Source: an uncultured delta proteobacterium
GTDB taxonomy: Bacteria > Desulfobacterota > Binatia > UBA9968
Reading direction: 5' to 3'
DNA length: 64,000 nt
Assembly: GCA_963728565.1 (NCBI GenBank)
Contig: CAVSLC010000005.1
Location: 256,001 to 320,000, forward strand
This document shows positions 1 to 64,000 of this stretch, one piece after another (the first letter of the stretch is position 1; the number at the start of each line of letters is the position of its first letter). Made by a program: the position numbers and the translations under genes. Below the pieces are notes generated by a model. That model saw only the letters and a program-made list of their open reading frames with translations. It was not told the DNA's origin and searched no databases.

Positions 1-161
1 GTAACAAATTCGCCGTGCCGGATCTCCAATTCGATGTTTAGCAACGCGCCGAGGTTTTCTTGGCTCGGTGTTTGAAAAAATTTTGAGACATCTTCAACGT
101 TGATGACGGTGCCGGCTTGACTGCGCGCCGATGGGGAAGGAGTCTGTGCGAGGTCGGGCAT
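1..161 (-). CDS. ABC transporter ATP-binding protein, nitrate/sulfonate type (5' part only, runs off window start)
   Basis: Manual translation from ATG at 161: MPDLAQTPSPSARSQAGTVINVEDVSKFFQTPSQENLGALLNIELEIRHGEFV, the typical ABC ATPase N-terminus before Walker A. Confidence 0.8.
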   Translation of the reverse strand, partial: MPDLAQTPSPSARSQAGTVINVEDVSKFFQTPSQENLGALLNIELEIRHGEFV

Positions 162-273
162 GAGATCGTTGCTTACCTTGCGCGGTATTTATCCATCTAA
201 CCCGGGATGTGTCAACCGCATTAGGACTTTGCTAATGGCTCAATTAAAGAACAGCGATTCGAAGAAAGGGGTT

Positions 274-408
274 GTTCAAATCGTTCAAAAAGTTCAACCG
301 GCTTTGCCTCCGTCCAAATCGTTTCTCGGAATCCGGACGGCTTGAACCGAGCGACAGAAATGGAGCGGTTGAATGATCTGAACAGCGAGCGCAAGCCAAC
401 GCTTGAAC
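274..408. repeat. 9-bp-period GTTCAA/TTGAAC inverted repeat element, copy 1 (degenerate)
   Basis: GTTCAA at 274, 283, 292; TTGAAC-like hexamers at 342, 369, 378, 403. Confidence 0.7.
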
Positions 409-539
409 GGTGCGAGACTGCCGCCCAAAGAGTCGGTAACAAAGGCCGACGATCTCGCCACAATTAGATTCTAGCTAACCTCTGTAATAGTCTGGTAAGT
501 TGGCTAGGCGATCAACATCAACAACCCGCGGGGTGATTT

Positions 540-1778
540 ATGAGTTACCGAACGATCGACGACATGTTCGAGCGAGGCACTTTGGTCCAATTGACCGATT
601 TATGGACACCGGCGCTGGCCCGTTACCGCGATCGGCCCGCCGTAGTCATCGATATCGAAGTGCTTGGTTATCCGCGTTCGATCACTCGCCAGGTAAACGG
701 CACGTCTGTGAGTGAGAAATACGACTGTATCTACACCGTCGCATTGCTCCCGGTCGAACGAGCGGCAAGCCTTGCGCGGGAACAGGTTCCGGTGATTCGG
801 GTGATCTCTTTGGACGTGGCTGGGATTCTCCCAGCGGAACCGCAATCGTCAGAGTTCGCGGCTTGGTGTGCGAGGGAATTTTGCGGCGCGGAGCCAGCGT
901 CCGTTCGCAATCCGAGCGCGGCCGGCAACGGCCGATTCATCGGCGCTGCCGTGTTGCCGCATACGATTCCGATGTACGAGGCGCGCCACCGCCCCAACGA
1001 TCATCGCAATAAATCGCTGGTCGCTATCGAGCAAGTGCGGCGGCACTTGGAGCAGTGGCAACCCGATGTGATTGTCTTGGCGTCAACTCATTGGATGCCG
1101 CGGGACGGCTTTTTCATAGACGATGGCGCGCAACACCAAGATGGCTGCGATGCCTCTTACCAGGGCGTGGAACCGCAACTCTTCAGCTTTCCCGGCGACC
1201 CGGAGCTCGCGACCTTGATCGGAGGCCTTGCGCGCGGCGCCGGACTTCCGGTTAGACGTATTCATCGGGTCGCGCAGGAGCACGCAGTCTGGGTGCCGGG
1301 CCATTTACTGTGCCAGGAACGGCGCATTCCGCTGTTGCCGTGCTCGATTTGGTGGCGCGGACCCCGCGAAGCGCATCGGCGGTTTGGCGAGATCATCGCC
1401 CAAGCGGTGCGGCGACTGGATCGCAGAGCATTTTTCGTCGCCAGCGGCGGGTTATCTCACACCTTCGATTTTTCCAAGCCACCGGAATACGTGGTGCCGC
1501 AGGGGGAACGTTTCGATCGGCTCGCTCAAGAGTGGCTCGAGAAAGGCCAGCATGGCAGGCTCCTAGACATGAGCGAAGATGATTTCGAGACCTGGAATCC
1601 CGAGGGTCGCGCAGGCCATCTTTATATGATGCGCGGCGCTCTAGGCCAAGATGTCAAAGGTCAATCGCTATGCTATCAGGGGAGTAATGGGACCGGATAT
1701 CTGACGATGGTCTTTCAAAATTACAGGTTGCTGAAAAGGAGGCATAGGGTTTTTGGAAAGATTGATTGTGAAGGCTGA
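540..1778 (+). CDS. Class III extradiol ring-cleavage dioxygenase (LigB family) with an additional ~130-aa N-terminal domain
   Basis: LigB-family motifs VLPH, PDVIVLASTHW, FPGDPELA, EHAVWVP, FVASGGLSH. Confidence 0.8.
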   Translation: MSYRTIDDMFERGTLVQLTDLWTPALARYRDRPAVVIDIEVLGYPRSITRQVNGTSVSEKYDCIYTVALLPVERAASLAREQVPVIRVISLDVAGILPAEPQSSEFAAWCAREFCGAEPASVRNPSAAGNGRFIGAAVLPHTIPMYEARHRPNDHRNKSLVAIEQVRRHLEQWQPDVIVLASTHWMPRDGFFIDDGAQHQDGCDASYQGVEPQLFSFPGDPELATLIGGLARGAGLPVRRIHRVAQEHAVWVPGHLLCQERRIPLLPCSIWWRGPREAHRRFGEIIAQAVRRLDRRAFFVASGGLSHTFDFSKPPEYVVPQGERFDRLAQEWLEKGQHGRLLDMSEDDFETWNPEGRAGHLYMMRGALGQDVKGQSLCYQGSNGTGYLTMVFQNYRLLKRRHRVFGKIDCEG

Positions 1779-1940
1779 AAAATGAACTCCGCTTTTCAGA
1801 TTTCCGCTTTCATCCTTGTCATTCGCCCTCTGAGATCATTTTGAGCAGCTGCAGCAGAGTTTCCAGCACACCGGTAGAGGTTCAGATGGTTCAAAGCATC
1901 AAACGTCCGGAGTGGGATGTAAACCTGCAGCAGATTGGGC

Positions 1941-2912
1941 TTAGGGCTTCCAGCCTTTTGCTTGCAACTCCGCTGTGACTTTTTTCGTGATTGCGAAGTT
2001 GAAGAACTTGTCCGGCGGCAGAGATTCTTTTGCGCCGGCGATGCGCAATACTGCCTCCACCGCCTTTTTCTGAGACTCTTCGCTAAATGTGCCGTCTTGG
2101 GTCAGCGCTGGAAGAGCGGCGTCATAACCTTTAGCCGCCAGATCGTCTTTTATTTTTAGGCTACGGGTAATGATCGGAATCGTTGCGCTGCGCCGTTGCA
2201 ATGCGAAATGCAGGCCTTTCAAAGTTGCGCGGGTGAACTGTTCGGCCACTGCCGGCGCGCTGCGGAGCAATTCCTCGCGCACGACGATGGCGCCGCTGGG
2301 GGCGATAAGATCGCTTTTGGCCATAGAGCCGGCTTCATGCATGCCGATATCTTGCGCCATGATATTCCAAGGTAACGGCAAAATCGTCGCATCGACAAAA
2401 TTGTTTTGCAGCGCCAGAAGCCGCGGCCCGCTGTCACCGGCCTGAAGCAAGGTATAATCCTTTCCGGGCTCCATTCCATGCTTAGAGAGATACTCTCGAA
2501 GCAGGAAATAGCCCGCCGAGTTGAATCCCGGTACGCCCATTTTCTTGCCGTGGAGCTCTTTGATGTCGCGTATCGGTGCGCGGGTCATGAGCCAAAACAA
2601 AGGCCGCTCGTAACTGGAAAAAAGCACGCGCAGATTGGCGCCGCGCAAGTTGGCGTTCATCGCCGCCGCCGGAACACTGGTGAACGGCACCTCGCCGGTC
2701 ATGAGCGCCAAATTGGCCAGTGTGCCGGTCATCTGAATAAGATCGACATCCAAATTTTCTTCTTTGTAGTAGCCCCTATCTTTGGCCACGAAAAACGCGA
2801 GCTGCGTAATATTGTAGCCCGGTATGGCGATCCGGACATTGGCCGCATCGCTGAAAGAGAATGTCAAAAGCGCCAATGTAAAGAACCAAGCAGCGGCTAA
2901 ACGCGGTTTCAC
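1941..2912 (-). CDS. ABC substrate-binding protein, NMT1/THI5/SsuA-like
   Basis: Signal peptide; FVAKDRGYYKEENLDVDL and IKELHGKKMGV motifs. Confidence 0.88.
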   Translation of the reverse strand: MKPRLAAAWFFTLALLTFSFSDAANVRIAIPGYNITQLAFFVAKDRGYYKEENLDVDLIQMTGTLANLALMTGEVPFTSVPAAAMNANLRGANLRVLFSSYERPLFWLMTRAPIRDIKELHGKKMGVPGFNSAGYFLLREYLSKHGMEPGKDYTLLQAGDSGPRLLALQNNFVDATILPLPWNIMAQDIGMHEAGSMAKSDLIAPSGAIVVREELLRSAPAVAEQFTRATLKGLHFALQRRSATIPIITRSLKIKDDLAAKGYDAALPALTQDGTFSEESQKKAVEAVLRIAGAKESLPPDKFFNFAITKKVTAELQAKGWKP

Positions 2913-2939
2913 AGATAATGCCCCCTTAATCCGGCTAAC

Positions 2940-4091
2940 TTATTTCCCGTCAAAGAAGCGCACGGTGTTATCGCAAAGAATCTTGCGCTTCTGAGACTCT
3001 GAAAGATCTTGCCGTTCAAGAATCTCTTTCATGGCGTCGCCGCGACCTTCGTCGTGCGGAAAATCCGATGAAAACAGAATTTGACCTTCGCCGAGCAGCT
3101 CCATTTCCTGCGTCATCATGGCATCGTCGGCTTCGGCGGCGACGAAGATCCGTCCGGATTTCAAGTAATCATCGACATCGCGCGTCAGCAGTCCCTTGCT
3201 CGATGGCATGCGCCGCTTGTTGAGCACGGCATAATGCTTTAATCGCCCGGCCATATAGAAGATCCATTCGGCGCCGAATTCGAGAAAGCCGACCTTGAGA
3301 TCTGGGTGTCGGTCGAGCATGCCATGGCCGACGACGGCGACGAAGGCGAGATTCGCGGGCAAGGCTTTGCTGATCAGGTTGGAATCTAGGATATTCTCGC
3401 ACAGCTCGGCGAGAGCGGCATAGCTTGAGCCCATGTGCACGCACAGCGGCAAGCCTGAACGCGCAAACTCGTCCCAAATCGACGCGAAGCTGGAATGGCT
3501 CAGCATGCGGTTGCCGACTGTGCCATAGACGATTGCCGCCGCCGCGCCCAGTTCTTGCATCTCTGCGATCGCTTCGCAGGCCTGGCGCGTATCGCGCATT
3601 GGCAGCAGCCCGGCCCACCTGAGTCTTGCGGACTCTGTCCCGCACTGCCGGCCCATGTAGCGGTTGTAAGTGCGATAGAGCGCGGCTTCGTAAGCCGGCT
3701 CGTCGGTGATGTTGGCGTAAAGCGTGCTCGGCATCAAAAATTGCACGTCGATACCCAATTTGTCGAGAATTCCCAGCCGCTCCGTTGGATCGGAGAGATC
3801 GAGGCAGCCGATGGGAATGGCGCCATGAGCTTTGTCGACGTTGGTTCGAGTGCCCAACTCTTCCATGACGATGCCGGGTGTGTTGGCGGCATGCGAACCC
3901 GGGCCGAAAACATGCGGCTCCATTCTGCCTTCGATCAGCCAACCGGTGTTCCAGCGGCCCAAATCTTTATCGTCGATGATCCGCACCGCTCGGGGCCGCC
4001 GCCGGAGGAAATCTTCCGGCAACTCCCGCCACATGGCCGGACTCATGATCGCGTGCGCGTCGGCATCGTAGACTCGAAAACCGTTGATCAT
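2940..4091 (-). CDS. Amidohydrolase-2 family protein (metal-dependent hydrolase/decarboxylase)
   Basis: N-terminal DADAH, PLCVH, LKVGFLEFG and FSSDFPH motifs. Confidence 0.88.
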   Translation of the reverse strand: MINGFRVYDADAHAIMSPAMWRELPEDFLRRRPRAVRIIDDKDLGRWNTGWLIEGRMEPHVFGPGSHAANTPGIVMEELGTRTNVDKAHGAIPIGCLDLSDPTERLGILDKLGIDVQFLMPSTLYANITDEPAYEAALYRTYNRYMGRQCGTESARLRWAGLLPMRDTRQACEAIAEMQELGAAAAIVYGTVGNRMLSHSSFASIWDEFARSGLPLCVHMGSSYAALAELCENILDSNLISKALPANLAFVAVVGHGMLDRHPDLKVGFLEFGAEWIFYMAGRLKHYAVLNKRRMPSSKGLLTRDVDDYLKSGRIFVAAEADDAMMTQEMELLGEGQILFSSDFPHDEGRGDAMKEILERQDLSESQKRKILCDNTVRFFDGK

Positions 4092-4239
4092 TGAAAGCTC
4101 CTTAGATAATTGGCTCCTCGCTTATATGTCGCACCGCAAACGGCGTCAATGTTTGACGGCTTTTCGTAGTTGCAATTCTTGCGTTTGCCGCGTTCGATCG
4201 GCTAACGTGTGACGAATTCAGATCATACGGGAGGAAACG

Positions 4240-4874
4240 ATGAAAATCATCAGCGAAGCAATGGTCAAGAGCAACAGCGGCAAAACTTTTGAAGTGAAGA
4301 AAGGTCAGATCATTAGGGTCATCGGCGAGTCCACCGCCGATTATGTCGTGTTTAATCTCCGTAACGTCAAAGAGCGCTTCGACCAAGCGAGAACCAAGGT
4401 CGATCAGGGGAAAATTTTTGTCACCACCGGGGACGTGTTGATTTCGAAATTCAACAACGTCATGCAAACCATCGTCAAAGATACTTACCGCGGCACTCAT
4501 GACATGGAGAAAGGCATGTGCAGCACGTCTTTCTATAAGAAATGGGGCGATGAAATTTTCAAGATCTATGGCGATGTTTGGAAAAAATTGGGAAGACAAA
4601 AAGTCGTCGCGCCGAAGCACGGCTGCTGGGAGAATCTCGCCAGAGCTTTGAAGCCGCACGGCGTGCCGATGGAGGATGTGCCAAGTCCGCTCAATATTTT
4701 TCAGACGATGGTGATCAACGCCAAGACCGGCAGCATGCGTTATTCTATGACCCGACCGCGGCCCGGCGGCGACATGATGGATTTACGTTCCGAGATGGAT
4801 TGCCTGGTCGGCATCAGCGCCTGTCCGGAAGGGGGAAGGGGCAAGGATTGCGGATCGTGATTTACAAAAACTGA
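4240..4874 (+). CDS. Urea carboxylase-associated family protein (DUF1989); probable 1-nt indel near 4850
   Basis: FEVKKGQIIRV, HD..GMCS, HGCWENL, PLNIF and ISACP motifs; the C-terminus LRIVIYKN continues in a shifted frame. Confidence 0.85.
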
Positions 4875-4877
4875 CCG

Positions 4878-5004
4878 GTTCAAACCGTTCAAGACGTTCA
4901 AATCGTTCAAGCCCCCTGTCTTCATCCTCCCCCGCGACGCGGGGGAGGAAAGAGGTGGGGGATTAAACGGAGCGCAGCGGTTGAACGGCTTGAACTGATT
5001 GAAC
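4878..5004. repeat. 9-bp-period inverted repeat element, copy 2, with central GC hairpin; lies between convergent genes
   Basis: GTTCAA at 4878, 4887, 4896, 4905; core CCTCCCCCGCGACGCGGGGGAGG; TTGAAC at 4981, 4990, 4999. Confidence 0.85.
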
Positions 5005-5011
5005 GCTTTTT

Positions 5012-6022
5012 TTACTTATAGAGCTTATCGATGTAACCGCTCGAGTCGAGCTCTTTCAGGAACCTGATGTCGGTGAAGTCGGACGGTTTGGCTTGCGCTG
5101 CTTTGGGATTTTTAATCTTTAACTGATCTAGGTAGAGCTGGATGCCGGGCTCGGTCGGGTAGGGAATCTTAAGCGTTAGTTTGGCGACGATCTCACTATA
5201 AGATTCTTGCACCGACTTATCGTCTTTGATCGCGAGATATTTCTGCAGAATCTTTTGCGCGCCTTTGGGATTGGTCAAATTGTAAGCACTGCCCTCGACA
5301 AAGGCTCTAATAAAACGACGCACCGTGTCGGGTTTTTTCTTAATGTAATCCCGAGTGGTCGCAACGCCGTTTTGCTGCCATTCGACATCGAGCTTGGTGA
5401 AATCCAGCAAGGGGCGCATGCCGATCTCTTTGGCTTTTAAGGTTTCCGGCGCCTGCAATAGCGTCGCTTGCAACGCGTTGGTCTGCATGGCTGCAAGGCG
5501 CGCAGGAATCGATCCGGCTTGCACGTACGTTATCTCCGTATCTTTTATGCCGAATCTATTGAGCACTGTAATCGCCGCGGCATTATCCGCGCTGCCGATG
5601 CGGCTCACCCCGAATTTCTTGCCTCTTAGGTCTTCCACTCGTTTGATCTCATCGGTAACGAAAAGCACGTAGGGGAAGCGATTGGCTCCGCCGGCAACCA
5701 GAACGGCGCCGGATCCTTGCAGATTACTGGTAATGACTGCGGAGGCGCCGGCGTGAACGATTGGAGTTTCCCCGGCTACCAGGGCCGTGACCGCGAGCGG
5801 CGCGCCGACCAGGAGCACCAGCTCGACGTCAAGCCCGTGCTTGGCGAACAGGCCGAGTTCATTGGCGGTCCACAAGGTCGACTGAGTCGGCGCTATTACG
5901 GTATAAGCGACGCGGAGCTTTTCCGGCTGGCTTTGCGCGTCGACGAATGAGTAGCTTATCGACAGGACCAATGGCAGGCAAAGAAATGAAACCAATGCTC
6001 GGACAGAGAGATCTATCATCAC
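5012..6022 (-). CDS. ABC substrate-binding protein, NMT1/THI5/SsuA-like
   Basis: Signal peptide; GLFAKHGLDVELV and DLRGKKFGVSRIGS motifs. Confidence 0.9.
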   Translation of the reverse strand: MMIDLSVRALVSFLCLPLVLSISYSFVDAQSQPEKLRVAYTVIAPTQSTLWTANELGLFAKHGLDVELVLLVGAPLAVTALVAGETPIVHAGASAVITSNLQGSGAVLVAGGANRFPYVLFVTDEIKRVEDLRGKKFGVSRIGSADNAAAITVLNRFGIKDTEITYVQAGSIPARLAAMQTNALQATLLQAPETLKAKEIGMRPLLDFTKLDVEWQQNGVATTRDYIKKKPDTVRRFIRAFVEGSAYNLTNPKGAQKILQKYLAIKDDKSVQESYSEIVAKLTLKIPYPTEPGIQLYLDQLKIKNPKAAQAKPSDFTDIRFLKELDSSGYIDKLYK

Positions 6023-6148
6023 GGTTCTCCTCTGGGAAACTCTAGCGGCATCTGTGAAGGATCATATCCTCGCAGGCGGGGCAATATCCCAAGCTTTCGC
6101 CGATATCAATGGCCTGGATAGTTCGATTGACGCCTTTGTCCGGCATGG

Positions 6149-6892
6149 CTAGGTCATTGCGCGCCACGGCATCAGGCGCCGATCTAAATGCTGAATCAAC
6201 GCGAGCAAGGCGACGGCAAGCAACACGATCGTTAGGATGGTCGCAAACAGCGCGCTCGAATTGAACGATGCGCTAAAGGTCATCAGCATGGCGCCGAACC
6301 CGACGACGGAAAGAATCATTTCTCCGGTGACCATGCCGAGCACCGCGCGGCCCATGCCGAGGCGAATGCCCGCCATAATCATCGGCATCGCGGCGGGCAG
6401 GATTATTTTTAAAAATAACTCGCCTTCGCGGGCGCCGAAGGAGCGGGCCATTTCAGTCAACGTCGGATCGACACTGCGCACCCCAGCGGTGGTATTGATC
6501 ACGATAATCACAAAGGCAAAGAGGAAAACGATCCAAACACGAGACTGGAGGCCTAAACCGAAAGCAATCACTAGAAACGGGATAAACGAAATCATCGGCA
6601 CGGCGAGCAGCGCGGTCATGTAAACGTCGAGGAACGACTCGAGTCGCCGGTAACGGCCCATCAGTAGTCCGAGGGGGATTCCGAATACGACGGAGATAAA
6701 AAACCCGAGTGCGAGGGCTTGAAAGCTTACGGCTATCGCCTGGAACAGCTGCCCCGAAATCAGCAGTTCCGCCCAGACGGTCATAACCTTTGAAAGGGGC
6801 GGCAGCAGATGCGCGTTACCCGTTCGCCCCGCAACCTCCCAAATCGCCGCGAGCGTGACTAGCGACATGATTCTGAGCGTGCTCGCCTTCAC
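6149..6892 (-). CDS. ABC transporter permease (SsuC/TauC-like)
   Basis: LLPPLS motif, EAA-loop region EMARSFGA, multiple transmembrane segments. Confidence 0.92.
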   Translation of the reverse strand: MKASTLRIMSLVTLAAIWEVAGRTGNAHLLPPLSKVMTVWAELLISGQLFQAIAVSFQALALGFFISVVFGIPLGLLMGRYRRLESFLDVYMTALLAVPMISFIPFLVIAFGLGLQSRVWIVFLFAFVIIVINTTAGVRSVDPTLTEMARSFGAREGELFLKIILPAAMPMIMAGIRLGMGRAVLGMVTGEMILSVVGFGAMLMTFSASFNSSALFATILTIVLLAVALLALIQHLDRRLMPWRAMT

Positions 6893-6894
6893 AA

Positions 6895-7875
6895 TTATTT
6901 GCGTCCGATCTTCTTCAAAACTCTATCCAATGGAGCCGTGTCGAAGGACTGTGTGAAACTGACGGCGTTTTTTTTGAGCAGTCCCGATTCCTCGAAAAAT
7001 TTGATGCTCGCCTCACCGCGCTCTTTGTCGGCGCCGCCGTTGACATCCCAAATTCTAAGCTCTTTGTAAGTCGCTGCGGTGGCTTCGACGAGCTCGGGTT
7101 TAGTTTCGGGCAGCAGCCTTAAAGCATTTTCTTTCACCGATGCCGGTCGTTCTTCGGCGTTGCGATGCGCTCTGAGAATCGCCTCGAGCACGCTTTCAAC
7201 AGTTGCTGCGTTCTTCTGCAAGTAATCGCCGCGCGCGAAATACATCGAGCCGATAAGCTGGGGGAAAGTCTTGGCATAGGAGATCAAAACGTGAAACTGG
7301 CCAGGCTTGGCACTGAGGATATTTAGCACGTCGCCAATCTCCGCCGGCGTGGCGTCTAATTGGCCGCGCATCAAGGCTTCTGAGCGCACGTCAGAACCCG
7401 GGATGATCATCCAGTTTGGAGTGATCTTGTAGTGTTGCGCCATCCATTTGACCAGCGCTTCGGTCACCGTAATCGGCGCGTGATAACCGACCCGTTTGCC
7501 GTCCAGTTGTTTTGGATCCTTGAGAGACACCGGCGTGACCAATTGCCATTCGTTGCGCACCTGCTCGCCGATGATGCGAATATTCATGCCGCTCTCGACG
7601 GCCTTGATCACGGCAATGCCGGCTGCCGAGCCAATGTCGGCTTCCCCTGCAACCACGGCTTGAACGGCCAGGTCGGTTTTGGGAAAGAAGGTTGGTACCA
7701 CTTCGATCCCCTGTTTCTTGAGCTGCTCCCATGCGAGCAACGAGGGAATATCACCCATATCGGCCGACGACGGGTAGGCAAAGCGCACCTTTTTCGGCGC
7801 TTGTGCTTCGCTGCCTGAAATGAATCCGAGCATGATCACGATCAAGGCGGATAATCCGCAGATTGATTTCATCAT
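6895..7875 (-). CDS. ABC substrate-binding protein (SsuA/TauA-like)
   Basis: Signal peptide, QLDGKRVG motif, located between two permease genes. Confidence 0.88.
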   Translation of the reverse strand: MMKSICGLSALIVIMLGFISGSEAQAPKKVRFAYPSSADMGDIPSLLAWEQLKKQGIEVVPTFFPKTDLAVQAVVAGEADIGSAAGIAVIKAVESGMNIRIIGEQVRNEWQLVTPVSLKDPKQLDGKRVGYHAPITVTEALVKWMAQHYKITPNWMIIPGSDVRSEALMRGQLDATPAEIGDVLNILSAKPGQFHVLISYAKTFPQLIGSMYFARGDYLQKNAATVESVLEAILRAHRNAEERPASVKENALRLLPETKPELVEATAATYKELRIWDVNGGADKERGEASIKFFEESGLLKKNAVSFTQSFDTAPLDRVLKKIGRK

Positions 7876-7900
7876 ACGATTCCCTCCTTAGTTTGACTGA

Positions 7901-8656
7901 CTATTCGATAGCGATCTCCGCCTTCCACCCGGTTAATCTGCGGTCGAGCCAGTGCACCGCCTTCATTGTAAAAACCGCTATTAACAAGACGGTGAAAATC
8001 ACCGCAAACAGCGAATCGGTGGCAAAAGATGAGCCGTATTGCATGATCATGGCGCCGATGCCGGTGAGCGTTAACAACATTTCCGCCGTGACCATGCCTT
8101 TTACGGCGCGGCCCATGCCGAGCCGAAGACCCGCCATAATTGCCGGAAGGGCGGCGGGGAGTATGATCATGAAAAAGATCTCTTTTTCTCGAGCTCCGAA
8201 AGAGCGCGCCATCTCGACGAGAACGGTGTCGACCTGTTTAACGCCGGTCATGGTGTTGATGATGATGACGAACACCGCGAAGAGAAACACGACCGCAATG
8301 CGCGATTCCACGCCCAGACCGAACCATAGAATGAGCACCGGCACGAAGGCGGTACTCGGAGCCGACATCAGAGCGTTGACATAAAGATCCAAGAAATGTT
8401 CGACGGCGCGAAAACGTCCCATGAGGAGCCCGACGACAACCCCGATCAACACGGCAAGACCAAAACCGGTCACCAACGTGGTGAGGCTCATACTCAGGTT
8501 TGACAACAGTTTGCCGCTGCTGAGAAGCTTCCACCACGCCGCGCCGATTTGCGACAATGGCGGAATCAAGGTGGAATCCATTGCTCGCCCCGTCGCTTCC
8601 CACAGCAGCGCCAACGAGAGAAGAGAAAAAAAGTTGGTGCCAAAGCGGCTCTTCAC
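7901..8656 (-). CDS. ABC transporter permease (SsuC/TauC-like)
   Basis: LIPPLS and EMARSFGA motifs; paralog of 6149-6892. Confidence 0.92.
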   Translation of the reverse strand: MKSRFGTNFFSLLSLALLWEATGRAMDSTLIPPLSQIGAAWWKLLSSGKLLSNLSMSLTTLVTGFGLAVLIGVVVGLLMGRFRAVEHFLDLYVNALMSAPSTAFVPVLILWFGLGVESRIAVVFLFAVFVIIINTMTGVKQVDTVLVEMARSFGAREKEIFFMIILPAALPAIMAGLRLGMGRAVKGMVTAEMLLTLTGIGAMIMQYGSSFATDSLFAVIFTVLLIAVFTMKAVHWLDRRLTGWKAEIAIE

Positions 8657-9462
8657 GGGTGGTGGTTCTCCATCGCCTTTTTAAGACTTTCCCAAATATA
8701 ATTCGTCAGGTCGACGAATTTGGCATCGCGGCGCACCGCCTCGGAGACACGCGGCCGCGGCAGCGGCACGTCGAGGATCTCAGCTACTTTCCCAGGTCGC
8801 GGCGTCATTACGACGACCCGGTCAGAAAGATAAACCGCTTCATCCATGCTATGGGTAATGAAGATCACCGTCTTGCGTTCACGTTGCCACAGCTCCAACA
8901 GCTCCTCTTGTAAGAGCTGCCGGGTTTGAGCGTCAACCGCGCCGAACGGTTCGTCCATCAGCAGAATCGACGGGTTGACTGCCAGCGCGCGAGCCAGTCC
9001 CGCGCGTTGCTGCATGCCGCCGGAAAGCTCGTGGGGATAATGATTTTCGAAATCGCTCAAACCGACGCGTTTAAGATAGTCGCGGGCGGTCTTTGTGCGA
9101 GCTTCTTTGGGCAACCGGCGCAGCTCGAGGCTGAACTCCACATTGGCGAGCACGGTGCGCCACGGCAACAAAGCAAAAGCTTGAAAGACGACGGCTCGGT
9201 CGGGCCCCGGTGCGGTGACCTGCTTGCCGTCAATGAGGATCTTGCCGCCATCGTACGGGATCAAGCCGTCGATCATTTTAAGCAAGGTGGTTTTGCCGCA
9301 ACCGCTCGGGCCGATTATACTGATAAACTCGTTCTCGCGGATGGAGAGACTCACGTCCGCCAATGCCTTGACCTCCGTCGTGTGCTCTTTGACGGTTTTG
9401 TGAAAACTCTTTGAGACCCCCTGGATCTCAACCAAAGGGTTCGAGTCGTTCAAATTGTTCAA
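8653..9462 (-). CDS. ABC transporter ATP-binding protein (SsuB/TauB-like); exact start uncertain
   Basis: Walker A GPSGCGKT, signature LSGGMQQR, Walker B LLMDEPF. Confidence 0.95.
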   Translation of the reverse strand: MNNLNDSNPLVEIQGVSKSFHKTVKEHTTEVKALADVSLSIRENEFISIIGPSGCGKTTLLKMIDGLIPYDGGKILIDGKQVTAPGPDRAVVFQAFALLPWRTVLANVEFSLELRRLPKEARTKTARDYLKRVGLSDFENHYPHELSGGMQQRAGLARALAVNPSILLMDEPFGAVDAQTRQLLQEELLELWQRERKTVIFITHSMDEAVYLSDRVVVMTPRPGKVAEILDVPLPRPRVSEAVRRDAKFVDLTNYIWESLKKAMENHHP

Positions 9463-9545
9463 GAGTTCAATCCGTTCAACACGTTTGAAGATCCGAGTGG
9501 TTCTCGGACGATTTGAACGTCTTGAACTGCTTGAACGTTTTGAAC
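9439..9545. repeat. 9-bp-period inverted repeat element, copy 3 (inside an operon)
   Basis: GTTCRA at 9439, 9448, 9457, 9465, 9474; core hairpin TCCGAG-TGGTT-CTCGGA; TTGAAC at 9513, 9522, 9531, 9540. Confidence 0.85.
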
Positions 9546-9552
9546 CAGGCTT

Positions 9553-10986
9553 TCATTTGCCGGTGATCGCCTCATCGTCTTTCCCCGGCTCATACGGCCG
9601 CGTATCGCGTGCAAGATCGATTCTATTCAACACCTCGTCGGGCGCTTGTGCTTCCTTGGGAAAATGGTACGGCGGCAGCGGCTTGGTCGCGTCGAAGATC
9701 AATTTGGTTTCCATGGGACCCTTTTCCATACGGTTGAAGCCGTACGCAGTGGGATTTAGATGCGAGCCGATGATGTTGGGAATGATCACCAGATCGCGAT
9801 CCGCTTGAAAGCGCATGGCCAGCGCCCAGAGTACCTGGGTTTCGTTAAACACATCGACATCGTCATCGACGACGATCACGTGTTTGATATTTGGGTCGGT
9901 AACGATCGCTGCGAGCGCCGCCTGTTTGGGATCGCCTTCGGCTCTCTTCTTTACCGAGATGTAACAATGCGAGCGGGCCGCGCCCGAGATTGGCATGTTG
10001 ACGCCGGTGGTGCTCGGCACGACTTCTTGAATGCGCTTTAGCAGACTGCCCAGTCTAGGCGCGGCGCCGATGATGTTGTGCTCGAAATGCGCGCTGTGGA
10101 TGCACTGATAGATCGGATTTTTGCGCATGGTAATGGCGGTCACTTCGATGTATGGCTGCTCGCCTTCCTTGTAGTAGTAATGCGGCCATTCGCCGAAGGG
10201 TCCTTCGTAGTGGCGCTTTTTCGGCGGCACGATCCCTTCGATGATGATCTCGGCGCGCGCCGGCACCATCAAGTTCACCGTCTCCGCCTTGACGACTTCC
10301 AAGGGCTCGCCCAAAAATGCGCCGGCGATCTCGAGTTCCGAGCCGACGCCGGCTTGCTTGCTGACTGCGGCCATATTCAATGCCGGATGATGGCCGATGG
10401 CGAGAGCGACTTCCATGGGTTCGTTATGATCTTCGTATTCGGCGCGGACATAATTTGCGTGATTGGCGGGGTTGACCATCAGGCCGAGCTGTCTTTTGCC
10501 CTGTTTCTGGTGCCGATAGATGCCGACGTTGACCGCGCCTGTGTCGCGCTCCTTACAAATCATGGCCGCGGCATTCACGTAGGCGCCGGCGTCGCCCTCG
10601 TTGAGGGTCAGGACCGGTAGAAGATCGAGATCGGCGGCGTCGCCTTTCAGGATCACTTCTTTGCACGGCGCGTCTCTGGCTGAGATCTCTTTGACCGGAA
10701 CCGGACTGTGCTCGCGATGGGCCAGATCCTTGACCATCTGCGGCACCGAAGGGGAGCCCAGCGACAATGCCAGCCGTTCATAAGTGGCGCCCAGATTGAT
10801 CACCAAGGGGATCTTCGAGCCCTTGATATTTTTGAAAAAAACCAAAGGAAATTCATTTTTTCGTTCGAACTTCTCGACGATCGCGCTGGCTTCGTACTGC
10901 GGGTCGATCTCTTTATCGACAACCACTACATCTTTAGGCCGCCTTTCCAATAACTCGTCTAGATAACTGCGAAAATCTTTGGGCAT
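9553..10986 (-). CDS. UbiD family prFMN-dependent (de)carboxylase
   Basis: NVGIYRH, VPARAEIIIEG, EGPFGEW and VIVVDDDVD motifs. Confidence 0.93.
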   Translation of the reverse strand: MPKDFRSYLDELLERRPKDVVVVDKEIDPQYEASAIVEKFERKNEFPLVFFKNIKGSKIPLVINLGATYERLALSLGSPSVPQMVKDLAHREHSPVPVKEISARDAPCKEVILKGDAADLDLLPVLTLNEGDAGAYVNAAAMICKERDTGAVNVGIYRHQKQGKRQLGLMVNPANHANYVRAEYEDHNEPMEVALAIGHHPALNMAAVSKQAGVGSELEIAGAFLGEPLEVVKAETVNLMVPARAEIIIEGIVPPKKRHYEGPFGEWPHYYYKEGEQPYIEVTAITMRKNPIYQCIHSAHFEHNIIGAAPRLGSLLKRIQEVVPSTTGVNMPISGAARSHCYISVKKRAEGDPKQAALAAIVTDPNIKHVIVVDDDVDVFNETQVLWALAMRFQADRDLVIIPNIIGSHLNPTAYGFNRMEKGPMETKLIFDATKPLPPYHFPKEAQAPDEVLNRIDLARDTRPYEPGKDDEAITGK

Positions 10987-11291
10987 TTTGACTCACCTCC
11001 GGGCTCAGTTTTGGATCACATTGCACCTAGGGACAAGGTGTCGCCAGGCTGATGCTATGCTATGCGCGCAATCGCGCGCGGCTGTCAAGATGAACTTTGC
11101 TGGGTGTGGTGCACCTGGGAAAGATCTCTCTTTTCGTTGGGGATGACCCAAAAAGGAGAGATCGTTTCGCCGTCACTCCGACCGAAGAGGAGTCCTGTTC
11201 TCTGAGTCGTGTTCGGGCGCAGCTAAATGAGCCTCTATGCTTGCTTGACAGCTTGGAGGCGTTCTTCTAACAGTGGACGGGGAAAACGAGG

Positions 11292-12275
11292 ATGCAAAAG
11301 CTGCCGGTAAAATGGGGCATTAGCCTGCCGAATCGTGGCGCGCTGTTTGGCCTTACCGATGTGGATGCGCTGATCGGAACAGCCAAGGCTGCCGAACAAT
11401 CCGGAGTCTTCGAATCGGTGTGGTTCGGCGATAGTTTGATTCACAAGCCGCGCTTGGAAGCGATCACCATGCTGGCGGCGGTTGCCACCCACACCACCAG
11501 AGTACGGCTCGGGACGATCTGCATGGCGTCTTTCCCGGTGCGCCATCCGGTCTTACTGGCGATTCAGTGGGCGTCGCTCGATCAGATCTCTCAGGGACGA
11601 GCGGTGCTCGGCGTCTGCATCGGCGGCGGGCACGAGGGCGAGCTCAGAGCGTTCGGTGTCAAGCGCGAAGAGCGCGTTGGACGCATGAAAGAGGGCATTC
11701 AGTTGCTCCGCCAAATCTGGAGTGACAAAGAGGTCGTGCACAAGGGCAAATATTACACGGTCGAAGGCTACAACATCGTGCCGAAACCGGTGCAGACGCC
11801 GCCGCCGATTTGGATCGCGGTGAGTCCCGAGCGCGACCAAGTCGGCGACAAAGTGGTCGACGCAGCGATGCGCCGAGTCGGCGCGCTGGCCGACGGCTAC
11901 ATTACCATGGGAGTGACGGCGCAAGAGCTTGGCAAACGGTTAAGAATCATCGAGGCAACCGCCAATGAGATCGGCAAAGACTTATCAAACTTCGAAGTAG
12001 CCATTCATGGCATGGTCAACGTGAACGACGACAAACAATCAGCCTACGCCCAGGCGAAGGACTACTTCAATCATTATTACGGCCCCACCTATCCGCCGGA
12101 AAGCTTGATCAAGGTCTGGCTTGCGCACGGACCGCCGAAAGACTGCGCACGACTGATTCAAGAATGGATCGACATGGGCATCACTACGCCGGTGCTGCGA
12201 TTTACCGCCAAGGATCAACTTGAGCAGGTGAGGAGATTTATCGACGAAGTGCTGCCGCTGTTGCGGTTGAATTGA
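11292..12275 (+). CDS. LLM class (luciferase-like) flavin- or F420-dependent oxidoreductase
   Basis: FESVWFGDS, AAVATHTTRVRLGT, LDQISQGR and PKPVQTPPPIW motifs. Confidence 0.92.
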   Translation: MQKLPVKWGISLPNRGALFGLTDVDALIGTAKAAEQSGVFESVWFGDSLIHKPRLEAITMLAAVATHTTRVRLGTICMASFPVRHPVLLAIQWASLDQISQGRAVLGVCIGGGHEGELRAFGVKREERVGRMKEGIQLLRQIWSDKEVVHKGKYYTVEGYNIVPKPVQTPPPIWIAVSPERDQVGDKVVDAAMRRVGALADGYITMGVTAQELGKRLRIIEATANEIGKDLSNFEVAIHGMVNVNDDKQSAYAQAKDYFNHYYGPTYPPESLIKVWLAHGPPKDCARLIQEWIDMGITTPVLRFTAKDQLEQVRRFIDEVLPLLRLN

Positions 12276-12338
12276 TGCCTGTGCCGCTGATAAAGAAGCA
12301 CAGTGAGGATCCAGCGCGTGATCCATGGAAATCGGCGA

Positions 12339-12408
12339 ACGAGATTCTTCGGTTCCCCGGGATGACAAACCGTCGAGGTGTCATCCTGAACGCAATGAAG
12401 GATCTCGT
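12339..12408. repeat. REP-like imperfect palindrome (GTCATCCTGA...GAAGGATCTC type)
   Basis: GAGATTCTTCGGTTCCCCGGGATGACA is inverted relative to TGTCATCCTGAACGCAATGAAGGATCTC. Confidence 0.65.
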
Positions 12409-12427
12409 CTAATTTTAGGACGAGGCC

Positions 12428-13774
12428 ATGTTTGAAGATCTACGAGGCTTTTTAACTCATCTCGAAAGTCAGAAACAATTATTGCGCATCAAGGAGGAGG
12501 TCGGCGTCAAATACGAGATTGCCGCAGGCATGCGCAAGACTTCCGACATCGAAGGACCGGCGTTGCTCTTCGAAAACGTAAGAGGCTATCCCGGCTGGCG
12601 CGTGTTGGGCGGATTGTTCGCAACCAGAAAACTGGTGGCCCTCGGACTCGGCGTGCCGCAAGAGCAGATGCTCGAGCGTTACATGACTCTGGAAGACAAG
12701 CACATCCCCCCTGAGGTTGTTTCGAATGCTCCGTGCAAAGAGATCAAGTGGACCGGTGACCAGGTCGATTTATCCAAGCTGCCGATCGTCACCCACGCGA
12801 GCAAGGATTGCGGTCCGTACGTCACCATCGGCGTGCAGGTCGGTAAGAATCCCGACACCGGTATACGCAATTTGTCGGTTCATCGCATGCTGGTGCTCGG
12901 CAAGGACCGGCTCTCGCTTTGGGCGCCCGCCGACCATCACTTGGGCCGCATGATTCTGATGGCCGAAGAGAAGAAGAAAGGTTTGGAAGTTGCCACCGCT
13001 GTCGGCGTCGATCCCGCCATTGTGGTCGGTTCGCAGGCTCGAGTGCCGTTCGGCATAGACGAGTTTCATATTGCCGGAGCGTTGCGCGGAGCGCCGGTGA
13101 AGTTGACGAAGTGCGAAACCATCGACGTCGAGGTGCCGGCCTATGCCGAAGTCGTAATCGAGGGCGTGACCATTCCCGGTGAGCGCGTCGCCGATGGACC
13201 GTACGGCGAGTATCCCGGCTGCTACAGCGAAGCCAAACAGGCTCCGGTTCTCAAAGTCACAGCGATCACGATGCGCAATAATCCGATCTGGCAGACCGCG
13301 CTTACCGGCATGCCGGTGACAGAAAATCATACCCTGATCGAATACGGCAATGCCGCGGTGGTGTATCGCGAAGTCAAAAAGATCGTGCCGGAAGTGCGCG
13401 GTGTCAATATGACGCCCGGCGGGACATTCCGCCATCACGTGGTGGTGTCGATCAAAAAGCGCGCCGAGAACGAAGGGCGCAACGTGATACTCGCGCTACT
13501 TTCGATGGGCATAGGCCTCAAGCAGGTGATCGTTGTCGATGATGACATCGACCCTTTCGATCCGATGCAGGTGGATTGGGCGATGGCGACTCGTTTTCAG
13601 GCGGACAAAGACGCCATCATCATCCCAAACATTGCGTGCTCCACCTTGGACCCGTCTTGTCCCGAGGCGCGCGTTACCGCCGGTTTGGGGATCGACGCCA
13701 CTGCGCCGATGAAAGACCACTGGCGCTTCGAAAAAGTCGAGATCCCCGGCGTCGAAAAAGTAAAGTACATTTAA
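12428..13774 (+). CDS. UbiD family prFMN-dependent (de)carboxylase
   Basis: GPALLFENV, NLSVHRM, EVPAYAEVVIEG, DGPYGEY and VIVVDDDID motifs. Confidence 0.93.
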   Translation: MFEDLRGFLTHLESQKQLLRIKEEVGVKYEIAAGMRKTSDIEGPALLFENVRGYPGWRVLGGLFATRKLVALGLGVPQEQMLERYMTLEDKHIPPEVVSNAPCKEIKWTGDQVDLSKLPIVTHASKDCGPYVTIGVQVGKNPDTGIRNLSVHRMLVLGKDRLSLWAPADHHLGRMILMAEEKKKGLEVATAVGVDPAIVVGSQARVPFGIDEFHIAGALRGAPVKLTKCETIDVEVPAYAEVVIEGVTIPGERVADGPYGEYPGCYSEAKQAPVLKVTAITMRNNPIWQTALTGMPVTENHTLIEYGNAAVVYREVKKIVPEVRGVNMTPGGTFRHHVVVSIKKRAENEGRNVILALLSMGIGLKQVIVVDDDIDPFDPMQVDWAMATRFQADKDAIIIPNIACSTLDPSCPEARVTAGLGIDATAPMKDHWRFEKVEIPGVEKVKYI

Positions 13775-13893
13775 ACGCAGAGGATCGCGACCGGCGCCAG
13801 GACGCAAGGCGCAAAGGCTTGGAAAAATGGTAATCCCGTTATTTCGGCGGCGTTCCGTCTTGGCGGGATAAAGTCTCAACGTCCTTCCAAGAC

Positions 13894-14763
13894 ATGAGAA
13901 ACTTTGACTATCTCGAACCGACGACCGTAGCCGAGGCCTGCGCCATGCTCAAGCAGCATGCCGGCGAAGCCAAAGTTTTTGCCGGCGGCGCGCATGTCAT
14001 GATTCTGATGAAGCAGGGGCTGTATCAGCCCAAAGCCTTAGTCAATATCAAAAGGATTCCTGAGCTAAAGAACATTTCGTTCGACAGCACCGAAGGGTTG
14101 ATCATCGGCGCTCTGGTGACGCATCGTGAGATTGAAACATCCTCTGTTGTCAACGAAAAACTTCCAGTGCTCTCGGAGGCGGAAAGAGAAATCGCAAATA
14201 TTCGCGTGCGCAATATGGGAACGGTCGGAGGTAATCTCGCCTCAGGCGAACCGCTGACCGATCTATCACAAATTTTCATTGCGCTGGACGGTAAGTTAAA
14301 AGTCGCCGGCCCATCTGGGGAGCGCACGATTCTGGTGGAGGAGCTATTCCTCGACTTTTATACGACCAGTTTGGCGGAAGACGAAATTATCACACGAGTC
14401 GTGCTCCCGCCACCACCGCCGCGCTCCGGCATCGACTACATCCGATTTTCCAGCAGCTCTGCGGTTGACAAACCTTCAGCCGGTGTAGCCGTGCGACTGA
14501 CATTGGACGGAGAAGCCGTTCAAATTGGGAGGATCGTGCTCGGCTGTGTCGGTCCGACCCCGGTTAGGGCAAAAAAGGCCGAGGCCCTTGTCATCGGCAA
14601 AGTATTAAACGCTGATCTTATCAGGGAGGCGGCCGCTCTAGCGTCGCAAGAGTGCAGTCCGATGGGTGACCTGCGCGGCTCCGAAGAATACAAACGAGCG
14701 ATCGTCATGACGCTAGTGAGGCGGGCGGCAGACGCGGCTTACAGGAAAGCTCTCAGCGAATAA
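13894..14763 (+). CDS. Xanthine dehydrogenase family FAD-binding subunit (CoxM/CutM-like)
   Basis: FDYLEP, AGG, VRNMGTVGGNL and DLRGSEEYK motifs. Confidence 0.92.
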   Translation: MRNFDYLEPTTVAEACAMLKQHAGEAKVFAGGAHVMILMKQGLYQPKALVNIKRIPELKNISFDSTEGLIIGALVTHREIETSSVVNEKLPVLSEAEREIANIRVRNMGTVGGNLASGEPLTDLSQIFIALDGKLKVAGPSGERTILVEELFLDFYTTSLAEDEIITRVVLPPPPPRSGIDYIRFSSSSAVDKPSAGVAVRLTLDGEAVQIGRIVLGCVGPTPVRAKKAEALVIGKVLNADLIREAAALASQECSPMGDLRGSEEYKRAIVMTLVRRAADAAYRKALSE

Positions 14764-14911
14764 TCGCCAGGAAAGACCCGAGCATTCACCAGCCCAGGAT
14801 GATTTTGTGACAAGTCCGTTTCATTCGTTCCCTCTAGTGGGGAAAGCTTGTGAGTTCTGAGTGGAGATAAACCTATTCCCGTGCGCGGCGGTTTAACGGC
14901 GCGGCAGCATA

Positions 14912-15385
14912 ATGAATCGCAAGACGATTTCAATAAATGTTAACGGCACCGAGCGCAGCGTCGAAGTTGAAGCGCGCACCACGCTGCTCGATCTAGTGCG
15001 CGAACAATTCGGATTGACGGGCGCCAAGCTCGGCTGCGATATCCAGGTGTGCGGTGCTTGCACGTTGCTCGTCAACGGCAAACCGGTAAGCGCGTGCTCG
15101 GTTCTGGCGATCGACGCCGATACTTGTGATGTCTTAACCGTCGAAGGATTGGGCGGCAATGGTAAGCTCGATCCGATCCAGGAAGCGTTCATGGAGTTTG
15201 GCGCTTTGCAGTGCGGCTATTGTACGTCGGGATTCATTTTAACGACGAAAGCTTTGCTGGATGAATGCCCTAAGCCATCCGATGAGCAAATTCGAAATTA
15301 CTTGGCCGGCAACTTTTGCCGCTGCGGCTGTTATCAAGAGATTATGCAAGCGGTTAAGAACGTGGCGAGCCTGAGCCGTCGATAA
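14912..15385 (+). CDS. Xanthine dehydrogenase family 2x[2Fe-2S] subunit (CoxS/CutS-like)
   Basis: GCDIQVCGACT, QCGYCTSG and NFCRCGCY motifs. Confidence 0.95.
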   Translation: MNRKTISINVNGTERSVEVEARTTLLDLVREQFGLTGAKLGCDIQVCGACTLLVNGKPVSACSVLAIDADTCDVLTVEGLGGNGKLDPIQEAFMEFGALQCGYCTSGFILTTKALLDECPKPSDEQIRNYLAGNFCRCGCYQEIMQAVKNVASLSRR

Positions 15386-15482
15386 GGGGCGCTTGCGGCG
15401 TTGTCGCTTCGGGCTCGCATTCTCACGTACTGCTCATGTACGCTGCGGGTGCGAGCCTTCGCTCCGCCTCGCAATCGCCGCC
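15386..15482. repeat. ~100-bp imperfect palindromic intergenic element (MITE/REP-like)
   Basis: Nested inverted arms GGCG.TTGCG / CGCAA.CGCC and GGCTCGCA / TGCGAGCC around the core CGTAC-TGCTCAT-GTACG. Confidence 0.6.
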
Positions 15483-15523
15483 TTCTTGACGGTGGGGTTT
15501 TCGCAAGTGCTGCCTAGGTTACG

Positions 15524-17866
15524 ATGATGGAAGGATCCGATTCAATGGAAATGATGGGCATCGGCAAATCGGTGCGAAGGCTTGATTACGAAAGCAAGAT
15601 CTCGGGCAGGGCATTGTATCTGGCGGACATGCACATGCCGGGCATGTGCCACGGCAAAATTCTGCGCAGCCCGCTGCCTCACGCCCGGATAAAGAGAATC
15701 GACATTTCCAAGGCACTCAAGGTTACCGGCGTTGTCACGATCATCACCCGCGACGATATTCTTCATGATCAGGGTATTGAGCCTTATTACGGTCCCGTCT
15801 TTAAAGATCAAACCATCCTAGCTGTAGAAAAAGTACGCCATGTCGGCGATCCGGTAGCAGCCGTTGCGGCGGCAAGCATCGATGCCGCGGAAGAGGCGCT
15901 GCGCCTGATTGAAGTCGATTATGAAGAATTGCCGGCGGTGCTCGATGTGCATGAAGCGTTAAGAAGCGGCGCTGTATTAGTGCACGATTCGATCAGACTG
16001 CCGAGTTCCGGTTTCGCCGATCTCGCCGAAATCAAGCCGGTGGAAGGGACTAATATCTGCACCCACTTCAAGCTCAACCGCGGCGAGGTGGAGAAAGGGT
16101 TCGCGGAAGCGGACCGCATTTTCGAAGACACCTTCACCTTACCGGCGACGCAACACTGCTTTTTGGAAACTCACGCATGTATCGCGTCAGCGGAGGCGGG
16201 GCGCATCACGGTCTGGGCGACGACGCAGAATCCATTCGTCGTACGCACTCAGTTGGCCAACATATTTAAAGTTCCGGTGTCAAAAGTGCGGGTGATCGTG
16301 CCGTATCTCGGCGGTGGTTACGGCGGAAAAGTTTATCCCAAAGTCGAGCCGATTACAGTTGCCCTGGCGCAAAAGGCTCGCCGGCCGGTTCGGGTGGTGC
16401 TGTCGCGCGAGGAGGTCTTCTACACGATCACCAAACACGCCGCCGTGATCCGGATGAAAACCGGCGTGAAAAACGACGGCACCCTAATTGCGCGCGAATG
16501 TGAGATCCATCTCGACACCGGCGCCTATGCTGAAATCGGACCACGGGTGGCGAAGAAGTCAGGCTACACAGCGGCCGGCCCATATCGAATTCCCAACCTG
16601 AAGATAGATTCCTATTCCGTATACACCAATAAACCACCGGCGGGCGCTTTCCGTGGTTTCGGTGTTTCTCAATCGGCATGGGCCGTCGAGTCGCAAATGG
16701 ATATCATGGCGGCGGCCCTAAAAATGGACCCCCTCGAGATTCGGCTCAAGAACGGCTATGTCGATGGCGATCGATTCGTGACCGAAGAAACACTGCGAAG
16801 TGTTGGCTTGAAAGATTGCCTCGACGGAGTCGCTAAATCAATTGGCTGGGAAGACAGGCGGCTCGGAAGTTCAAAGGTCCAAAACCTCGATGGAAGCCTG
16901 AAGCGCGGCAAGGGATTGGCCTGCATGATCAAGGCGACGATCACGCCGTCGATATCATGCGCCGCGCTAAAGCTCAACGAAGACAGCAGCCTTTCCATTT
17001 ATTGCGGCACAGTCGAGATGGGCCAGGGTTCCGAGACAGTGCTGGCGCAGATCGCCGGAGAAGAGCTAGGAATTTCGCTGCAACGCATTCAAGTCCTCGG
17101 CGTCGATACCGATGTCGTCCCTTATGATTTGACGACGTCGTCAAGCCGTTCAACCTTTCACATGGGCAAGGCGGTGCAATTCGCGGCGCGGGACATACTG
17201 CGGCAGCTAAAGGAGATCGTCGTTGAAGAGTACGGCGTGCCGGCGGACCAGGTGAGCTTCGGCGATGGAAAGGTGCGCCTACCCGAGGGCTCGCTCGATT
17301 ATGCTGAAATCATGTTTAAGAGATTTGGCATGCAAGGTGGCACCTTGATCGGTGAGGGGGAGTTGAAGACGTCGGTGAAAGACGAATTCGGTGAAAAGAG
17401 CACTTCGGCATTTTGGTTCCTTTCTGCCGGCGCTGCCGAGGTCGAAGTGGACGTGGAGACCGGCAAATTCAAGCTGCTCAAGTACGCCACGGCGGTTGAT
17501 GTCGGTAAAGCGCTCAACCCACTCGGCTGTCGCCAGCAATTGACCGGCGCGGCAATTACCGGGATCGGCCAGGCGGTGTTCGAAGAGATCGCTTATGACA
17601 ATGGCCAGCTGATCAATCCCAATCTTATCGACTATGTCTTACCCTCTCTGGCCGATATGCCCGCTTCGATCGATCCCATCGCGGTTGAGATTCCGGACCG
17701 GAACGGTCCATTCGGCGCTAAAGGCATCGGCGAGAGCGCCTTGATCCCGGTGGCGCCGGCCATCGCTAACGCGATCTTCGATGCGGTCGGCGTGCGCATC
17801 AAGGATTTACCGATCAAAGCCGAAAAAGTTTATCTGGCCTTAGAGGATTTGAAGAACAAAACATAG
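15524..17866 (+). CDS. Xanthine dehydrogenase family molybdopterin-binding subunit (Mo hydroxylase large subunit)
   Basis: LRSPLPHARI, GGGYGGK, GAFRGFG, EMGQG and GAKGIGE motifs. Confidence 0.95.
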   Translation: MMEGSDSMEMMGIGKSVRRLDYESKISGRALYLADMHMPGMCHGKILRSPLPHARIKRIDISKALKVTGVVTIITRDDILHDQGIEPYYGPVFKDQTILAVEKVRHVGDPVAAVAAASIDAAEEALRLIEVDYEELPAVLDVHEALRSGAVLVHDSIRLPSSGFADLAEIKPVEGTNICTHFKLNRGEVEKGFAEADRIFEDTFTLPATQHCFLETHACIASAEAGRITVWATTQNPFVVRTQLANIFKVPVSKVRVIVPYLGGGYGGKVYPKVEPITVALAQKARRPVRVVLSREEVFYTITKHAAVIRMKTGVKNDGTLIARECEIHLDTGAYAEIGPRVAKKSGYTAAGPYRIPNLKIDSYSVYTNKPPAGAFRGFGVSQSAWAVESQMDIMAAALKMDPLEIRLKNGYVDGDRFVTEETLRSVGLKDCLDGVAKSIGWEDRRLGSSKVQNLDGSLKRGKGLACMIKATITPSISCAALKLNEDSSLSIYCGTVEMGQGSETVLAQIAGEELGISLQRIQVLGVDTDVVPYDLTTSSSRSTFHMGKAVQFAARDILRQLKEIVVEEYGVPADQVSFGDGKVRLPEGSLDYAEIMFKRFGMQGGTLIGEGELKTSVKDEFGEKSTSAFWFLSAGAAEVEVDVETGKFKLLKYATAVDVGKALNPLGCRQQLTGAAITGIGQAVFEEIAYDNGQLINPNLIDYVLPSLADMPASIDPIAVEIPDRNGPFGAKGIGESALIPVAPAIANAIFDAVGVRIKDLPIKAEKVYLALEDLKNKT

Positions 17867-17889
17867 CTCACGGCTGCGCCGTTAAAGAG

Positions 17890-18327
17890 ATGACTCGCAG
17901 GTCCGGCTTATTTCCATTGGTTATTTTCGCGGCGACTATGTTTGCGTGCAATTCCGAAATCCTCCAAAAACAAGCCGAGCAGATCAAACAGCAAGAGTTG
18001 GAAATCGCCCAACAGCGCAAAGATCTCGAGGCGATGCTGGCGAATCAACAGCTGCAGGATCAGAAGCAGCGGGACTGTAACCGCGCTTTCCGCGATTATT
18101 TCGAGAAGGCGCAGATAGCAACCGCTGGCGATCAGGCCATCGCGCTTTATCGCGAAGGCTTGTCTCTTTGCCCCGCGGATGAGGTTGCGCATTACGAGCT
18201 GGGCAGGGCTTTGGCGGATCGCGGACGCTACCTTGAGGCTGAAAAGGAGTTCGAAGCTGCGCTCAATCTCAGGCCAGACTTTACCGATGCCAGAAGACAA
18301 CTCGAGTCTATCCGTAAGAAGCGGTAG
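17890..18327 (+). CDS. TPR-containing lipoprotein with a coiled coil
   Basis: Lipobox MFAC, Q/E-rich coil, TPR AHYELGRAL...FEAALNLRPD. Confidence 0.8.
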   Translation: MTRRSGLFPLVIFAATMFACNSEILQKQAEQIKQQELEIAQQRKDLEAMLANQQLQDQKQRDCNRAFRDYFEKAQIATAGDQAIALYREGLSLCPADEVAHYELGRALADRGRYLEAEKEFEAALNLRPDFTDARRQLESIRKKR

Positions 18328-18475
18328 CTCCACAACCCCAAGAATAGCCAGCGGGTAGAAGTTTCACCCTCGAATTCTGCTGGTGACGCTGCAAAGCAGG
18401 AGCTTTTTCGTCGCCGTCCTGCTCGCAGCACAGATCACTCTGTTTGGCGCTTTCTTTATTGTAGGAGGTAGATCG

Positions 18476-19249
18476 ATGCGATCCGTCGTCGGCTTTTTAC
18501 TTTGCGTAACTTTATTTGCGTCTTCGGCGCACGCGGCTGATGCCAAGAAGCTAATCGATATGACTTACCCCTTCGCCGAAGATACCCTGCATTGGCCGAC
18601 CGCCAAGCCTTTTCATCTTGAGAAGACCAGCGAAGGACGAACCGCGGCGGGCTACTGGTATTCCGCCTATGAATACAGCGGCGCAGAGCACGTCGGCACG
18701 CATCTGGATGCGCCGTTTCACTTCGCCGAGGGTAAGTGGACCACCGACCAGATTCCTTTGGCCAGGACAATCGGTCCCGGCATCATCATCGATGTGCGCA
18801 GCGCAGTCGGCGCCGATCGCGATCATCGATTAAACCTCCAAGACATTCGCGCATGGGAGAAGCGTTTCGGGCGCATTCCCAAGGAGTCAATTGTCTTGAT
18901 GTACTCGGGATGGGGTAAATATTGGGGTAATCGCAAGCAGTACTTCGGCACCGATGAACCAGGCGACGTAGCCAATCTTCATTTCCCAGGATTTTCGAAA
19001 GAAGCGGCGGAGTTTCTGGTAAAACAGCGCGGCGTCAAAGCCGTTGGGCTGGACACCCCGAGTATCGATCACGGGCCCTCGCGCGATTTCATCGTTCATC
19101 AAATACTCGGCGGCGCCAATGTGCCGATCTTCGAGAACGTTGCGGCTCTGGATCGTCTGCCGGCAAAGGGCGCAACGATCTTTGCAATCCCGATGAAAAT
19201 CAAAGGCGGAAGCGGCGCTCCACTTCGAATTTTTGCCCAGCTACCATAG
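18476..19249 (+). CDS. Cyclase family (kynurenine formamidase-like) metallohydrolase, exported
   Basis: EHVGTHLDAPFHF, VGLDTPSID and GGSGAPLR motifs; AGGAGG RBS before ATG 18476; signal peptide. Confidence 0.9.
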   Translation: MRSVVGFLLCVTLFASSAHAADAKKLIDMTYPFAEDTLHWPTAKPFHLEKTSEGRTAAGYWYSAYEYSGAEHVGTHLDAPFHFAEGKWTTDQIPLARTIGPGIIIDVRSAVGADRDHRLNLQDIRAWEKRFGRIPKESIVLMYSGWGKYWGNRKQYFGTDEPGDVANLHFPGFSKEAAEFLVKQRGVKAVGLDTPSIDHGPSRDFIVHQILGGANVPIFENVAALDRLPAKGATIFAIPMKIKGGSGAPLRIFAQLP

Positions 19250-19362
19250 TTTCATCGCGAATTTCTGGCCGGACAAGAGTCACTGCTGTGCAGTCCGCGG
19301 TTTTTGCTTTAACCCAGCAAAACCACTATAGTCTGCCCGCACTAAGCTAAGGGAGGGACTGT

Positions 19363-20752
19363 ATGACTTTGTGGAAATCGACCCTGTTCCCATGTCTTGT
19401 AGTGTATGTTTGGCTGGGAACGGTTTACCCAGTGTCGGTTTCCCTGGCGGCCGAAATGGCGTTGCAGCTCCAGGCGACTCCGGCCCCCCAGGCTCCACCG
19501 CAAGGCAAGCTTCTGACCATCGAAGACGCAGTTCGCATCGGTCTGGAAAACCACCCGAGGATCAGGGCAGCCAGGGAAAGAATTGGCTCACAGGAAGCGA
19601 TTCTGGGCCAACAAATGTCCGCCTATTACCCGACGATCAATTTCAATAACTCCTACCGCACAACCAATTCCTCCGGAACCAGCGGGACCAGTTCCAGCGC
19701 AACCGATACGTACTCGAGTCAAGCCAATCTGAATCTGACGTTGTATAACTTCGGTAAACGCGAAGGCACAGTCCAGGCCGCGCGGGAAACGGTGGATGCC
19801 ACGCGCGAAGATTTTTCGACGACGACCCAAGATATCGTTTTGAGTGTTAAACAGGCCTACTACACTTATTTGGGCACTCAAGCGCTGGTGACAGTACGTC
19901 AGGAAACGGTGCGTAACCGCGAGCTGCTGGTCCGTCAGGCTCAAGGATTTTACGAGGTCGGTACGCGCGCGCGAATCGATGTCGCTCGCGCGGAAGCTAA
20001 CCTTTATACCGCGCGTGCCGATCTCATCGCCTCGGAGAACTCGGTTAAAATTGCCTGGGTTACGTTGAGAAATGCCATGGGATCGCCGCGCTTACCCGAG
20101 CAACCGGTCGCTCAAGACTCGCCTGAGGTCGAGCTAACGATGAACTTGGCGGCCGCGCGGACGATTGCTTTCGATAACCGCACGGAACTGCGTAGCTTTG
20201 AAGCACAAAGACGGGCTTCGGACCAGTTGATCGCGACAGCTCGAAGGGGTCATTTGCCCGACATTGTTTTCGACGCATTCTATGGCCGGAGAAATTCCAG
20301 TGGCGGTGGTGAGAGTACCTTTCCTCTTCAACCCGCCTGGCAGGCGCAGGTGAGTCTCAATATTCCCATCTTCGACGGTTTTCGCACAACCAATCGGGTC
20401 GAGGAGACTTTGCACAATTACTACAATATCAGAGCTCAGGAAGAAGAGCGGCGGCAGCAGATTGCCTTGGAAGTTGAGCAGAGCTACCTCAGGGTGGTAG
20501 AGACTCAGGAGCGGATTATAGCTACGGAAGCCGCTACAAGGGCGGCCAAGGAAAACCTTGATTTAGCGCAAGGGCGCTACCAGGTCGGGGTGGGTTCAAT
20601 TATCGAAGTAACCGATGCCGAGACTTTATACACCGACGCCCAAACGAATTACGTTCGCACGCTTTACGACTACAAGAATTGCCGATGCGCAGTTGGCGCG
20701 GGCTATGGGCGATAACCGCGTTGGAGTTCTTAAGCCTGGGTCTATAAGGTAG
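19363..20752 (+). CDS. TolC family outer membrane efflux protein; probable indel near 20680
   Basis: OEP repeats (LTIEDAVRIGLENHP, LNIPIFDG, RYQVGVGS); the C-terminus IADAQLARAMG lies in a shifted frame. Confidence 0.9.
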
Positions 20753-20784
20753 TTTATGCAAAGTGGCCTAGGAGGCTCGAGGTA

Positions 20785-22065
20785 ATGAAGCGTATTCTCT
20801 TGCTTGTCATACTGCTCGTGGTCGTAGGCGCTTTTGCCGGCTTCCAGCAATACTCTTCATGGTCATTGAATCGATCCCAGAATAATCCGGAAGTCAAAGC
20901 GCAAGAAGGTGTAGCGCGAAGTTCGTCGAGCCAAAGTCGCGCCAATAATCAGGGGCGCGGCGTCGCGGGCGGCGCCCGATCGCGCGAGGCTGTGCCGGTC
21001 CTCGTTGCCACAGCGGTTCAGAAGGCCGTTCCGGTGCAACTCCGCGCCGTTGGTAACGTCGAGCCTTTTACAACGGTGTCAATCAAAAGCCAGGTCACCG
21101 GCGTTCTCATGGAAGCTCATTTCAAGGAAGGGCAAGACGTAAAAAAGGGACAGCAGCTCTTTACTATCGATCCGCGTCCTTTCGAAGCCGCTCTCAGGCA
21201 GGCCGAAGCCAATATGCAGCGCGATAACGCGCAGCTCAAAAACTTGCGCGAACAAGTGCGCCGCTATGCCGAGCTGGTGGAAAAACAGTACGTCTCCAGA
21301 GAACAGTATGATCTGATCAAAACCAACGCAGATGCCGCCGAGGCGGTGGTGGAAGCCGACAAGGCGGCGGTAGAAAACGCCAAGGTTCAGCTCAGCTATT
21401 GCTACATTTATTCCCCAATAAACGGTCGAGTCGGCAGCTTGCTGGTGAACGAAGGTAACCTGGTCCGGGTCAATGACGGAGCGCCGCTGGTTATCATCAA
21501 TCAGCTGAATCCTATCAATGTTACATTCTCGGTTCCTGAACAACATCTTAGCGACCTCAAACGTCACATGAACGCGGGACAGCTGAAGGTCGATGCGTCT
21601 TTTCAATCCGACGAGGGACGTCCTGAAAAGGGCCAGCTTGAATTTGTCGATAACGCCGTCGACCGCTCTACCGGAACTATCAAACTTAAAGCGGTGTTTG
21701 CTAATACCGAGCGACGTTTATGGCCAGGGCAGTTTATCAACGTCGCTCTGACCCTCACCACCCAGCCCGACGCCGTTGTCATTCCTTCCGAAGCGGTTCA
21801 AGTCGGACAGGATGGCCAGCATGTATTTGTCGTTCAACCGGACAAGCGGGTTGAAGTGAGACCGGTGACCTTGGGAACCACGAGTGGTGGCGAGGCGGTT
21901 ATTATCAAAGGACTTGCGGCCGGGGAACAAATTGTCCGTGAGGGACAGTTCTTACTGGGACCCGGATCGCGCATCGAAATCAAAGACACCGCCGTCAGCC
22001 AAGGCAAAGAGGAAAAAAGGGAACGCAAAGCTAAGGCAAAGACACAAGAAGGGGATCCGTCATGA
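20785..22065 (+). CDS. RND efflux periplasmic adaptor (MdtA-like)
   Basis: FKEGQDVKKGQ, IYSPINGRVG and LWPGQF motifs. Confidence 0.93.
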   Translation: MKRILLLVILLVVVGAFAGFQQYSSWSLNRSQNNPEVKAQEGVARSSSSQSRANNQGRGVAGGARSREAVPVLVATAVQKAVPVQLRAVGNVEPFTTVSIKSQVTGVLMEAHFKEGQDVKKGQQLFTIDPRPFEAALRQAEANMQRDNAQLKNLREQVRRYAELVEKQYVSREQYDLIKTNADAAEAVVEADKAAVENAKVQLSYCYIYSPINGRVGSLLVNEGNLVRVNDGAPLVIINQLNPINVTFSVPEQHLSDLKRHMNAGQLKVDASFQSDEGRPEKGQLEFVDNAVDRSTGTIKLKAVFANTERRLWPGQFINVALTLTTQPDAVVIPSEAVQVGQDGQHVFVVQPDKRVEVRPVTLGTTSGGEAVIIKGLAAGEQIVREGQFLLGPGSRIEIKDTAVSQGKEEKRERKAKAKTQEGDPS

Positions 22066-25000
22066 ACATCTCGGCGACTTTTCATCCGCAGGCCGGTGAC
22101 GACGACCCTGGTCATGTTAGGGATTTTGATCTTTGGCATCATGGGATATAAGTCGCTTCCAGTTAGCGACCTGCCGACAGTCGATTTCCCAACCGTCACG
22201 GTCAACGCCAATCTGCCGGGTGCCAGTCCCGAGACGATGGCGTCCTCGGTTGCCACCCCGCTGGAGAAAAACTTTTCTACGATAGCCGGACTCGATTCAA
22301 TGAGCTCAACAAGTTCCTTGGGTCGGACTCAGATCACGCTGCAGTTTAGCTTAGGCCGTAACATCGACGCCGCGGCGCAAGACGTCCAATCGATGATCGC
22401 GCGTTCGGCGCGCGACTTGCCGCAGAATATGCCCAGCCCGCCGTCTTATCGAAAGGTCAATCCGGCGAACAACTCCATTCTTCTCCTGGCGTTAAAGTCG
22501 CCCACGCTGCCTCTATCGACGGTCGATGAATTTGCCCAAACCATCCTGGCGCAGAGAATCTCGATGATTAGCGGTGTGGCTCAAGTCGATGTCATCGGAT
22601 CGCAGAAATACGCAGTAAGATTGCAGCTGGACCCGAATCAGCTGGCGGCGCGGCAGATCGGCATCGAGGATGTGGTGGCGGCAGTTCAGCGCGGCAGCGT
22701 GGATTTGCCGGTAGGGACTTTGAACGCGCCGAATCGCGCTTACACCTTAGTCTCTGACGCGCAATTAACCAATGCGGAAGCTTTTCGCCCGATGGTGGTG
22801 ACCTATCGCAACGGTGCGCCGGTGCGGGTTCAGGATCTCGGCAAGGCCGTCGACAGCGTTGAGAACACCAGAGCTGGGAGCTGGTTCAACAATGAAAGGG
22901 CGGTTATCCTCGGCGTTCAGCGACAGCCTGGGGCCAACGTCGTTGAAGTAGTCGACGCCATCAAAGCGGTCCTTCCCACTCTCCGCGCGCAGATTCCACA
23001 GTCCATTGAGCTCGAGCTATTTTTCGACCGCACGCAGTCCATCCGAGAATCGGTCCACGATGTCCAGCTCACCTTGATAGGAACCGTTTTCCTGGTGGTG
23101 CTGGTGATCTTCCTGTTCCTGCGAAATATCTCAGCCACCGTCATTCCCAGCCTGGCACTGCCGATGTCTATCGCCGGTACGTTCGCAATCATGTACCTGC
23201 TCGATTTCAGCATGAACAATCTATCCTTGATGGCGCTTACCCTGGCCGTCGGTTTCGTGGTCGATGACGCGATCGTCGTGCTGGAAAACATCGTCCGCCA
23301 CATGGAAGAGGGTGAGCATCCCTACGATGCGGCGGTTAAAGGAGCAAAGGAAATAGGCTTTACAATCATTTCCATGACCGTTTCGCTGGTGGCCGCCTTT
23401 ATCCCAGTGCTGTTTATGAGTGGTATGCTTGGCAGACTCTTGCGCGAGTTCGCGGTCACCATCTGCGTAGCTATTTTAGTTTCGGGGTTCATTTCTTTAA
23501 GCCTGACGCCGATGCTGTGTAGCCGCTATCTGCGGCCTCCTTCGGAGCAGAAGCATGGACGGCTTTACCGCTTTCTCGGCCGCTGCTTGGAGGGAATGAA
23601 CCGAGCCTATGAAGTGACTCTGCAGTGGGTGATGAGGCACCATGTGATCACCGCGGCATCATCGTTGGTGGTACTACTAGCGACGATTTACATGTTCGGT
23701 CTGGTTCCCAAGGGTTTCATCCCCAGTGAAGATACCGGACAAGTGCTTATCAATACCGAAGGAGCCCAGGGCGTCTCGTATGAACAAATGGTGCAGTATC
23801 AGCAAGAATTAGCCGCCATCGTCGCCGAGGATCAAAATGTCGAGTCTTTTTTTTCCAGCGTTGGGGTTGGTGGTTCGGGTCTCACGGGCAACACCGGTCG
23901 AATATTCATGAAGCTCAAGCCGCGCTCCGAACGCCCGCTTTCTGCTGATGAGTTGATTCGTGAGTTGCGGCCCAAGCTGGCGCGAGTCCCCGGTATTCGC
24001 GTTTCGTTGCAAAATCCGCCGGTCATTAGAGTCGGCGGCCGGCTAAGCCGAAGTCTGTATCAATTCACGCTGCAAAGTCCCGATGCCCCTGAACTCTATC
24101 GCCATGCAGCCTCGTTTGAAGAGAAGCTCAGAGCGCTGCCCGATATGCGCGATGTGGGCAGCGATTTGCAGCTCAAAAACCCGCAGTTGCAGGTTGTGAT
24201 TGACCGGGACAAGATGGCTACGATGGGGATTACGGCACAAGGCATTTCTCCTCGACAAGTTGAAGAGGCTTTTTGGAACGCCTATGCCACGAGACAGATT
24301 ACGACTATCAACACGCCAAATAATCAATATCAGGTGATCGTCGAACTAGATCCCAAATTCCAAAACGATCCCTCAGCGCTGTCGCAGCTGTATATTCGAT
24401 CGACCACAGGCCAAACCGCTACAGCCCAACCGATGGTACCCTTCGGAGCATTGGCGAGTCTTATTTATTCCGCGGGGCCGCTATCGGTAAATCATTCGGG
24501 ACAGCTGCCGTCGGTGACGTTTTCCTTTAACTTAAGGGAAGGAGTTGCTTTGGGAGACGCGGTGGAGACTATCAACGGGTTGGCCCGGGAGAATTTACCT
24601 GGAACCATCAGCACGACCTTCCAAGGCACTGCCCAGGAGTTTCAATCATCAATCAAGAGTCTCTGGGTTCTCTTGGCGCTGGCCGTGTTCGTGGTCTACT
24701 TGGTTTTGGGAATTCTCTACGAGAGCTTTATTCATCCGCTGACTATTCTTTCCGGTCTTCCTTCCGCGGGTCTGGGTGCATTGATCGCGCTTTACCTGCT
24801 GCAGATGGATCTGAGCATTTATGCTTTCGTCGGTTTGATCATGTTGATCGGTATCGTAAAGAAAAATGCCATCATGATGATCGACTTTGCTCTCGAGCGA
24901 CAACGCAACGACGGGAAAAGCCCAGCCCAAGCCATCTATGAAGGGGCGTTAGTGCGCTTTCGGCCGATCATGATGACAACCATGGCCGCAATTGTTGGCG

Positions 25001-25266
25001 CAATACCCATCGCGATAGGCTGGGGCGCGGGCGCCGAGGCCAGACAGCCTTTGGGCATCGCTGTAGTTGGCGGTCTGCTGGTATCGCAGATCCTGACGCT
25101 CTACATAACTCCAGTCATGTATCTTTATCTCGAACGAGGCCAAAATTTTGTGATTAGCCTTCCTGCGAGACTGCGAGGAGGTGATAAGGGTGCTCCAGCC
25201 AATGCCGCAACGGCTGCGATCGGCGCTAAACTCGGAGTGGAAAATCCAGGGCGGCGTAACCCCTGA
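22062..25266 (+). CDS. RND efflux permease (MdtB/MdtC-like); probable indel near 22080
   Basis: ATGA overlap start (MNIS...IRRPV), GFVVDDAIVVLENI and RFRPIMMTT motifs. Confidence 0.94.
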
Positions 25267-25668
25267 CCATTGCTTGCATATCTCGCGATCGCTGAGCTCT
25301 TCAGACAAGCGCAAGCGTCAAAAAGGCGGTTCATTGGGTAAGCGCCCCGAGCTGGCTTTCGAACGCACCGATTCGTTGCAGCAAATGACACAATCGGCTT
25401 CGTTCCACTGCATCGGTTCTGCTGTACTTCAGTTGATGTTCGCCCGCCGACTTTAGTCGTGCATGAGGATGAGATTCCTCCGACTTGCACGGATAGTCGA
25501 GAGTCTAATTCGGTTCTGTTTGACTAGAGGGAAACTTCGGTCGGGATAATGAAGAATACCGGTAAGTATCAACCAACGCCGCGGTTGTTTACCCGGACAG
25601 TCGCACAAATCCGGTGGCCACGTGTTAGGGCAAAAGGTGGGAGCGCTTAACTCTGGGTCTAGACTCGC

Positions 25669-27531
25669 CTACCAACGAAACGGATTCAATATTTTACTGA
25701 CGTTCTCAACATCGTCCCGCAGGTGGTCAAATAATCCTTTGGTTTCTTCTTCGCCCGGCGCCGCCTTTTTCTGTTCAGCGGGGCTTGTCGCTCGATTCGC
25801 GGGTTGCGATTGAGTAGGTCCGCGGACGAGATTACGCGGAGCTATCCTGTCGGCAGGCTGAGGTTTTTCCGCAACGTTGGGCTTGGCATTAGTAGTATTC
25901 GCATCATCCGCGCGGTCGCTTGTGGCGCTGCTCGGAAGCTCCGCTGGTGCCAGGAACAATGGCCCTTTCTCCGCGCTTACCTTCGGCTCCAATTCGACTT
26001 TCACTGGAGGAGTATTCTTAACTGCGCTTTCAGTAACCTCGGCCGGGGAAGGCGCCAATTCGAATCGGGACGGCTCCACTCCCTGTGATTTTAGTTTTTG
26101 ATCTATACTACTCAAAAGTCCGCTCGTGTCGGGGCTTTGCGCTGGAGCGCTTGTTTTGACCGTTACGTTTTGAGTGGCAGCCGGATCTTTGAATGCCGCC
26201 GCTGCCTCGGGTGCCGGTGGCAGTTCGGAAGTTTTACCGTCCTTCTTGAGACTCGAATCGATCGAACCCAGAAGCACACCAGTATCCATTCTTTGTGGAG
26301 GCGCCTCGTCGTTCTTGGGTAGATCCGCCACCGGCGGAGTTAGGCTTGCCTGCCCGGCGTTGTCGATACCCTTTTGCTTTAAGGAGTCGTCGATCTGACC
26401 CACGAGTCCAGTGCCTTGGCTGGGCTTGCTGTTGGAGTTCGAGCTTTGCCTGCCGAATGGCCAGAGCGATGCGAGAATACCGCTGGACTCTTTGGTCTCA
26501 GCTTCTTTGCGTCTGACCAGCAGTTCCGTTGCGCTTTCTTTTGGCTCATCGGATGAAGAGAAGGGATTTAACTTGTCTGCCACGCGGCGCAGAATTCCTT
26601 TTTCGTCTCCCGGTTCCTCATACACCAGATCTTTTTTTGCGATTAGGTTCAGGTTCTTCAATTTGCTGAGCGCCGGCTCCTCTTTGGCCTCCGTCGGCAA
26701 AGCGGCGCCCGGCCGACGATCTCGCATCAACAGCAGTGCCAATGGATCCTGTTTCTCTTTATCCAGTTGCGCCAGTTGAGTTTTGGCCTCGACTGCGAAT
26801 TTGGTTTCGGGATAATGCTGAATCAATGCTTCGTAGGCGAGAGAAGCTCGAATCCAGTTTTTTTCTTTTCTGTAACTATCGCCCAGGTAGTAGAGACTTT
26901 TTATCGCAGTCGGCGTTCCCTTGTACTTACGGACAATTTCTTCGAAACGATCTCTCGCGGCAGGATATTTTTCCTGCTGATAATAAAAGATCGCGACGTT
27001 GAATTCGTGCTCTGAAAGGTACTGAATGCATTTGGCCAGCTTCTCTGCCGCTTCCGGCGCGTGGGCCGATCCTGGATAGTTGGTAATAACGGTTTCGAAA
27101 TAGCCCTTGGCGATTTCGGTATTTTTTTGATCGCGATCGATGGAACTGAACTGGTTCAGGTGGGCTTGTCCAAGCCTCAAGATGACAAAAGGAATCTTTT
27201 CGTTGGTTGGGTGAAGGCTCTGAAACTCTTTGAATGCGGTGATCGCCTCCGGATACTGCTCGTTAAGATAATAGGCATCGGCAACTTTCAATTCGGTTTC
27301 GGTGAGCAGTGGACTGAACGGATATCCCGATTTTAACTTTTGCAAAACGTCTATTGCGCGAGCGTATTTCTTTTCATTGAAATAGCGGCTTCCCTCGGCG
27401 AATAAAGCTTCGGCGGTAGGATCCACTGGAGCTGCGGATTTGAACCAGGGCACGGACGGCATCGAAACTGACGAGCAACCTGATACTCCAACGACAACCG
27501 CGAAGAGAGCGAGCGGAAAGTTATTTTTCAT
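25669..27531 (-). CDS. bamD: Outer membrane protein assembly factor BamD with a long C-terminal extension
   Basis: Lipobox VSGC; BamD TPR motifs YPFSP, FQSLHPTN, DRDQ, HEFNVAIFY; ~340-aa low-complexity tail. Confidence 0.85.
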   Translation of the reverse strand: MKNNFPLALFAVVVGVSGCSSVSMPSVPWFKSAAPVDPTAEALFAEGSRYFNEKKYARAIDVLQKLKSGYPFSPLLTETELKVADAYYLNEQYPEAITAFKEFQSLHPTNEKIPFVILRLGQAHLNQFSSIDRDQKNTEIAKGYFETVITNYPGSAHAPEAAEKLAKCIQYLSEHEFNVAIFYYQQEKYPAARDRFEEIVRKYKGTPTAIKSLYYLGDSYRKEKNWIRASLAYEALIQHYPETKFAVEAKTQLAQLDKEKQDPLALLLMRDRRPGAALPTEAKEEPALSKLKNLNLIAKKDLVYEEPGDEKGILRRVADKLNPFSSSDEPKESATELLVRRKEAETKESSGILASLWPFGRQSSNSNSKPSQGTGLVGQIDDSLKQKGIDNAGQASLTPPVADLPKNDEAPPQRMDTGVLLGSIDSSLKKDGKTSELPPAPEAAAAFKDPAATQNVTVKTSAPAQSPDTSGLLSSIDQKLKSQGVEPSRFELAPSPAEVTESAVKNTPPVKVELEPKVSAEKGPLFLAPAELPSSATSDRADDANTTNAKPNVAEKPQPADRIAPRNLVRGPTQSQPANRATSPAEQKKAAPGEEETKGLFDHLRDDVENVSKILNPFRW

Positions 27532-28611
27532 TTTTTCACCTATCGAATGAGGTTTTTCCATAATATGCCCACTGAAGACAGAGTCAAGCTTATTGTGTCG
27601 GTGAGTTGCGCTCTGCGCCAGCTGCTTGCGCTGCGGATAACCGCGATGACTTACGCCGGAGCCACGGATGCATGCAACCGATCCAAAAATTCTCTAACAT
27701 CTAACCTGCACGAAGGCGCTCGCGAAAATCCGAATTACCAAATTAGTCGGCGCACCATTCATGCGCGACGAGAGACACACGAGATACAAAGGAGAGCGCG
27801 GCGGCGGCAACAATGAAACTTCAATACGACAATCGATTGACCCTTCCAGACTGCCTTCATCGTGAGAGGATCGGTCAGTCCAGATTTTTGCCGAGACTAT
27901 TACGACCGGCGATCCACAGCGATGCTCGCGAAGCAAATTGCTCTGGCTATAGCAAGTTTCTGAGGCCCTGTGTCTCTGCTGTGTTGTACGTTTGATCCTG
28001 TGAACTATCTAAGCCTGGCTCGATGTCGGCCTCGGGTCGGCGAACTTCTCAGGGTAAAGCTGGATCACGCCACCTGTTCTGATGATACTGAACGACCCGC
28101 TGCGATTCTCTGGAGCCGGCCAAAGACAAAAAGCTCTCAGGCTTGTTGTGGAGTCTCGTTTTTAGCCTCCGATAGCTCTCAATTCTATGTCGACCGAAAG
28201 GCTTAGTGAACTGAGCATTTGCCTCTGAGCTGGCTGCTTCGAAAGGCGGGTGGCTATCGCTTGCGTTCAGAGTGTCTGATGTAGAAACAGCCGGTTTTAC
28301 CTGTGCTTGAAAAATTTGCTTGGTTGATCATTAACCCGCTAACGATTTCACCCGGTTTGATATCTATTCTTGAGCTACTACAGCAAAACTCCTCGTAGAA
28401 AATTGGTTTATAGCATTTCTTTAAGTCCTTAGTCGTAGAAACGATACGCCCGGGGAGCGTTTAACGTCAAAATCATACTACTCGCGTATTGAAGGCACCG
28501 GGGCAATTCAAGTACAACCTTGCGAGATTGATGACAGGAAGCGTTGGTACGGACTGCTTCTTGTCCTCGAAAAATTCGCAGCAAAAAGATTCAGGGAAAG
28601 AAGGAGGCAAA

Positions 28612-30129
28612 ATGAAGATGAGGTTTCTGGGATTAGGAATGCTATCTGCGTTCCTTCTGGCTGTCCCGGCCCTTGCGCAAAACGTCGATCAGAAGATCCA
28701 GGCGCTTGAGCAAGAGCTGTTGCAGTTAAAGGAGCAGCAGATCGAGTTGAAGAAAGAGGCCACCGAAGCGGCAGCCGCTATGCCGAATTTCAGTTACCGT
28801 CCGGGTAACGGCCTGAATATTGAGGCAGCGGACAAGTCATGGTCTTTCCGCCCCACCATCGAAACTTATTTCCGCATGCTGTTCGAAGAAGGGCGAGATC
28901 AAGTAGGCCGCACCAACGGCGAGATCATGGGCCGCCGTTTCCGGCCGGGATTCTTTTTCTGTATCAACAACTGCTTGTGGGAGCTCGAGGCAACATTTGA
29001 TATGGACGGTTTCGGAACCGGCAACGCCAAGAACGCAACCGGCGACGATGTCGGGTCCATATTGCAGCGCGGCGCTCTGAACGTTCATCTGGAAAACTTC
29101 AATCCGTTTTTGCCGACCGTGCAGCTTGGCATGGAAGTTTCCGGTAGCATGAGCAGCGCGCGCCAGGGTTCCGGCGCCGTGGGCGCGCAGGCTGAGTACG
29201 ATCTGCACACCCGTAACAACGGCTTTCAACACCGGCCGCGCGGGCCAGGGTATCATGCTGAACTGGGACGACAGGTCGCTCTCGGGAATCGGCATTCCCG
29301 GTCGGATCGGCCGTTTCCAACTCGGCATGGGATCATTCGGTGAGCGGGACGATGGACTCAGCAGTTTCACTGATCAAAAAAGATTTCAATACCTACCTGA
29401 GCCTCCAGCCGTTTTCGCAACTGAAGAGTTTCTGGATCCAGGGTCTAACTCTCGAAATGGGCGCCTGGTTCTGTAATGTCGATAACCGCGCAATCGATAA
29501 CGGCTGCAACCGCTATCGCATCCAGGATCATGGCGACGGCGGACGTCAGACACTGTTTGACAGCGGCGCCAACTCGATCGGCGACGGCCTGCATATCGCT
29601 CTGACCCCAGGCATCGTCTGGAACATTGGTCCCCTGACGTTGCGCGGCATGGCGCATCGCCAGAGAAGTGAAGATGATGGCGGAACCCGGGGGCGGAAGA
29701 AAGGTGACAGTTGGTTGGCCGGTCCGACCTGTTCCTGTGGAGCCCCAAGGGTTTCCTGACAGGTTCTTCGGCAACTCCGGGCTCGATTCTGTTGGGCACT
29801 CACTTTGAGCGAGTCGACATGGAAATCGATTGCAATGGCACCACCGGCATCTCCAGTGCGGCTACCGGGTGGTCACCTGGCTCAGTTCCACCGCAATCGA
29901 ATTCTCTTGCGGGAAGCGGACCTCTGGTATTTCGTCGCGCCGCGCATGAGCATCGGTGTCAACTGGCTTTGGTATGATGCTTCGAACTTGCGCAACGGGG
30001 CCAACCAGGCCGCGCCATAACTTGGGTTATGCGACACGCCAAACGTCACCACGCCGCGACTGGTTGCAGAAACGGTAAAGGCGGCGACTGGCATGACACT
30101 GCTTCCTAAACTGGCGCTATACGTTCTAA
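28612..30129 (+). CDS. Outer membrane beta-barrel / porin-like protein, broken by several frameshifts
   Basis: AAGGAGG RBS, signal peptide, N-terminal coiled coil, amphipathic beta strands spread across frames, C-terminal NWRYTF-stop beta-signal. Confidence 0.7.
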
Positions 30130-30150
30130 ACGCGTTTAACGCTCGCAACC

Positions 30151-30184
30151 AAAAGGGGAGTCAGAAATGACTCCCCTTTTTTTT
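30151..30184 (+). terminator. Rho-independent terminator after the porin-like gene
   Basis: GGGGAGTCA-GAAA-TGACTCCCC followed by T8. Confidence 0.92.
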
Positions 30185-30308
30185 GGGACTGAATAGCTGC
30201 TGATTTCACATATCCACTCCTTGCAAATTCGGAATGACGCCGTATTATTTCGAAAACAAACCCGCGCCTGTAACAAGCGCGAGCAAGCCCAAAAGGAACA
30301 AAGTATCT

Positions 30309-30938
30309 ATGAAGAGTCTAGTCATAGACCGAAGAAATGTTCTATTTTCGTTTTTCACGCTGATTCTTTTGGTGGCGCTTATCGGCTGCAACCATGCGAT
30401 CCCCAGATTTGGCATCGGTGGCCGGTACGAAGAGGGGCGAGATCAATTCTTTCGCGGCAAAGGCGGCGATATGGACCGCGCGGTGGAGGCGTTGGAGTAC
30501 GTCGTCAGCCGTGATCCGTTATACAAGGACAGCTTGACCTATTTGGGCCGGGCTTATTACCGAAAAGGACGCTATCAGGACGCCTTCGCTATCTTGCAAC
30601 GCGCCGTGGCGGCAAACAAAGATGATGAGGTTGCCTGGATCGCGTTGGGACTAACCCAAATGCGCTTGGGACAAACCGACAAGGCGATGGATTCGCTCAA
30701 GGGCGGCATCACCTTGGCGCATAAGGTGATGGTGGAGGGCTACCACAATCACAAAAATTGGGACAGCCGGGGCGTGGTCCGCGGCGCGCTGCGGCGCTCC
30801 GCCTTTCTCCTGGCTAAAGGTCCGGAGGAAAGAGACAATATCCTCCAGACCAATGACCGACTTTTAGCGCTCGTCGACGATGAGGAAAATTTTCAGAAAA
30901 ACGCCCGGCTCCAAAACAATAATCAGATCTACAATTAA
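30309..30938 (+). CDS. TPR lipoprotein (start uncertain, 30234 or 30309)
   Basis: Lipobox LIGC; TPR LTYLGRAYYRKGRYQDA. Confidence 0.8.
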   Translation: MKSLVIDRRNVLFSFFTLILLVALIGCNHAIPRFGIGGRYEEGRDQFFRGKGGDMDRAVEALEYVVSRDPLYKDSLTYLGRAYYRKGRYQDAFAILQRAVAANKDDEVAWIALGLTQMRLGQTDKAMDSLKGGITLAHKVMVEGYHNHKNWDSRGVVRGALRRSAFLLAKGPEERDNILQTNDRLLALVDDEENFQKNARLQNNNQIYN

Positions 30939-30941
30939 TTT

Positions 30942-31574
30942 TCAGGGCTCTTCGCCGCCACCGCCGTCATTCTCGCGGTTTCTCTCCAAGGTCTCGTCGC
31001 GTCTGGCACGATCGTTCTCGAGTTCCATTTGCTTTCCGACCCATTCACCGGCAGTGATAAGCTTAGGCCAATCGATATCTCTCCCGGAAATCATCGCTAA
31101 GTCCGTCTGAATCGCCGAACGTATTTCGCGCCCCGGATCCCAGAATCTGCCAAAGGACGAGCCGTGGTTCTGATCCACATACTCCAACCATTGATGCACT
31201 CCACGCAGGCCACCTTCGATCTCCTTAAGGCCTCTCTGGCGGTCGCCCTCTCGAGCTAACGCAAGGCCGAAATAGAGTCTGGAAAGATCTTCTTGACGAT
31301 TAGCGGCAAGCGCTCGCTCAAGCGCCTCGCGCGCTTGAGGAAGCCGCCCCATATCGTAATTCACCCGGCCGACGTAACTCCAGACTCCCTGGCGTAGCGC
31401 GGTGCCGTAAACATAGTTTGGGTCCACTTCCGCAGCCTTTTGGAAATGTGCATAGGCGGCTTCGTTATTGCCGATAAGGTAAGCCTGTCTTCCTGAGTTG
31501 ACCTCCCGAGCGGCTTGAAAACCGGCGCAACCCGAAAGGAGCAGAATTAGCGCGACTGAAATGCTGGTTTTCAT
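30942..31574 (-). CDS. TPR lipoprotein
   Basis: AGGAGG RBS, lipobox LSGC, TPR WSYVGRVNYDMGRLPQAREALERAL. Confidence 0.85.
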   Translation of the reverse strand: MKTSISVALILLLSGCAGFQAAREVNSGRQAYLIGNNEAAYAHFQKAAEVDPNYVYGTALRQGVWSYVGRVNYDMGRLPQAREALERALAANRQEDLSRLYFGLALAREGDRQRGLKEIEGGLRGVHQWLEYVDQNHGSSFGRFWDPGREIRSAIQTDLAMISGRDIDWPKLITAGEWVGKQMELENDRARRDETLERNRENDGGGGEEP

Positions 31575-31809
31575 GATTCCTCCTGATCAACAAAGATAAT
31601 CCTGCGCATCTAAAAAAACAATATGCACGTCACTGGCCGTCAGACGCCGGGGAACGCGGTCTGGCTAAGATGTGGGCCACAGTTAGGGCAAGAGATTCGA
31701 TCATGAGCCGATAAGCTGGACGACGTGATGCCCCCAATGAGTACCCGGCTACTCGTGCGTTAGATCTCTGAGGTCAACTAAGATGGTTTCGAACAGTGAT
31801 CAGGTTCCC

Positions 31810-32604
31810 CTAAGTAGCGAATCCAAGTAGGGTCATCCACACCCGGGCAGCGATAACCGCAACCATTATGCCATAAATCTGCCGAAGAGCTTTGGCGGAA
31901 ATGTTGCCGTGGAGCTTTTCTCCGAGTAACGCGCCGATAGCTGCTCCGATGACCACGGTGGAGGCGAGCAGTAAGGGAATCTGGCCAGTCAGAAGCTTCC
32001 CTAAAAAGCCGCTTGAGGTATTCATCATAGCGATGAACAGGCTGCTGCCGATGGCTATTCGTGTGGGCACTTTCAAGACGTAGATCAGTAAGGGTACAAA
32101 AACGAAATTACCGGCACCGAGGAGGCCGATAACAGACCCTGCAGCGAGTGAACAGACAATCAGCGGTAGCAGGACTACCACTACCTGCTCTTGCGAAAGA
32201 TCCTCTCGAGCGTTACCGGGTGGAGGCAGAAACATCATGCCCAGTACGAGCACGGTTATGATTCCGAACAGCGCCAGCAGCAGATCTTCGGAAACCCTGT
32301 CCGATGAGACCGCTCCGGTAAACGAGCCCAATGCGGAAGCCGGACCCGCTCCTAAAACAATCCGCCGGTGCACGCGCCGGTGGCGCAAATGAGCCATGCC
32401 GCCGATGATCGTGGAGAAAAATACCTGGCTAATAACCACAGCGGCGACAGTCTTTGCGTCCAGTCGGGCGAGGCCGAGCAGCGGCGGAATATAGTACAAA
32501 AGAGGGAACATCATTACGCCGCCACCGAAGCCCAACAAACCCGCAAAAAAGCCGCCGAGGACTCCCAATGCGGTTAGAGTCGAGATGAGGGAGAGGCTGA
32601 TCAT
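31810..32604 (-). CDS. Sulfite exporter TauE/SafE (TSUP) family membrane protein
   Basis: GFFAGLLGFGGG and AIGSSL motifs, about 8 transmembrane segments. Confidence 0.88.
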   Translation of the reverse strand: MISLSLISTLTALGVLGGFFAGLLGFGGGVMMFPLLYYIPPLLGLARLDAKTVAAVVISQVFFSTIIGGMAHLRHRRVHRRIVLGAGPASALGSFTGAVSSDRVSEDLLLALFGIITVLVLGMMFLPPPGNAREDLSQEQVVVVLLPLIVCSLAAGSVIGLLGAGNFVFVPLLIYVLKVPTRIAIGSSLFIAMMNTSSGFLGKLLTGQIPLLLASTVVIGAAIGALLGEKLHGNISAKALRQIYGIMVAVIAARVWMTLLGFAT

Positions 32605-33491
32605 CCGATGCTGGTGCCGGAGATCAAAACATCGGCCAGTGTGATCAAGAAATAACCGATGCTGACGTAAGCATTAAAATTGAAGAAAGCGCGATTGATG
32701 CGGGAAAGATCGTTAGGCCGGACAATACGATGCTCCCACATCAAAATGAGAGAAACTGCCAGGCATCCGATCCAGTAAATAATCCCCAGCTTGGCGGCAA
32801 CACCTACCAGGATGAGGAAAACTACGGTGCAGACATGAAAGAAGCTCGAGAGGCGCAATGCCCAAGTGACGCCGAACCTAACCGGAATCGAGTGTAATCC
32901 ATGCGCGCGATCGAATTCGCGATCCTGCAGTGAATAGATGATGTCGAAGCCCGCCAGCCAAAATACCACCGCCAAACCGAGACAAAGTGGAATCACCAAC
33001 TCCGCCAAATTAGTTGCGGAACCAGCCACCGCCAGCCAAGCGCCGATTGGCGCAAGCGAAAGAGCGACTCCGAGGAACAGGTGTGATGTCCAGGTGAAAC
33101 GTTTAGTGAGCGAATAGAAGAAAATGACCGCCAAAGCTACAGGAGACAACACGAAACAAGTCCAATTGAGTTGGTAGGCGCCGAAGACGAAGATGACCGA
33201 CGCGACGATCGTCAGAAGTCCCGCTTCCCACGTCTTCACCGTTCCCCTGGGCAATTCCCAACTCTTGGTGCGCGGGTTCAATGCGTCGAAATTGCGGTCA
33301 GCCAGACGATTAAAACCCATGGCAGCGGTACGCGCGCCGACCATGGCAACCAATATCCATAAGACTGATCTCAGAGTTATCGGATGGCTTGGCCATGCAA
33401 GAACCAGTGAAGCAAACGCGAACGGCAGCGCAAAAACAGTATGAGAAAAGCGGACGAGACTTGCGTAGCTGCGAATTTTTTCGACGAGCAT
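32601..33491 (-). CDS. mqnP: UbiA family prenyltransferase (MqnP-type, futalosine menaquinone pathway)
   Basis: HTVFALPFA, ARTAAMGFNRLADRNFDALNPRT and GFDIIYSLQD motifs; adjacent to an mqnL-like gene. Confidence 0.85.
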   Translation of the reverse strand: MLVEKIRSYASLVRFSHTVFALPFAFASLVLAWPSHPITLRSVLWILVAMVGARTAAMGFNRLADRNFDALNPRTKSWELPRGTVKTWEAGLLTIVASVIFVFGAYQLNWTCFVLSPVALAVIFFYSLTKRFTWTSHLFLGVALSLAPIGAWLAVAGSATNLAELVIPLCLGLAVVFWLAGFDIIYSLQDREFDRAHGLHSIPVRFGVTWALRLSSFFHVCTVVFLILVGVAAKLGIIYWIGCLAVSLILMWEHRIVRPNDLSRINRAFFNFNAYVSIGYFLITLADVLISGTSIG

Positions 33492-33579
33492 GGCGGTTCA
33501 AGCCTGAAAGTTAGCGCGCTGCTAAGCTAAACGAGAGTCAATGATGGCCAATGAGCGCTGGACGTTGTGAAAGCGCATT

Positions 33580-35022
33580 TCAAATGCCCAGTTTTTGCCA
33601 GATCGAATCGATATAATTCTTGGTCTTTTCGTCCATGACAATGACCTCGGGCCATTCGCGCTCAAAGCCTTCACTGCGCCATTTGCGTGTTGCGTCAATG
33701 CCGATCTTCGACCCGTAGCCGAGAACCGGGGCCGCATGATCCAAGACATCCACCGGACCTTCGACAATAACCGTGTCGCGTTGCGGATCGATATGGTTTC
33801 CCGCTACCCAGGTTACTTCCGAAAGATCGTGCACATTGACGTCGTGATCAACGACCACCAAAATCTTGGTAAACATCATCTGACCCATGCCCCAGAGAGC
33901 GTGCATGATCTTGCGCGCATGGGCGGGGTATTCTTTCTTGATCGAGATGATCGCCAGGTTATGGAACACTCCATGCACGGGCAAATTCATGTCGACAATC
34001 TCGGGAAAAGTCATACGCAAGAGCGGCAGAAAGATTCTTTCGGTCGCTTTACCCATATAAGCATCTTCCATCGGCGGTCGACCGACGATTGTCGTTGGGT
34101 AGATCGGATGTTCTTTCTGGGTGATGCAGGTGACGTGAAATACCGGGTAATCGTCCGCCAGTGAATAAAAACCGGTATGATCTCCAAACGGCCCTTCGCG
34201 GCGCAGTGGCTCCGCCGGATCGACGTAGCCCTCAATCACGATATCCGAGTTTGCCGGTACTTCCACGTCGACGGTTACGCCTTTGACCAGTCGCACGCCT
34301 TTCTTGCGCAAGAAACCGGTAAAGAGTACCTCATCGATTTGATCCGGCAGCGGCGCTGTCGCGGCATAGATCATGGCGGGGTCCCCGCCGAGGCAGACAG
34401 CCAACTCCATGCGCCGGCTTTGCTCTTTCTGGTGCTGATAATGGCGCGCCCCTACTTTATGCAAGTGCCAGTGCATGCCGGTAGTCCGCGAATCAAAAAC
34501 TTGCATTCGATAAAGACCTACGTTTCGAGTTCCTTTGCCCGGATCTTTTGAAAAAACCATCGGCAAGGTTATAAACGGTCCGGCGTCTCCCGGCCAGCAG
34601 GTGAGCACGGGCAATATGCTCAAGTCTGGTTGCCGGTGAATGATCTGCTGGCATTCGCCCTTACTCACAATTTTTGGTGGGATGCCCGCGAGTTTTACCA
34701 GTTCTGAAACGAGATGCAGCTTGTCACTGAATGATTTCGGCGGCTTGGTTTGCACCAGCTTTTGAACCTCACCTGCAAGTTCCTCTATATCGTCGACCCC
34801 TAAGGCCAGAGCCATGCGTTTATGCGAGCCGAAGGCATTGATTAAAACCGGGATCTGTTTGCCGTCGACGTTCTCGAACAACAACGCCGGACCGTTATTT
34901 TTCATCACGCGATCGGCAATCTCCGTGATCTCCAACTCGGCTTTCACCGGATAGGTAATGCGCCTGAGTTCGCCTTGGCGTTCTAAAACTTGTACGAAGT
35001 CTTGCAGACTGTTATATGCCAT
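33580..35022 (-). CDS. mqnL: Menaquinone biosynthesis decarboxylase (UbiD family, MqnL-type)
   Basis: LEITEIADR, CWPGDAGPFIT, EGPFGDHTGFY and HALWGMGQMMFTK motifs. Confidence 0.88.
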   Translation of the reverse strand: MAYNSLQDFVQVLERQGELRRITYPVKAELEITEIADRVMKNNGPALLFENVDGKQIPVLINAFGSHKRMALALGVDDIEELAGEVQKLVQTKPPKSFSDKLHLVSELVKLAGIPPKIVSKGECQQIIHRQPDLSILPVLTCWPGDAGPFITLPMVFSKDPGKGTRNVGLYRMQVFDSRTTGMHWHLHKVGARHYQHQKEQSRRMELAVCLGGDPAMIYAATAPLPDQIDEVLFTGFLRKKGVRLVKGVTVDVEVPANSDIVIEGYVDPAEPLRREGPFGDHTGFYSLADDYPVFHVTCITQKEHPIYPTTIVGRPPMEDAYMGKATERIFLPLLRMTFPEIVDMNLPVHGVFHNLAIISIKKEYPAHARKIMHALWGMGQMMFTKILVVVDHDVNVHDLSEVTWVAGNHIDPQRDTVIVEGPVDVLDHAAPVLGYGSKIGIDATRKWRSEGFEREWPEVIVMDEKTKNYIDSIWQKLGI

Positions 35023-35325
35023 GTGCTCCCTGATATCTTTCGAATGAAAAGCAATAAGCCGACAAGAAGGCGCAAGTCAAGTAACCATGCGCGCGGCTGT
35101 CTGCGCAGCTCGCTACAAAGGATGCGGCTCCTGTTGATTTTGGCTGGATTTTACCGGCTTTTTATGAACTATGATGGTTGACTTGGAATTCGTGGAAAGG
35201 CTCTGATCCGAAATCGATACTCTGCCTCCTCCATCGGATCAACACATTTCAGCATTATCGTTGAGCAGTCACAACTTCCCCATGGCGTAGCATGGCCACA
35301 ATTCTCCGGCTGTAAAACGAGCTGA

Positions 35326-37389
35326 ATGAAAAAGGCGTCGCGGCAACAGAACATTAAGGCCAAACCCGCAAAAGCGTCCGGCGGCGCGGCATTGCCCGGC
35401 CGAATCAATCCCCTAAGGAAGCGGTTTTGGTTTCTGATGATTTTCACCGCCGCGTTTGCTCTTCGGCTCGTTTATCTCTTCGAGATCGATACCATCCCGT
35501 TGTTTGAGCATCTCGCGGGAGATGCAAGGACTTACTACGAATGGGGCCAACGGATCGCGGCAGGGGACTGGCTGGGCGCGGGAGTTTTCTACCAGGCTCC
35601 TTTGTATCCCTATTTTCTCGGAATCTTACAATTCTTTTTCGGTGAAACTCTTTGGTTAGCGCGGCTCATACAGATTACGCTTGGGGCGCTTTCATGCTCG
35701 TTGATCTTTTTGATCGGACAGCAGTTGTTCTCACGTGAAGCAGGGATCATTTCGGGATTCATTCTTGCCGGTTATGGGCCGGCGCTGTTCTTCGACGGCT
35801 TGATCGAAAAAAGTATTCTTGATTTGTTCTTACTTACGGCCATTTTGTTTCTCATTTTTTGCGTCAGCGACGAAATGAAACCGGCTAAGTGGCTTGGTGT
35901 CGGCGCGGTGCTTGGTCTATTAGCCTTATCGCGCGAAAACACGCTTATCTTGGTCCTGGTGGTGCCGTGCTGGATCGCGTTCTCTTCCGCACCGCTATCG
36001 CCAACAGCACGCTGCGCCGGACTGGCTTGTTCTTCGCCGGCTTAGTCTTGATCCTCCTGCCGGTCGGGCTGCGCAATCTTGCTGTGGGAGGGGAATTCAA
36101 ACTGACGACGTCGCAATTGGGGCCGAACTTCTACATCGGCAACAATCCAGCCGCCGACGGAACCTACAACTCGATCAGGGCCATGATCGGCGAGCCGCAA
36201 CTCGAAGGTCCCGACGCCGAACGATTGGCGGAAAGAGAGTTGCAACGCAGTCTATCTCCAGGTGAGGTATCCAGCTACTGGTTAGGCAAGTCGTTCGATT
36301 ACATCAAAACACAGCCGTTCGATTGGCTGCGATTGCTGGCCAAGAAGTGGGTCCTGGTATGGAACGGCCGAGAGATAGAAGATTCGGATGATTTCTACAT
36401 CTATCGGCAATGGTCATGGTTGCTTGGCGTGCTCGGTCGGCTTGAACCATTTTGGCGTTCTGTCACCTCTGGCCGCTGTCGGTCTCTTAGTTTCACGCGG
36501 ACAATGGCGTCGATTATGGCTGCTCTACCTCATGATTTTGGCGCTTGCAGCAAGTGTCGCCGTTTTTTACGTATTTGGTCGTTATCGCTTTCCGCTGGTC
36601 CCGTTGCTGGTTCTTTTTGCCGGCGCGGGATTGATGCGAATAGTTCGCTTCTATAAACAGGGACGCTGGCGTCCGCTGTTCGGGACCATGGCTGTATTCT
36701 GCGCCTGCGCGATGTTCACTAACTGGCCCCTGTTCGAATTTAGCGGGCCGGGTGCTGCGGGTTACAACAATCTGTCGAATGCCTATTACAAACAGGGCAA
36801 AGTCGAGGAGGCTATCCAAACAGCGCTCAAGGCCATCGAAGTAGAACCGAGCTATGGAGTCGCCCATTACAACATCGGCAACCTCTATGCTGGACGTGGT
36901 CAATTTGCTTTAGCGCGACGACATTTCGAAGAGGCGCTGCGGATCTATCCAAACTATGCTGAGGTCCGGAGCAATCTTGGACAGCTTCTCGCCGAACGAG
37001 GTGATCTGCAGGCCGGTATCGAGCAATTCCGCAAGGCGATCGCGCTCGATCCGGCGCTTTTCAGGGCGCATCTCAATCTCGGAGTCGCCCTGGCGAAGCA
37101 AGGCAACATCAATGAAGCGGATGCTCCGTTGCGAGAGGCCGCCCGTCTGAGGCCGCAATCCGCCGAGAGTCGTTTCTATCTGGGCAGCGTTTACGCGGCT
37201 CAGAATCGGTTCGATTTGGCGGCGCAGTCCTTCAAAAACGCGCTGCAGATCGATGCTAACCTGGCCGCCGCACACGAGAGTCTTGCGCGAGTCCTATCAG
37301 CTCAGGGGAAGAGAGAAGAGGCGATGGCGCACTATCAGGAAGCGATCAGGCTGATCAGTGCCAGAAGAGGCGGACCTAAGGCTCCGTAG
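35326..37389 (+). CDS. GT-C/PMT-like membrane glycosyltransferase with C-terminal TPRs; two probable indels (~36010, ~36440)
   Basis: DARTY, FYQAPLYPYFL, GPNFYIGNN and RYRFPLVP motifs, then ~6 TPRs, spread over three overlapping ORFs. Confidence 0.75.
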
Positions 37390-37440
37390 CAGTTCTTTGA
37401 ACAGGCCTTGCTCCGCCCGAAGGGTGAGTTTGAATCACCT

Positions 37441-39436
37441 CTAGCGTACGATTTTTAACGTAAAAGATCGGGGCGGATCGATCACCTTGATGAAGGGGAT
37501 CGGATCGTCATAAATCTTAACCGGGATGATGGTTGCCGGCGGGTTGCTGACCAGCCCGTCCAGCCAATGGTATTTTAAAATCACTTCCTTAGCTCCGCTC
37601 GTCGAGACTTCCAGACGATTGAGTGTGGCTGTTATTTGCCCCTGTCCTTGTACAAACCAATCCGACGGCTGGTTCACTGTCATAAGATGCACCGGACCTA
37701 TGCGCCGGTCGAGTGTGATTAATCCCGGAATTGTCCGTAGCCGTTTGATCGAGGCCGGATGGAAGGCAACCACCGCGCCGATGTTGTAGAGCCGAAAATA
37801 CTTTTTGATCTCCTCATCCGTGAAAGCCTGTATATCTCGTCCTAATAATCTGCCCGAGTGAAATTCCGCGAAGTGGTGCCGATCGTTGTAGAGATTGATG
37901 GGCCCGCCGATCAGCTCGCGACCGCTCCAGTGGGGAATGAAAGAGGATAAATACATGCCATCGTACACGAAACCGGTTTCGTCGCCTGATTCTTCAAATA
38001 GAACGCGGGCCTCGTCAGGCGTGTTTTGTCGCACCCAGCGGGCTATCTCGGCGATCTCAGGACGGATGAGAGTTCGCAGCCTAAGTTTACCTTGAGACTC
38101 GGTTTGGACGAGATTGATCAGGAAAGTGACGCTCGCGGCCAACAGCAAAGATGGAACTGTATAGGAATAGAGACGCGATGCTGCTGAATTTGCCATTAGC
38201 CAATCCGCAAGCGCGTAAGCAGTGGCAATGGCTAGAAAAAGATCAAAGGGAACTTTAAAACGCATCGGCTGCCATGCCTGGAGAGCCGGAATGAGAAAAT
38301 TGAAATAAGTTATCAGGAAAAGACTGATCAAGCCGGCAAGGAGCAAAATTCCAAGATTTTTGTCGCCGCGGCGCAGCAGCTTCACCGTGCCTGTTGTGCC
38401 GAGAATCAGCAGCATCAAGCGAACGCCTTTCTCCCAAAAACTTTGGCGAAATGACCAGTAATTCTTCGGCGCGAGATAATCCTTCACCAACGTTAGTGGG
38501 TCGGCGCTCACGAACAGCGCCAGCTGCTCGACAATGGTTTGGGAAACATCATCGCCCCGGTGGGTGAAGGCGGGCATTATCCAGATCAGGTTCAGCGCGA
38601 GCGAAATCGTTGCTGCGCCGACGGTCGACAGTACCAGGTGGCGCTGGATCAGCCTGGGCCGAGCGATCAACAAGGCGAAAATGCAAGGCAGAAAAATGAT
38701 CAGAGACTGAACGTGGAGCGGTAGGATGGTGATGGCAAATAGCATCCAGGCAATGTGGACAGGCCCAGGATGTTTGCTGTTGCGCTAAACGGTAAAACAG
38801 CGAAACCCCCAGGATGGTGGCATAAGCAGCGGTCGGATAGCCGATCATGCCGTAAAAAAACATTTCTCGCGGCAGTGAATTCCACCAATAAATCGTTCCA
38901 AGAAGCGCCGCCGCCACGGCCGCGGCATTTCTGATTTGTTCGCGCGCGAACAGATTACGCGCGCTGAAATACATCAGCCATGGAATCGCCGCCATTGCGA
39001 TAAACGCCGAGATCTTGAACCACTGGATCGGCGTTAAAGCAATTAAGGACAAAGCGAGCGCAAGGAACTCGAACAGCTTGATGCTTAGATCTTGGATGGT
39101 GTTGGACGGGTAGCCGGCCATGAACAGGGGATTATAGCCCCAGGATAGTTTGTCCTGTTGCCAAAAGGCCTCTAACGATTTGAGATGATGAAAATGCAGA
39201 CCCCAGTCCTGTTCGATGATCGGATCAGGATTGTACAGGCCGGGAAGAACATCGAAGAGAGACAACAATCCAAACGCATGAAGCGAGAAGATGACGACGA
39301 TCAGAACCACTGGGCGGTCAAACAGCCGCGGCGTAGGCCCTATGAGCAATTTAGTTAGCCGCGCCGTCGCGCCCGGGCCTGAGTGGCGGTGCGTTTGTCG
39401 TCGAGAAGTTTTCCGGATTTTCTGTTTAGGTGGCAC
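37441..39436 (-). CDS. Polytopic membrane protein, GT-C-like; probable indel near 38760
   Basis: DWGLHFH and GYNPLFMAGYP motifs, many transmembrane segments, soluble C-terminal domain; two overlapping ORFs. Confidence 0.65.
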
Positions 39437-39779
39437 GTACAGGATCTATACTAGCGGTAATTGTCTAAAGAAAACAAAGCTCGCCAGTGTATTACCATTG
39501 GGTTTCGCCGATGTCTCTTACCCTGCAAGTACAATCTGTAGAACACCGGGTGTCATTATCGATCACCTGGCTGGACGTTTGGGCACAAGTTCATCTCGCC
39601 ACACCGCCTGACGACTTCACGTCGCCGTTGCCGGCGCGTTAGCTCAGCGTGGGATGATGCGCGTGCCACCCGTTCGCTGTGTGAATCCGAACAGCCTCTC
39701 TGGCTCAATCCGGCGCTTTGTCAGGGTCCTTCTTAGGCGATCATTTGCATCCCAAGATCAAGTTTGTCAGAAGAGACGG

Positions 39780-40520
39780 ATGCTTAGTGTCGCTCTCGCT
39801 CTCGGATTGTTGACTGCGTTGGCCAATATCTTCGGCAGCGCTCTTGCGGTGCTCCAGCGAGAACCCTCGCGTCGGTTTACCGCGGCGGCACTTGGCCTAA
39901 GTGGCGGATTTATCCTGGCAGCGGCGCTGCTCGAGATGCTGCCGGAAAGCTTATCACGGGGACCGTCGATGCCCGGTTACGTGGCCGTCGGATACCTCTC
40001 TCTATTCCTGATCGAGCAATTTACCGATGTGCACCTGCATAGTTTGCCGGACGATGAACATTTGATACCGGTCCCGGTAGCCGCCGGATTGGCGTCCCTT
40101 GTGGCTTTCAACGTCCACGACTTTATTGATGGATTGGCTATCGGTGCGGGCATGATCGCTAAAACCGATCTTGGAATACTGGTCTTTCTCTCGGTGTTAC
40201 TCCACGAAATTCCCGCCGGCTTTGTGATTGCCGCGATCATGCGTGCGGCAGGCTGGAGCCGATGGTCTGCTATGGTCGCCGGCGGGAGCTTGGGGCTCGT
40301 CACGATCATCGGCATCGTTCTGCCATTTTGGGCTCGGGAAATTAAACCAGTCTTTGCCGACGCCCTCTTGGCATTTGCGGCCGGAAACTTTATCTATGTG
40401 GGTGCGACTCTGCTCGTCCCGCTCTCGGAATCCGGTAAATCGCGCTGGATCACACTCCTGGTGGTCCTCGGCTTTGCTATTTTCTACGTTTCGAGCCGGC
40501 TCGTTGAGTCCTTTTTCTAG
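39780..40520 (+). CDS. ZIP family metal transporter
   Basis: HDFIDGLAIG and LLHEIPAG motifs. Confidence 0.9.
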   Translation: MLSVALALGLLTALANIFGSALAVLQREPSRRFTAAALGLSGGFILAAALLEMLPESLSRGPSMPGYVAVGYLSLFLIEQFTDVHLHSLPDDEHLIPVPVAAGLASLVAFNVHDFIDGLAIGAGMIAKTDLGILVFLSVLLHEIPAGFVIAAIMRAAGWSRWSAMVAGGSLGLVTIIGIVLPFWAREIKPVFADALLAFAAGNFIYVGATLLVPLSESGKSRWITLLVVLGFAIFYVSSRLVESFF

Positions 40521-40561
40521 ATCTAGGTAGTTCTTGTGACAAAATAAAACGGGGGAGTACT

Positions 40562-41098
40562 ATGTTTGTAAAATTATTGTGCGCAACCATATTAGTGAGC
40601 TTGGCGGCGGCTTGTTCTATGTCCACCGAGCAGGCTGCTCAAGCGACAGCCGAACTCAAAGACAAGGACGGCAAGACCGTCGGGGTGGCCACGTTTCGCG
40701 AGAGCTCAGGGGGAGTGAGGGTCAACGTGAATGTCAAAGGACTCACGCCGGGTTTGCACGCGGTTCATGTTCACGCGGTCGGTCGATGCGATGCGCCGGC
40801 GTTTACCAGCGCCGGCGGCCATTTCAATCCTGCGCAAAAAAAACATGGTCACAAAAGTGCCGAGGGCGCTCACGCAGGGGATTTACCCAATATGCTTGTT
40901 GCCAAGGATGGCACAGGCCGTTTTGAGGCTTTCACCGATGGCATGACCCTTAAACCCGGCGCGACATCGGTTTTTGACAAAGACGGCAGCGCGTTGGTGA
41001 TTCATGTCGGCGTTGACGATTACGTCACCGATCCTACCGGCAATGCCGGTGACAGAGCCGCATGCGGGATCATTACAATGGCTCAATCCAGAATGTAG
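40562..41098 (+). CDS. sodC: Cu/Zn superoxide dismutase lipoprotein
   Basis: Metal-ligand motifs HAVHVH, AGGHFNP, KHG, HAGDL, LVIH and GDRAACG; lipobox LAAAC. Confidence 0.92.
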   Translation: MFVKLLCATILVSLAAACSMSTEQAAQATAELKDKDGKTVGVATFRESSGGVRVNVNVKGLTPGLHAVHVHAVGRCDAPAFTSAGGHFNPAQKKHGHKSAEGAHAGDLPNMLVAKDGTGRFEAFTDGMTLKPGATSVFDKDGSALVIHVGVDDYVTDPTGNAGDRAACGIITMAQSRM

Positions 41099-41109
41099 CG
41101 CTCGACCGA

Positions 41110-41856
41110 CTAGAGGTAATGGAGCCTTACCTCGCCCCCGGCGAGGCTGTGCTCTGCTTGCCGGATGCGTTCGGCGGTTCCGAGATCCTGCCAAAATCCG
41201 TCAAAGCAAAAACCATAGAGCGATTGCCCGGCGGCCAGCATCCGCGGGTAAGTCTGCCGGGTCGTGCTGAATTTATGAGCTCCCGTTTCCGTGTCCATAT
41301 AGTCGAAGACCGTAGGCTCGAGGACTTGTACGCCGGTGAACATCAATTTGCGAATCGGCCCGGGTGGCTGCATCGGCATTCTTGTTTCGAGAAATCGGCA
41401 GATCCGATCTCGTTCGTCGATGTCCATCGAGCCATATCTGTCCGCATCCCTATCAGGCCGCAAAACCAACGTTGCCGCGGCTCGTTGCTTTTGATGAAAT
41501 TCTAGCAACTCGTCGAGATGCAAATCGATCAAGACATCGGTGTTGATGACGATGAAAGTGTCGTCCTGCAAAAATGGCTTGGCCTTGAGCAGACCGCCCC
41601 CGGTATCCAACAGCTCCGGCTCGACGGAATAACTGATCTGTAGTCCAAGTTGGCTGCCGTCGGCCAGCCGGTTCTCGATCTGCTCGCCATGATGATGCAG
41701 GTTGATGACGACATCGCGAATGCCATAGTGCCGTAACAGCAGCAGCGAATACTCGATCATGGGCCGGCCGCCGACTGGCACCAGAGCTTTGGGCTGGGTA
41801 TCGGTCAGCGGCCTCAGGCGTGTTCCTTGCCCGGCAGCCAAAACCATCGCCTTCAT
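41110..41856 (-). CDS. murU: Nucleotidyltransferase (N-acetylmuramate-1-phosphate uridylyltransferase-like)
   Basis: MKAMVLAAGQGTRLRPLT..PK motif; overlaps the amgK-like gene. Confidence 0.8.
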   Translation of the reverse strand: MKAMVLAAGQGTRLRPLTDTQPKALVPVGGRPMIEYSLLLLRHYGIRDVVINLHHHGEQIENRLADGSQLGLQISYSVEPELLDTGGGLLKAKPFLQDDTFIVINTDVLIDLHLDELLEFHQKQRAAATLVLRPDRDADRYGSMDIDERDRICRFLETRMPMQPPGPIRKLMFTGVQVLEPTVFDYMDTETGAHKFSTTRQTYPRMLAAGQSLYGFCFDGFWQDLGTAERIRQAEHSLAGGEVRLHYL

Positions 41857-42923
41857 CGCATCTCCTCGTAGTGCTCAGCCAGGATCGGGATGATCGGTTG
41901 GAGCTGCGGTAAGCGCGCCAAATTGCGTTTCAATCGACGGACCGTGGGCGGAATGAATTTCCGGTATCCCGGTTTGCCCTTAACCAGATCGAGATAATAA
42001 AACCGGCCGACTACCTTGAAATCGCGCTGAATCGCCGAGAGCAGGTAGATCTCACGAAAATCGTCACCGTCGACAGCGCGACTTTCGAGAGCGGCGCGCT
42101 GGTGTAAATAGTAGCTCACAAGATGATCTTCAATATGGGGTCTAATCACGCTGTCGGTGATCCGATCATTCAGGAGCGAGGCCAAATCGTACTGCGGCGG
42201 CGCGAGCAAGGCGTCTTGGAAATCTATTACTGCCACAGCTTCGTCGTGAATCATCAGATTCCAGCTGTGATAGTCGCGGTGGTTTAGACAACCGGGATAG
42301 CGGTCCAGGCGATGGGCTATGTCCGAGAATATTCTTCGCAGCGTCTCGATTACCGTTCCAGCTACATGGGCGCCGGGGCGCTTCTCTAATCCGTATTCGA
42401 GGAAGTGTTCGAACTCCCACATGTAAAGCCGGAAATCAAATCGCTGCTGAAATGCAATGCAGTCTTCGTCCCGCGCCGCTGTGCCTCGGATTTGTAGAAT
42501 CAAAAGCTCGTCGATGGCTTTTTCGTACCAGCTAAGGACCTCTGCTTCCGGCAGGCCTTGGACGCGGTCCCATAACGCTGTATCGCCTAAATCCTCCAGT
42601 ATAAGAATGCCGTCGTTTTGCCAATGAGCGTAAAGCTTGGGCACCCGAACACCGACGCCGCTGAAAAATCGGTGCATATTGAGGAAGGGCAATTCTTTAG
42701 GAGCTTGCTTGAAAACGGCAAGCTCTTCACTAGAGAGGGGCAGAGCACTGCCGGCCGGGAGCTCCATGATAATCACTGATTTTGGCGCTTCGGAGGATTT
42801 TATGACAGCGCGGTAGTAGTGCCGGCTCGAGGCATCCCCCGCGAGCGGTATTAGAGAAGAAATAGCCGTGTTCGCGCCGAAAACGGCGATGATCTTATCC
42901 GCGAAGACTTCCTGGTGATTCAT
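41853..42923 (-). CDS. amgK: APH-family phosphotransferase (anomeric MurNAc/GlcNAc kinase-like)
   Basis: LAGDASSRHYYR, LEDLGD, HRDYHSWNLM and IDFQDA motifs. Confidence 0.82.
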   Translation of the reverse strand: MNHQEVFADKIIAVFGANTAISSLIPLAGDASSRHYYRAVIKSSEAPKSVIIMELPAGSALPLSSEELAVFKQAPKELPFLNMHRFFSGVGVRVPKLYAHWQNDGILILEDLGDTALWDRVQGLPEAEVLSWYEKAIDELLILQIRGTAARDEDCIAFQQRFDFRLYMWEFEHFLEYGLEKRPGAHVAGTVIETLRRIFSDIAHRLDRYPGCLNHRDYHSWNLMIHDEAVAVIDFQDALLAPPQYDLASLLNDRITDSVIRPHIEDHLVSYYLHQRAALESRAVDGDDFREIYLLSAIQRDFKVVGRFYYLDLVKGKPGYRKFIPPTVRRLKRNLARLPQLQPIIPILAEHYEEMR

Positions 42924-42964
42924 AACGCAGCGTTCGACTCTATTCGTGCCAGCGCCGCTGGCCG

Positions 42965-43192
42965 TTAAACCTCTCAGCTACCGCCGAAACCTATGGTGAC
43001 CTTGCCGGCATCGACGATTACAGGTATTTGGCGGCGGCCATTGGAGTGTTTCAGCATACGCGCCAGACCGGCGTCATCTTCGAGCACGTTGATGTATTCG
43101 AACGGAATTTTTCGACGGGAGAAATCCTCACGGGCTCCCGAAGTATAGGGTCAAAGATCTTGGCCGAAGATAAGGACTGGTTCGCTGCTCAT
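42965..43192 (-). CDS. Small glutaredoxin-like selenoprotein candidate with two in-frame UGA codons (UXX-star type)
   Basis: MSSEPVLIFGQDL(U)PYTSGAREDFSRRKIPFEYINVLEDDAGLARMLKHSNGRRQIPVIVDAGKVTIGFGGS(U)EV-stop; GAGGGAG RBS; a hairpin follows each UGA. Confidence 0.85.
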
Positions 43193-43317
43193 CGAATTTG
43201 CTCCCTCATTGGCATTGATAACCAGATGTTACTATGAAAGACGAATAAATTCCGCATATTTCAAAGACAGGGCAATTTAAAATAAATTTATGTCGTGCTT
43301 TAGTTGAGGGGTACTCT

Positions 43318-44157
43318 ATGCCCGGCACTCTGTACATCGTCGCAACGCCGATAGGTAATCTCGAAGACATCACGCTACGGGCAATCCGAATTCTGAAGGG
43401 CGCCGATCTCATTGCCGCCGAAGACACCCGGCACACGCAAACTCTGCTGCGGCACTTCACCATCAACACGCGTTTAACCAGTTATCACGAGCACAATGAA
43501 CGAGCCAAGACGGCCCAATTGGTCGCTCGCCTCGAGCGCGGCGAAAGCATCGCTCTGGTCTCGGACGCCGGCACACCGGCCATCGCCGATCCCGGCTACC
43601 GCTTAGTTGTCGAAGCCACTCGCATGGGCATTCCCGTTGTACCGATTCCGGGTCCGTCGGCATTAGTCGCGGCTCTCAGCGCCAGCGGTCTGCCCACCGA
43701 CGGATTCAATTTCAGGGGATTTCTTCCGGCACGAAAGCGGGAGAGGAGGTCCAAGCTGCAAGAGCTTCGTGTCGACCGCTATAGCCTGGTCGTCTACGAG
43801 ACACCGCACCGACTCAAGGAGTCGCTCGATGACATTCGTGAAATTCTTGGTGACCGCCGAATGGTGCTGGCGCGCGAAGTCACCAAAATTCATGAGGAGT
43901 TCCTCCGCGGCCGCATCAGCGAAGTGATCGGAGAAGTCGGTGGACGCGAGATTCGAGGAGAAGTAACGCTTATTATCGAAGGCTGCTCCGATCTGCATCA
44001 TCCATCCCAAGAGACACTGCGCGAGGAGATTGCGAAACTGCTAGCCGACGGGCTGCGGGTGAAAGAGGTCGCCGAAATGCTCGGGGAGAAATACGGATAT
44101 TCTAAACGCCAGATCTACGGTTTAGCTATGGATCAAGACAAAAATCTCAAGTCTTGA
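43318..44157 (+). CDS. rsmI: 16S rRNA C1402 2'-O-methyltransferase
   Basis: LYIVATPIGNLEDIT, AAEDTR and SDAGTPAIADPG motifs. Confidence 0.96.
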   Translation: MPGTLYIVATPIGNLEDITLRAIRILKGADLIAAEDTRHTQTLLRHFTINTRLTSYHEHNERAKTAQLVARLERGESIALVSDAGTPAIADPGYRLVVEATRMGIPVVPIPGPSALVAALSASGLPTDGFNFRGFLPARKRERRSKLQELRVDRYSLVVYETPHRLKESLDDIREILGDRRMVLAREVTKIHEEFLRGRISEVIGEVGGREIRGEVTLIIEGCSDLHHPSQETLREEIAKLLADGLRVKEVAEMLGEKYGYSKRQIYGLAMDQDKNLKS

Positions 44158-45535
44158 CCCTGTACTCTTCCAATTTTCGATAAAGGGTCGTCCGATCTAC
44201 GCCCAGTATCCGGGCCGCTTCGGCTTTATTCCCATACGTGCTCTCGATGACCCGCAAAATATATTCTCTTTCCAGATCTCTGAGAGTGTACCCGTTTGCC
44301 ACAGCGGCCGCGAGCGGCACAGAACTTCCGTCACTAACCTGCGACTGCAATGGTAAATCTTTCAAGCCGATGCTGGTCTCTTTGCCAAGCAGCACCGCTC
44401 GCTCCATGGTGTGCTCCAACTCCCGCACGTTTCCCGGCCAGCGGTAATTCATCAGCGCAGCCAGCGCCTCCTGATCGATCGAGTCTATTTTTCGGTTCGC
44501 CTGAGGCGCAAATTTGTGCAGGAAGTGCTCCGCGAGAAGCGGAATATCTTCCGACCGCTCGCGTAGCGGCGGCAATTCGATGCGAATAACATTCAGCCGG
44601 TAATAGAGGTCCTGCCGGAACCGGCCTTGTTCGACCAAATGTTCAAGATCGAGGTTACACGCTGAAACAATGCGTGTGTCGACTTTTTCGGACTGATTAG
44701 CTCCCAACGGCCTCACTTCCTTGTCTTCGATGACGCGTAACAGCTTGGCCTGCAGATTGATGGGAATCTCGCTGATTTCATCGAGAAAAAGGATGCCGCC
44801 GCTGGCTTCCTGGAAGAGTCCGCGCCGGTCTTTGCGCGCATCGGTGAAGGTGCCGCGCAGATAGCCAAAGAGCTCGCTCTCAAGCAGGGTCTCCGGGACG
44901 GCAGCGCAGTTGAGCGGTATAAACGGCCCTTGGGCGCGCCAGCTATGATGGTGAATCGCGCGCGCCACCATTTCCTTGCCGGTGCCGCTTTCACCGAGGA
45001 TGAGGACATTGGCGGCAAGCTCGCTGGTTTGCCGGACGATTGAGAAAACTTCCCGCATCTTCTCGCTCTTGCCGATGATGTTCTCAAAACTGTTGCGCTC
45101 CAGTATCTCACTGCGGAGCCGCTGCACTTCTTCACAGAGCCGGCGCTGCTGCAGCCCGCGGCTCACATGTAAAATCATTTCGTCGGTGCGAAACGGTTTA
45201 CTCACATAGTGAAAGGCGCCCGCTTTCATTGCCTCGACTGCGCTTTCAATGCTGCCAAAGGCCGTGATCAAAAGGATTACCGCTTCGGGATCGATCCCTT
45301 TAACCTCTTTAACCAGTTCCGTGCCGCGCATTCGTGGCATCATCAAATCGGTGATCATCAAGTCGCAGCCCTTTGTGCGAAACTTCTCCAGCGCGGATCG
45401 CCCGTCATGCACGGCTTCAACGAAATAGCCTTCTTCGGCCAGCACATCGACGAGCAGCTGGCACATCTGCCGATCATCATCGACAATCAGGATCCGGCCG
45501 CGCGTAGCGGCGGGTAGTTTAGAGTCGGCTGCCAT
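44147..45535 (-). CDS. Sigma54-dependent response regulator (NtrC/AtoC/ZraR family)
   Basis: Receiver domain, GESGTGKE, ESELFGY..GTFTDA (GAFTGA variant), WPGNVRELE, Fis-type HTH. Confidence 0.95.
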   Translation of the reverse strand: MAADSKLPAATRGRILIVDDDRQMCQLLVDVLAEEGYFVEAVHDGRSALEKFRTKGCDLMITDLMMPRMRGTELVKEVKGIDPEAVILLITAFGSIESAVEAMKAGAFHYVSKPFRTDEMILHVSRGLQQRRLCEEVQRLRSEILERNSFENIIGKSEKMREVFSIVRQTSELAANVLILGESGTGKEMVARAIHHHSWRAQGPFIPLNCAAVPETLLESELFGYLRGTFTDARKDRRGLFQEASGGILFLDEISEIPINLQAKLLRVIEDKEVRPLGANQSEKVDTRIVSACNLDLEHLVEQGRFRQDLYYRLNVIRIELPPLRERSEDIPLLAEHFLHKFAPQANRKIDSIDQEALAALMNYRWPGNVRELEHTMERAVLLGKETSIGLKDLPLQSQVSDGSSVPLAAAVANGYTLRDLEREYILRVIESTYGNKAEAARILGVDRTTLYRKLEEYRVKT

Positions 45536-47051
45536 TTTCCAGATTGCCCTGAGCCGGCGCTCCTTTCTGTTGTCGTTGAGGCAGATGGATCAGGAAGCGA
45601 GTATACTTTCCAGGTTCGCTTTCTACGGTAATCTCGCCGCCGTGCTCTTTAATGATGCCGTAGGTTACCGCCAACCCGAGTCCGGCTCCTTCGCCGACAT
45701 CCTTGGTAGTAAAAAAAGGATCGAATACATGATCAATGATTTCGGGCGCGATACCGATCCCGTTATCTTCAAAGACAATTCGAACGCCACCTTGGCCGTC
45801 AATAGAGGGCGCGGATGAGGCGCGAATTTTGATCGCTCCCTCGGGGCCAAGCGCGTGGAGAGAATTGGCGAACAAATTGATGAACACTTGTTGGAGCAGA
45901 TCCGGATCGGCTTGAATGAGCAACGGCTTCGGCGAGACATGGATCTCAACCTTGAGGCTCTTGTCGAATAGTTGGTGTTCCAGAAGATAACGCACATGGT
46001 TGATCAACTCCGATAAGTCGACCGATCGAAACATGGGTTCCCGACGGCGGGAAAACTCCAGTAGTTGGCGTACGATGGCGGTGATGCGATCGCTTTGCGA
46101 GCGGATCACCTCGAGATTACCGCTAAGTTCTTCGCTGCTGCGCGGCCGGCGCAACAGGTATTCAGCTCTGCCTCGAACGATGCTCAATGGAGTGCCGATC
46201 TCATGGGCAAGACCCGCGGCCAAGTGACCTACCGATGCCAAACGTTCAGAGTGGCGCAGATCTCTTTCTAGCTTTAGCTTTTGTTGCTGCTCTTCCAAGA
46301 ATTTGGAATAACTCCGATTGAGTTCTTCCGACATGGTGTTGAACTCTCCAGCCAGCGCGGCAATTTCGTCCCGACCTTTGATCTCGATGCGCTGCCCCCA
46401 ACGGCCGCGGCCGATCTCCCGAACGCGCTGCACCAGCTGATCGATGGGCCGGGTGATATTGCGGCGTACGATGATCAGAATGAGCACAGACAAAAGAATG
46501 ACCAGTGCCGCGCTGGTTCCGATGATTCGCTGACGTCGCGCTTCGATGTTGCTAATCAACTGAGAGCCTTGACGCGCTAAGACAAAGGCGCCGGCAATCC
46601 GGCCATCGCGCGCGCTAAACGGCTCGATACGGTAGTAGACCAAAATGCCACTTTCGCGAACATAACCCTCCACCCCGTTGGGTTCCCCGAGAGCTGGTCG
46701 CGGATCCAGTTCGAGAATGGCAGCAGGGTGCAGTTCGGCAAAATCGTCAGGATACCTAAGCGAGGATGAGACCGCTACGCGCTCGGCATTAGCGTTATAG
46801 ACAATCAGGCCGTGAATATTTCCTCGTGGCCCGACCGTATCGGCGAATTCCTGAGTTGCATTAAGATTGTGACCATCGGCATACAGATCCCGGAGAACAG
46901 CGTGAATGGCTCGGGAGAAACCGCGCATGCCGACCCGCATTTCCCTCATGGCGTTTTCTCGATCCTGCTGAATACTCAGGTAGCCGTGAACAGTCATCGT
47001 CACCAGGATGATGACGACCAATGAGACGATCAATTTTGTTCCAAGTTTCAT
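45519..47051 (-). CDS. Membrane sensor histidine kinase with periplasmic domain and HAMP
   Basis: Two transmembrane helices, HAMP, H-box LAHEIGTPL, N/G boxes, FDPFFTTK. Confidence 0.95.
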   Translation of the reverse strand: MKLGTKLIVSLVVIILVTMTVHGYLSIQQDRENAMREMRVGMRGFSRAIHAVLRDLYADGHNLNATQEFADTVGPRGNIHGLIVYNANAERVAVSSSLRYPDDFAELHPAAILELDPRPALGEPNGVEGYVRESGILVYYRIEPFSARDGRIAGAFVLARQGSQLISNIEARRQRIIGTSAALVILLSVLILIIVRRNITRPIDQLVQRVREIGRGRWGQRIEIKGRDEIAALAGEFNTMSEELNRSYSKFLEEQQQKLKLERDLRHSERLASVGHLAAGLAHEIGTPLSIVRGRAEYLLRRPRSSEELSGNLEVIRSQSDRITAIVRQLLEFSRRREPMFRSVDLSELINHVRYLLEHQLFDKSLKVEIHVSPKPLLIQADPDLLQQVFINLFANSLHALGPEGAIKIRASSAPSIDGQGGVRIVFEDNGIGIAPEIIDHVFDPFFTTKDVGEGAGLGLAVTYGIIKEHGGEITVESEPGKYTRFLIHLPQRQQKGAPAQGNLENGSRL

Positions 47052-47164
47052 GCACGTAGTTTCGCAGTCTCGAAGGAGCAAGGCCTATACCGCGTTCATC
47101 GCTAATCGCAGCAGCGTTAAAATCAAAGTCTCGCCATAATTCGCATAAAAATATCGACGAACTG

Positions 47165-47282
47165 TGTGGCAACTTACGACAGCGTGTGGTTTTTCACAAT
47201 CATTGAAATTTATCTCGTTTATTCAAGCAATTGAGACTATTGCACGGGCGCACAGGCTCTTAGCGCGTTGCATATTACAACG
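47165..47282. promoter_or_regulatory. Candidate upstream activator sites for a sigma54 enhancer-binding protein
   Basis: 17-bp palindromes TGTGG-N7-CGACA (47165-47181) and CGTTG-N7-CAACG (47266-47282), plus TGTG-N6-CACA (47185-47198). Confidence 0.5.
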
Positions 47283-47357
47283 GAAAGAATCGCCGAGCCC
47301 GGCGCAAAGCCACTGAAACATTCGCGTTTATTGCAAAGAACATCAGCCGGGGCCTGC

Positions 47358-47373
47358 GGGCACGTCGCTTGCG
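47358..47373 (+). promoter_or_regulatory. Sigma54 (-24/-12) promoter
   Basis: GGCACGTCGCTTGC fits consensus (T)GGCACG-N4-TTGC with exact GG-N10-GC spacing. Confidence 0.75.
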
Positions 47374-47449
47374 TCTACTCCCGGATACCAATCGGCTATT
47401 CGGGATTGCGCAAACTTTCAGATTCGAAATTTAGAAAGGAGGAGATAAC

Positions 47450-47572
47450 ATGAAAAAATTGCTTTTGGCATTGTTGTTGGGAGTGACCGTCGTGAGTTCG
47501 ATCGTCGATCTCGCCGCGCCCGTGAGCGCCCAAGATGAAGAACCCAAACCCAGGAAGCCCGAAACGGACTAA
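47450..47572 (+). CDS. 40-aa secreted microprotein (signal peptide plus ~13-aa mature peptide)
   Basis: AAAGGAGGAG RBS; MKKLLLALLLGVTVVSSIVDLAAPVSAQDEEPKPRKPETD; own promoter and terminator. Confidence 0.8.
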   Translation: MKKLLLALLLGVTVVSSIVDLAAPVSAQDEEPKPRKPETD

Positions 47573-47596
47573 TCCGTAGAAGTTGATCTCAGCTTG

Positions 47597-47628
47597 CAAC
47601 AAGGGGGCTCTGTGCCCCCTTGTTGTTT
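47597..47628. terminator. Intrinsic terminator between the microprotein gene and convergent acyP
   Basis: 12-bp stem CAACAAGGGGGC-TCTGT-GCCCCCTTGTTG followed by TTT. Confidence 0.75.
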
Positions 47629-47657
47629 ACGACAGGCCTCGTGAGATCTGCTGTCGG

Positions 47658-47945
47658 TTATCGTATTCGAAATTCATTAAACTCTCCTCGAAACTCGCGC
47701 CGCTGCAAATCCACTTCGTCGACTCGAGCTCCTGGCGGTCCCCGGCGGCACCAGTCGATAAGTTCTTCGATGCTATCCGATCGCCCTTCGGCCACCAGCT
47801 CCACTGAGCCATCGTGGCGATTCATGACCCAGCCGGTCAGGCCCAAGTGCCGTGCCTGTTGCGCCGTTGAAGCTCGGAAATAGACGCCCTGCACTCGACC
47901 TTTCACAATCAACCGAATACGCGCATGGGACGGAATGGTTGGCAT
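47658..47945 (-). CDS. acyP: Acylphosphatase
   Basis: GRVQGVYFR and GWVMNRHDGSVE motifs. Confidence 0.93.
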   Translation of the reverse strand: MPTIPSHARIRLIVKGRVQGVYFRASTAQQARHLGLTGWVMNRHDGSVELVAEGRSDSIEELIDWCRRGPPGARVDEVDLQRREFRGEFNEFRIR

Positions 47946-48169
47946 TGCTGCGGGTTTTTTAACCCAGCCACCGCTCTGGCGCAAGCCGGTTGACTCAGCG
48001 TGCGGCCGCAAAATTATTTGACAACCGGCCCGCAGTTTCGATAGGCTTTCGCCGGTTCTAAGGGTTTACCGAAGAGCCCGTGCCGTGGTCCTCCAGACCG
48101 ATTTAGGCCCTGCCCTTTGGCGACTCGATCCGCGCAAATGCGCACTCGTGAATCAAACAGGAGGGTCTG

Positions 48170-48481
48170 ATGGGAGCCAAATTGTATGTCGGCAATTTGC
48201 CGTATTCGGTGACCGAAGAGAGATTGCAGCAGCATTTTGCGCAGCACGGCTCGGTGATCAGCGCTCGTATCGTTACCGATAAGTTCACGGGCCGTTCCAA
48301 AGGTTTCGGCTTTGTCGAGATGAGTTCCGATGCTGAAGCCGAGCGCGCCATTAATGCTCTGAACGGAACCGATTTCGAAGGACGTAACGTGGTCGTCAGC
48401 GAGGCTCGTCCGCAGGCGCCGCGAGAGTCTGGCTTCGGTGGCGGCGGAGGCGCCGGCAGACCCCGTCGGGATCGTTACTGA
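48170..48481 (+). CDS. RRM-domain RNA-binding protein with Gly-rich tail
   Basis: RNP2 LYVGNL and RNP1 KGFGFVEM. Confidence 0.95.
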   Translation: MGAKLYVGNLPYSVTEERLQQHFAQHGSVISARIVTDKFTGRSKGFGFVEMSSDAEAERAINALNGTDFEGRNVVVSEARPQAPRESGFGGGGGAGRPRRDRY

Positions 48482-50582
<2,101 letters not shown>

Positions 50583-50598
50583 TCATTGACCGACTCTG

Positions 50599-52369
50599 GT
50601 GAGTATGTTAACCAAGTCGATGATGAGAACACGGTTTTACGGGAGCGCTGTCGGAATTTTGATCTTGTCCGGTTGCGCCTTCCGCAGTCCCGTGATCAAA
50701 GCTCCCGCCAACGGGCTGTTCGGAACTTCTGAAGCCCCTTTCGTGCAGCACCAACGAGTCGAGGTCCCGGCTGAATCCAAAGGTCTTTCGCACTTCATGA
50801 AGGGCAACCTTCTGCTTGGCGAAGGCAGATTTGATGAAGCTCTCGCGGAATTCGAGAGCGCTGCGGACGTCAACCCCGAAGATGCGTTCCTGCGCTTTCG
50901 CTTAGCCACTCTTTACGTCAGGAAAGGCGATCTTAAACGAGGGCTGGTGGAAGCTGAGGCTGCAAGACGGATGGACCCCAATAGCCTGGAAAACCGTTTG
51001 CTACTGGCCGGGCTCTATTCATCCCTGGGAGAAAATCAGAAGGGCATCGCCGAATACCACGAAGTTCTCAAACTCGATCCGAAGAACCAGGAGGCTCTGC
51101 TGTACTTAGGCGCGCTCTACTTACAAAACGACGACAACTCTCGAGCAACCGAAATGCTCGATAATCTGCTGAAGCTCGACAGCGACTCGGTACTGGGTCA
51201 CTATTATCTCGGGCGTGTGCGCGCCAAGACCAAGCTCTATCTAGCGGCCGAGCAGAGCTACCGCAGAGCCTTGGAGTTGAATCCCAAGTCTGAAGCGGTG
51301 CTGATGGACTTGGCGCTAGTCTATGAACTGCAGGGCAAGACCGAAGAGGCCATTCAGACCTACCAAAAACTCCTCGGACTGAATGCGCAGAATGTTTGGG
51401 CGCGAAAACGGCTGGGCGAGCTATACGTCGGCCAAAACAAATTGGACGATGCTCTGGCGCAGTTCGAAAATTTGAAAAGCAACGAAGCGGATCCGCGCGA
51501 AACACGGATCAAAATCGGACTCATTTTCTACGAAAAGGGCGACTTCGAACGGGCCGCTACCGAATTCAATCTGGTTTTGGCCGGTGATCCCGAGAACGAC
51601 CGGGCGCGGTACTATCTCGGCGCCACCTATGTCGAATTAAAGGCCGATGAAAAGGCGCTGGCCGAGTTTTCAAGAATTGCCGAGAAGAGCGACTTGTATT
51701 TAGACAGTCGTTTGCAGATGGCCTATCTCTATGAGCGCACCGAACAGTTACAAAAAGCCATCGATTCGGTTCAATCGGTGCTGCGAAAGAAAAGCGACCG
51801 CAAAGAAGTCTATGCGTTTCTTTCGAGCTTGTACCGGAAGGCCAAGGATTTCCCCAAAGCCATTGAGGCAATGGAGCGCGTAATCGTGCTGGATCCGAAG
51901 AGTGATCAGGCCTATTTCCAATTGGGAGCGCTGCACGACGAAGCCAAGAACAAAGAGCAAAGCGTCGCCAACATGAAACGGGCCATCGAGCTCAATCCGA
52001 AGAACGCCGCGGCGCTTAACTATCTCGGCTATACCTGGGCGGAGATGGGCGTGCAGCTCGATGAAGCGGAACAGTTGATACAGCGAGCGCTTGCAAATTG
52101 AGCCTAACGACGGCTTTTATATCGACAGTCTCGGCTGGGTATACTTTCAGAAAGGTGACTACACCAGTGCGGTCGAACAGTTAGAGCGCGCCGTGGCTAT
52201 CACGGTCGATGATCCGACCATCATCGAGCATCTCGGCGATGCTTACGTAAAAGTTGGAAAATCCGATCGTGCCTTGTTGCGCTATCGCGAGGCGATGCAA
52301 AAATCGAAAGAAGACGATCAAGTCAAACGAATCCGTGAAAAGATCGAGCGCCTGGAGAAAAAAATTTGA
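50599..52369 (+). CDS. Large TPR lipoprotein; probable indel near 52090
   Basis: Lipobox LSGC, many TPRs, ALNYLGYTWA followed by YIDSLGWVYF in the next frame. Confidence 0.88.
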
Positions 52370-53187
52370 CGGCGTCTCTGCGGCGCGGGTTATCCGGTCG
52401 CGCGCGGAATCTCGTTCTTTGTTGCTGGCAGCAGTTTGCGACGATTATCGGCTGTGCCACCGTCACTCCGCCGGCAGCCAAGCCACAGCTCCCGGCCAAA
52501 CAGTGGCAAGCCGGCGAGCTGATCAACTCCCTAAGCAAGCGTCATGAACAATTTCGCACGTTGCGCGCTTTAGCCCGGCTTGATTATGCCGGGCCGGACG
52601 GTAAGGGCAATGTGCAAGAAGCAGTTCTGGTCCAGAGGCCGGACCGGCTCCGGCTGGAAACATTGACCTTCCTCGGCGCTGTCTTGATCGTTACCGTCAA
52701 TGATCGAGAGATCATCGGATATCACCCGCGCGAGGGAATCTTTGTGCGCGGACCGCGAACCAAGGAAAATTTGTTGCGCTATACACAAATTCCTCTCGAA
52801 CTAGCCGAAATGACCGCGTTAATGTTGGGCTTGCCGCCGGTTGACACAGGCGCGCAGCTGCGGCAGGAGGGTCCCGCTCTGGTGTTCTCGCCAAACGGAA
52901 CCAAGCAGGATGCCGTGACATTCGAGGCGCAAACCCCGGTCCCGACCAAATGGGAACGCTTTAATGACGCCGGCGCGGTGGAGTTAAGCGCCGAGTTTTT
53001 GGATTATATTTCAACGCCGGCCGGCCCATTTCCATCGAGGATCCGGATTGAGGCACATCTGCAGAAGCGAAAACTTGAGATCCGCTATCAACAGCCCGAG
53101 GTCAATGCTTCGCTCCCGCCGGAAATCTTTACACAGGAAAAGCCGGCTCATGCTGAGGAACTGCGGCTGGAGACTCTGGGCGGTTAG
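52366..53187 (+). CDS. LolB/DUF4292-like lipoprotein
   Basis: IIGC lipobox, RPDRLRLE motif, beta-rich, typical position after the TPR gene. Confidence 0.6.
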   Translation: MTASLRRGLSGRARNLVLCCWQQFATIIGCATVTPPAAKPQLPAKQWQAGELINSLSKRHEQFRTLRALARLDYAGPDGKGNVQEAVLVQRPDRLRLETLTFLGAVLIVTVNDREIIGYHPREGIFVRGPRTKENLLRYTQIPLELAEMTALMLGLPPVDTGAQLRQEGPALVFSPNGTKQDAVTFEAQTPVPTKWERFNDAGAVELSAEFLDYISTPAGPFPSRIRIEAHLQKRKLEIRYQQPEVNASLPPEIFTQEKPAHAEELRLETLGG

Positions 53188-53189
53188 CG

Positions 53190-54966
53190 ATGCTTCTGAC
53201 GAGAGGCTTGGCGGTCCTATTATCTTGTTTCCTGCTGATCGGCTGCGGAGACAAGGGCGAAATTAGCGACGGCGGCTCCCAAGCCACAGTCGATGTCAAA
53301 AACCCCGGCCCGCCGGTCAGCGGCGACTGGTTGATCATCCATGCCTTGAGCGATCCTGAACAGCTCAATCCCCTCACCAGCAACGACGCCGGTTCCAGCG
53401 AAGTCAATGGTTATATCTTCGAGGGTCTCTTAAGCCGCGACCCGCGTACTCTGGAGTTGAAGCCGCTGCTCGCGGAATCGAGACCGGAGATTTCGGATGA
53501 TAAACTTAGCTATACTTTCAAGATTCGAAAAGATGCGCGGTTTCAGGACGGACGGCCCGGTTACCGGTGAGGATGTCCTCTTTAGCGTCAAGGCGATCAA
53601 GTGCCCGTTCGTCAATGCGCCCTTTCTAAGGGTCTATTTCAACTCCGTCACTGATGCTCAGCTTATCGATCCTTTCACGATCCGATTCTTCATCAGAGAA
53701 CCCTATTTTTTAAACGAGAGTGTGCTGGGTGGGGTGACTGTGATGCCGCGTCATTACTACGACCGAGAGAACCTTTTGCACTCGATCACGGTGCGGCAGC
53801 TATCGCAAGATCCAACGAAATTACCCGCTGAGGTAAAGAAATTTGCCGAACTGTTTAACCGCAACTACAACCGAAATCCGCTCGGCTCCGGACCGTATAA
53901 GTTCAATCACTGGAAAACCGGCAGTGAAACCGAGCTGACTCGCGACACAGATTATTGGGGTAACGGTAAAGAAGGAATCGACCAGCCCCACGTCGACAGG
54001 CTTAAATTTCGCGTGGTCAACAATATGGACGCGGCGCTCACCCGTCTCAAGAGCGGCAGTTTGGACTACATGGAGAGTTTGCAGCCGGTGCAGGTGGTGC
54101 GGGGGACTGGCAGTGAGCGATTCCAACGTCAATTCAAAAAATACGAGTACTATGCGCCAACCTACACCTATATCGGATGGAATAACGATCATCCGATATT
54201 TGGAGACAAACGAGTACGCCAGGCAATGACGTATCTCACCAATCGCAAGCAAATCGTCGATACCGTGCTCTTCGGCCTGGGCGAGGTCGTTGACAGCCAT
54301 ATTTATCTTTTTCGGCCGGAATACGACAAAACTCTAGTGAGTTATCCTTTCGATCCCGCAAAAGCCCTCGCCTTGCTCAATGAAGCCGGTTGGAAAGACA
54401 CCGATGGCGACGGCCTGCTTGACAAGGTGATCGACGGCACCCGAATTCCCCTGCGTTTTGAAATCAAAATCAACGCTGGAAATACGGTACGGGAAAGTAT
54501 CGCGTTAGTGCTGATGGATGAGCTCAACAAGCATGGCATCGCCGCGAGCGTGCGTCAGTTGGACTGGACGATATTTCTCAACGACGTCAAGAATCATCAG
54601 TTTGACGCCGTAGTCCTGGGTTGGGCGATGTCGACGACCGAGCCCGATGCGTACCAGGTCTGGCACTCTTCTCAAGCGGCCAATAAAGGGTCCAATGCGA
54701 TTAGCTACAAAAACCCGCGCGTGGATGAAATTCTGGAGCAGTACCGCCGCGAGTTCGACCCGCAAAAACGCATTGAGCTGTACAAAGAATTTCAGCAAAT
54801 CTTGCATGACGAACAGCCTTACACGTTTCTTCACGTCCGAAAAACCGTTTCCGCGGTGCATCGTCGTTTCCAAGGTGTCGAAGTTTTTCCCGACGGGCTC
54901 AAGCCCATCGACTGGTGGGTGCCGGCGGCGCAACAAAAATACGCAAACAGCATCGCTGCGCAATGA
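53190..54966 (+). CDS. Peptide ABC transporter substrate-binding lipoprotein (family 5); probable indel near 53555
   Basis: Lipobox LIGC; DPEQLNP, PLGSGPYKF and DKRVRQAM motifs. Confidence 0.9.
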
Positions 54967-55994
54967 CCGGCTATCTCATAAAGCGCCTGTTGCTGATGGT
55001 ACCTACATTCATCGGCATTACCCTCATCGGATTTCTGATCATGCGCCTTGCGCCCGGAGATCCCGCGGAACTGCGCGCGGCAGGCGGTCTTGGCGCAGCA
55101 GCAGGGGGCGGAATAGCGATGGAGAAACGTGGCTCGGTCGACGAAGCCATTGCGCAGTGGCGCGCGCAGTACGGACTCGATAAACCGCTTCACGTCCAAT
55201 ATCTGGTCTGGCTTAGAAATATCGCCACCCTAAGCTTCGGCGAATCCTTCAAAGACAATCAGTCGGTTTGGTCGAAGATCGCCGAACGCCTGCCGGTTAC
55301 AGTTAAATTAAATTTTTGGTCGATAGTGGTGGTTTATCTCGTCGCCATTCCTTTGGGCGTCTACTCGGCGACCCATCCAAATTCCTGGGGCGACCAGATC
55401 ACGACGTTGGCGGCTTTCATTTTGTTTGCCGTGCCATTGGTTTGGGCCGCGACCATGGCGATTGTGTTTATTTGTGGCGGGGATTTTTACTATCTGTTTC
55501 CGCCCGGCGGCCTGGAGTCGATTGATTTCTCCGATAACTGGCCGATCTGGCGAAAACTCCAAGATCGCGCCTGGCACATATTCTTGCCGGTTGTTCTGCT
55601 CTCTTACGACGGCTTTGCCGGCCTGTCGCGCTACATGCGCGCGAGCATGCTGGAAGTGCTCGCGCAGGATTATGTCCAGGTCGCGCGCGCTAAAGGACTT
55701 TCGGAGAAAACGGTCATTTTCAAGCATGTGTTGCGCAATTCCTTGATCCCGCAGGTAACGATATTAGCATCCATCCTGCCGGGGCTGATTGGCGGCAGCG
55801 TCATTATCGAAACTATTTTCTCGATTCCCGGGCTTGGACAGCTTGGGTTTGAATCGGTCCTGGCGCGAGACTATCCCACGGTGCTGGCGCTCTTTACGGT
55901 TAGCGCGCTGCTTACGCTGATCGGCATTCTGATCTCCGATCTGCTTCTTGCCGCAGTGGACCCGCGCATCGTCTTTGGTCGACGACAGCAATGA
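54963..55994 (+). CDS. Peptide ABC transporter permease (OppB/DppB-like)
   Basis: YLIKRLL, YGLDKP, ARAKGLSE and ETIFSIPGLG motifs. Confidence 0.93.
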   Translation: MTGYLIKRLLLMVPTFIGITLIGFLIMRLAPGDPAELRAAGGLGAAAGGGIAMEKRGSVDEAIAQWRAQYGLDKPLHVQYLVWLRNIATLSFGESFKDNQSVWSKIAERLPVTVKLNFWSIVVVYLVAIPLGVYSATHPNSWGDQITTLAAFILFAVPLVWAATMAIVFICGGDFYYLFPPGGLESIDFSDNWPIWRKLQDRAWHIFLPVVLLSYDGFAGLSRYMRASMLEVLAQDYVQVARAKGLSEKTVIFKHVLRNSLIPQVTILASILPGLIGGSVIIETIFSIPGLGQLGFESVLARDYPTVLALFTVSALLTLIGILISDLLLAAVDPRIVFGRRQQ

Positions 55995-57055
55995 GCACGG
56001 CGCAAACCAACCCAGCAGCTGCAGAAGAACTGGCAATGGCCGGGACCCCAGTGTCGGGCGGGCTATGGCGCGACGTTTGGAAACGTTTTAAGCGCAACCC
56101 GATCGCCATCACCGGATTTTACGTCGTTTGTGTTCTGGCATTCATGGCGTTGTTTGCTGATTTCCTGGCCAACGACAAGCCCTATTACCTGCGGTACGGC
56201 GAGAAAATTTACTTTCCGATTTTCCGCAGCTACATGGTTGGCGCCGGACTCGGTCATTGGCCGCCGGAGTTGCTTAATGTGGATTTCAAGAAACTCGACC
56301 GCGCTCAAGCGCTTTTTCCGCCCGTTCCATATCGGCCGACCAATATCAATTTACTCGAGCCGTTGGAGCCGCCTTCGCGAAAGCATTGGCTTGGCACGGA
56401 CAAGCTCGGACGCGATGTCATGGCAGGAATGATCCATGGATCGCGAATCTCTCTTTCCATCGGCTTTGTTGCGGTCGGGATTGCGGTGATCATCGGTCTG
56501 TTTCTTGGCGCCATCGCCGGTTACTTTGCCGGTTGGGTGGACCTGGTGATCTCGCGATTTTTCGAGATCATGCTGTCGATCCCGACATTCTTTCTTCTGA
56601 TCACTGTGGCAGCGCTGCTGCCGCCGAGCATCTTTCTGACCATGGCAATTATCGGCGCAACCAGTTGGGTCGGTATCGCGCGCTTTACTCGCAACGAGTT
56701 TCTCCGAATCAGAAGTCAGGATTACGTGACATCGGCCATAGCGCTTGGAGTGGCTAATCGAAAAGTCATGTTCAAGCATATCTTGCCGAACGCCTTGGCC
56801 CCGGTCATTGTCTCCGTCGTGCTCGGCATCGCCGGTGCGATTCTGGTGGAGTCGAGTCTGAGCTTCCTCGGCATCGGCGTGCCCGCCGAGCTGGTCACCT
56901 GGGGTTCTATTTTACAGGAAGCCAGTACCACGACTTTTGCTTGGTGGCTCGCAGTGTTTCCTGGTTTTGCCATTTTTATCACCGTGCTCGCCTACTATCT
57001 TGTCGGGGAAGGCTTGCGCGAGGTTCTTGATCCCCGATTGCGGGGCTTGCGCTGA
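55991..57055 (+). CDS. Peptide ABC transporter permease (OppC/DppC-like)
   Basis: HWLGTDKLGRD, KHILPN and ESSLSFLGIG motifs. Confidence 0.93.
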   Translation: MSTAQTNPAAAEELAMAGTPVSGGLWRDVWKRFKRNPIAITGFYVVCVLAFMALFADFLANDKPYYLRYGEKIYFPIFRSYMVGAGLGHWPPELLNVDFKKLDRAQALFPPVPYRPTNINLLEPLEPPSRKHWLGTDKLGRDVMAGMIHGSRISLSIGFVAVGIAVIIGLFLGAIAGYFAGWVDLVISRFFEIMLSIPTFFLLITVAALLPPSIFLTMAIIGATSWVGIARFTRNEFLRIRSQDYVTSAIALGVANRKVMFKHILPNALAPVIVSVVLGIAGAILVESSLSFLGIGVPAELVTWGSILQEASTTTFAWWLAVFPGFAIFITVLAYYLVGEGLREVLDPRLRGLR

Positions 57056-57360
57056 TCGCGCTGTTTCTGCTAATTCGGTCCCAAGTCCAAATTTCTTATT
57101 CAACTTCCGTTATCGACGCCAAGCGCGCTGCGACGATCTTGCGAATCCGCTCGCCTTTCACAGGAGCGGCGGAACAGTATATCCATGCGTAGTGATACCG
57201 CTAAGAAAATGGCTACGAAATTTAGCGCATGGAGGCAAGCCTTTAAGAACCGCTTGGGCGTAAACAAGCGGCAAAGCGTCCAGCGCGCATGATGCTCCGA
57301 AAGACGCGCCGACGGAGAGTCAAAACTTCGCATAACACCAGCTAAAGGAGAGAAACAGCC

Positions 57361-57909
57361 ATGGCCCGAATCGCTATCATTGAGAAGAAAGAAGACTTGC
57401 AGCCGGAACACCAATCGATTTATGACGCGATTGCGCAAAGCCGGGGCGTAGTCGGCGGACCGTTTGTGGCCCTCCTGCACAGCCCTGAGCTTGCCGGTCG
57501 AACTGCGCATCTCGGCAGTTATGTGCGTTTCCAATCGAGTTTGGACCCGAAGATCATAGAACTGGCCGCGCTGGTATCGGCCCGTGAGCTTCAATGCAAG
57601 CATGAATGGGCCGCTCATGTAAATCACGCGCAGAAGGCAGGTATTTCCCTGGAGACCATCCGCGCCGTTCACCAATGCAAAGATGCCGCGGATTTTACCT
57701 TCGAAGACGCACAGATCGTCAGTTTCGTCCGCGAAGTGTTGCGCGCGCACCGGGTCAACGAAACTACCTTTCAAGCGCTGTATGCTCGACTCGGGGAGCG
57801 CGGCCTGGTCGAGCTCAGTGCCACCGTCGGCTACTATGCGATGCTTGCGTGCACGCTCAATACTTTCGATATCGCAACGGCAAGCGCGCCGGAAGAGTTC
57901 AGGATCTGA
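57361..57909 (+). CDS. Carboxymuconolactone decarboxylase/AhpD-like family protein
   Basis: GGPFVALLHSPELA, ELAALVSAR..CKHEWAAH and VGYYAM motifs. Confidence 0.85.
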   Translation: MARIAIIEKKEDLQPEHQSIYDAIAQSRGVVGGPFVALLHSPELAGRTAHLGSYVRFQSSLDPKIIELAALVSARELQCKHEWAAHVNHAQKAGISLETIRAVHQCKDAADFTFEDAQIVSFVREVLRAHRVNETTFQALYARLGERGLVELSATVGYYAMLACTLNTFDIATASAPEEFRI

Positions 57910-57975
57910 ACACGAGAGCGAAGCGTTCAAAATTGTTAAGTCACAGTAGAGCTCGACTGATAGAAGGAGAAAAGA

Positions 57976-58746
57976 ATGAAGTTGAATAACCAAGTGGCGG
58001 TGGTTACCGGCGCCGGCAGAAATATCGGCAAAGCTATTGCCAAATTATTCGCCGATGAGGGAGCGAAAATTGCGGTCATAGAGATGCATGAAGGCCGCGG
58101 CCAGGCGGTCGTCCAGGAGCTCGAAAACAGCGGCCACGAAGCCATGCTTGTGCTCTGCGACGTCGCCAAAGCAAGTGACGTGCAACAGATGGTTCAAAAA
58201 GTCGTGGCGCGTTTTGGCGGTATCGACATCCTCGTTAATAATGCGGCTCTGACGGATCGTGCCGATATTCTCATTAGCACCGAAGAGGAGTTCGACAAAG
58301 TAATTGCCGTGAGTCTGAAGGGGCCGTATCTGGTGACGAAATACGTTGCCGCGCAAATGGCCAAACAGGGGCGCGGCGGAAAAATCGTCAACTTCGGCTC
58401 GACTTCTGGCATGCTCGGTCGCACCGACGGCATTGCTTATGCAGCGGCCAAGGGCGGCGTTATCAACCTGACTCGCGCCATGGCTGTGCAGCTTTCACCG
58501 TACAGGATTCGCGTCAATTGCGTGGTGCCAAACCGTTCAGGTTCGCCGGTAGGCTATGACGACGACGTTGCCGGCAGCAGAATTTTCGAGAATCTCGCCG
58601 GCCGGTTGGGAACGGCAGAGGATCAAGCCAAGGCTGCGCTCTTTCTGGTCAGCGACGATTCTGATTTTATCTATGGCCATCCCTTAGTCGTCGACGGCGG
58701 TGTCGTCGCCACCGCGAACTTTCCCAAGGAGCAGTTCGTCAAGTAG
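57976..58746 (+). CDS. SDR family oxidoreductase
   Basis: TGAGRNIG, LVNNA and YAAAK motifs. Confidence 0.93.
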   Translation: MKLNNQVAVVTGAGRNIGKAIAKLFADEGAKIAVIEMHEGRGQAVVQELENSGHEAMLVLCDVAKASDVQQMVQKVVARFGGIDILVNNAALTDRADILISTEEEFDKVIAVSLKGPYLVTKYVAAQMAKQGRGGKIVNFGSTSGMLGRTDGIAYAAAKGGVINLTRAMAVQLSPYRIRVNCVVPNRSGSPVGYDDDVAGSRIFENLAGRLGTAEDQAKAALFLVSDDSDFIYGHPLVVDGGVVATANFPKEQFVK

Positions 58747-58864
58747 AGCAAGCGCGCGGCACGGTCGTCGATGCGGGCCCTGCAAGGTAAGCAGACGAGA
58801 ATCGATAACGGAACCGGCTGAGAGATTTTGATTGCTCGGCGTCGATCATAAAGGGGTACGTTGC

Positions 58865-59893
58865 ATGACCAAGTTAGTGCGCATCATGCTTGTCTTCGTC
58901 GGGGCAAAACTTCTGCTGGCAATTGCCTGCATCCCTTTGCAGGCCGCATCAGCGCCTCGTGAATTCGTGATCGGCCATGCGGCGATGAACGCTAGGGTGG
59001 CGCCTCTCTGGGTTGCCGAAGACCTCGGCTTTTTCGCCAAGCAGGGTGTTTCCGTAAATGCCATTTTCATCCGCCAGGCTCCGGTCCTAGTCGCAGCTCT
59101 AACGGCGGGAGACGTGCACGCCGCATATACGGGCGGGACCACTGTGCTGACCGCGGTAGCCGGCGGAGCCGATTTAAAGATCATCGGCTCCCTCACTAAT
59201 CGTCTGGGCTACGACATGGTCGCCGCTCCGAACATCAAAACGCCCAAAGATCTGCGCGGCAAACGCTTCGGAGTGCAGACGCTGGCGGGAACTGTCTGGC
59301 TAGGTGCCATGCTCGGACTGGAGCACTTGGGCCTAGACGCTAAAAGGGACAATATCACTTTCCTCGTGATCGGCGATCAAACGGTGGCGACTCAAGCTCT
59401 TGAAGGCGGTCAAATCGACGTGACGGTGCTGGATGGCGTTTTTAGCCGGCGATTGAAGCAGAAGGGCTTCACAATCCTGGCCGAGCTGCAAAAGGCCAAC
59501 ATTCCGTTTTCCTCTCAGGGACTGGTGGCTCGCGGCGCTTTCCTTCAGGAGCAGCGCGAGACCATGGAAGGTGTCATGAAGGGACTTTTGGAGAGCATAG
59601 CCTTTTGTCTCGCGCCGAAAAATAAGAGCGCCGTTCTCGGGACTATTACCAAGCGTCTTAAACTGGCGGACGCGTCGGTAGCCGAAGATGGCTACCGGGA
59701 TGTGATCAACGGTGTGGAACGAAAACCTTACCCGGTCGTCGAGGGCCTGCGCAACATCCAGCGGTTGATGAAGATCCGTAACCCTGCGCTCGACAAGGTC
59801 AGGATAGAAGATATGATCGACGATCGGATCCTGCGTCAGTTGGATGAAAGCGGTTTTATCGATCAGCTGGCGAAGACCTACCCCGCGAAGTAG
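58865..59893 (+). CDS. ABC substrate-binding protein, NMT1/THI5/SsuA-like (orphan)
   Basis: PLWVAEDLGFFAKQG and DLRGKRFGV motifs. Confidence 0.88.
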   Translation: MTKLVRIMLVFVGAKLLLAIACIPLQAASAPREFVIGHAAMNARVAPLWVAEDLGFFAKQGVSVNAIFIRQAPVLVAALTAGDVHAAYTGGTTVLTAVAGGADLKIIGSLTNRLGYDMVAAPNIKTPKDLRGKRFGVQTLAGTVWLGAMLGLEHLGLDAKRDNITFLVIGDQTVATQALEGGQIDVTVLDGVFSRRLKQKGFTILAELQKANIPFSSQGLVARGAFLQEQRETMEGVMKGLLESIAFCLAPKNKSAVLGTITKRLKLADASVAEDGYRDVINGVERKPYPVVEGLRNIQRLMKIRNPALDKVRIEDMIDDRILRQLDESGFIDQLAKTYPAK

Positions 59894-60077
59894 GCATTTA
59901 TGGGTGATGGAATAGAAGGGGAGAATGAGAATGCGGCGCGGCTGGTCGCCGGCCAATCATCCTAGTTCGAGCATTATGGGCGAACTTAGGATCTGTGATA
60001 CCGCTTCTGCTAGAGAAGATTCGTAACCAAACCAAACGCGTGATTTACCTAGGTGCCCGCTGATCTCATTCCTTAAC

Positions 60078-60105
60078 TTGACAATAGCTCCAGCCCAAGT
60101 AATAT
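60078..60105 (+). promoter_or_regulatory. Candidate sigma70 promoter for the peptide ABC ATPase genes
   Basis: TTGACA-N16-TAATAT. Confidence 0.5.
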
Positions 60106-60226
60106 CCGCTTATTTTGCCGGCGGGCGCAAAATCCTGCCGCACTCTTCGCCGTGCGCGATTTAGATGATATGTTGTTTCGACAAATCACGTTTCGTTGCT
60201 TGATTCGCCTGCGCGAGGCAGAGTAA

Positions 60227-61252
60227 ATGGCCGAGCTCATTAAAGTCAAAGATCTGCGCACGTCCTTCTTCACCCCCGAAGGTGAAGTGCGCGCCATCGA
60301 CGGCATCAGTTTCGAAATCGGCGAAGGCAAGACTCTGGGTTTGGTCGGAGAGTCCGGCTGCGGCAAGAGCGTGACCTCGCTTTCGATCATGCGACTGATC
60401 GCTTCGCCTCCGGGAAAAATCGTCGGTGGAGAGATTCTTTATCGGGGCCGGGATCTGCTCAAGTTGAAGAATGAGGAGATGCGCAAAATCCGCGGCAACG
60501 AAATCTCGATGATCTTCCAGGAACCGATGACTTCGCTCAATCCGGTGTTCACTGTCGGCAATCAGATCGGCGAGGCGATCCGGCTTCATCAGGGCCTCGG
60601 CAAAAAGGAAACCCGGCAAAAAACCATCGACATGCTGCGCCTGGTCAAGATCGCTGATCCGGAGTCTCGGGTCGATGCCTATCCGCACCAACTGAGCGGC
60701 GGCATGCGCCAGAGAGTCATGATCGCAATGGCGCTGTCCTGTAACCCGAGCTTGTTAATCGCCGACGAGCCGACCACGGCGCTTGACGTCACGATTCAAG
60801 CGCAGATTCTGGATTTGATGAAAGAGTTGCAACAAAGGCTCGGTATGGCGCTGTTACTGATCACCCACGATCTGGGCGTGGTGGCGGAGCAAGCCGATGA
60901 AGTTGCGATCATGTATGGCGGCAAGATCGTGGAGCGCGCCAGTGCGCGGGGGATTTTCACCAGGCCATTTCACCCGTATACCGTGGGGCTATTAAATTCT
61001 CTTCCCGGCACCGGCCGTTTGAAGAAAAAACGCCTGGATGCGATCCCCGGGGTGGTGCCCAATCCTTTGCATCTGCCGAGTGGCTGTCGTTTCCGCGATC
61101 GCTGTCCAAGGGCCGCAGATCTATGTGCTCAAGTCGAACCGGAGCTTCTGGAGCGAGAACCGGGCCATACGGTAGCCTGCCATTTTCCCCATACCGAGTG
61201 GAAACAAAGGGCCGTACAGGAGATAGAAATTGAGAAACAGGGATCAGCATGA
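60227..61252 (+). CDS. Peptide ABC transporter ATP-binding protein (OppD/DppD-like)
   Basis: [17 protein letters not shown]-terminal Cys motif GCRFRDRC. Confidence 0.94.
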
Positions 61253-61303
61253 ATAGAGGCAAGCCGGCGACTATTCTCGGTCCTATCTGATCCTGGTAGC
61301 ACT

Positions 61304-62281
61304 ATGAGCCTGTTAGAAATCCGAAATCTCAAAAAGCATTTTCCCGTCGGTCAGGCGTTATTTTCGCGCAATAAGGACGTGGTGAAAGCTGTCGACGGCG
61401 TCAATCTTAGGGTCGAGCAGGGCGAAACGCTGGGTCTGGTCGGGGAGTCCGGTTGCGGCAAGTCAACCTTGGGACGCGCCATCTTGCGGCTGATTGAGCC
61501 AACCGATGGTGAAGTTTACTTCGAAGGCAAAAACTTGTTGGCCATGTCGCAGCGCGAGCTGCGCGATATGCGACGGCAGATGCAGATTATTTTTCAAGAT
61601 CCCTATGCGTCTCTCAATCCGCGGATGCGGGTCGGTGATATCGTCGGCGAGGGGCTGGAAATTCACAAGATCGCCAGGGGCAAGGCCAAACGAGATCGGG
61701 TCATCGAACTGCTTCGTCAAGTCGGTTTGCGCGAGGACCATTATGATCGTTACCCGCATGAGTTCAGCGGCGGTCAACGGCAGCGCATCGGTATTGCCCG
61801 GGCGCTGGGTGTCGGTCCCAAGTTTATTGTCTGCGATGAACCCGTCTCTTCACTGGATGTTTCGATTCAGGCGCAGATCATCAATCTGTTGCAGGAGCTG
61901 CAAGAGAAGATGCATTTGACCTACCTGTTTATCTCGCATGACCTGCGGGTGGTCGAGCATATCAGCCACCGGGTAGCGATCATGTACCTGGGCAAAGTGG
62001 TGGAAATTGCCCAAAGCGATACTATTTATCGGGACGCCAAGCATCCTTATACGCGAGCGTTGCTGTCATCCGTGCCGATCCCCGACATGGATGGAAAAAA
62101 GGAACGGGTGCTGTTGCAAGGTGATGTGCCCAGTCCGGTGAATCCTCCGTCGGGGTGTGCTTTTCATCCGCGTTGCGCCTACCGCGCGCCAATTTGTGAT
62201 CAGATGGAGCCGCCATTGGATTTCGATGCCGATTTTCACGGCGTCGCCTGCCATGTTTTCGGCCCTGTAAAACGCGCCTGA
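61304..62281 (+). CDS. Peptide ABC transporter ATP-binding protein (OppF/DppF-like)
   Basis: [23 protein letters not shown] and GCAFHPRC motifs. Confidence 0.94.
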
Positions 62282-62346
62282 TTCTTCCGTCAGTTAAGCC
62301 TCTCGCCAGCATGGCAGATGGTCCATTAGGAAGTGCTTCCCGAGAG

Positions 62347-62460
62347 TTGAATTAACCGCCGAGGATGCTAACATCCGTAGGCAGTGGCGCTTCACGGGTC
62401 GGAAGGTGGAGCGAGCAGCGAGAGCCTCTCAGGAGCCATTCCCGAGAGGTTTTGTTTTGT
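62347..62460 (+). promoter_or_regulatory. greA promoter and structured leader with a terminator-like hairpin
   Basis: TTGAAT-N16-TAACAT with extended -10 TG; hairpin 62388-62413; hairpin 62425-62449 followed by TTTTGTTTT just before the RBS. Confidence 0.55.
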
Positions 62461-62475
62461 ATAGGAGTTTAATCT

Positions 62476-62964
62476 ATGGCAACACAGGATGAGCGTGTCC
62501 CGATGACTAGTCGGGGATATCAGTTTTTGATGGACGAATTAAAACGCCTAAAGAGTGTCGAGCGTCCTAAAAACGTTCGTGAAATCGAAGAGGCGAGGGG
62601 CCATGGTGATCTTTCCGAAAACGCCGAGTTTCATGCGGCCAAGGAACGCCAATCCTTGCTGGATATTCAGATTCGCGAGATCGAGGATCGCCTGGCCCGC
62701 GCTCAGGTAATCGATATTTCAACACTGTCCGGCGATCGGGTTGTGTTCGGCGCGACGGTCGCTCTCGCCGATGGCGATACCGGTGACAAGGTGGTATATC
62801 AGATCGTCGGTGATCATGAGGCGGAGCCCAAGAACGGAAAAATTTCTATCAGTTCTCCCGTTGCCCGTGCTTTGATCGGCAAGAGCGAGGGGGACGAGGT
62901 TCAGGTCCAGACCCCCACGGGCGTGCGTTCATTCGAGATTTTAAGCGTCGAGTACATCGATTGA
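62476..62964 (+). CDS. greA: Transcription elongation factor GreA
   Basis: ARGHGDLSENAEFHAAKE and ISISSPVARALIGK motifs. Confidence 0.97.
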   Translation: MATQDERVPMTSRGYQFLMDELKRLKSVERPKNVREIEEARGHGDLSENAEFHAAKERQSLLDIQIREIEDRLARAQVIDISTLSGDRVVFGATVALADGDTGDKVVYQIVGDHEAEPKNGKISISSPVARALIGKSEGDEVQVQTPTGVRSFEILSVEYID

Positions 62965-63003
62965 TCTCTGCTGTAGTGGGGCGGGCCTTTCTGGAAAGGG
63001 ATC

Positions 63004-64000
63004 ATGTCCTTTTCGGCCCGAAAGGCAGCTCAAGGTTTTAGCCGCGGCCAACTAGTAGGTTGGCCGCGCCGGGCGGTTTTGGCGCCGCCTAACTTTCCGC
63101 TCAAATCATTTCAGGCCGGTTCGCGATCAACCGCTCTTATAGGCTGCTTTCTATCGAGTCTTCTTTTCTCTTCTTTCAGTTACGCCGAAATATCCATCGA
63201 AGCGCGCGTCGGCTTTCACGGCGTATTTCAGCTCGGACGTCCGTTTCCGCTGGAACTCGAAGTCACTAACTCCGGCCGTCCCGCCGACGGCTTTTTGGAA
63301 GTTCAGGTTTGGAAAGGCGGCGCCGCCAAGAGCGGCGTTCCTTATCCGCTTCATTATCGCAGGGATCTTTTCGTTTCCGGCCATTCGCGGAAAACCATTC
63401 AACTTACTGTCGATCCCGATTTCATCAGCCGGCCGCTGCTGATCTCTTTTATCAGCCCCGCCGGAAACGCATCGCGCGAGTTGGATCTGCGGCGCTCACT
63501 TCTCGCCGTCGCCGGTCATGCTGCTGGTGAGTGAAGCGAGTTCCCTCTCGATCTCTCTGGGATCGGCAATGACCAATCGGTTGGTCGCTGTTTCATTGAG
63601 CGAACTACCTTCCGATCCGCGAGCTCTGCTTGGGGTTTCACATGTGATTCTATATGACCAATCCTTGCGCGAGCTCTCGCGCTCGCAGCTGTTTGCCTTG
63701 GAAAGCTGGCTCACCGCCGGCGGCAGGATGGTCATCATAGGCAGCCTCAACCATGCGCTGTATCAGGAGACATCACTCAGCCGCTTTCTGCCTGTGCGGG
63801 TCACCGGCAGCGAACGGATCTCTTTCGCTCCGCAAAGTATCCAAGGTGAACCGGTAACCCCGATCGCCGGCGTCTGGACACAGGTTTCAAGCTTGCTGGA
63901 TGGTAAAGTTATGCTGGAATCGGCGGGAATTCCGCTTCTGGTTGAGAAGAGCCGGGGCAAGGGCCGGATCACCTATTTTGCCCTCGATCTTGGACGACCT
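63004..64000 (+). CDS. Exported/membrane protein with a class I glutamine amidotransferase-like domain (partial; probable indel near 63495)
   Basis: Beta-sandwich-like N-terminal part, then ELPSDPRALLGVSHVILYD...LESWLTAGGRMVIIG in a shifted frame that stays open to the window end. Confidence 0.6.

Follow-up and report, generated by a model that had tools for sequence, protein, structure and literature searches.

A candidate double selenoprotein of UXX-star family 1 in an uncultured bacterium of the Binatia

A 75-residue reading frame on the minus strand of the window (the whole stretch of 64,000 nucleotides that was analysed), at positions 43192–42965, is most probably a real gene of the NCBIfam NF041114 family in which each of the two in-frame UGA codons encodes selenocysteine (Sec) under the direction of a hairpin in the RNA. 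We put the probability of this reading at about 0.8. As read directly from the sequence, the frame starts with an ATG at 43192–43190 and comprises 75 codons followed by TAA. The two in-frame UGA codons reported in the earlier note, at codons 14 and 73 in the contexts DL-U-PYT and GFGGS-U-EV-TAA, are seen in the minus-strand sequence. The cis-proline motif described there as intact is present as Q-I-P-V-I at residues 55–59, and the spacing of 41 nt to the next gene is found between the TAA and the ATG at 42923. The gene comprises the following features.

43201–43207, minus strand: Shine-Dalgarno-like GAGGGAG, 8 nt upstream of the ATG, read from the sequence
42965–43192, minus strand: predicted coding sequence, with 75 sense codons and a TAA stop, of a glutaredoxin-like selenoprotein of UXX-star family 1, from the NF041114, NF041212 and PF00462 scores
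43151–43153, minus strand: UGA codon 14, predicted active-site Sec of U-P-Y-T in the context D-L-U-P-Y-T, from translation, codon counts and alignment
42974–42976, minus strand: UGA codon 73, predicted C-terminal Sec in the context G-F-G-G-S-U-E-V, TGA in all 42 sequences compared
42965–42967, minus strand: true stop TAA, the "star" of UXX-star, read from the sequence

No ORF of at least 50 residues appears in this frame in the table-11 ORF list, so that a gene caller would pass over it.

The predicted protein scores 109.7 bits (E = 6.2e-32) against NF041114, "UXX-star selenoprotein family 1", an equivalog profile with a cutoff of 72. The match spans residues 6–75, corresponding to profile positions 1–70 of 70. 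Scores also exceed the cutoff of NF041212 (86.3 bits against 66) and the gathering score of Pfam PF00462 (34.6 against 22.9). Together with this full-length match above a curated cutoff, the protein has a Sec-X-X-stop C-terminus and a glutaredoxin-like fold with a U/C-x-x-T site, and two near relatives carry the NCBI name "UXX-star (seleno)protein family 1". The UXX-star assignment made in the earlier note is confirmed by the comparison with the NCBIfam profiles. The E value and the recurrence of both TGA positions in related genomes make the match better than chance.

For comparison, the window was combined with 41 related loci, all from other genomes, to give 42 sequences. Protein identity across the 41 loci ranges from 59 to 99%, with 17 invariant columns. 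Codon 14 is TGA in 28 of the 42 sequences, TGC in 12 and TGT in 2, with no Trp or Gly codon among them, while Thr17 of U14-P-Y-T17 is invariant. In the nearest relative (L001), codon 14 is TGC and is followed by 54 identical bases, whereas the loci L002 and L003 have TGA; this pattern argues against a sequencing error at codon 14. The best tree requires seven Sec/Cys switches at this position, of which well-supported branches force only one.

Two in-frame TGA codons normally mark a broken gene, and we considered whether a glutaredoxin gene has decayed here into a pseudogene or whether TGA is a sense codon for Trp or Gly in this organism. In the protein database, 2 of 25 aligned homologues do show W at both positions, which is explained by a gene caller reading TGA as Trp; the remaining 23 stop at residue 72. 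Both versions of this explanation are contradicted by the conservation of the protein, by the exchange of codon 14 with Cys codons only, and by the use of TGA as an ordinary stop in the organism, where it ends 18 of the 41 window ORFs checked. We regard them as almost certainly wrong.

All 42 sequences, which come from several phyla, have TGA at codon 73. In each, the next two codons are conserved and the third is a stop, which is TAA in 17, TAG in 14 and TGA in 11. In an alignment of the region downstream of TGA-73 (A2), a three-base pattern is observed: the invariant positions are G4, T8 and T10, with G7 close to invariance, and third positions vary. This pattern is compatible with translation through the TGA. 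The earlier expectation of Cys or Sec at both UGA sites in homologues therefore holds for codon 14, with 14 TGC or TGT forms beside the TGA forms, and finds no Cys form at codon 73. With the family score, the Cys/Sec pair at codon 14 and the uniform TGA at codon 73, the description of the gene as a candidate double selenoprotein stands, and we infer that Sec is actually inserted at both codons.

A second reading accepts Sec at codon 14 and takes UGA-73 as the real stop of a 72-residue protein, with the hairpin beyond it contributing to transcript stability or to attenuation before the kinase gene downstream. Most database homologues are annotated in this way, as 72 residues ending in GFGGS, the hairpin is located in the intergenic gap, and the lack of Cys at position 73 in the 42 sequences leaves the Cys/Sec pairing test without purchase there. 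Nevertheless, the in-frame stop lies exactly two codons on in every sequence, with all three stop codons in use, the two intervening codons vary mostly at third positions, and the curated NF041114 profile itself includes residues past UGA-73. The properties of the hairpin, described below, also speak against this reading, which we judge to be very unlikely. Sec at both codons remains the preferred interpretation.

The earlier note had placed a hairpin 10–11 nt past each UGA. Two such elements are found, the first beginning at 10 nt and the second at 11 nt.

43116–43140, minus strand: candidate SECIS 1, in the coding region, with a CGGGAG / CUCCCG lower stem and an apical CC-GUGA-GG, from the minimum free energy fold, with moderate support
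42948–42962, minus strand: candidate SECIS 2, GCCAGC-GGC-GCUGGC, located entirely within the 3' untranslated region, from conservation, covariation and a covariance model

The hairpins were tested for a position shortly 3' of the UGA and a G-containing apical loop. These criteria follow the description of bSECISearch. Neither element is thermodynamically unusual, with shuffle z-scores of the folding energy of −0.45 for SECIS 1 and −0.17 for SECIS 2; the support for them comes from comparison across genomes and not from folding energy. Judged from the sequences, SECIS 2 clearly has the predicted form, and support for SECIS 1 is moderate. Rfam at its gathering threshold gave no match in the whole window, so that no curated SECIS family applies.

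A hairpin defined by fixed criteria is present at the SECIS 2 position in 37 of the 42 sequences (5 miss the strict criteria) against a background of 4.0%, or about 1.7 expected, and on A2, where 74.1% of cells pair, the covariation score is reached by 0 of 500 shuffles; as the sequences compared are kin, the binomial figure and the shuffle counts overstate their independence. RNAalifold on the MAFFT alignment past UGA-73 yielded no consensus pairs. After this result the hairpin was supplied by hand and the alignment refitted with a covariance model, and in the resulting alignment (A5) both sides change in 8 of 8 pairs. A scan of the window with the covariance model (R1) returned the SECIS 2 site as its sole match. 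The distance between TGA-73 and the hairpin is constant, including in the 13 loci that have no kinase gene downstream, and the hairpin has no T run; in addition, no terminator-like site was found between the selenoprotein gene and the kinase gene. These observations weigh against a stop at codon 73 followed by a stability or attenuation element.

For SECIS 1, 26 of the 28 TGA forms retain both apical pairs, compared with 7 of the 14 Cys forms (Fisher p = 0.003). Clades differ in the lower stem: at five of the six stem positions pairing is kept in 15–19 of the 28 TGA forms, and the pair adjoining the apical element is kept in 27. TGA and Cys forms show no difference in folding energy past codon 14 (p = 0.29).

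In the proposed mechanism, UGA-14 would be read as Sec under the direction of a hairpin inside the coding region, whereas UGA-73 would depend on a hairpin located entirely past the true stop, since only two codons (E-V) follow that Sec. No gene for the Sec machinery (tRNA-Sec, selA, selB and selD) was found in the 64-kb window, where ARAGORN detected no tRNA genes, Rfam gave no match and Pfam searches covered 46 of the 69 ORFs of at least 150 residues. The 41 related loci likewise contain no tRNA. Ten TGA read-through frames, taken from stretches without a long ORF among the many stop-to-stop frames with a TGA, matched no selenoprotein family.

The AlphaFold2 model of the 75-residue protein has a mean pLDDT of 94.5 and a glutaredoxin fold, and Foldseek aligns it with the glutaredoxins 3ic4, 7c10/7c12 and 3zit at TM scores of 0.7–0.8. 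In the alignment with solved glutaredoxins, the U of U-P-Y-T falls on the first CPYC cysteine, and Q-I-P corresponds to the T-V-P cis-proline motif. DSSP assigns two-residue strands to residues 55–56, just ahead of cis-Pro57, and to residues 73–74. These two strands are compatible with pairing of the tail with the cis-proline loop. A proximity of Sec14 and Sec73 is suggested by the DSSP string of the model only.

The protein has a truncated glutaredoxin fold in which an invariant Thr replaces the second Cys of CPYC. In the most likely mode of action, residue 14 would be resolved by the invariant Sec73. The product would be an intramolecular Se–Se bond, or an S–Se bond in relatives with Cys14, with the flexible G-G-S-U-E-V tail lying against the cis-proline loop, which in glutaredoxins binds the glutathione cysteine. 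We advance this resolving role of Sec73, with its tail on the cis-proline loop, tentatively, at somewhat less than even odds.

Alternatively, both Sec residues may serve as ligands for a metal or metalloid, such as Cu, Zn, Hg or As species, instead of forming a redox couple. Genes for a Cu/Zn superoxide dismutase (SodC) and a ZIP zinc transporter lie 2–3 kb downstream in the window, SodC occurs within the fetched flanks of 14 of the 41 loci, and in one locus of an unrelated lineage (L041) it is directly upstream on the same strand. Against this, the SodC and ZIP genes are on the opposite strand and are part of a block with synteny throughout in one clade; of the 13 loci that fall outside this clade, 12 have no such neighbour. 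The fold and the position of the active site are, moreover, those of a thiol-disulfide oxidoreductase. We consider the ligand role unlikely, and less probable than the resolving role of Sec73.

Two genes follow the selenoprotein gene on the same strand.

41853–42923, minus strand: APH-family kinase, AmgK-like, under curated cutoffs (context), from NCBIfam, Pfam and PDB matches
41110–41856, minus strand: sugar-1-phosphate nucleotidyltransferase, MurU-like, under curated cutoffs (context), from NCBIfam, Pfam and PDB

The start of the nucleotidyltransferase gene overlaps the stop of the kinase gene by 4 nt. The names amgK and murU, given to the pair in the earlier note, are not sustained by the profile scores. 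The kinase reaches 102.7 bits against the cutoff of 550 for the AmgK profile NF045759 and 89.1 against 500 for NF045698, and in the PDB it has a single relative, 3csv, which is described as an "aminoglycoside phosphotransferase". The nucleotidyltransferase likewise stays under the cutoffs of the MurU profiles NF045761 (182 bits against 250) and NF045697 (101 against 370). In the PDB, its match to a glucose-1-phosphate uridylyltransferase (8x7s, 9.3e-39) is about as good as those to 4y7t (1.5e-38) and to the structure named MurU (8hhd, 4.3e-33). A functional link between the selenoprotein and this pair is likewise not established by the synteny comparison: the pair follows the selenoprotein gene in 28 of the 41 loci, all from one clade with synteny across the whole neighbourhood, and in none of the 13 that belong to other lineages. 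A gene on the opposite strand intervenes in 4 of the 28.

Co-transcription of the selenoprotein gene with the two downstream genes may occur. Matches to the sigma-54 consensus number 249, where chance alone would give 266, with nothing convincing upstream of the selenoprotein gene, and a sigma-70 scan of positions 41000–43500 found one site against 1.6 expected, which is not upstream of this gene. A wider proposal is that the S-U-E-V tail folds back into the glutathione groove, pairs with Q55-I56 beside cis-Pro57 and forms a self-contained, glutathione-independent diselenide relay, co-transcribed in a Binatia-like clade with the AmgK/MurU-like sugar kinase and uridylyltransferase and coupling them to the redox state. 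This proposal is speculative and, in our estimate, improbable.

Standard gene callers miss the gene when codon 14 is TGA, and they truncate the Cys14 forms to 72 residues and label them "glutaredoxin 3". On the comparative data, SECIS 2 would be a clear case from nature in which a bacterial SECIS lies wholly past the stop codon. Decoding appears to be position-specific, as the terminating codon six bases past the Sec UGA is itself UGA in 11 of the 42 sequences. The exchange of Sec and Cys at the active site appears to be fast and is observed between near-identical genomes. Biochemical work on the function of UXX-star family 1 would be new.

In a 2026 review (PMC13188914), the family appears among the selenoproteins "Predicted with high confidence", with the motif UxxT and two Sec, under the name "Distant Grx-like protein 1" and with credit to Zhang and Gladyshev 2008. 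The part of the 2008 paper considered here (PMC2398784) contains a "Grx-like" row with UxxC and not UXX-star family 1 by name, and the attribution rests on the table in PMC13188914. Among the papers searched, "UXX-star" and "GUXX-star" occur only in this review; none of them joins Binatia and selenocysteine, and the results for Binatota with selenium terms, judged from the search listing, included none evidently on selenoproteins.

Among known systems, animal thioredoxin reductase and thioredoxin glutathione reductase carry a C-terminal Gly-Cys-Sec-Gly tail. They resemble the UXX-star protein in that the Sec sits on a flexible tail, two or three residues short of the C-terminus, and in that the SECIS necessarily lies outside the coding region. 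When the family profile is compared with PDB sequences, the best match is to a thioredoxin glutathione reductase, in its glutaredoxin domain (5w1j, E = 4e-8). The tails are not homologous, however, and the eukaryotic proteins use another type of SECIS and bear the tail on a large flavoenzyme, so that the comparison may be drawn as an analogy of mechanism only.

Classical glutaredoxins (7c10 and 7c12 from Clostridium oremlandii; Grx3 from E. coli, 3grx and 1fov) share the fold, at TM scores of 0.7–0.8, the placement of residue 14 at the first CPYC Cys, the cis-proline motif, and a PF00462 score above the gathering value. In contrast to these proteins, UXX-star family 1 has an invariant Thr for the second active-site Cys and a second Sec on the tail, and its chain stops after G-G-S-U-E-V, without the C-terminal helices past the GG motif. 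A dithiol CPYC glutaredoxin is defined by C-x-x-C, a GG-x-D-D glutathione-binding motif and C-terminal helices; here the site is U-P-Y-T, the chain ends three residues past the GG motif (G70-G71), and no helix is observed beyond residue 49.

UXX-star families 2 and 3 and the HUGP/GUXX-star fusion (NF041211, NF047338 and NF045501) also have a glutaredoxin-like domain ending in Sec-X-X-stop, and all three profiles match the 75-residue protein at E = 3e-13 to 8e-14; their scores of 48–52 bits are, however, far under the cutoffs of 97–325. The closest system is NF041114 family 1 itself, with the same U-x-x-T motif, two Sec residues, C-terminal U-X-X-stop and full-length match, and no difference of substance. 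The UXX-star layout and its existence are already catalogued in NCBIfam and in the 2026 review; the 75-residue gene is not a new kind of gene, and it fills a gap in the annotation.

The minus strand of the window holds a frame of 75 sense positions with TGA at codons 14 and 73, as the earlier note had read it, and both hairpins described there behind the UGAs are present. The features of this gene, the UXX-star gene, are as follows.

8 nt before the ATG, minus strand: GAGGGAG motif, read from the sequence
43192 (ATG) to 42967-42965 (TAA), minus strand: UXX-star gene frame, read from the sequence
43153-43151, minus strand: TGA codon 14, in the context DL-U-PYT
43140-43116, minus strand: first hairpin, CGGGAG/CUCCCG, starting 10 nt past the first UGA
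42976-42974, minus strand: TGA codon 73, in the context GFGGS-U-EV
42962-42948, minus strand: second hairpin, GCCAGC-GGC-GCUGGC, starting 11 nt past the second UGA

Under translation table 11 the frame contains no ORF of at least 50 aa, and an ordinary gene caller would therefore skip it. Translated with C in place of U, the protein reaches 109.7 bits with NCBIfam NF041114, 'UXX-star selenoprotein family 1' (cutoff 72), at E = 6.2e-32 and with all 70 profile positions covered. The broader model NF041212 (86.3 bits, cutoff 66) and Pfam glutaredoxin PF00462 (34.6 bits, gathering score 22.9) are also matched, while matches to UXX-star families 2 and 3 and to the HUGP/GUXX-star fusion models are far under their cutoffs. 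The family named in the earlier note is thus the correct one and is already catalogued; the gene is a real, correctly read member of this known predicted selenoprotein family, and an ordinary example of it.

Of 292 homologues from a protein search, 120 were listed, and 25 of these were aligned. In 23 of these 25 the chain ends at residue 72 (GFGGS) and carries Cys at position 14; the other two have W at both 14 and 73, which is TGA translated as Trp. Source names among the matches listed are 'glutaredoxin 3' or 'GrxC', and two NCBI entries among them read 'UXX-star (seleno)protein family 1 [Candidatus Binatia bacterium]'.

Forty-one related loci (L001-L041) came from a scan of species-representative genomes, and their DNA was read together with the window (n = 42). 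The earlier note had proposed looking for Cys or Sec at both UGA sites: codon 14 is TGA in 28 sequences and a Cys codon in 14 (TGC 12, TGT 2), and codon 73 is TGA in all 42. The latter is followed by exactly two codons (E-V, G-V, D-V, E-I or G-I) and then a stop (TAA 17, TAG 14, TGA 11). Downstream of the second TGA, third codon positions vary and first and second positions are invariant or nearly so, which is the pattern of translated sequence. Where the terminating codon is itself TGA (L012, L014, L022, L028, L031, L033-L036, L039 and L040), decoding would have to distinguish two UGAs six bases apart, which is compatible with distance-dependent SECIS action.

The nearest locus, L001, whose neighbouring genes are 91-97% identical to those of the window, has TGC as codon 14 and matches the window without a difference over the next 54 bases, and L002 and L003 have TGA at that codon. 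This argues that the TGA is not a sequencing slip and that the Sec/Cys exchange is recent. On its best topology, a tree of the 42 proteins, with columns 14 and 73 left out, calls for seven Sec/Cys switches, but resolution is poor and the branches with good support require just one.

Reassignment of TGA to Trp or Gly is excluded, since TGA terminates 18 of the 41 checked ORFs (40 with a Pfam family, one without) and so acts as a normal stop here. No SelA, SelB or SelD domain turned up in the 46 ORFs scanned of the window's 69 of at least 150 aa, the set left after dropping those overlapped by longer ones, and no tRNA was found in the window or the 41 loci. Ten further TGA read-through frames, scanned from stretches of the window without a long ORF, included none resembling a selenoprotein; those tried at 47082-48480 (about 1.4 kb), where there is no ORF of at least 150 aa, gave no family match.

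The second hairpin was defined by at least five pairs, a loop of 3-5 nt with G at its first position, and a loop start 15-20 nt past the UGA. Such hairpins occur in 37 of the 42 sequences, where the background rate of 4.0% over all positions of the 41 loci predicts about 1.7; in the remaining five (L033, L034, L037, L040, L041) the hairpins differ in loop or spacing. Stems differ among clades (for example GCCAGC/GCUGGC, GCCGAC/GUCGGC, ACCUGUA/UACAGGU, GACCCGCA/UGCGGGUC). With the structure supplied by hand, not predicted, 74.1% of cells pair in the MAFFT alignment and seven of eight pairs change on both sides; none of 500 shuffles reached the covariation score, and all slid registers score lower. 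In the alignment fitted to R1, a covariance model of this hairpin (41 sequences, L041 being below threshold), changes on both sides are seen in all eight pairs and again none of 500 shuffles scores as high, although this alignment leans towards the model by construction. Within the window, R1 finds the second-hairpin site only. RNAalifold predicted no consensus structure for this region of the MAFFT alignment, single-sequence z-scores were unremarkable for both hairpins, and no Rfam match was found in the window. The second hairpin lies wholly past the stop codon and lacks a T run, and a search of 41000-43500 turned up no terminator-like site.

The SECIS evidence is weaker for the first UGA than for the second. 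Of the 28 TGA forms, 26 keep both apical CC/GG pairs (+21/+28 and +22/+27), versus 7 of the 14 Cys forms (Fisher p = 0.003). At five of the six lower-stem positions only 15-19 of the 28 keep the pair, whereas the pair adjoining the apical element is retained by 27; in the flanks, other clades use different pairings. Folding energy after codon 14 does not separate TGA from Cys forms (p = 0.29). Comparing TGA with Cys forms in this way is confounded by amino-acid changes.

A gap of 41 nt separates the TAA from the next ATG (42923), which opens two same-strand genes, an APH-family kinase and then a sugar-1-phosphate nucleotidyltransferase. The earlier note named them amgK-murU; AmgK and MurU are indeed the best NCBIfam matches, but well under the curated cutoffs, and PDB comparison of the nucleotidyltransferase does not separate MurU from glucose-1-phosphate uridylyltransferase. 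Given the short gap and the lack of a terminator, the co-transcription proposed in the earlier note is plausible in the window. The pair follows the UXX-star gene in 28 of the 41 loci (L001-L026, L029, L030), labelled Binatia, 'Deltaproteobacteria' and similar, where the order of flanking rsmI, sigma-54 regulator, histidine kinase, SodC and ZIP genes is also largely conserved. In four of these, an opposite-strand calcineurin-like metallophosphoesterase gene of about 410 aa stands between the UXX-star and kinase genes (L006 615-1856, L013 546-1778, L015 5339-6571, L017 5736-6968). The pair is absent from the other 13 loci (Acidobacteriota, one Spirochaetia, one Desulfobacteraceae; 29 of 83 ORFs scanned), whose neighbours include LolA-like, MMPL, thioesterase and SDR genes. 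This pattern suggests synteny at the level of the clade, not a functional link that holds across the family.

L013 (labelled Candidatus Udaeobacter sp.) and L004 and L026 (Syntrophobacter-type labels) show the full Binatia-type gene order despite labels from other phyla, with neighbouring genes 66-79% identical to those of the window, which suggests mis-binned contigs or outdated labels. ZIP zinc transporter and Cu/Zn superoxide dismutase genes lie just past the nucleotidyltransferase gene (window 39654-41098), and in the unrelated L041 (Desulfobacteraceae) SodC immediately precedes the UXX-star gene in the same orientation (region 3759-4607); this proximity may be chance, or it may hint at a link to metals or oxidative stress.

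Elsewhere in the window, the ligA ORF (48591-50546) encodes adenylation, OB and HhH domains, but the BRCT-like C-terminal part of the protein matches a different frame (about 48490-48730, within 48482-48770 minus) ending at a TGA near 48482, which points to a frameshift or assembly indel at about 48730-48764. The stretches 540-17866 and 32601-35022 carry genes for three UbiD-family decarboxylases, one UbiA prenyltransferase, one LigB-type dioxygenase, an amidohydrolase, a molybdenum hydroxylase of three subunits (FAD, 2Fe-2S and Mo) and NMT1-type ABC transport; as a set, these genes suggest aromatic-compound catabolism.

An AlphaFold2 model built on the 42-sequence alignment (mean pLDDT 94.5, pTM 0.83) has the elements strand-helix-strand-helix-strand-strand, and in Foldseek it falls among glutaredoxins and NrdH-like proteins (3ic4, 7c10/7c12, 3zit, 3grx, 1h75; TM 0.7-0.8). 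DSSP assigns short strands at 55-56 and 73-74 of the model, from which we infer that the tail may pair with the residues ahead of cis-Pro57. Such pairing would bring Sec73 beside residue 14, where a Se-Se or S-Se bond could form; we give this model-based reading somewhat less than an even chance. The main functional rival takes the Sec residues as metal ligands, a possibility raised in the review PMC13188914, which gives the role of Sec in the UXX-star family as unknown, possibly metal binding.

The site of the proposed tail pairing has a known counterpart. Before the cis-Pro, glutaredoxins have the site where the cysteine of glutathione binds, and in a profile alignment to solved glutaredoxins the Q-I/V-P motif corresponds to their T-V-P cis-Pro motif. 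Neither T17 nor position 73 varies, and the chain ends three residues past the GG motif (G70-G71). In the same alignment U14 takes the place of the first Cys of CPYC; in contrast to classical glutaredoxins, the second Cys is replaced by T17.

Follow-up and report, generated by a model that had tools for sequence, protein, structure and literature searches.

A probably exported Pro-rich micropeptide beside an NtrC-type two-component system in Binatia: a possible accessory element of its own kinase

The locus and its two-component system

In the window, by which we mean the whole 64-kb stretch of DNA analysed here, a microprotein gene of an uncultured soil bacterium (Binatia) diverges from a kinase/regulator pair (Table 1). 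A sequence-only reading had described a kinase and a sigma54 activator head-to-head with a small ORF, together with a strong ribosome-binding site (RBS), a -24/-12 motif, upstream palindromes and a 12-bp terminator about 25 nt past the stop codon. ORF, RBS, -24/-12 site and hairpin are all in place, the hairpin beginning 24 nt past the stop; Pfam confirms the divergent genes as a HAMP/HisKA/HATPase_c kinase and a REC-Sigma54_activat-HTH_8 regulator, and the palindromes exist and have been conserved as enhancer-like elements. The ORF (47450-47572, + strand) encodes the 40-aa product MKKLLLALLLGVTVVSSIVDLAAPVSAQDEEPKPRKPETD.

Table 1. Features of the locus (window positions)
Feature	Position	Strand	Remarks
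Response regulator, NtrC family / sigma54 enhancer-binding protein, 462 aa	44147..45535	-	Pfam Response_reg, Sigma54_activat, AAA_lid_14, HTH_8
Sensor histidine kinase	45519..47051	-	Pfam HAMP, HisKA, HATPase_c
Sigma54-like site CGGTATAGGCCTTGC, directed towards the kinase operon	47078..47092	-	GG 39-40 nt upstream of ATG 47051
Distal enhancer-like site (UAS) GTGTGGCAACTTACGACAG	47164..47182	+	PWM score 16.2; kept within genus
Proximal enhancer-like site (UAS), palindrome GCGTTGCATATTACAACGG	47265..47283	+	PWM score 18.8 forward, 16.1 reverse
Sigma54 -24/-12 promoter GGGCACGTCGCTTGCG	47358..47373	+	Conserved TGGCA[CT]-N5-TTGC; start site expected near 47383-47385
Shine-Dalgarno GGAGG	47437..47441	+	8 nt upstream of ATG
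Signal-peptide part, 27 aa: MKK, ~20-aa hydrophobic region, PVSA	47450..47530	+	n-h-c layout; cleavage predicted
Predicted mature 13-mer QDEEPKPRKPETD and stop codon	47531..47572	+	
Intrinsic-terminator-like hairpin, 12-bp stem, 5-nt loop, short T-rich tail	47597..47628	+	Perfect inverted repeat

The regulator start and the kinase stop share a 17-nt overlap, and the regulator's best NCBIfam matches are AtoC, NtrC and ZraR, each below its own cut-off. Judging by conservation, the kinase probably starts at ATG 47051 (MKLGTKL...) rather than at the TTG 47081 of the ORF finder, and runs from TM1 through a periplasmic PAS/PDC-like domain of ~150 aa to TM2, HAMP, HisKA and HATPase_c. An AlphaFold2 model of residues 1-215 (pLDDT 85.3) predicts a PAS/PDC-like sensor fold, for which Foldseek returned the WalK extracellular domain as best match, in an entry whose title names an integrative WalK model that includes YycH, and PAS/Cache/CitA sensors next. 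WalK is controlled via membrane-embedded partners.

Two observations on the sigma54 side count against the reading that we favour below. A search for rpoN found none in this assembly, which is 80.55% complete; the gene is present in all 24 relatives searched, including 7/7 of the genus. The sigma54-contact (L1) loop of the regulator reads GTFTDA (nt 44837-44854) in place of GAFTGA, and the variants recorded are GTFTDA/GAFTDA.

A conserved protein-coding microgene

Every orthologous kinase locus with enough upstream DNA (33/33, from Binatia-type MAGs of one family) carries an exported microprotein ORF after a sigma54 site, as do 15/15 loci in an overlapping set of relatives, one row of which (L029) comes from the unpublished G018. 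A conserved small ORF and sigma54 motif, whose absence would have counted against the sequence-only reading, are clearly present beside orthologous kinases. Nine equal-length pairs show 32/10/92 substitutions at codon positions 1/2/3, a third-position excess that shows selection on the protein across genera with diverged DNA, and the orthologous loci keep a AAAGGAGGTG-type RBS at a fixed distance. The micropeptide's database matches form 280 clusters, every one annotated as hypothetical and none with a Pfam domain; the longer matches reflect miscalled starts rather than fusions. Credible peptide matches occur solely beside kinase orthologues, the remaining flanking genes differ from locus to locus, and no partner gene is conserved near the orthologous loci.

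Contigs from RNA libraries of relatives (88-95% identical) cover the ORF in four runs and give weak evidence of a transcript, since two of the four also cover the promoter-upstream spacer and DNA carry-over is possible. The micropeptide gene is almost certainly real.

The hairpin (arms 47597-47608/47614-47625) sits between the micro-ORF and a convergent acylphosphatase gene. Hairpins follow the stop codon in 22 of 25 orthologous rows (RNAfold, by eye), and a perfect stem of at least 8 bp does so in 16 of 33 loci.

Signal peptide and mature tail

In 132 database homologues, a set in which residue -1 is A by construction, residue -3 is S in 129 (V in the window). The tails are 13-27 aa long (median 15), rich in P (33%), E (25%) and K (12%); their net charge lies between -5 and -2, and 102/132 end in E or D. 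Identity ranges over 0.64-0.88 for the tail, 0.48-0.87 for the signal peptide and 0.47-0.88 for the sensor, so that the tail is under constraint and better conserved than the signal peptide. Export and cleavage of the micropeptide are likely. The sequence-only reading had also imagined a pyroglutamylated 13-mer; this cannot be universal, as 19 of the 132 homologues have D and 2 have E at +1, the other 111 having Q. A glutaminyl cyclase of family PF05096 was not found in the 80.55%-complete assembly.

A tiny lipoprotein takes the peptide's place in some sister lineages. Of 33 orthologous loci, 24 have the Pro/Glu/Lys-rich peptide (two of them together with the lipoprotein) and nine only an unrelated ~43-aa lipoprotein, with a lipobox in 9/9 sequences. 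The two products share only their type of N-terminus (hhalign probability 18%), lipoprotein-only loci keep the orthologous sensor, and the "both" and "lipoprotein" states are scattered on a quick, midpoint-rooted kinase tree. An unrelated lipoprotein in the same position argues against a strict ligand-pocket fit and weakens the earlier suggestion that the 13-mer is a specific ligand of the neighbouring kinase; the replacement pattern is in better accord with a generic small disordered exported tail.

Promoters and enhancer-like sites

The GG-N10-GC core of the peptide promoter, GGCACGTCGCTTGC, lies at 47359-47372. By itself the sigma54 motif is not significant, because the window contains two copies of the core GGCAC-N5-TTGC where 0.84 would be expected, and two or more also turn up in 19 of 100 shuffles; the second copy falls within a 780-aa ORF. 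The promoter has two mismatches to TGGCAC-N5-TTGCW and is missing from the 1-mismatch list. A sigma54-type site nevertheless precedes the small ORF in 34/34 orthologous loci whose upstream sequence reaches 250 nt or more, and it is this conservation, rather than the motif alone, that raises the promoter above chance.

Within the 400-nt divergent region, the enhancer-like pattern TGTnG-N7-CAACA recurs at two conserved positions. The proximal site precedes the peptide promoter's GG by 75 nt; the distal site directly precedes a weaker repeat, TGTGG-N7-CAATC, and its position class in other genera is about -147. Of 35 loci, 32 carry the half-site TYRCAACR between -40 and -200; over 200 shuffles the average was 0.68 loci. 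A PWM search, partly circular because the matrix derives from these same loci, found paired enhancer sites beside a sigma54 site nowhere else in the whole assembly. The composite enhancer-plus-promoter pattern gave six matches in five genomes, four at the module's own locus and two elsewhere, the latter equalled by two matches in a backwards control; in G015 (100% complete) and G257 (98% complete) it occurs at its own locus only. In every genome searched, this locus is essentially the only one with the combination, and neither composite pattern nor PWM revealed another recognisable regulator target in the 80.55%-complete assembly or the other genomes (five in all for the composite). Control of the peptide promoter by the neighbouring regulator is very likely.

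The site facing the kinase operon is a candidate autoregulatory promoter. A regex match stands at an equal distance in 15 of 33 orthologous loci, GGA-N9-TTGCT variants were seen by eye in six more, and L094 has such a site too; the lipoprotein-only loci of this 33-locus survey yielded none.

A proposed circuit and its alternatives

We propose that the exported micropeptide is the dedicated target of the adjoining two-component system and a possible accessory or feedback element at its own kinase, a reading to which we assign a probability of about 0.4. The periplasmic PAS/PDC-like sensor kinase would phosphorylate the NtrC-type regulator, which would occupy the two enhancer sites and switch on the sigma54 promoter of the 40-codon gene and, through the second sigma54-like promoter of many lineages including the window, its own kinase-regulator operon, as in the zraP-zraSR layout. 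Sec would export the precursor, with cleavage behind the A in (S/V)-x-A, leaving an acidic periplasmic peptide of 13-27 residues with Pro at every second residue, expected to be extended and protease-resistant. This peptide would be the circuit's periplasmic output, most likely at the sensor of its own kinase, like ZraP, CpxP, MgrB and DbfQ. Action at the kinase is itself a tentative step, and the sensor's net charge across orthologues (-4 to +3) gives no simple complementarity with the acidic tail. The system looks to have only one dedicated target, a tiny secreted Pro-rich acidic peptide; were its sole output its own modulator, it would have no physiological output, so that either the peptide has a further role or targets have been missed.

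That missing output is the strength of a different, rather unlikely account, in which peptide or tiny lipoprotein is itself the physiological output, acting on another envelope component or property while the kinase senses an unrelated stimulus and is left untouched. Since no other regulator target is recognisable, some output is needed, and the swapping or co-occurrence of peptide and unrelated lipoprotein under the same promoter points to a small hydrophilic tail in the periplasm, generic and disordered, as what matters. In this genome, many envelope or exported proteins are encoded downstream of sigma54 promoters, in agreement with PMC3162934, which sees sigma54 as controlling the cell's exterior. 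It is nevertheless hard to see what effector role 13-27 residues lacking Cys, His and aromatics could play, no partner gene is conserved nearby, and strict coupling to one kinase amid variable neighbours is equally expected of an accessory factor. The mature peptide could instead be a diffusible cue for the kinase's PDC domain, with twin sigma54 promoters giving positive feedback on peptide and receptor. Such an autoinducer would suit a 40-55-aa precursor yielding 13-27 aa beside a kinase and regulator, the sigma54-type sites with common enhancers that precede the peptide gene and, at many loci, the kinase operon too, and a conserved tail with an acidic C-terminus whose regular Pro spacing should withstand peptidases. 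We consider it improbable, however: the neighbourhood has no exporter or processing gene, a charged peptide of ~1.5-3 kDa has no evident route across the outer membrane, the lipoprotein variant could not diffuse, the tail is the most conserved part rather than diversifying like a pherotype, and no regulon was found beyond the module.

Activity might also reside in the hydrophobic segment, as an uncleaved signal-anchor touching the kinase TM helices (MgrB- or PilA-PilS-like) or as a freed signal peptide. This segment makes up two thirds of the product, has an h-region (~20 residues) long for Sec with conserved polar N/T15, S18-S19 and D/N22, equals the sensor domain in conservation and is, as a kind of N-terminus, all that the two microprotein types have in common; the WalK-with-YycH match points the same way. 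The idea is decidedly improbable given the canonical small -3/-1 pair (S/V, A), the conserved helix breaker at -5/-6, the higher conservation of the tail and the lipobox of the lipoprotein variant, whose signal peptide would be removed. That the RNA is the product, an sRNA like GlmY or Qrr with an incidental or secondary ORF, is very remote. The sRNA gene glmY adjoins glrK/glrR, and Qrr adjoins luxO. A short (~240 nt) monocistronic unit that adjoins an NtrC-type system and runs from a sigma54 promoter to a strong terminator has the layout known for glmY, which a table in PMC4987338 lists as a GlrR-dependent sigma54 target, but the codon-position pattern shows protein-level conservation, the strong RBS is kept at its fixed distance, and no Rfam family comes near threshold for the unit (top score 17.3 bits; gathering scores 45-123).

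Comparison with known systems

Our preferred reading, of an accessory element at its own kinase, has its nearest parallel in zraP-zraSR, and that parallel is closer than the sequence-only reading knew, many loci including the window having a sigma54-like site directed towards the kinase operon as well. ZraP, of the zinc/envelope-stress system of E. coli and Salmonella, is a folded zinc-binding chaperone of ~140 aa. In both systems an NtrC-type pair diverges from the gene of a Sec-exported periplasmic product; PMC4987338 describes divergent sigma54 promoters and cites ZraP as a ZraSR repressor, and control in both directions by the own regulator is proposed here too. The product here is a low-complexity peptide of 13-27 aa without a Pfam match, and the ZraS and ZraR equivalog cut-offs are far away (kinase 202.6 vs 479 bits, regulator 397.3 vs 760 bits).

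MgrB is membrane-retained, and its promoter is not known to be sigma54-dependent. This ~47-aa product of the PhoQ/PhoP regulon feeds back on its kinase, according to PMC8404706. The present peptide differs in its predicted cleavable signal and lacks sequence similarity to it (no Pfam match). In QseE/QseF (GlrK/GlrR), a sigma54-dependent NtrC-type system likewise drives a short monocistronic sigma54 unit, there the non-coding RNA glmY and here a protein-coding gene. QseG, a full-size lipoprotein, has its gene within the operon. PMC6075780 places the kinase under the periplasmic control of this lipoprotein.

The peptide systems of monoderms, ComC-ComDE and Agr, resemble the locus in their ~40-aa precursor, ~15-aa mature peptide, adjoining kinase and regulator and apparent positive autoregulation. 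Those systems depend on an ABC exporter and a double-glycine leader, or on processing by AgrB; the Binatia peptide has a Sec-type signal and is under sigma54 control in a diderm, and no exporter gene lies close by. AlgB, for its part, belongs to the NtrC family. It induces DimA of Pseudomonas aeruginosa, a Sec-signal periplasmic microprotein with positive pathway feedback; according to PMC12780092, DimA has 92 aa and a C-terminal WTF motif that acts on the protease AlgW and not on the kinase, whereas the tails here end acidic, and the paper makes no mention of sigma54 or RpoN. DbfQ, as presented in PMC12714742, is a small Sec-exported periplasmic protein whose gene adjoins a two-component system; it binds the DbfS sensor domain, the system is autoregulated and divergent arrangements exist. 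DbfQ has 135 aa and a PepSY domain, whereas the Binatia products are domainless and ~10x shorter after cleavage. By analogy, the Binatia circuit looks like the accessory circuits of ZraP, MgrB and DbfQ.

Conservation of the microprotein gene

The sequence-only reading described a 40-codon ORF with a strong ribosome-binding site, a -24/-12 motif and a 12-bp terminator, divergent from a sensor kinase and its regulator, and these elements are all present (see table). The adjoining downstream gene, for an acylphosphatase, is convergent, so the unit is monocistronic. Rfam covariance models gave no match at the gathering score (best 17.3 bits, against gathering scores of 45-123), and the top Protein Atlas score, 0.76, was under the lead level. 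GGCAC-N5-TTGC occurs twice in the 64-kb window against 0.84 copies expected, and at least two copies were found in 19 of 100 shuffles. By itself the sigma54 motif is therefore not above chance in the window, and the case for it depends on comparison. The second copy (16478-16491, plus strand) was taken as chance; it lies within a 780-aa ORF (15524-17866).

Features of the microprotein locus (window positions)
Feature	Position	Strand	Description
Micro-ORF	47450-47572	+	GGAGG 8 nt 5' of ATG
Sigma54 promoter of micro-ORF (predicted)	47358-47373	+	GG and GC dinucleotides 10 nt apart; matches TGGCAC-N5-TTGC
-24/-12 motif	47359-47372		GGCACGTCGCTTGC
Terminator (predicted)	47597-47625		Perfect 12-bp hairpin, 24 nt past micro-ORF stop
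Putative enhancer site	47164-47182		TGTnG-N7-CAACA
Putative enhancer site	47265-47283		TGTnG-N7-CAACA
Candidate kinase-facing sigma54-like site	47078-47092	-	CGGTAT-N5-TTGCT
Kinase	45519-47051	-	HAMP, HisKA and HATPase_c (Pfam)
Regulator	44147-45535	-	Start overlaps kinase stop
Sigma54-contact loop	44837-44854	-	GTFTDA, regulator residues 228-233

Full-length kinase orthologues (57-100% identity) are found in 17 of 41 related genomes, the source included, all within one family, and the tblastn matches to the peptide directly adjoin them. Public MAG records label the group of the source assembly Candidatus Binatia or 'Deltaproteobacteria'. Weak peptide matches remote from kinases (loci L015-L017 and L019) were without signal peptide and were set aside as chance. 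All 15 loci with upstream DNA in this set carry TGGCA[CT]-N5-[TC]TGC and a strong ribosome-binding site before an ORF of 40-49 aa built in the same way. Of these 15 loci, L029 belongs to the unpublished genome G018, and the public record L065 has an identical peptide. The related-genome tallies (peptide tblastn, kinase orthologues and rpoN) also take in unpublished G012 and/or G018.

Scanning the sensor-domain alignment against 185,579 species genomes yielded 36 loci. The same sigma54 site stands in 34/34 loci with at least 250 nt upstream, and an exported microprotein in 33/33 with enough sequence to read the ORF, so that the conserved small ORF and sigma54 motif for which the sequence-only reading proposed a search are found beside the orthologous kinases. 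As judged by this comparison, the predicted ORF is a real microprotein gene, tightly and exclusively linked to one kinase/regulator pair. Genes outside this trio vary between loci; the neighbours in the window are rsmI, the acylphosphatase gene, an RRM protein and LigA. At 13 loci from other families of the class, distant sensor homologues have no sigma54 site on either strand; these were rejected as the same module, which is thus confined to one family.

Four records (L059, L054, L082 and L086) are titled Chloroflexota or Syntrophobacter(aceae), yet have the module, and in the kinase tree they fall among rows labelled Binatia, suggesting mislabelled or mis-binned MAGs.

Two families of microproteins with export signals

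At 24 loci the microprotein is of a Pro-rich type, with MKK, a hydrophobic stretch of about 20 residues, (S/V/G)-x-A, and then Q/D-E-E-P-x-P-x-P-K-P-E-K-P-D/G-S-E. The window product follows this design, with MKK, an h-region of about 20 residues, P-V-S-A|Q and a mature part of 13 aa, and shows the features of Sec export and predicted cleavage by SPase I: a basic n-region, a hydrophobic h-region and small residues at -3 and -1. We infer that this micropeptide precursor is cleaved after A27 and that the product acts in the periplasm.

A Pro-rich profile run against a collection of 5.8 billion proteins retrieved 280 clusters, all 'hypothetical' and none with a Pfam domain; 15 longer matches were ruled out as fusions, being upstream-extended start calls. 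Among 132 of the 135 homologues retrieved, which were used for residue statistics, the -3 residue is S in 129, the +1 residue is Q in 111, D in 19 and E in 2, and the last tail residue is E or D in 102. The tail itself is 13-27 aa long (median 15), made up of 33% P, 25% E and 12% K, with a net charge of -5 to -2. Equal-length pairs differ at codon positions 1/2/3 in the pattern 32/10/92, a protein-coding signature. Tail conservation exceeds that of the signal peptide and of the kinase periplasmic domain, tail identity being inflated by low complexity. Across the family, sequence comparison thus establishes predicted export signals and a constrained putative tail. Glutaminyl cyclase (PF05096) was not found in the source assembly, which is 80.55% complete.

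Nine loci have, in place of the Pro-rich type, a lipoprotein precursor of about 39-46 aa (...LLALAGC|PEVAQQGGGSSS...), with the lipobox L-(A/T/G)-G-C in 9/9 aligned sequences (criterion [LVI]-[ASTG]-[GA]-C); this family comprises 91 database clusters. One more orthologue, L094, encodes a 54-aa lipoprotein of another kind, with lipobox LSAC. Sigma54-preceded lipoprotein precursors of 39-54 aa with Gly/Ser/Gln-rich tails, replacing or joining the Pro-rich peptide, were noted upstream of the kinase at L055, L067, L070, L072, L074, L076, L078-L081, L083 and L094. Homology between the two types was considered and dropped (hhalign probability 18%, signal-peptide region only), and we treat them as unrelated; neither family has a Pfam or NCBIfam model.

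Two loci carry both microprotein genes in tandem with a single promoter ahead, and L082 and L037, from the same genome (G023), have a decayed lipoprotein frame ahead of the Pro-rich gene. A quick kinase tree with midpoint root places one 'both' locus in each of its two main groups, the lipoprotein-only L055 among Pro-rich loci and the Pro-rich L082 among lipoprotein loci. This scatter suggests repeated loss from a two-gene state.

The divergent kinase and regulator

The most likely kinase start is the conserved ATG 47051 (MKLGTKL...), whereas the ORF finder chose TTG 47081. TTG 47081 falls inside the kinase-facing sigma54-like site, and a start at ATG 47051 would give a leader of about 15 nt with no obvious Shine-Dalgarno sequence. 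Pfam found no match on the periplasmic part of about 150 aa, and a PDB sequence search with the sensor profile found none either. In an AlphaFold2 model of residues 1-215 (15-row alignment, pLDDT 85.3), TM1 runs on as a long helix and is followed by an alpha/beta domain of five strands and by TM2; the model's best Foldseek match is the WalK extracellular domain (E 1e-7 and 2e-4), with PAS, Cache and CitA sensors next. The family of such sensors is a small one, with 235 representative clusters at E<=1e-3, 11 of them at <=1e-30. The idea that the sensor complements the acidic tail in charge was discarded, sensor net charge running from -4 to +3 without pattern.

The regulator has the complete NtrC-family domain set (Response_reg 4.9e-29, Sigma54_activat 7.8e-69, HTH_8 4.4e-15). 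The nearest NCBIfam models are AtoS/ZraS for the kinase core and AtoC/NtrC/ZraR for the regulator, with every score far under the equivalog cut-off. The GAFTGA loop of such activators contacts sigma54 and is normally invariant. Here F and T are retained and G is replaced by D: the loop was found in 30 of the 36 loci scanned, as GAFTDA in 27 and GTFTDA in 3, and the other EBP-like loops in the source genome read GAFTGA (12) and GAYTGA (1). The G-to-D change is clade-specific, and the regulator's putative targets retain good sigma54 sites.

The control region and its reach

An enhancer-like half-palindrome with consensus yGTnG-N3-TTT-rCAACr (TGTTG-N7-CAACA) lies 5' of the sigma54 site, mostly present twice, about 69 and 147 nt ahead of the promoter GG. 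Its half-site TYRCAACR occurs at -40 to -200 in 32 of 35 loci (41 sites), against a mean of 0.68 loci and a maximum of 3 in 200 shuffles. Comparison thus establishes a conserved predicted sigma54 promoter with conserved, putative enhancer sites, and we infer that the neighbouring regulator activates the micro-ORF promoter. On the kinase side, a sigma54-like site 30-42 nt ahead of the kinase start was found in 15 of 33 loci by regular expression, and six more have GGA-N9-TTGCT variants recognised by eye; no such site was detected in the lipoprotein-only loci of the 33-locus set, though L094 has one. The picture is that of a bidirectional, autoregulated sigma54 control region, as predicted from these motifs.

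Paired enhancer-like sites beside a sigma54 site are found only here in the whole assembly, a partly circular result in that the matrix was built from these same loci. The eight best single matches elsewhere in the genome were rejected; six lie within long ORFs and two at ORF edges, with no convincing sigma54 site downstream and one loose GG-N10-GC at contig C20. A composite pattern (half-site, 55-85 nt, GGCAY-N5-TTGC) run on five genomes gave six matches, of which four fall at the locus of the module and two lie elsewhere; the backwards control gave two. Genomes G015 (100% complete) and G257 (98% complete) matched at the module locus only, and G014 had no match, its own module locus included. 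The source assembly has one other composite match (C23:64719-64811, plus strand; one match in the backwards control), upstream of a 146-aa ORF (MRSVIVPLDGSDVAETILSP...) whose product looks, on our own reading, like a universal stress protein; the site may mark a second target or be a chance match.

The gene for sigma54, rpoN (PF04552), was not found in the 80.55% complete source assembly and is present in 24/24 relatives searched, 7/7 of them in the same genus. Sigma54-type sites are abundant in the assembly, with 93 instances of xGGCAy-N5-TTGC followed by a Shine-Dalgarno sequence and an ORF of at least 20 aa within 150 nt, of which 32 precede ORFs of at most 80 aa. Among them are a pair of Flp-pilin-like genes on C18, about 1.1-1.2 kb from a GAFTGA-type motif, as well as several small ORFs for membrane or exported products, though rpoN is missing from the assembly. 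A separate 33-aa sigma54-preceded 'micro-ORF' on C22 (L110; C22:45500-53000) was rejected: it is the signal peptide of an SLT+LysM lytic transglycosylase, at about 3690-3800 on the minus strand of that stretch, leading into the 391-aa enzyme in another frame. The junction falls at a 12-nt direct repeat (AATCCGTTCCCA), and the split is a frameshift or assembly error.

Expression in public data

Part of the stretch is contained in 20 of the 24 public runs listed (15 studies, mostly soil), and RNA-library contigs from relatives 88-95% identical cover the ORF in four runs of four studies. Runs X18 and X20 are without cover over the spacer upstream of the promoter (47170-47385), uncovered parts proving nothing, and the X20 contig starts at 47408, or at about 47397 with its 11 loose leading letters. 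Contigs of X16 and X17 extend over the spacer too, so carry-over of DNA is possible, and the contigs are a weak hint of transcription.

Possible roles of the micropeptide

We rank first, at a probability of about 0.4, a feedback or accessory action of the micropeptide on its own kinase, because the layout is that of ZraP/ZraSR and because MgrB and DbfQ are described (PMC8404706 and PMC12714742, respectively) as small exported products that act on the kinase inducing or adjoining them. An independent envelope effector comes next, a possible if somewhat doubtful role: the Pro-rich peptide interchanges with an unrelated lipoprotein, and the system needs a physiological output of some kind. Ranked below that effector are a diffusible autoinducer, an active hydrophobic segment and a functional RNA.

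The autoinducer would be a Sec-exported, ribosomally synthesised, linear peptide serving as ligand of the adjoining kinase in a diderm, a combination that we consider improbable as a whole. X-Pro spacing would shield the 13-27-residue Pro-rich tail from peptidases, and the acidic C-terminal residue, in effect a tethered dicarboxylate, would be offered to the PDC pocket of the kinase. The regulator would then drive the peptide gene and its own operon through twin sigma54 promoters, giving a Com/Agr-like peptide loop made from Sec, a PDC sensor and sigma54, in which the tiny lipoprotein might be a membrane-tethered form of the same cue.

Throughout one family of uncultured soil bacteria, a two-component system is retained for which the one recognisable target is a 13-27-residue exported product or a lipopeptide of about 20 residues. 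Should the peptide act on its kinase, as our first-ranked reading proposes, no smaller periplasmic accessory would be known, and diderms would gain a rare example of sensing based on a peptide; if it does not, it would be a sigma54-controlled envelope micropeptide. Either way, two unannotated microprotein families are added, all their database clusters 'hypothetical', together with a natural GAFTDA variant of the sigma54-contact loop and a compact module, with two putative enhancer sites and two predicted sigma54 promoters, that could be rebuilt in E. coli.

Comparison with known systems

Small tuners of sensor kinases (MgrB, ZraP, CpxP and DbfQ) are, to our knowledge, known almost only from cultured Proteobacteria, and they extend from MgrB, a membrane protein of 47 aa, up to folded proteins of the periplasm. 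MgrB stays membrane-inserted and inhibits the kinase that induces it, whereas the micro-ORF product is predicted to be cleaved, not retained, and resembles no Pfam family. With no Pfam or NCBIfam match, and hence no PepSY domain, the 40-aa product also differs from DbfQ, and its 13-aa mature part sets it apart from the ZraP/CpxP family. Unlike ComCDE and Agr, the module has no dedicated exporter or processing gene among its neighbours in the window, which vary at other loci, and its leader is of the Sec type and not the double-glycine leader.

The closest likeness is to zraP/zraSR, for which PMC4987338 describes a bidirectional, autoregulated sigma54 control region; here, too, divergent predicted sigma54 sites serve the accessory gene and the kinase operon. 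Unlike ZraS and ZraR, the kinase scores 202.6 bits against an NCBIfam cut-off of 479, through its core only, and the regulator 397.3 against 760. A literature search, largely outside subscription journals, found no description of the module. The circuit logic is known; what is new is that an autoregulated sigma54 two-component system has as its one apparent target a 13-27-residue, Sec-exported, acidic Pro-rich peptide, or a lipopeptide of about 20 residues.
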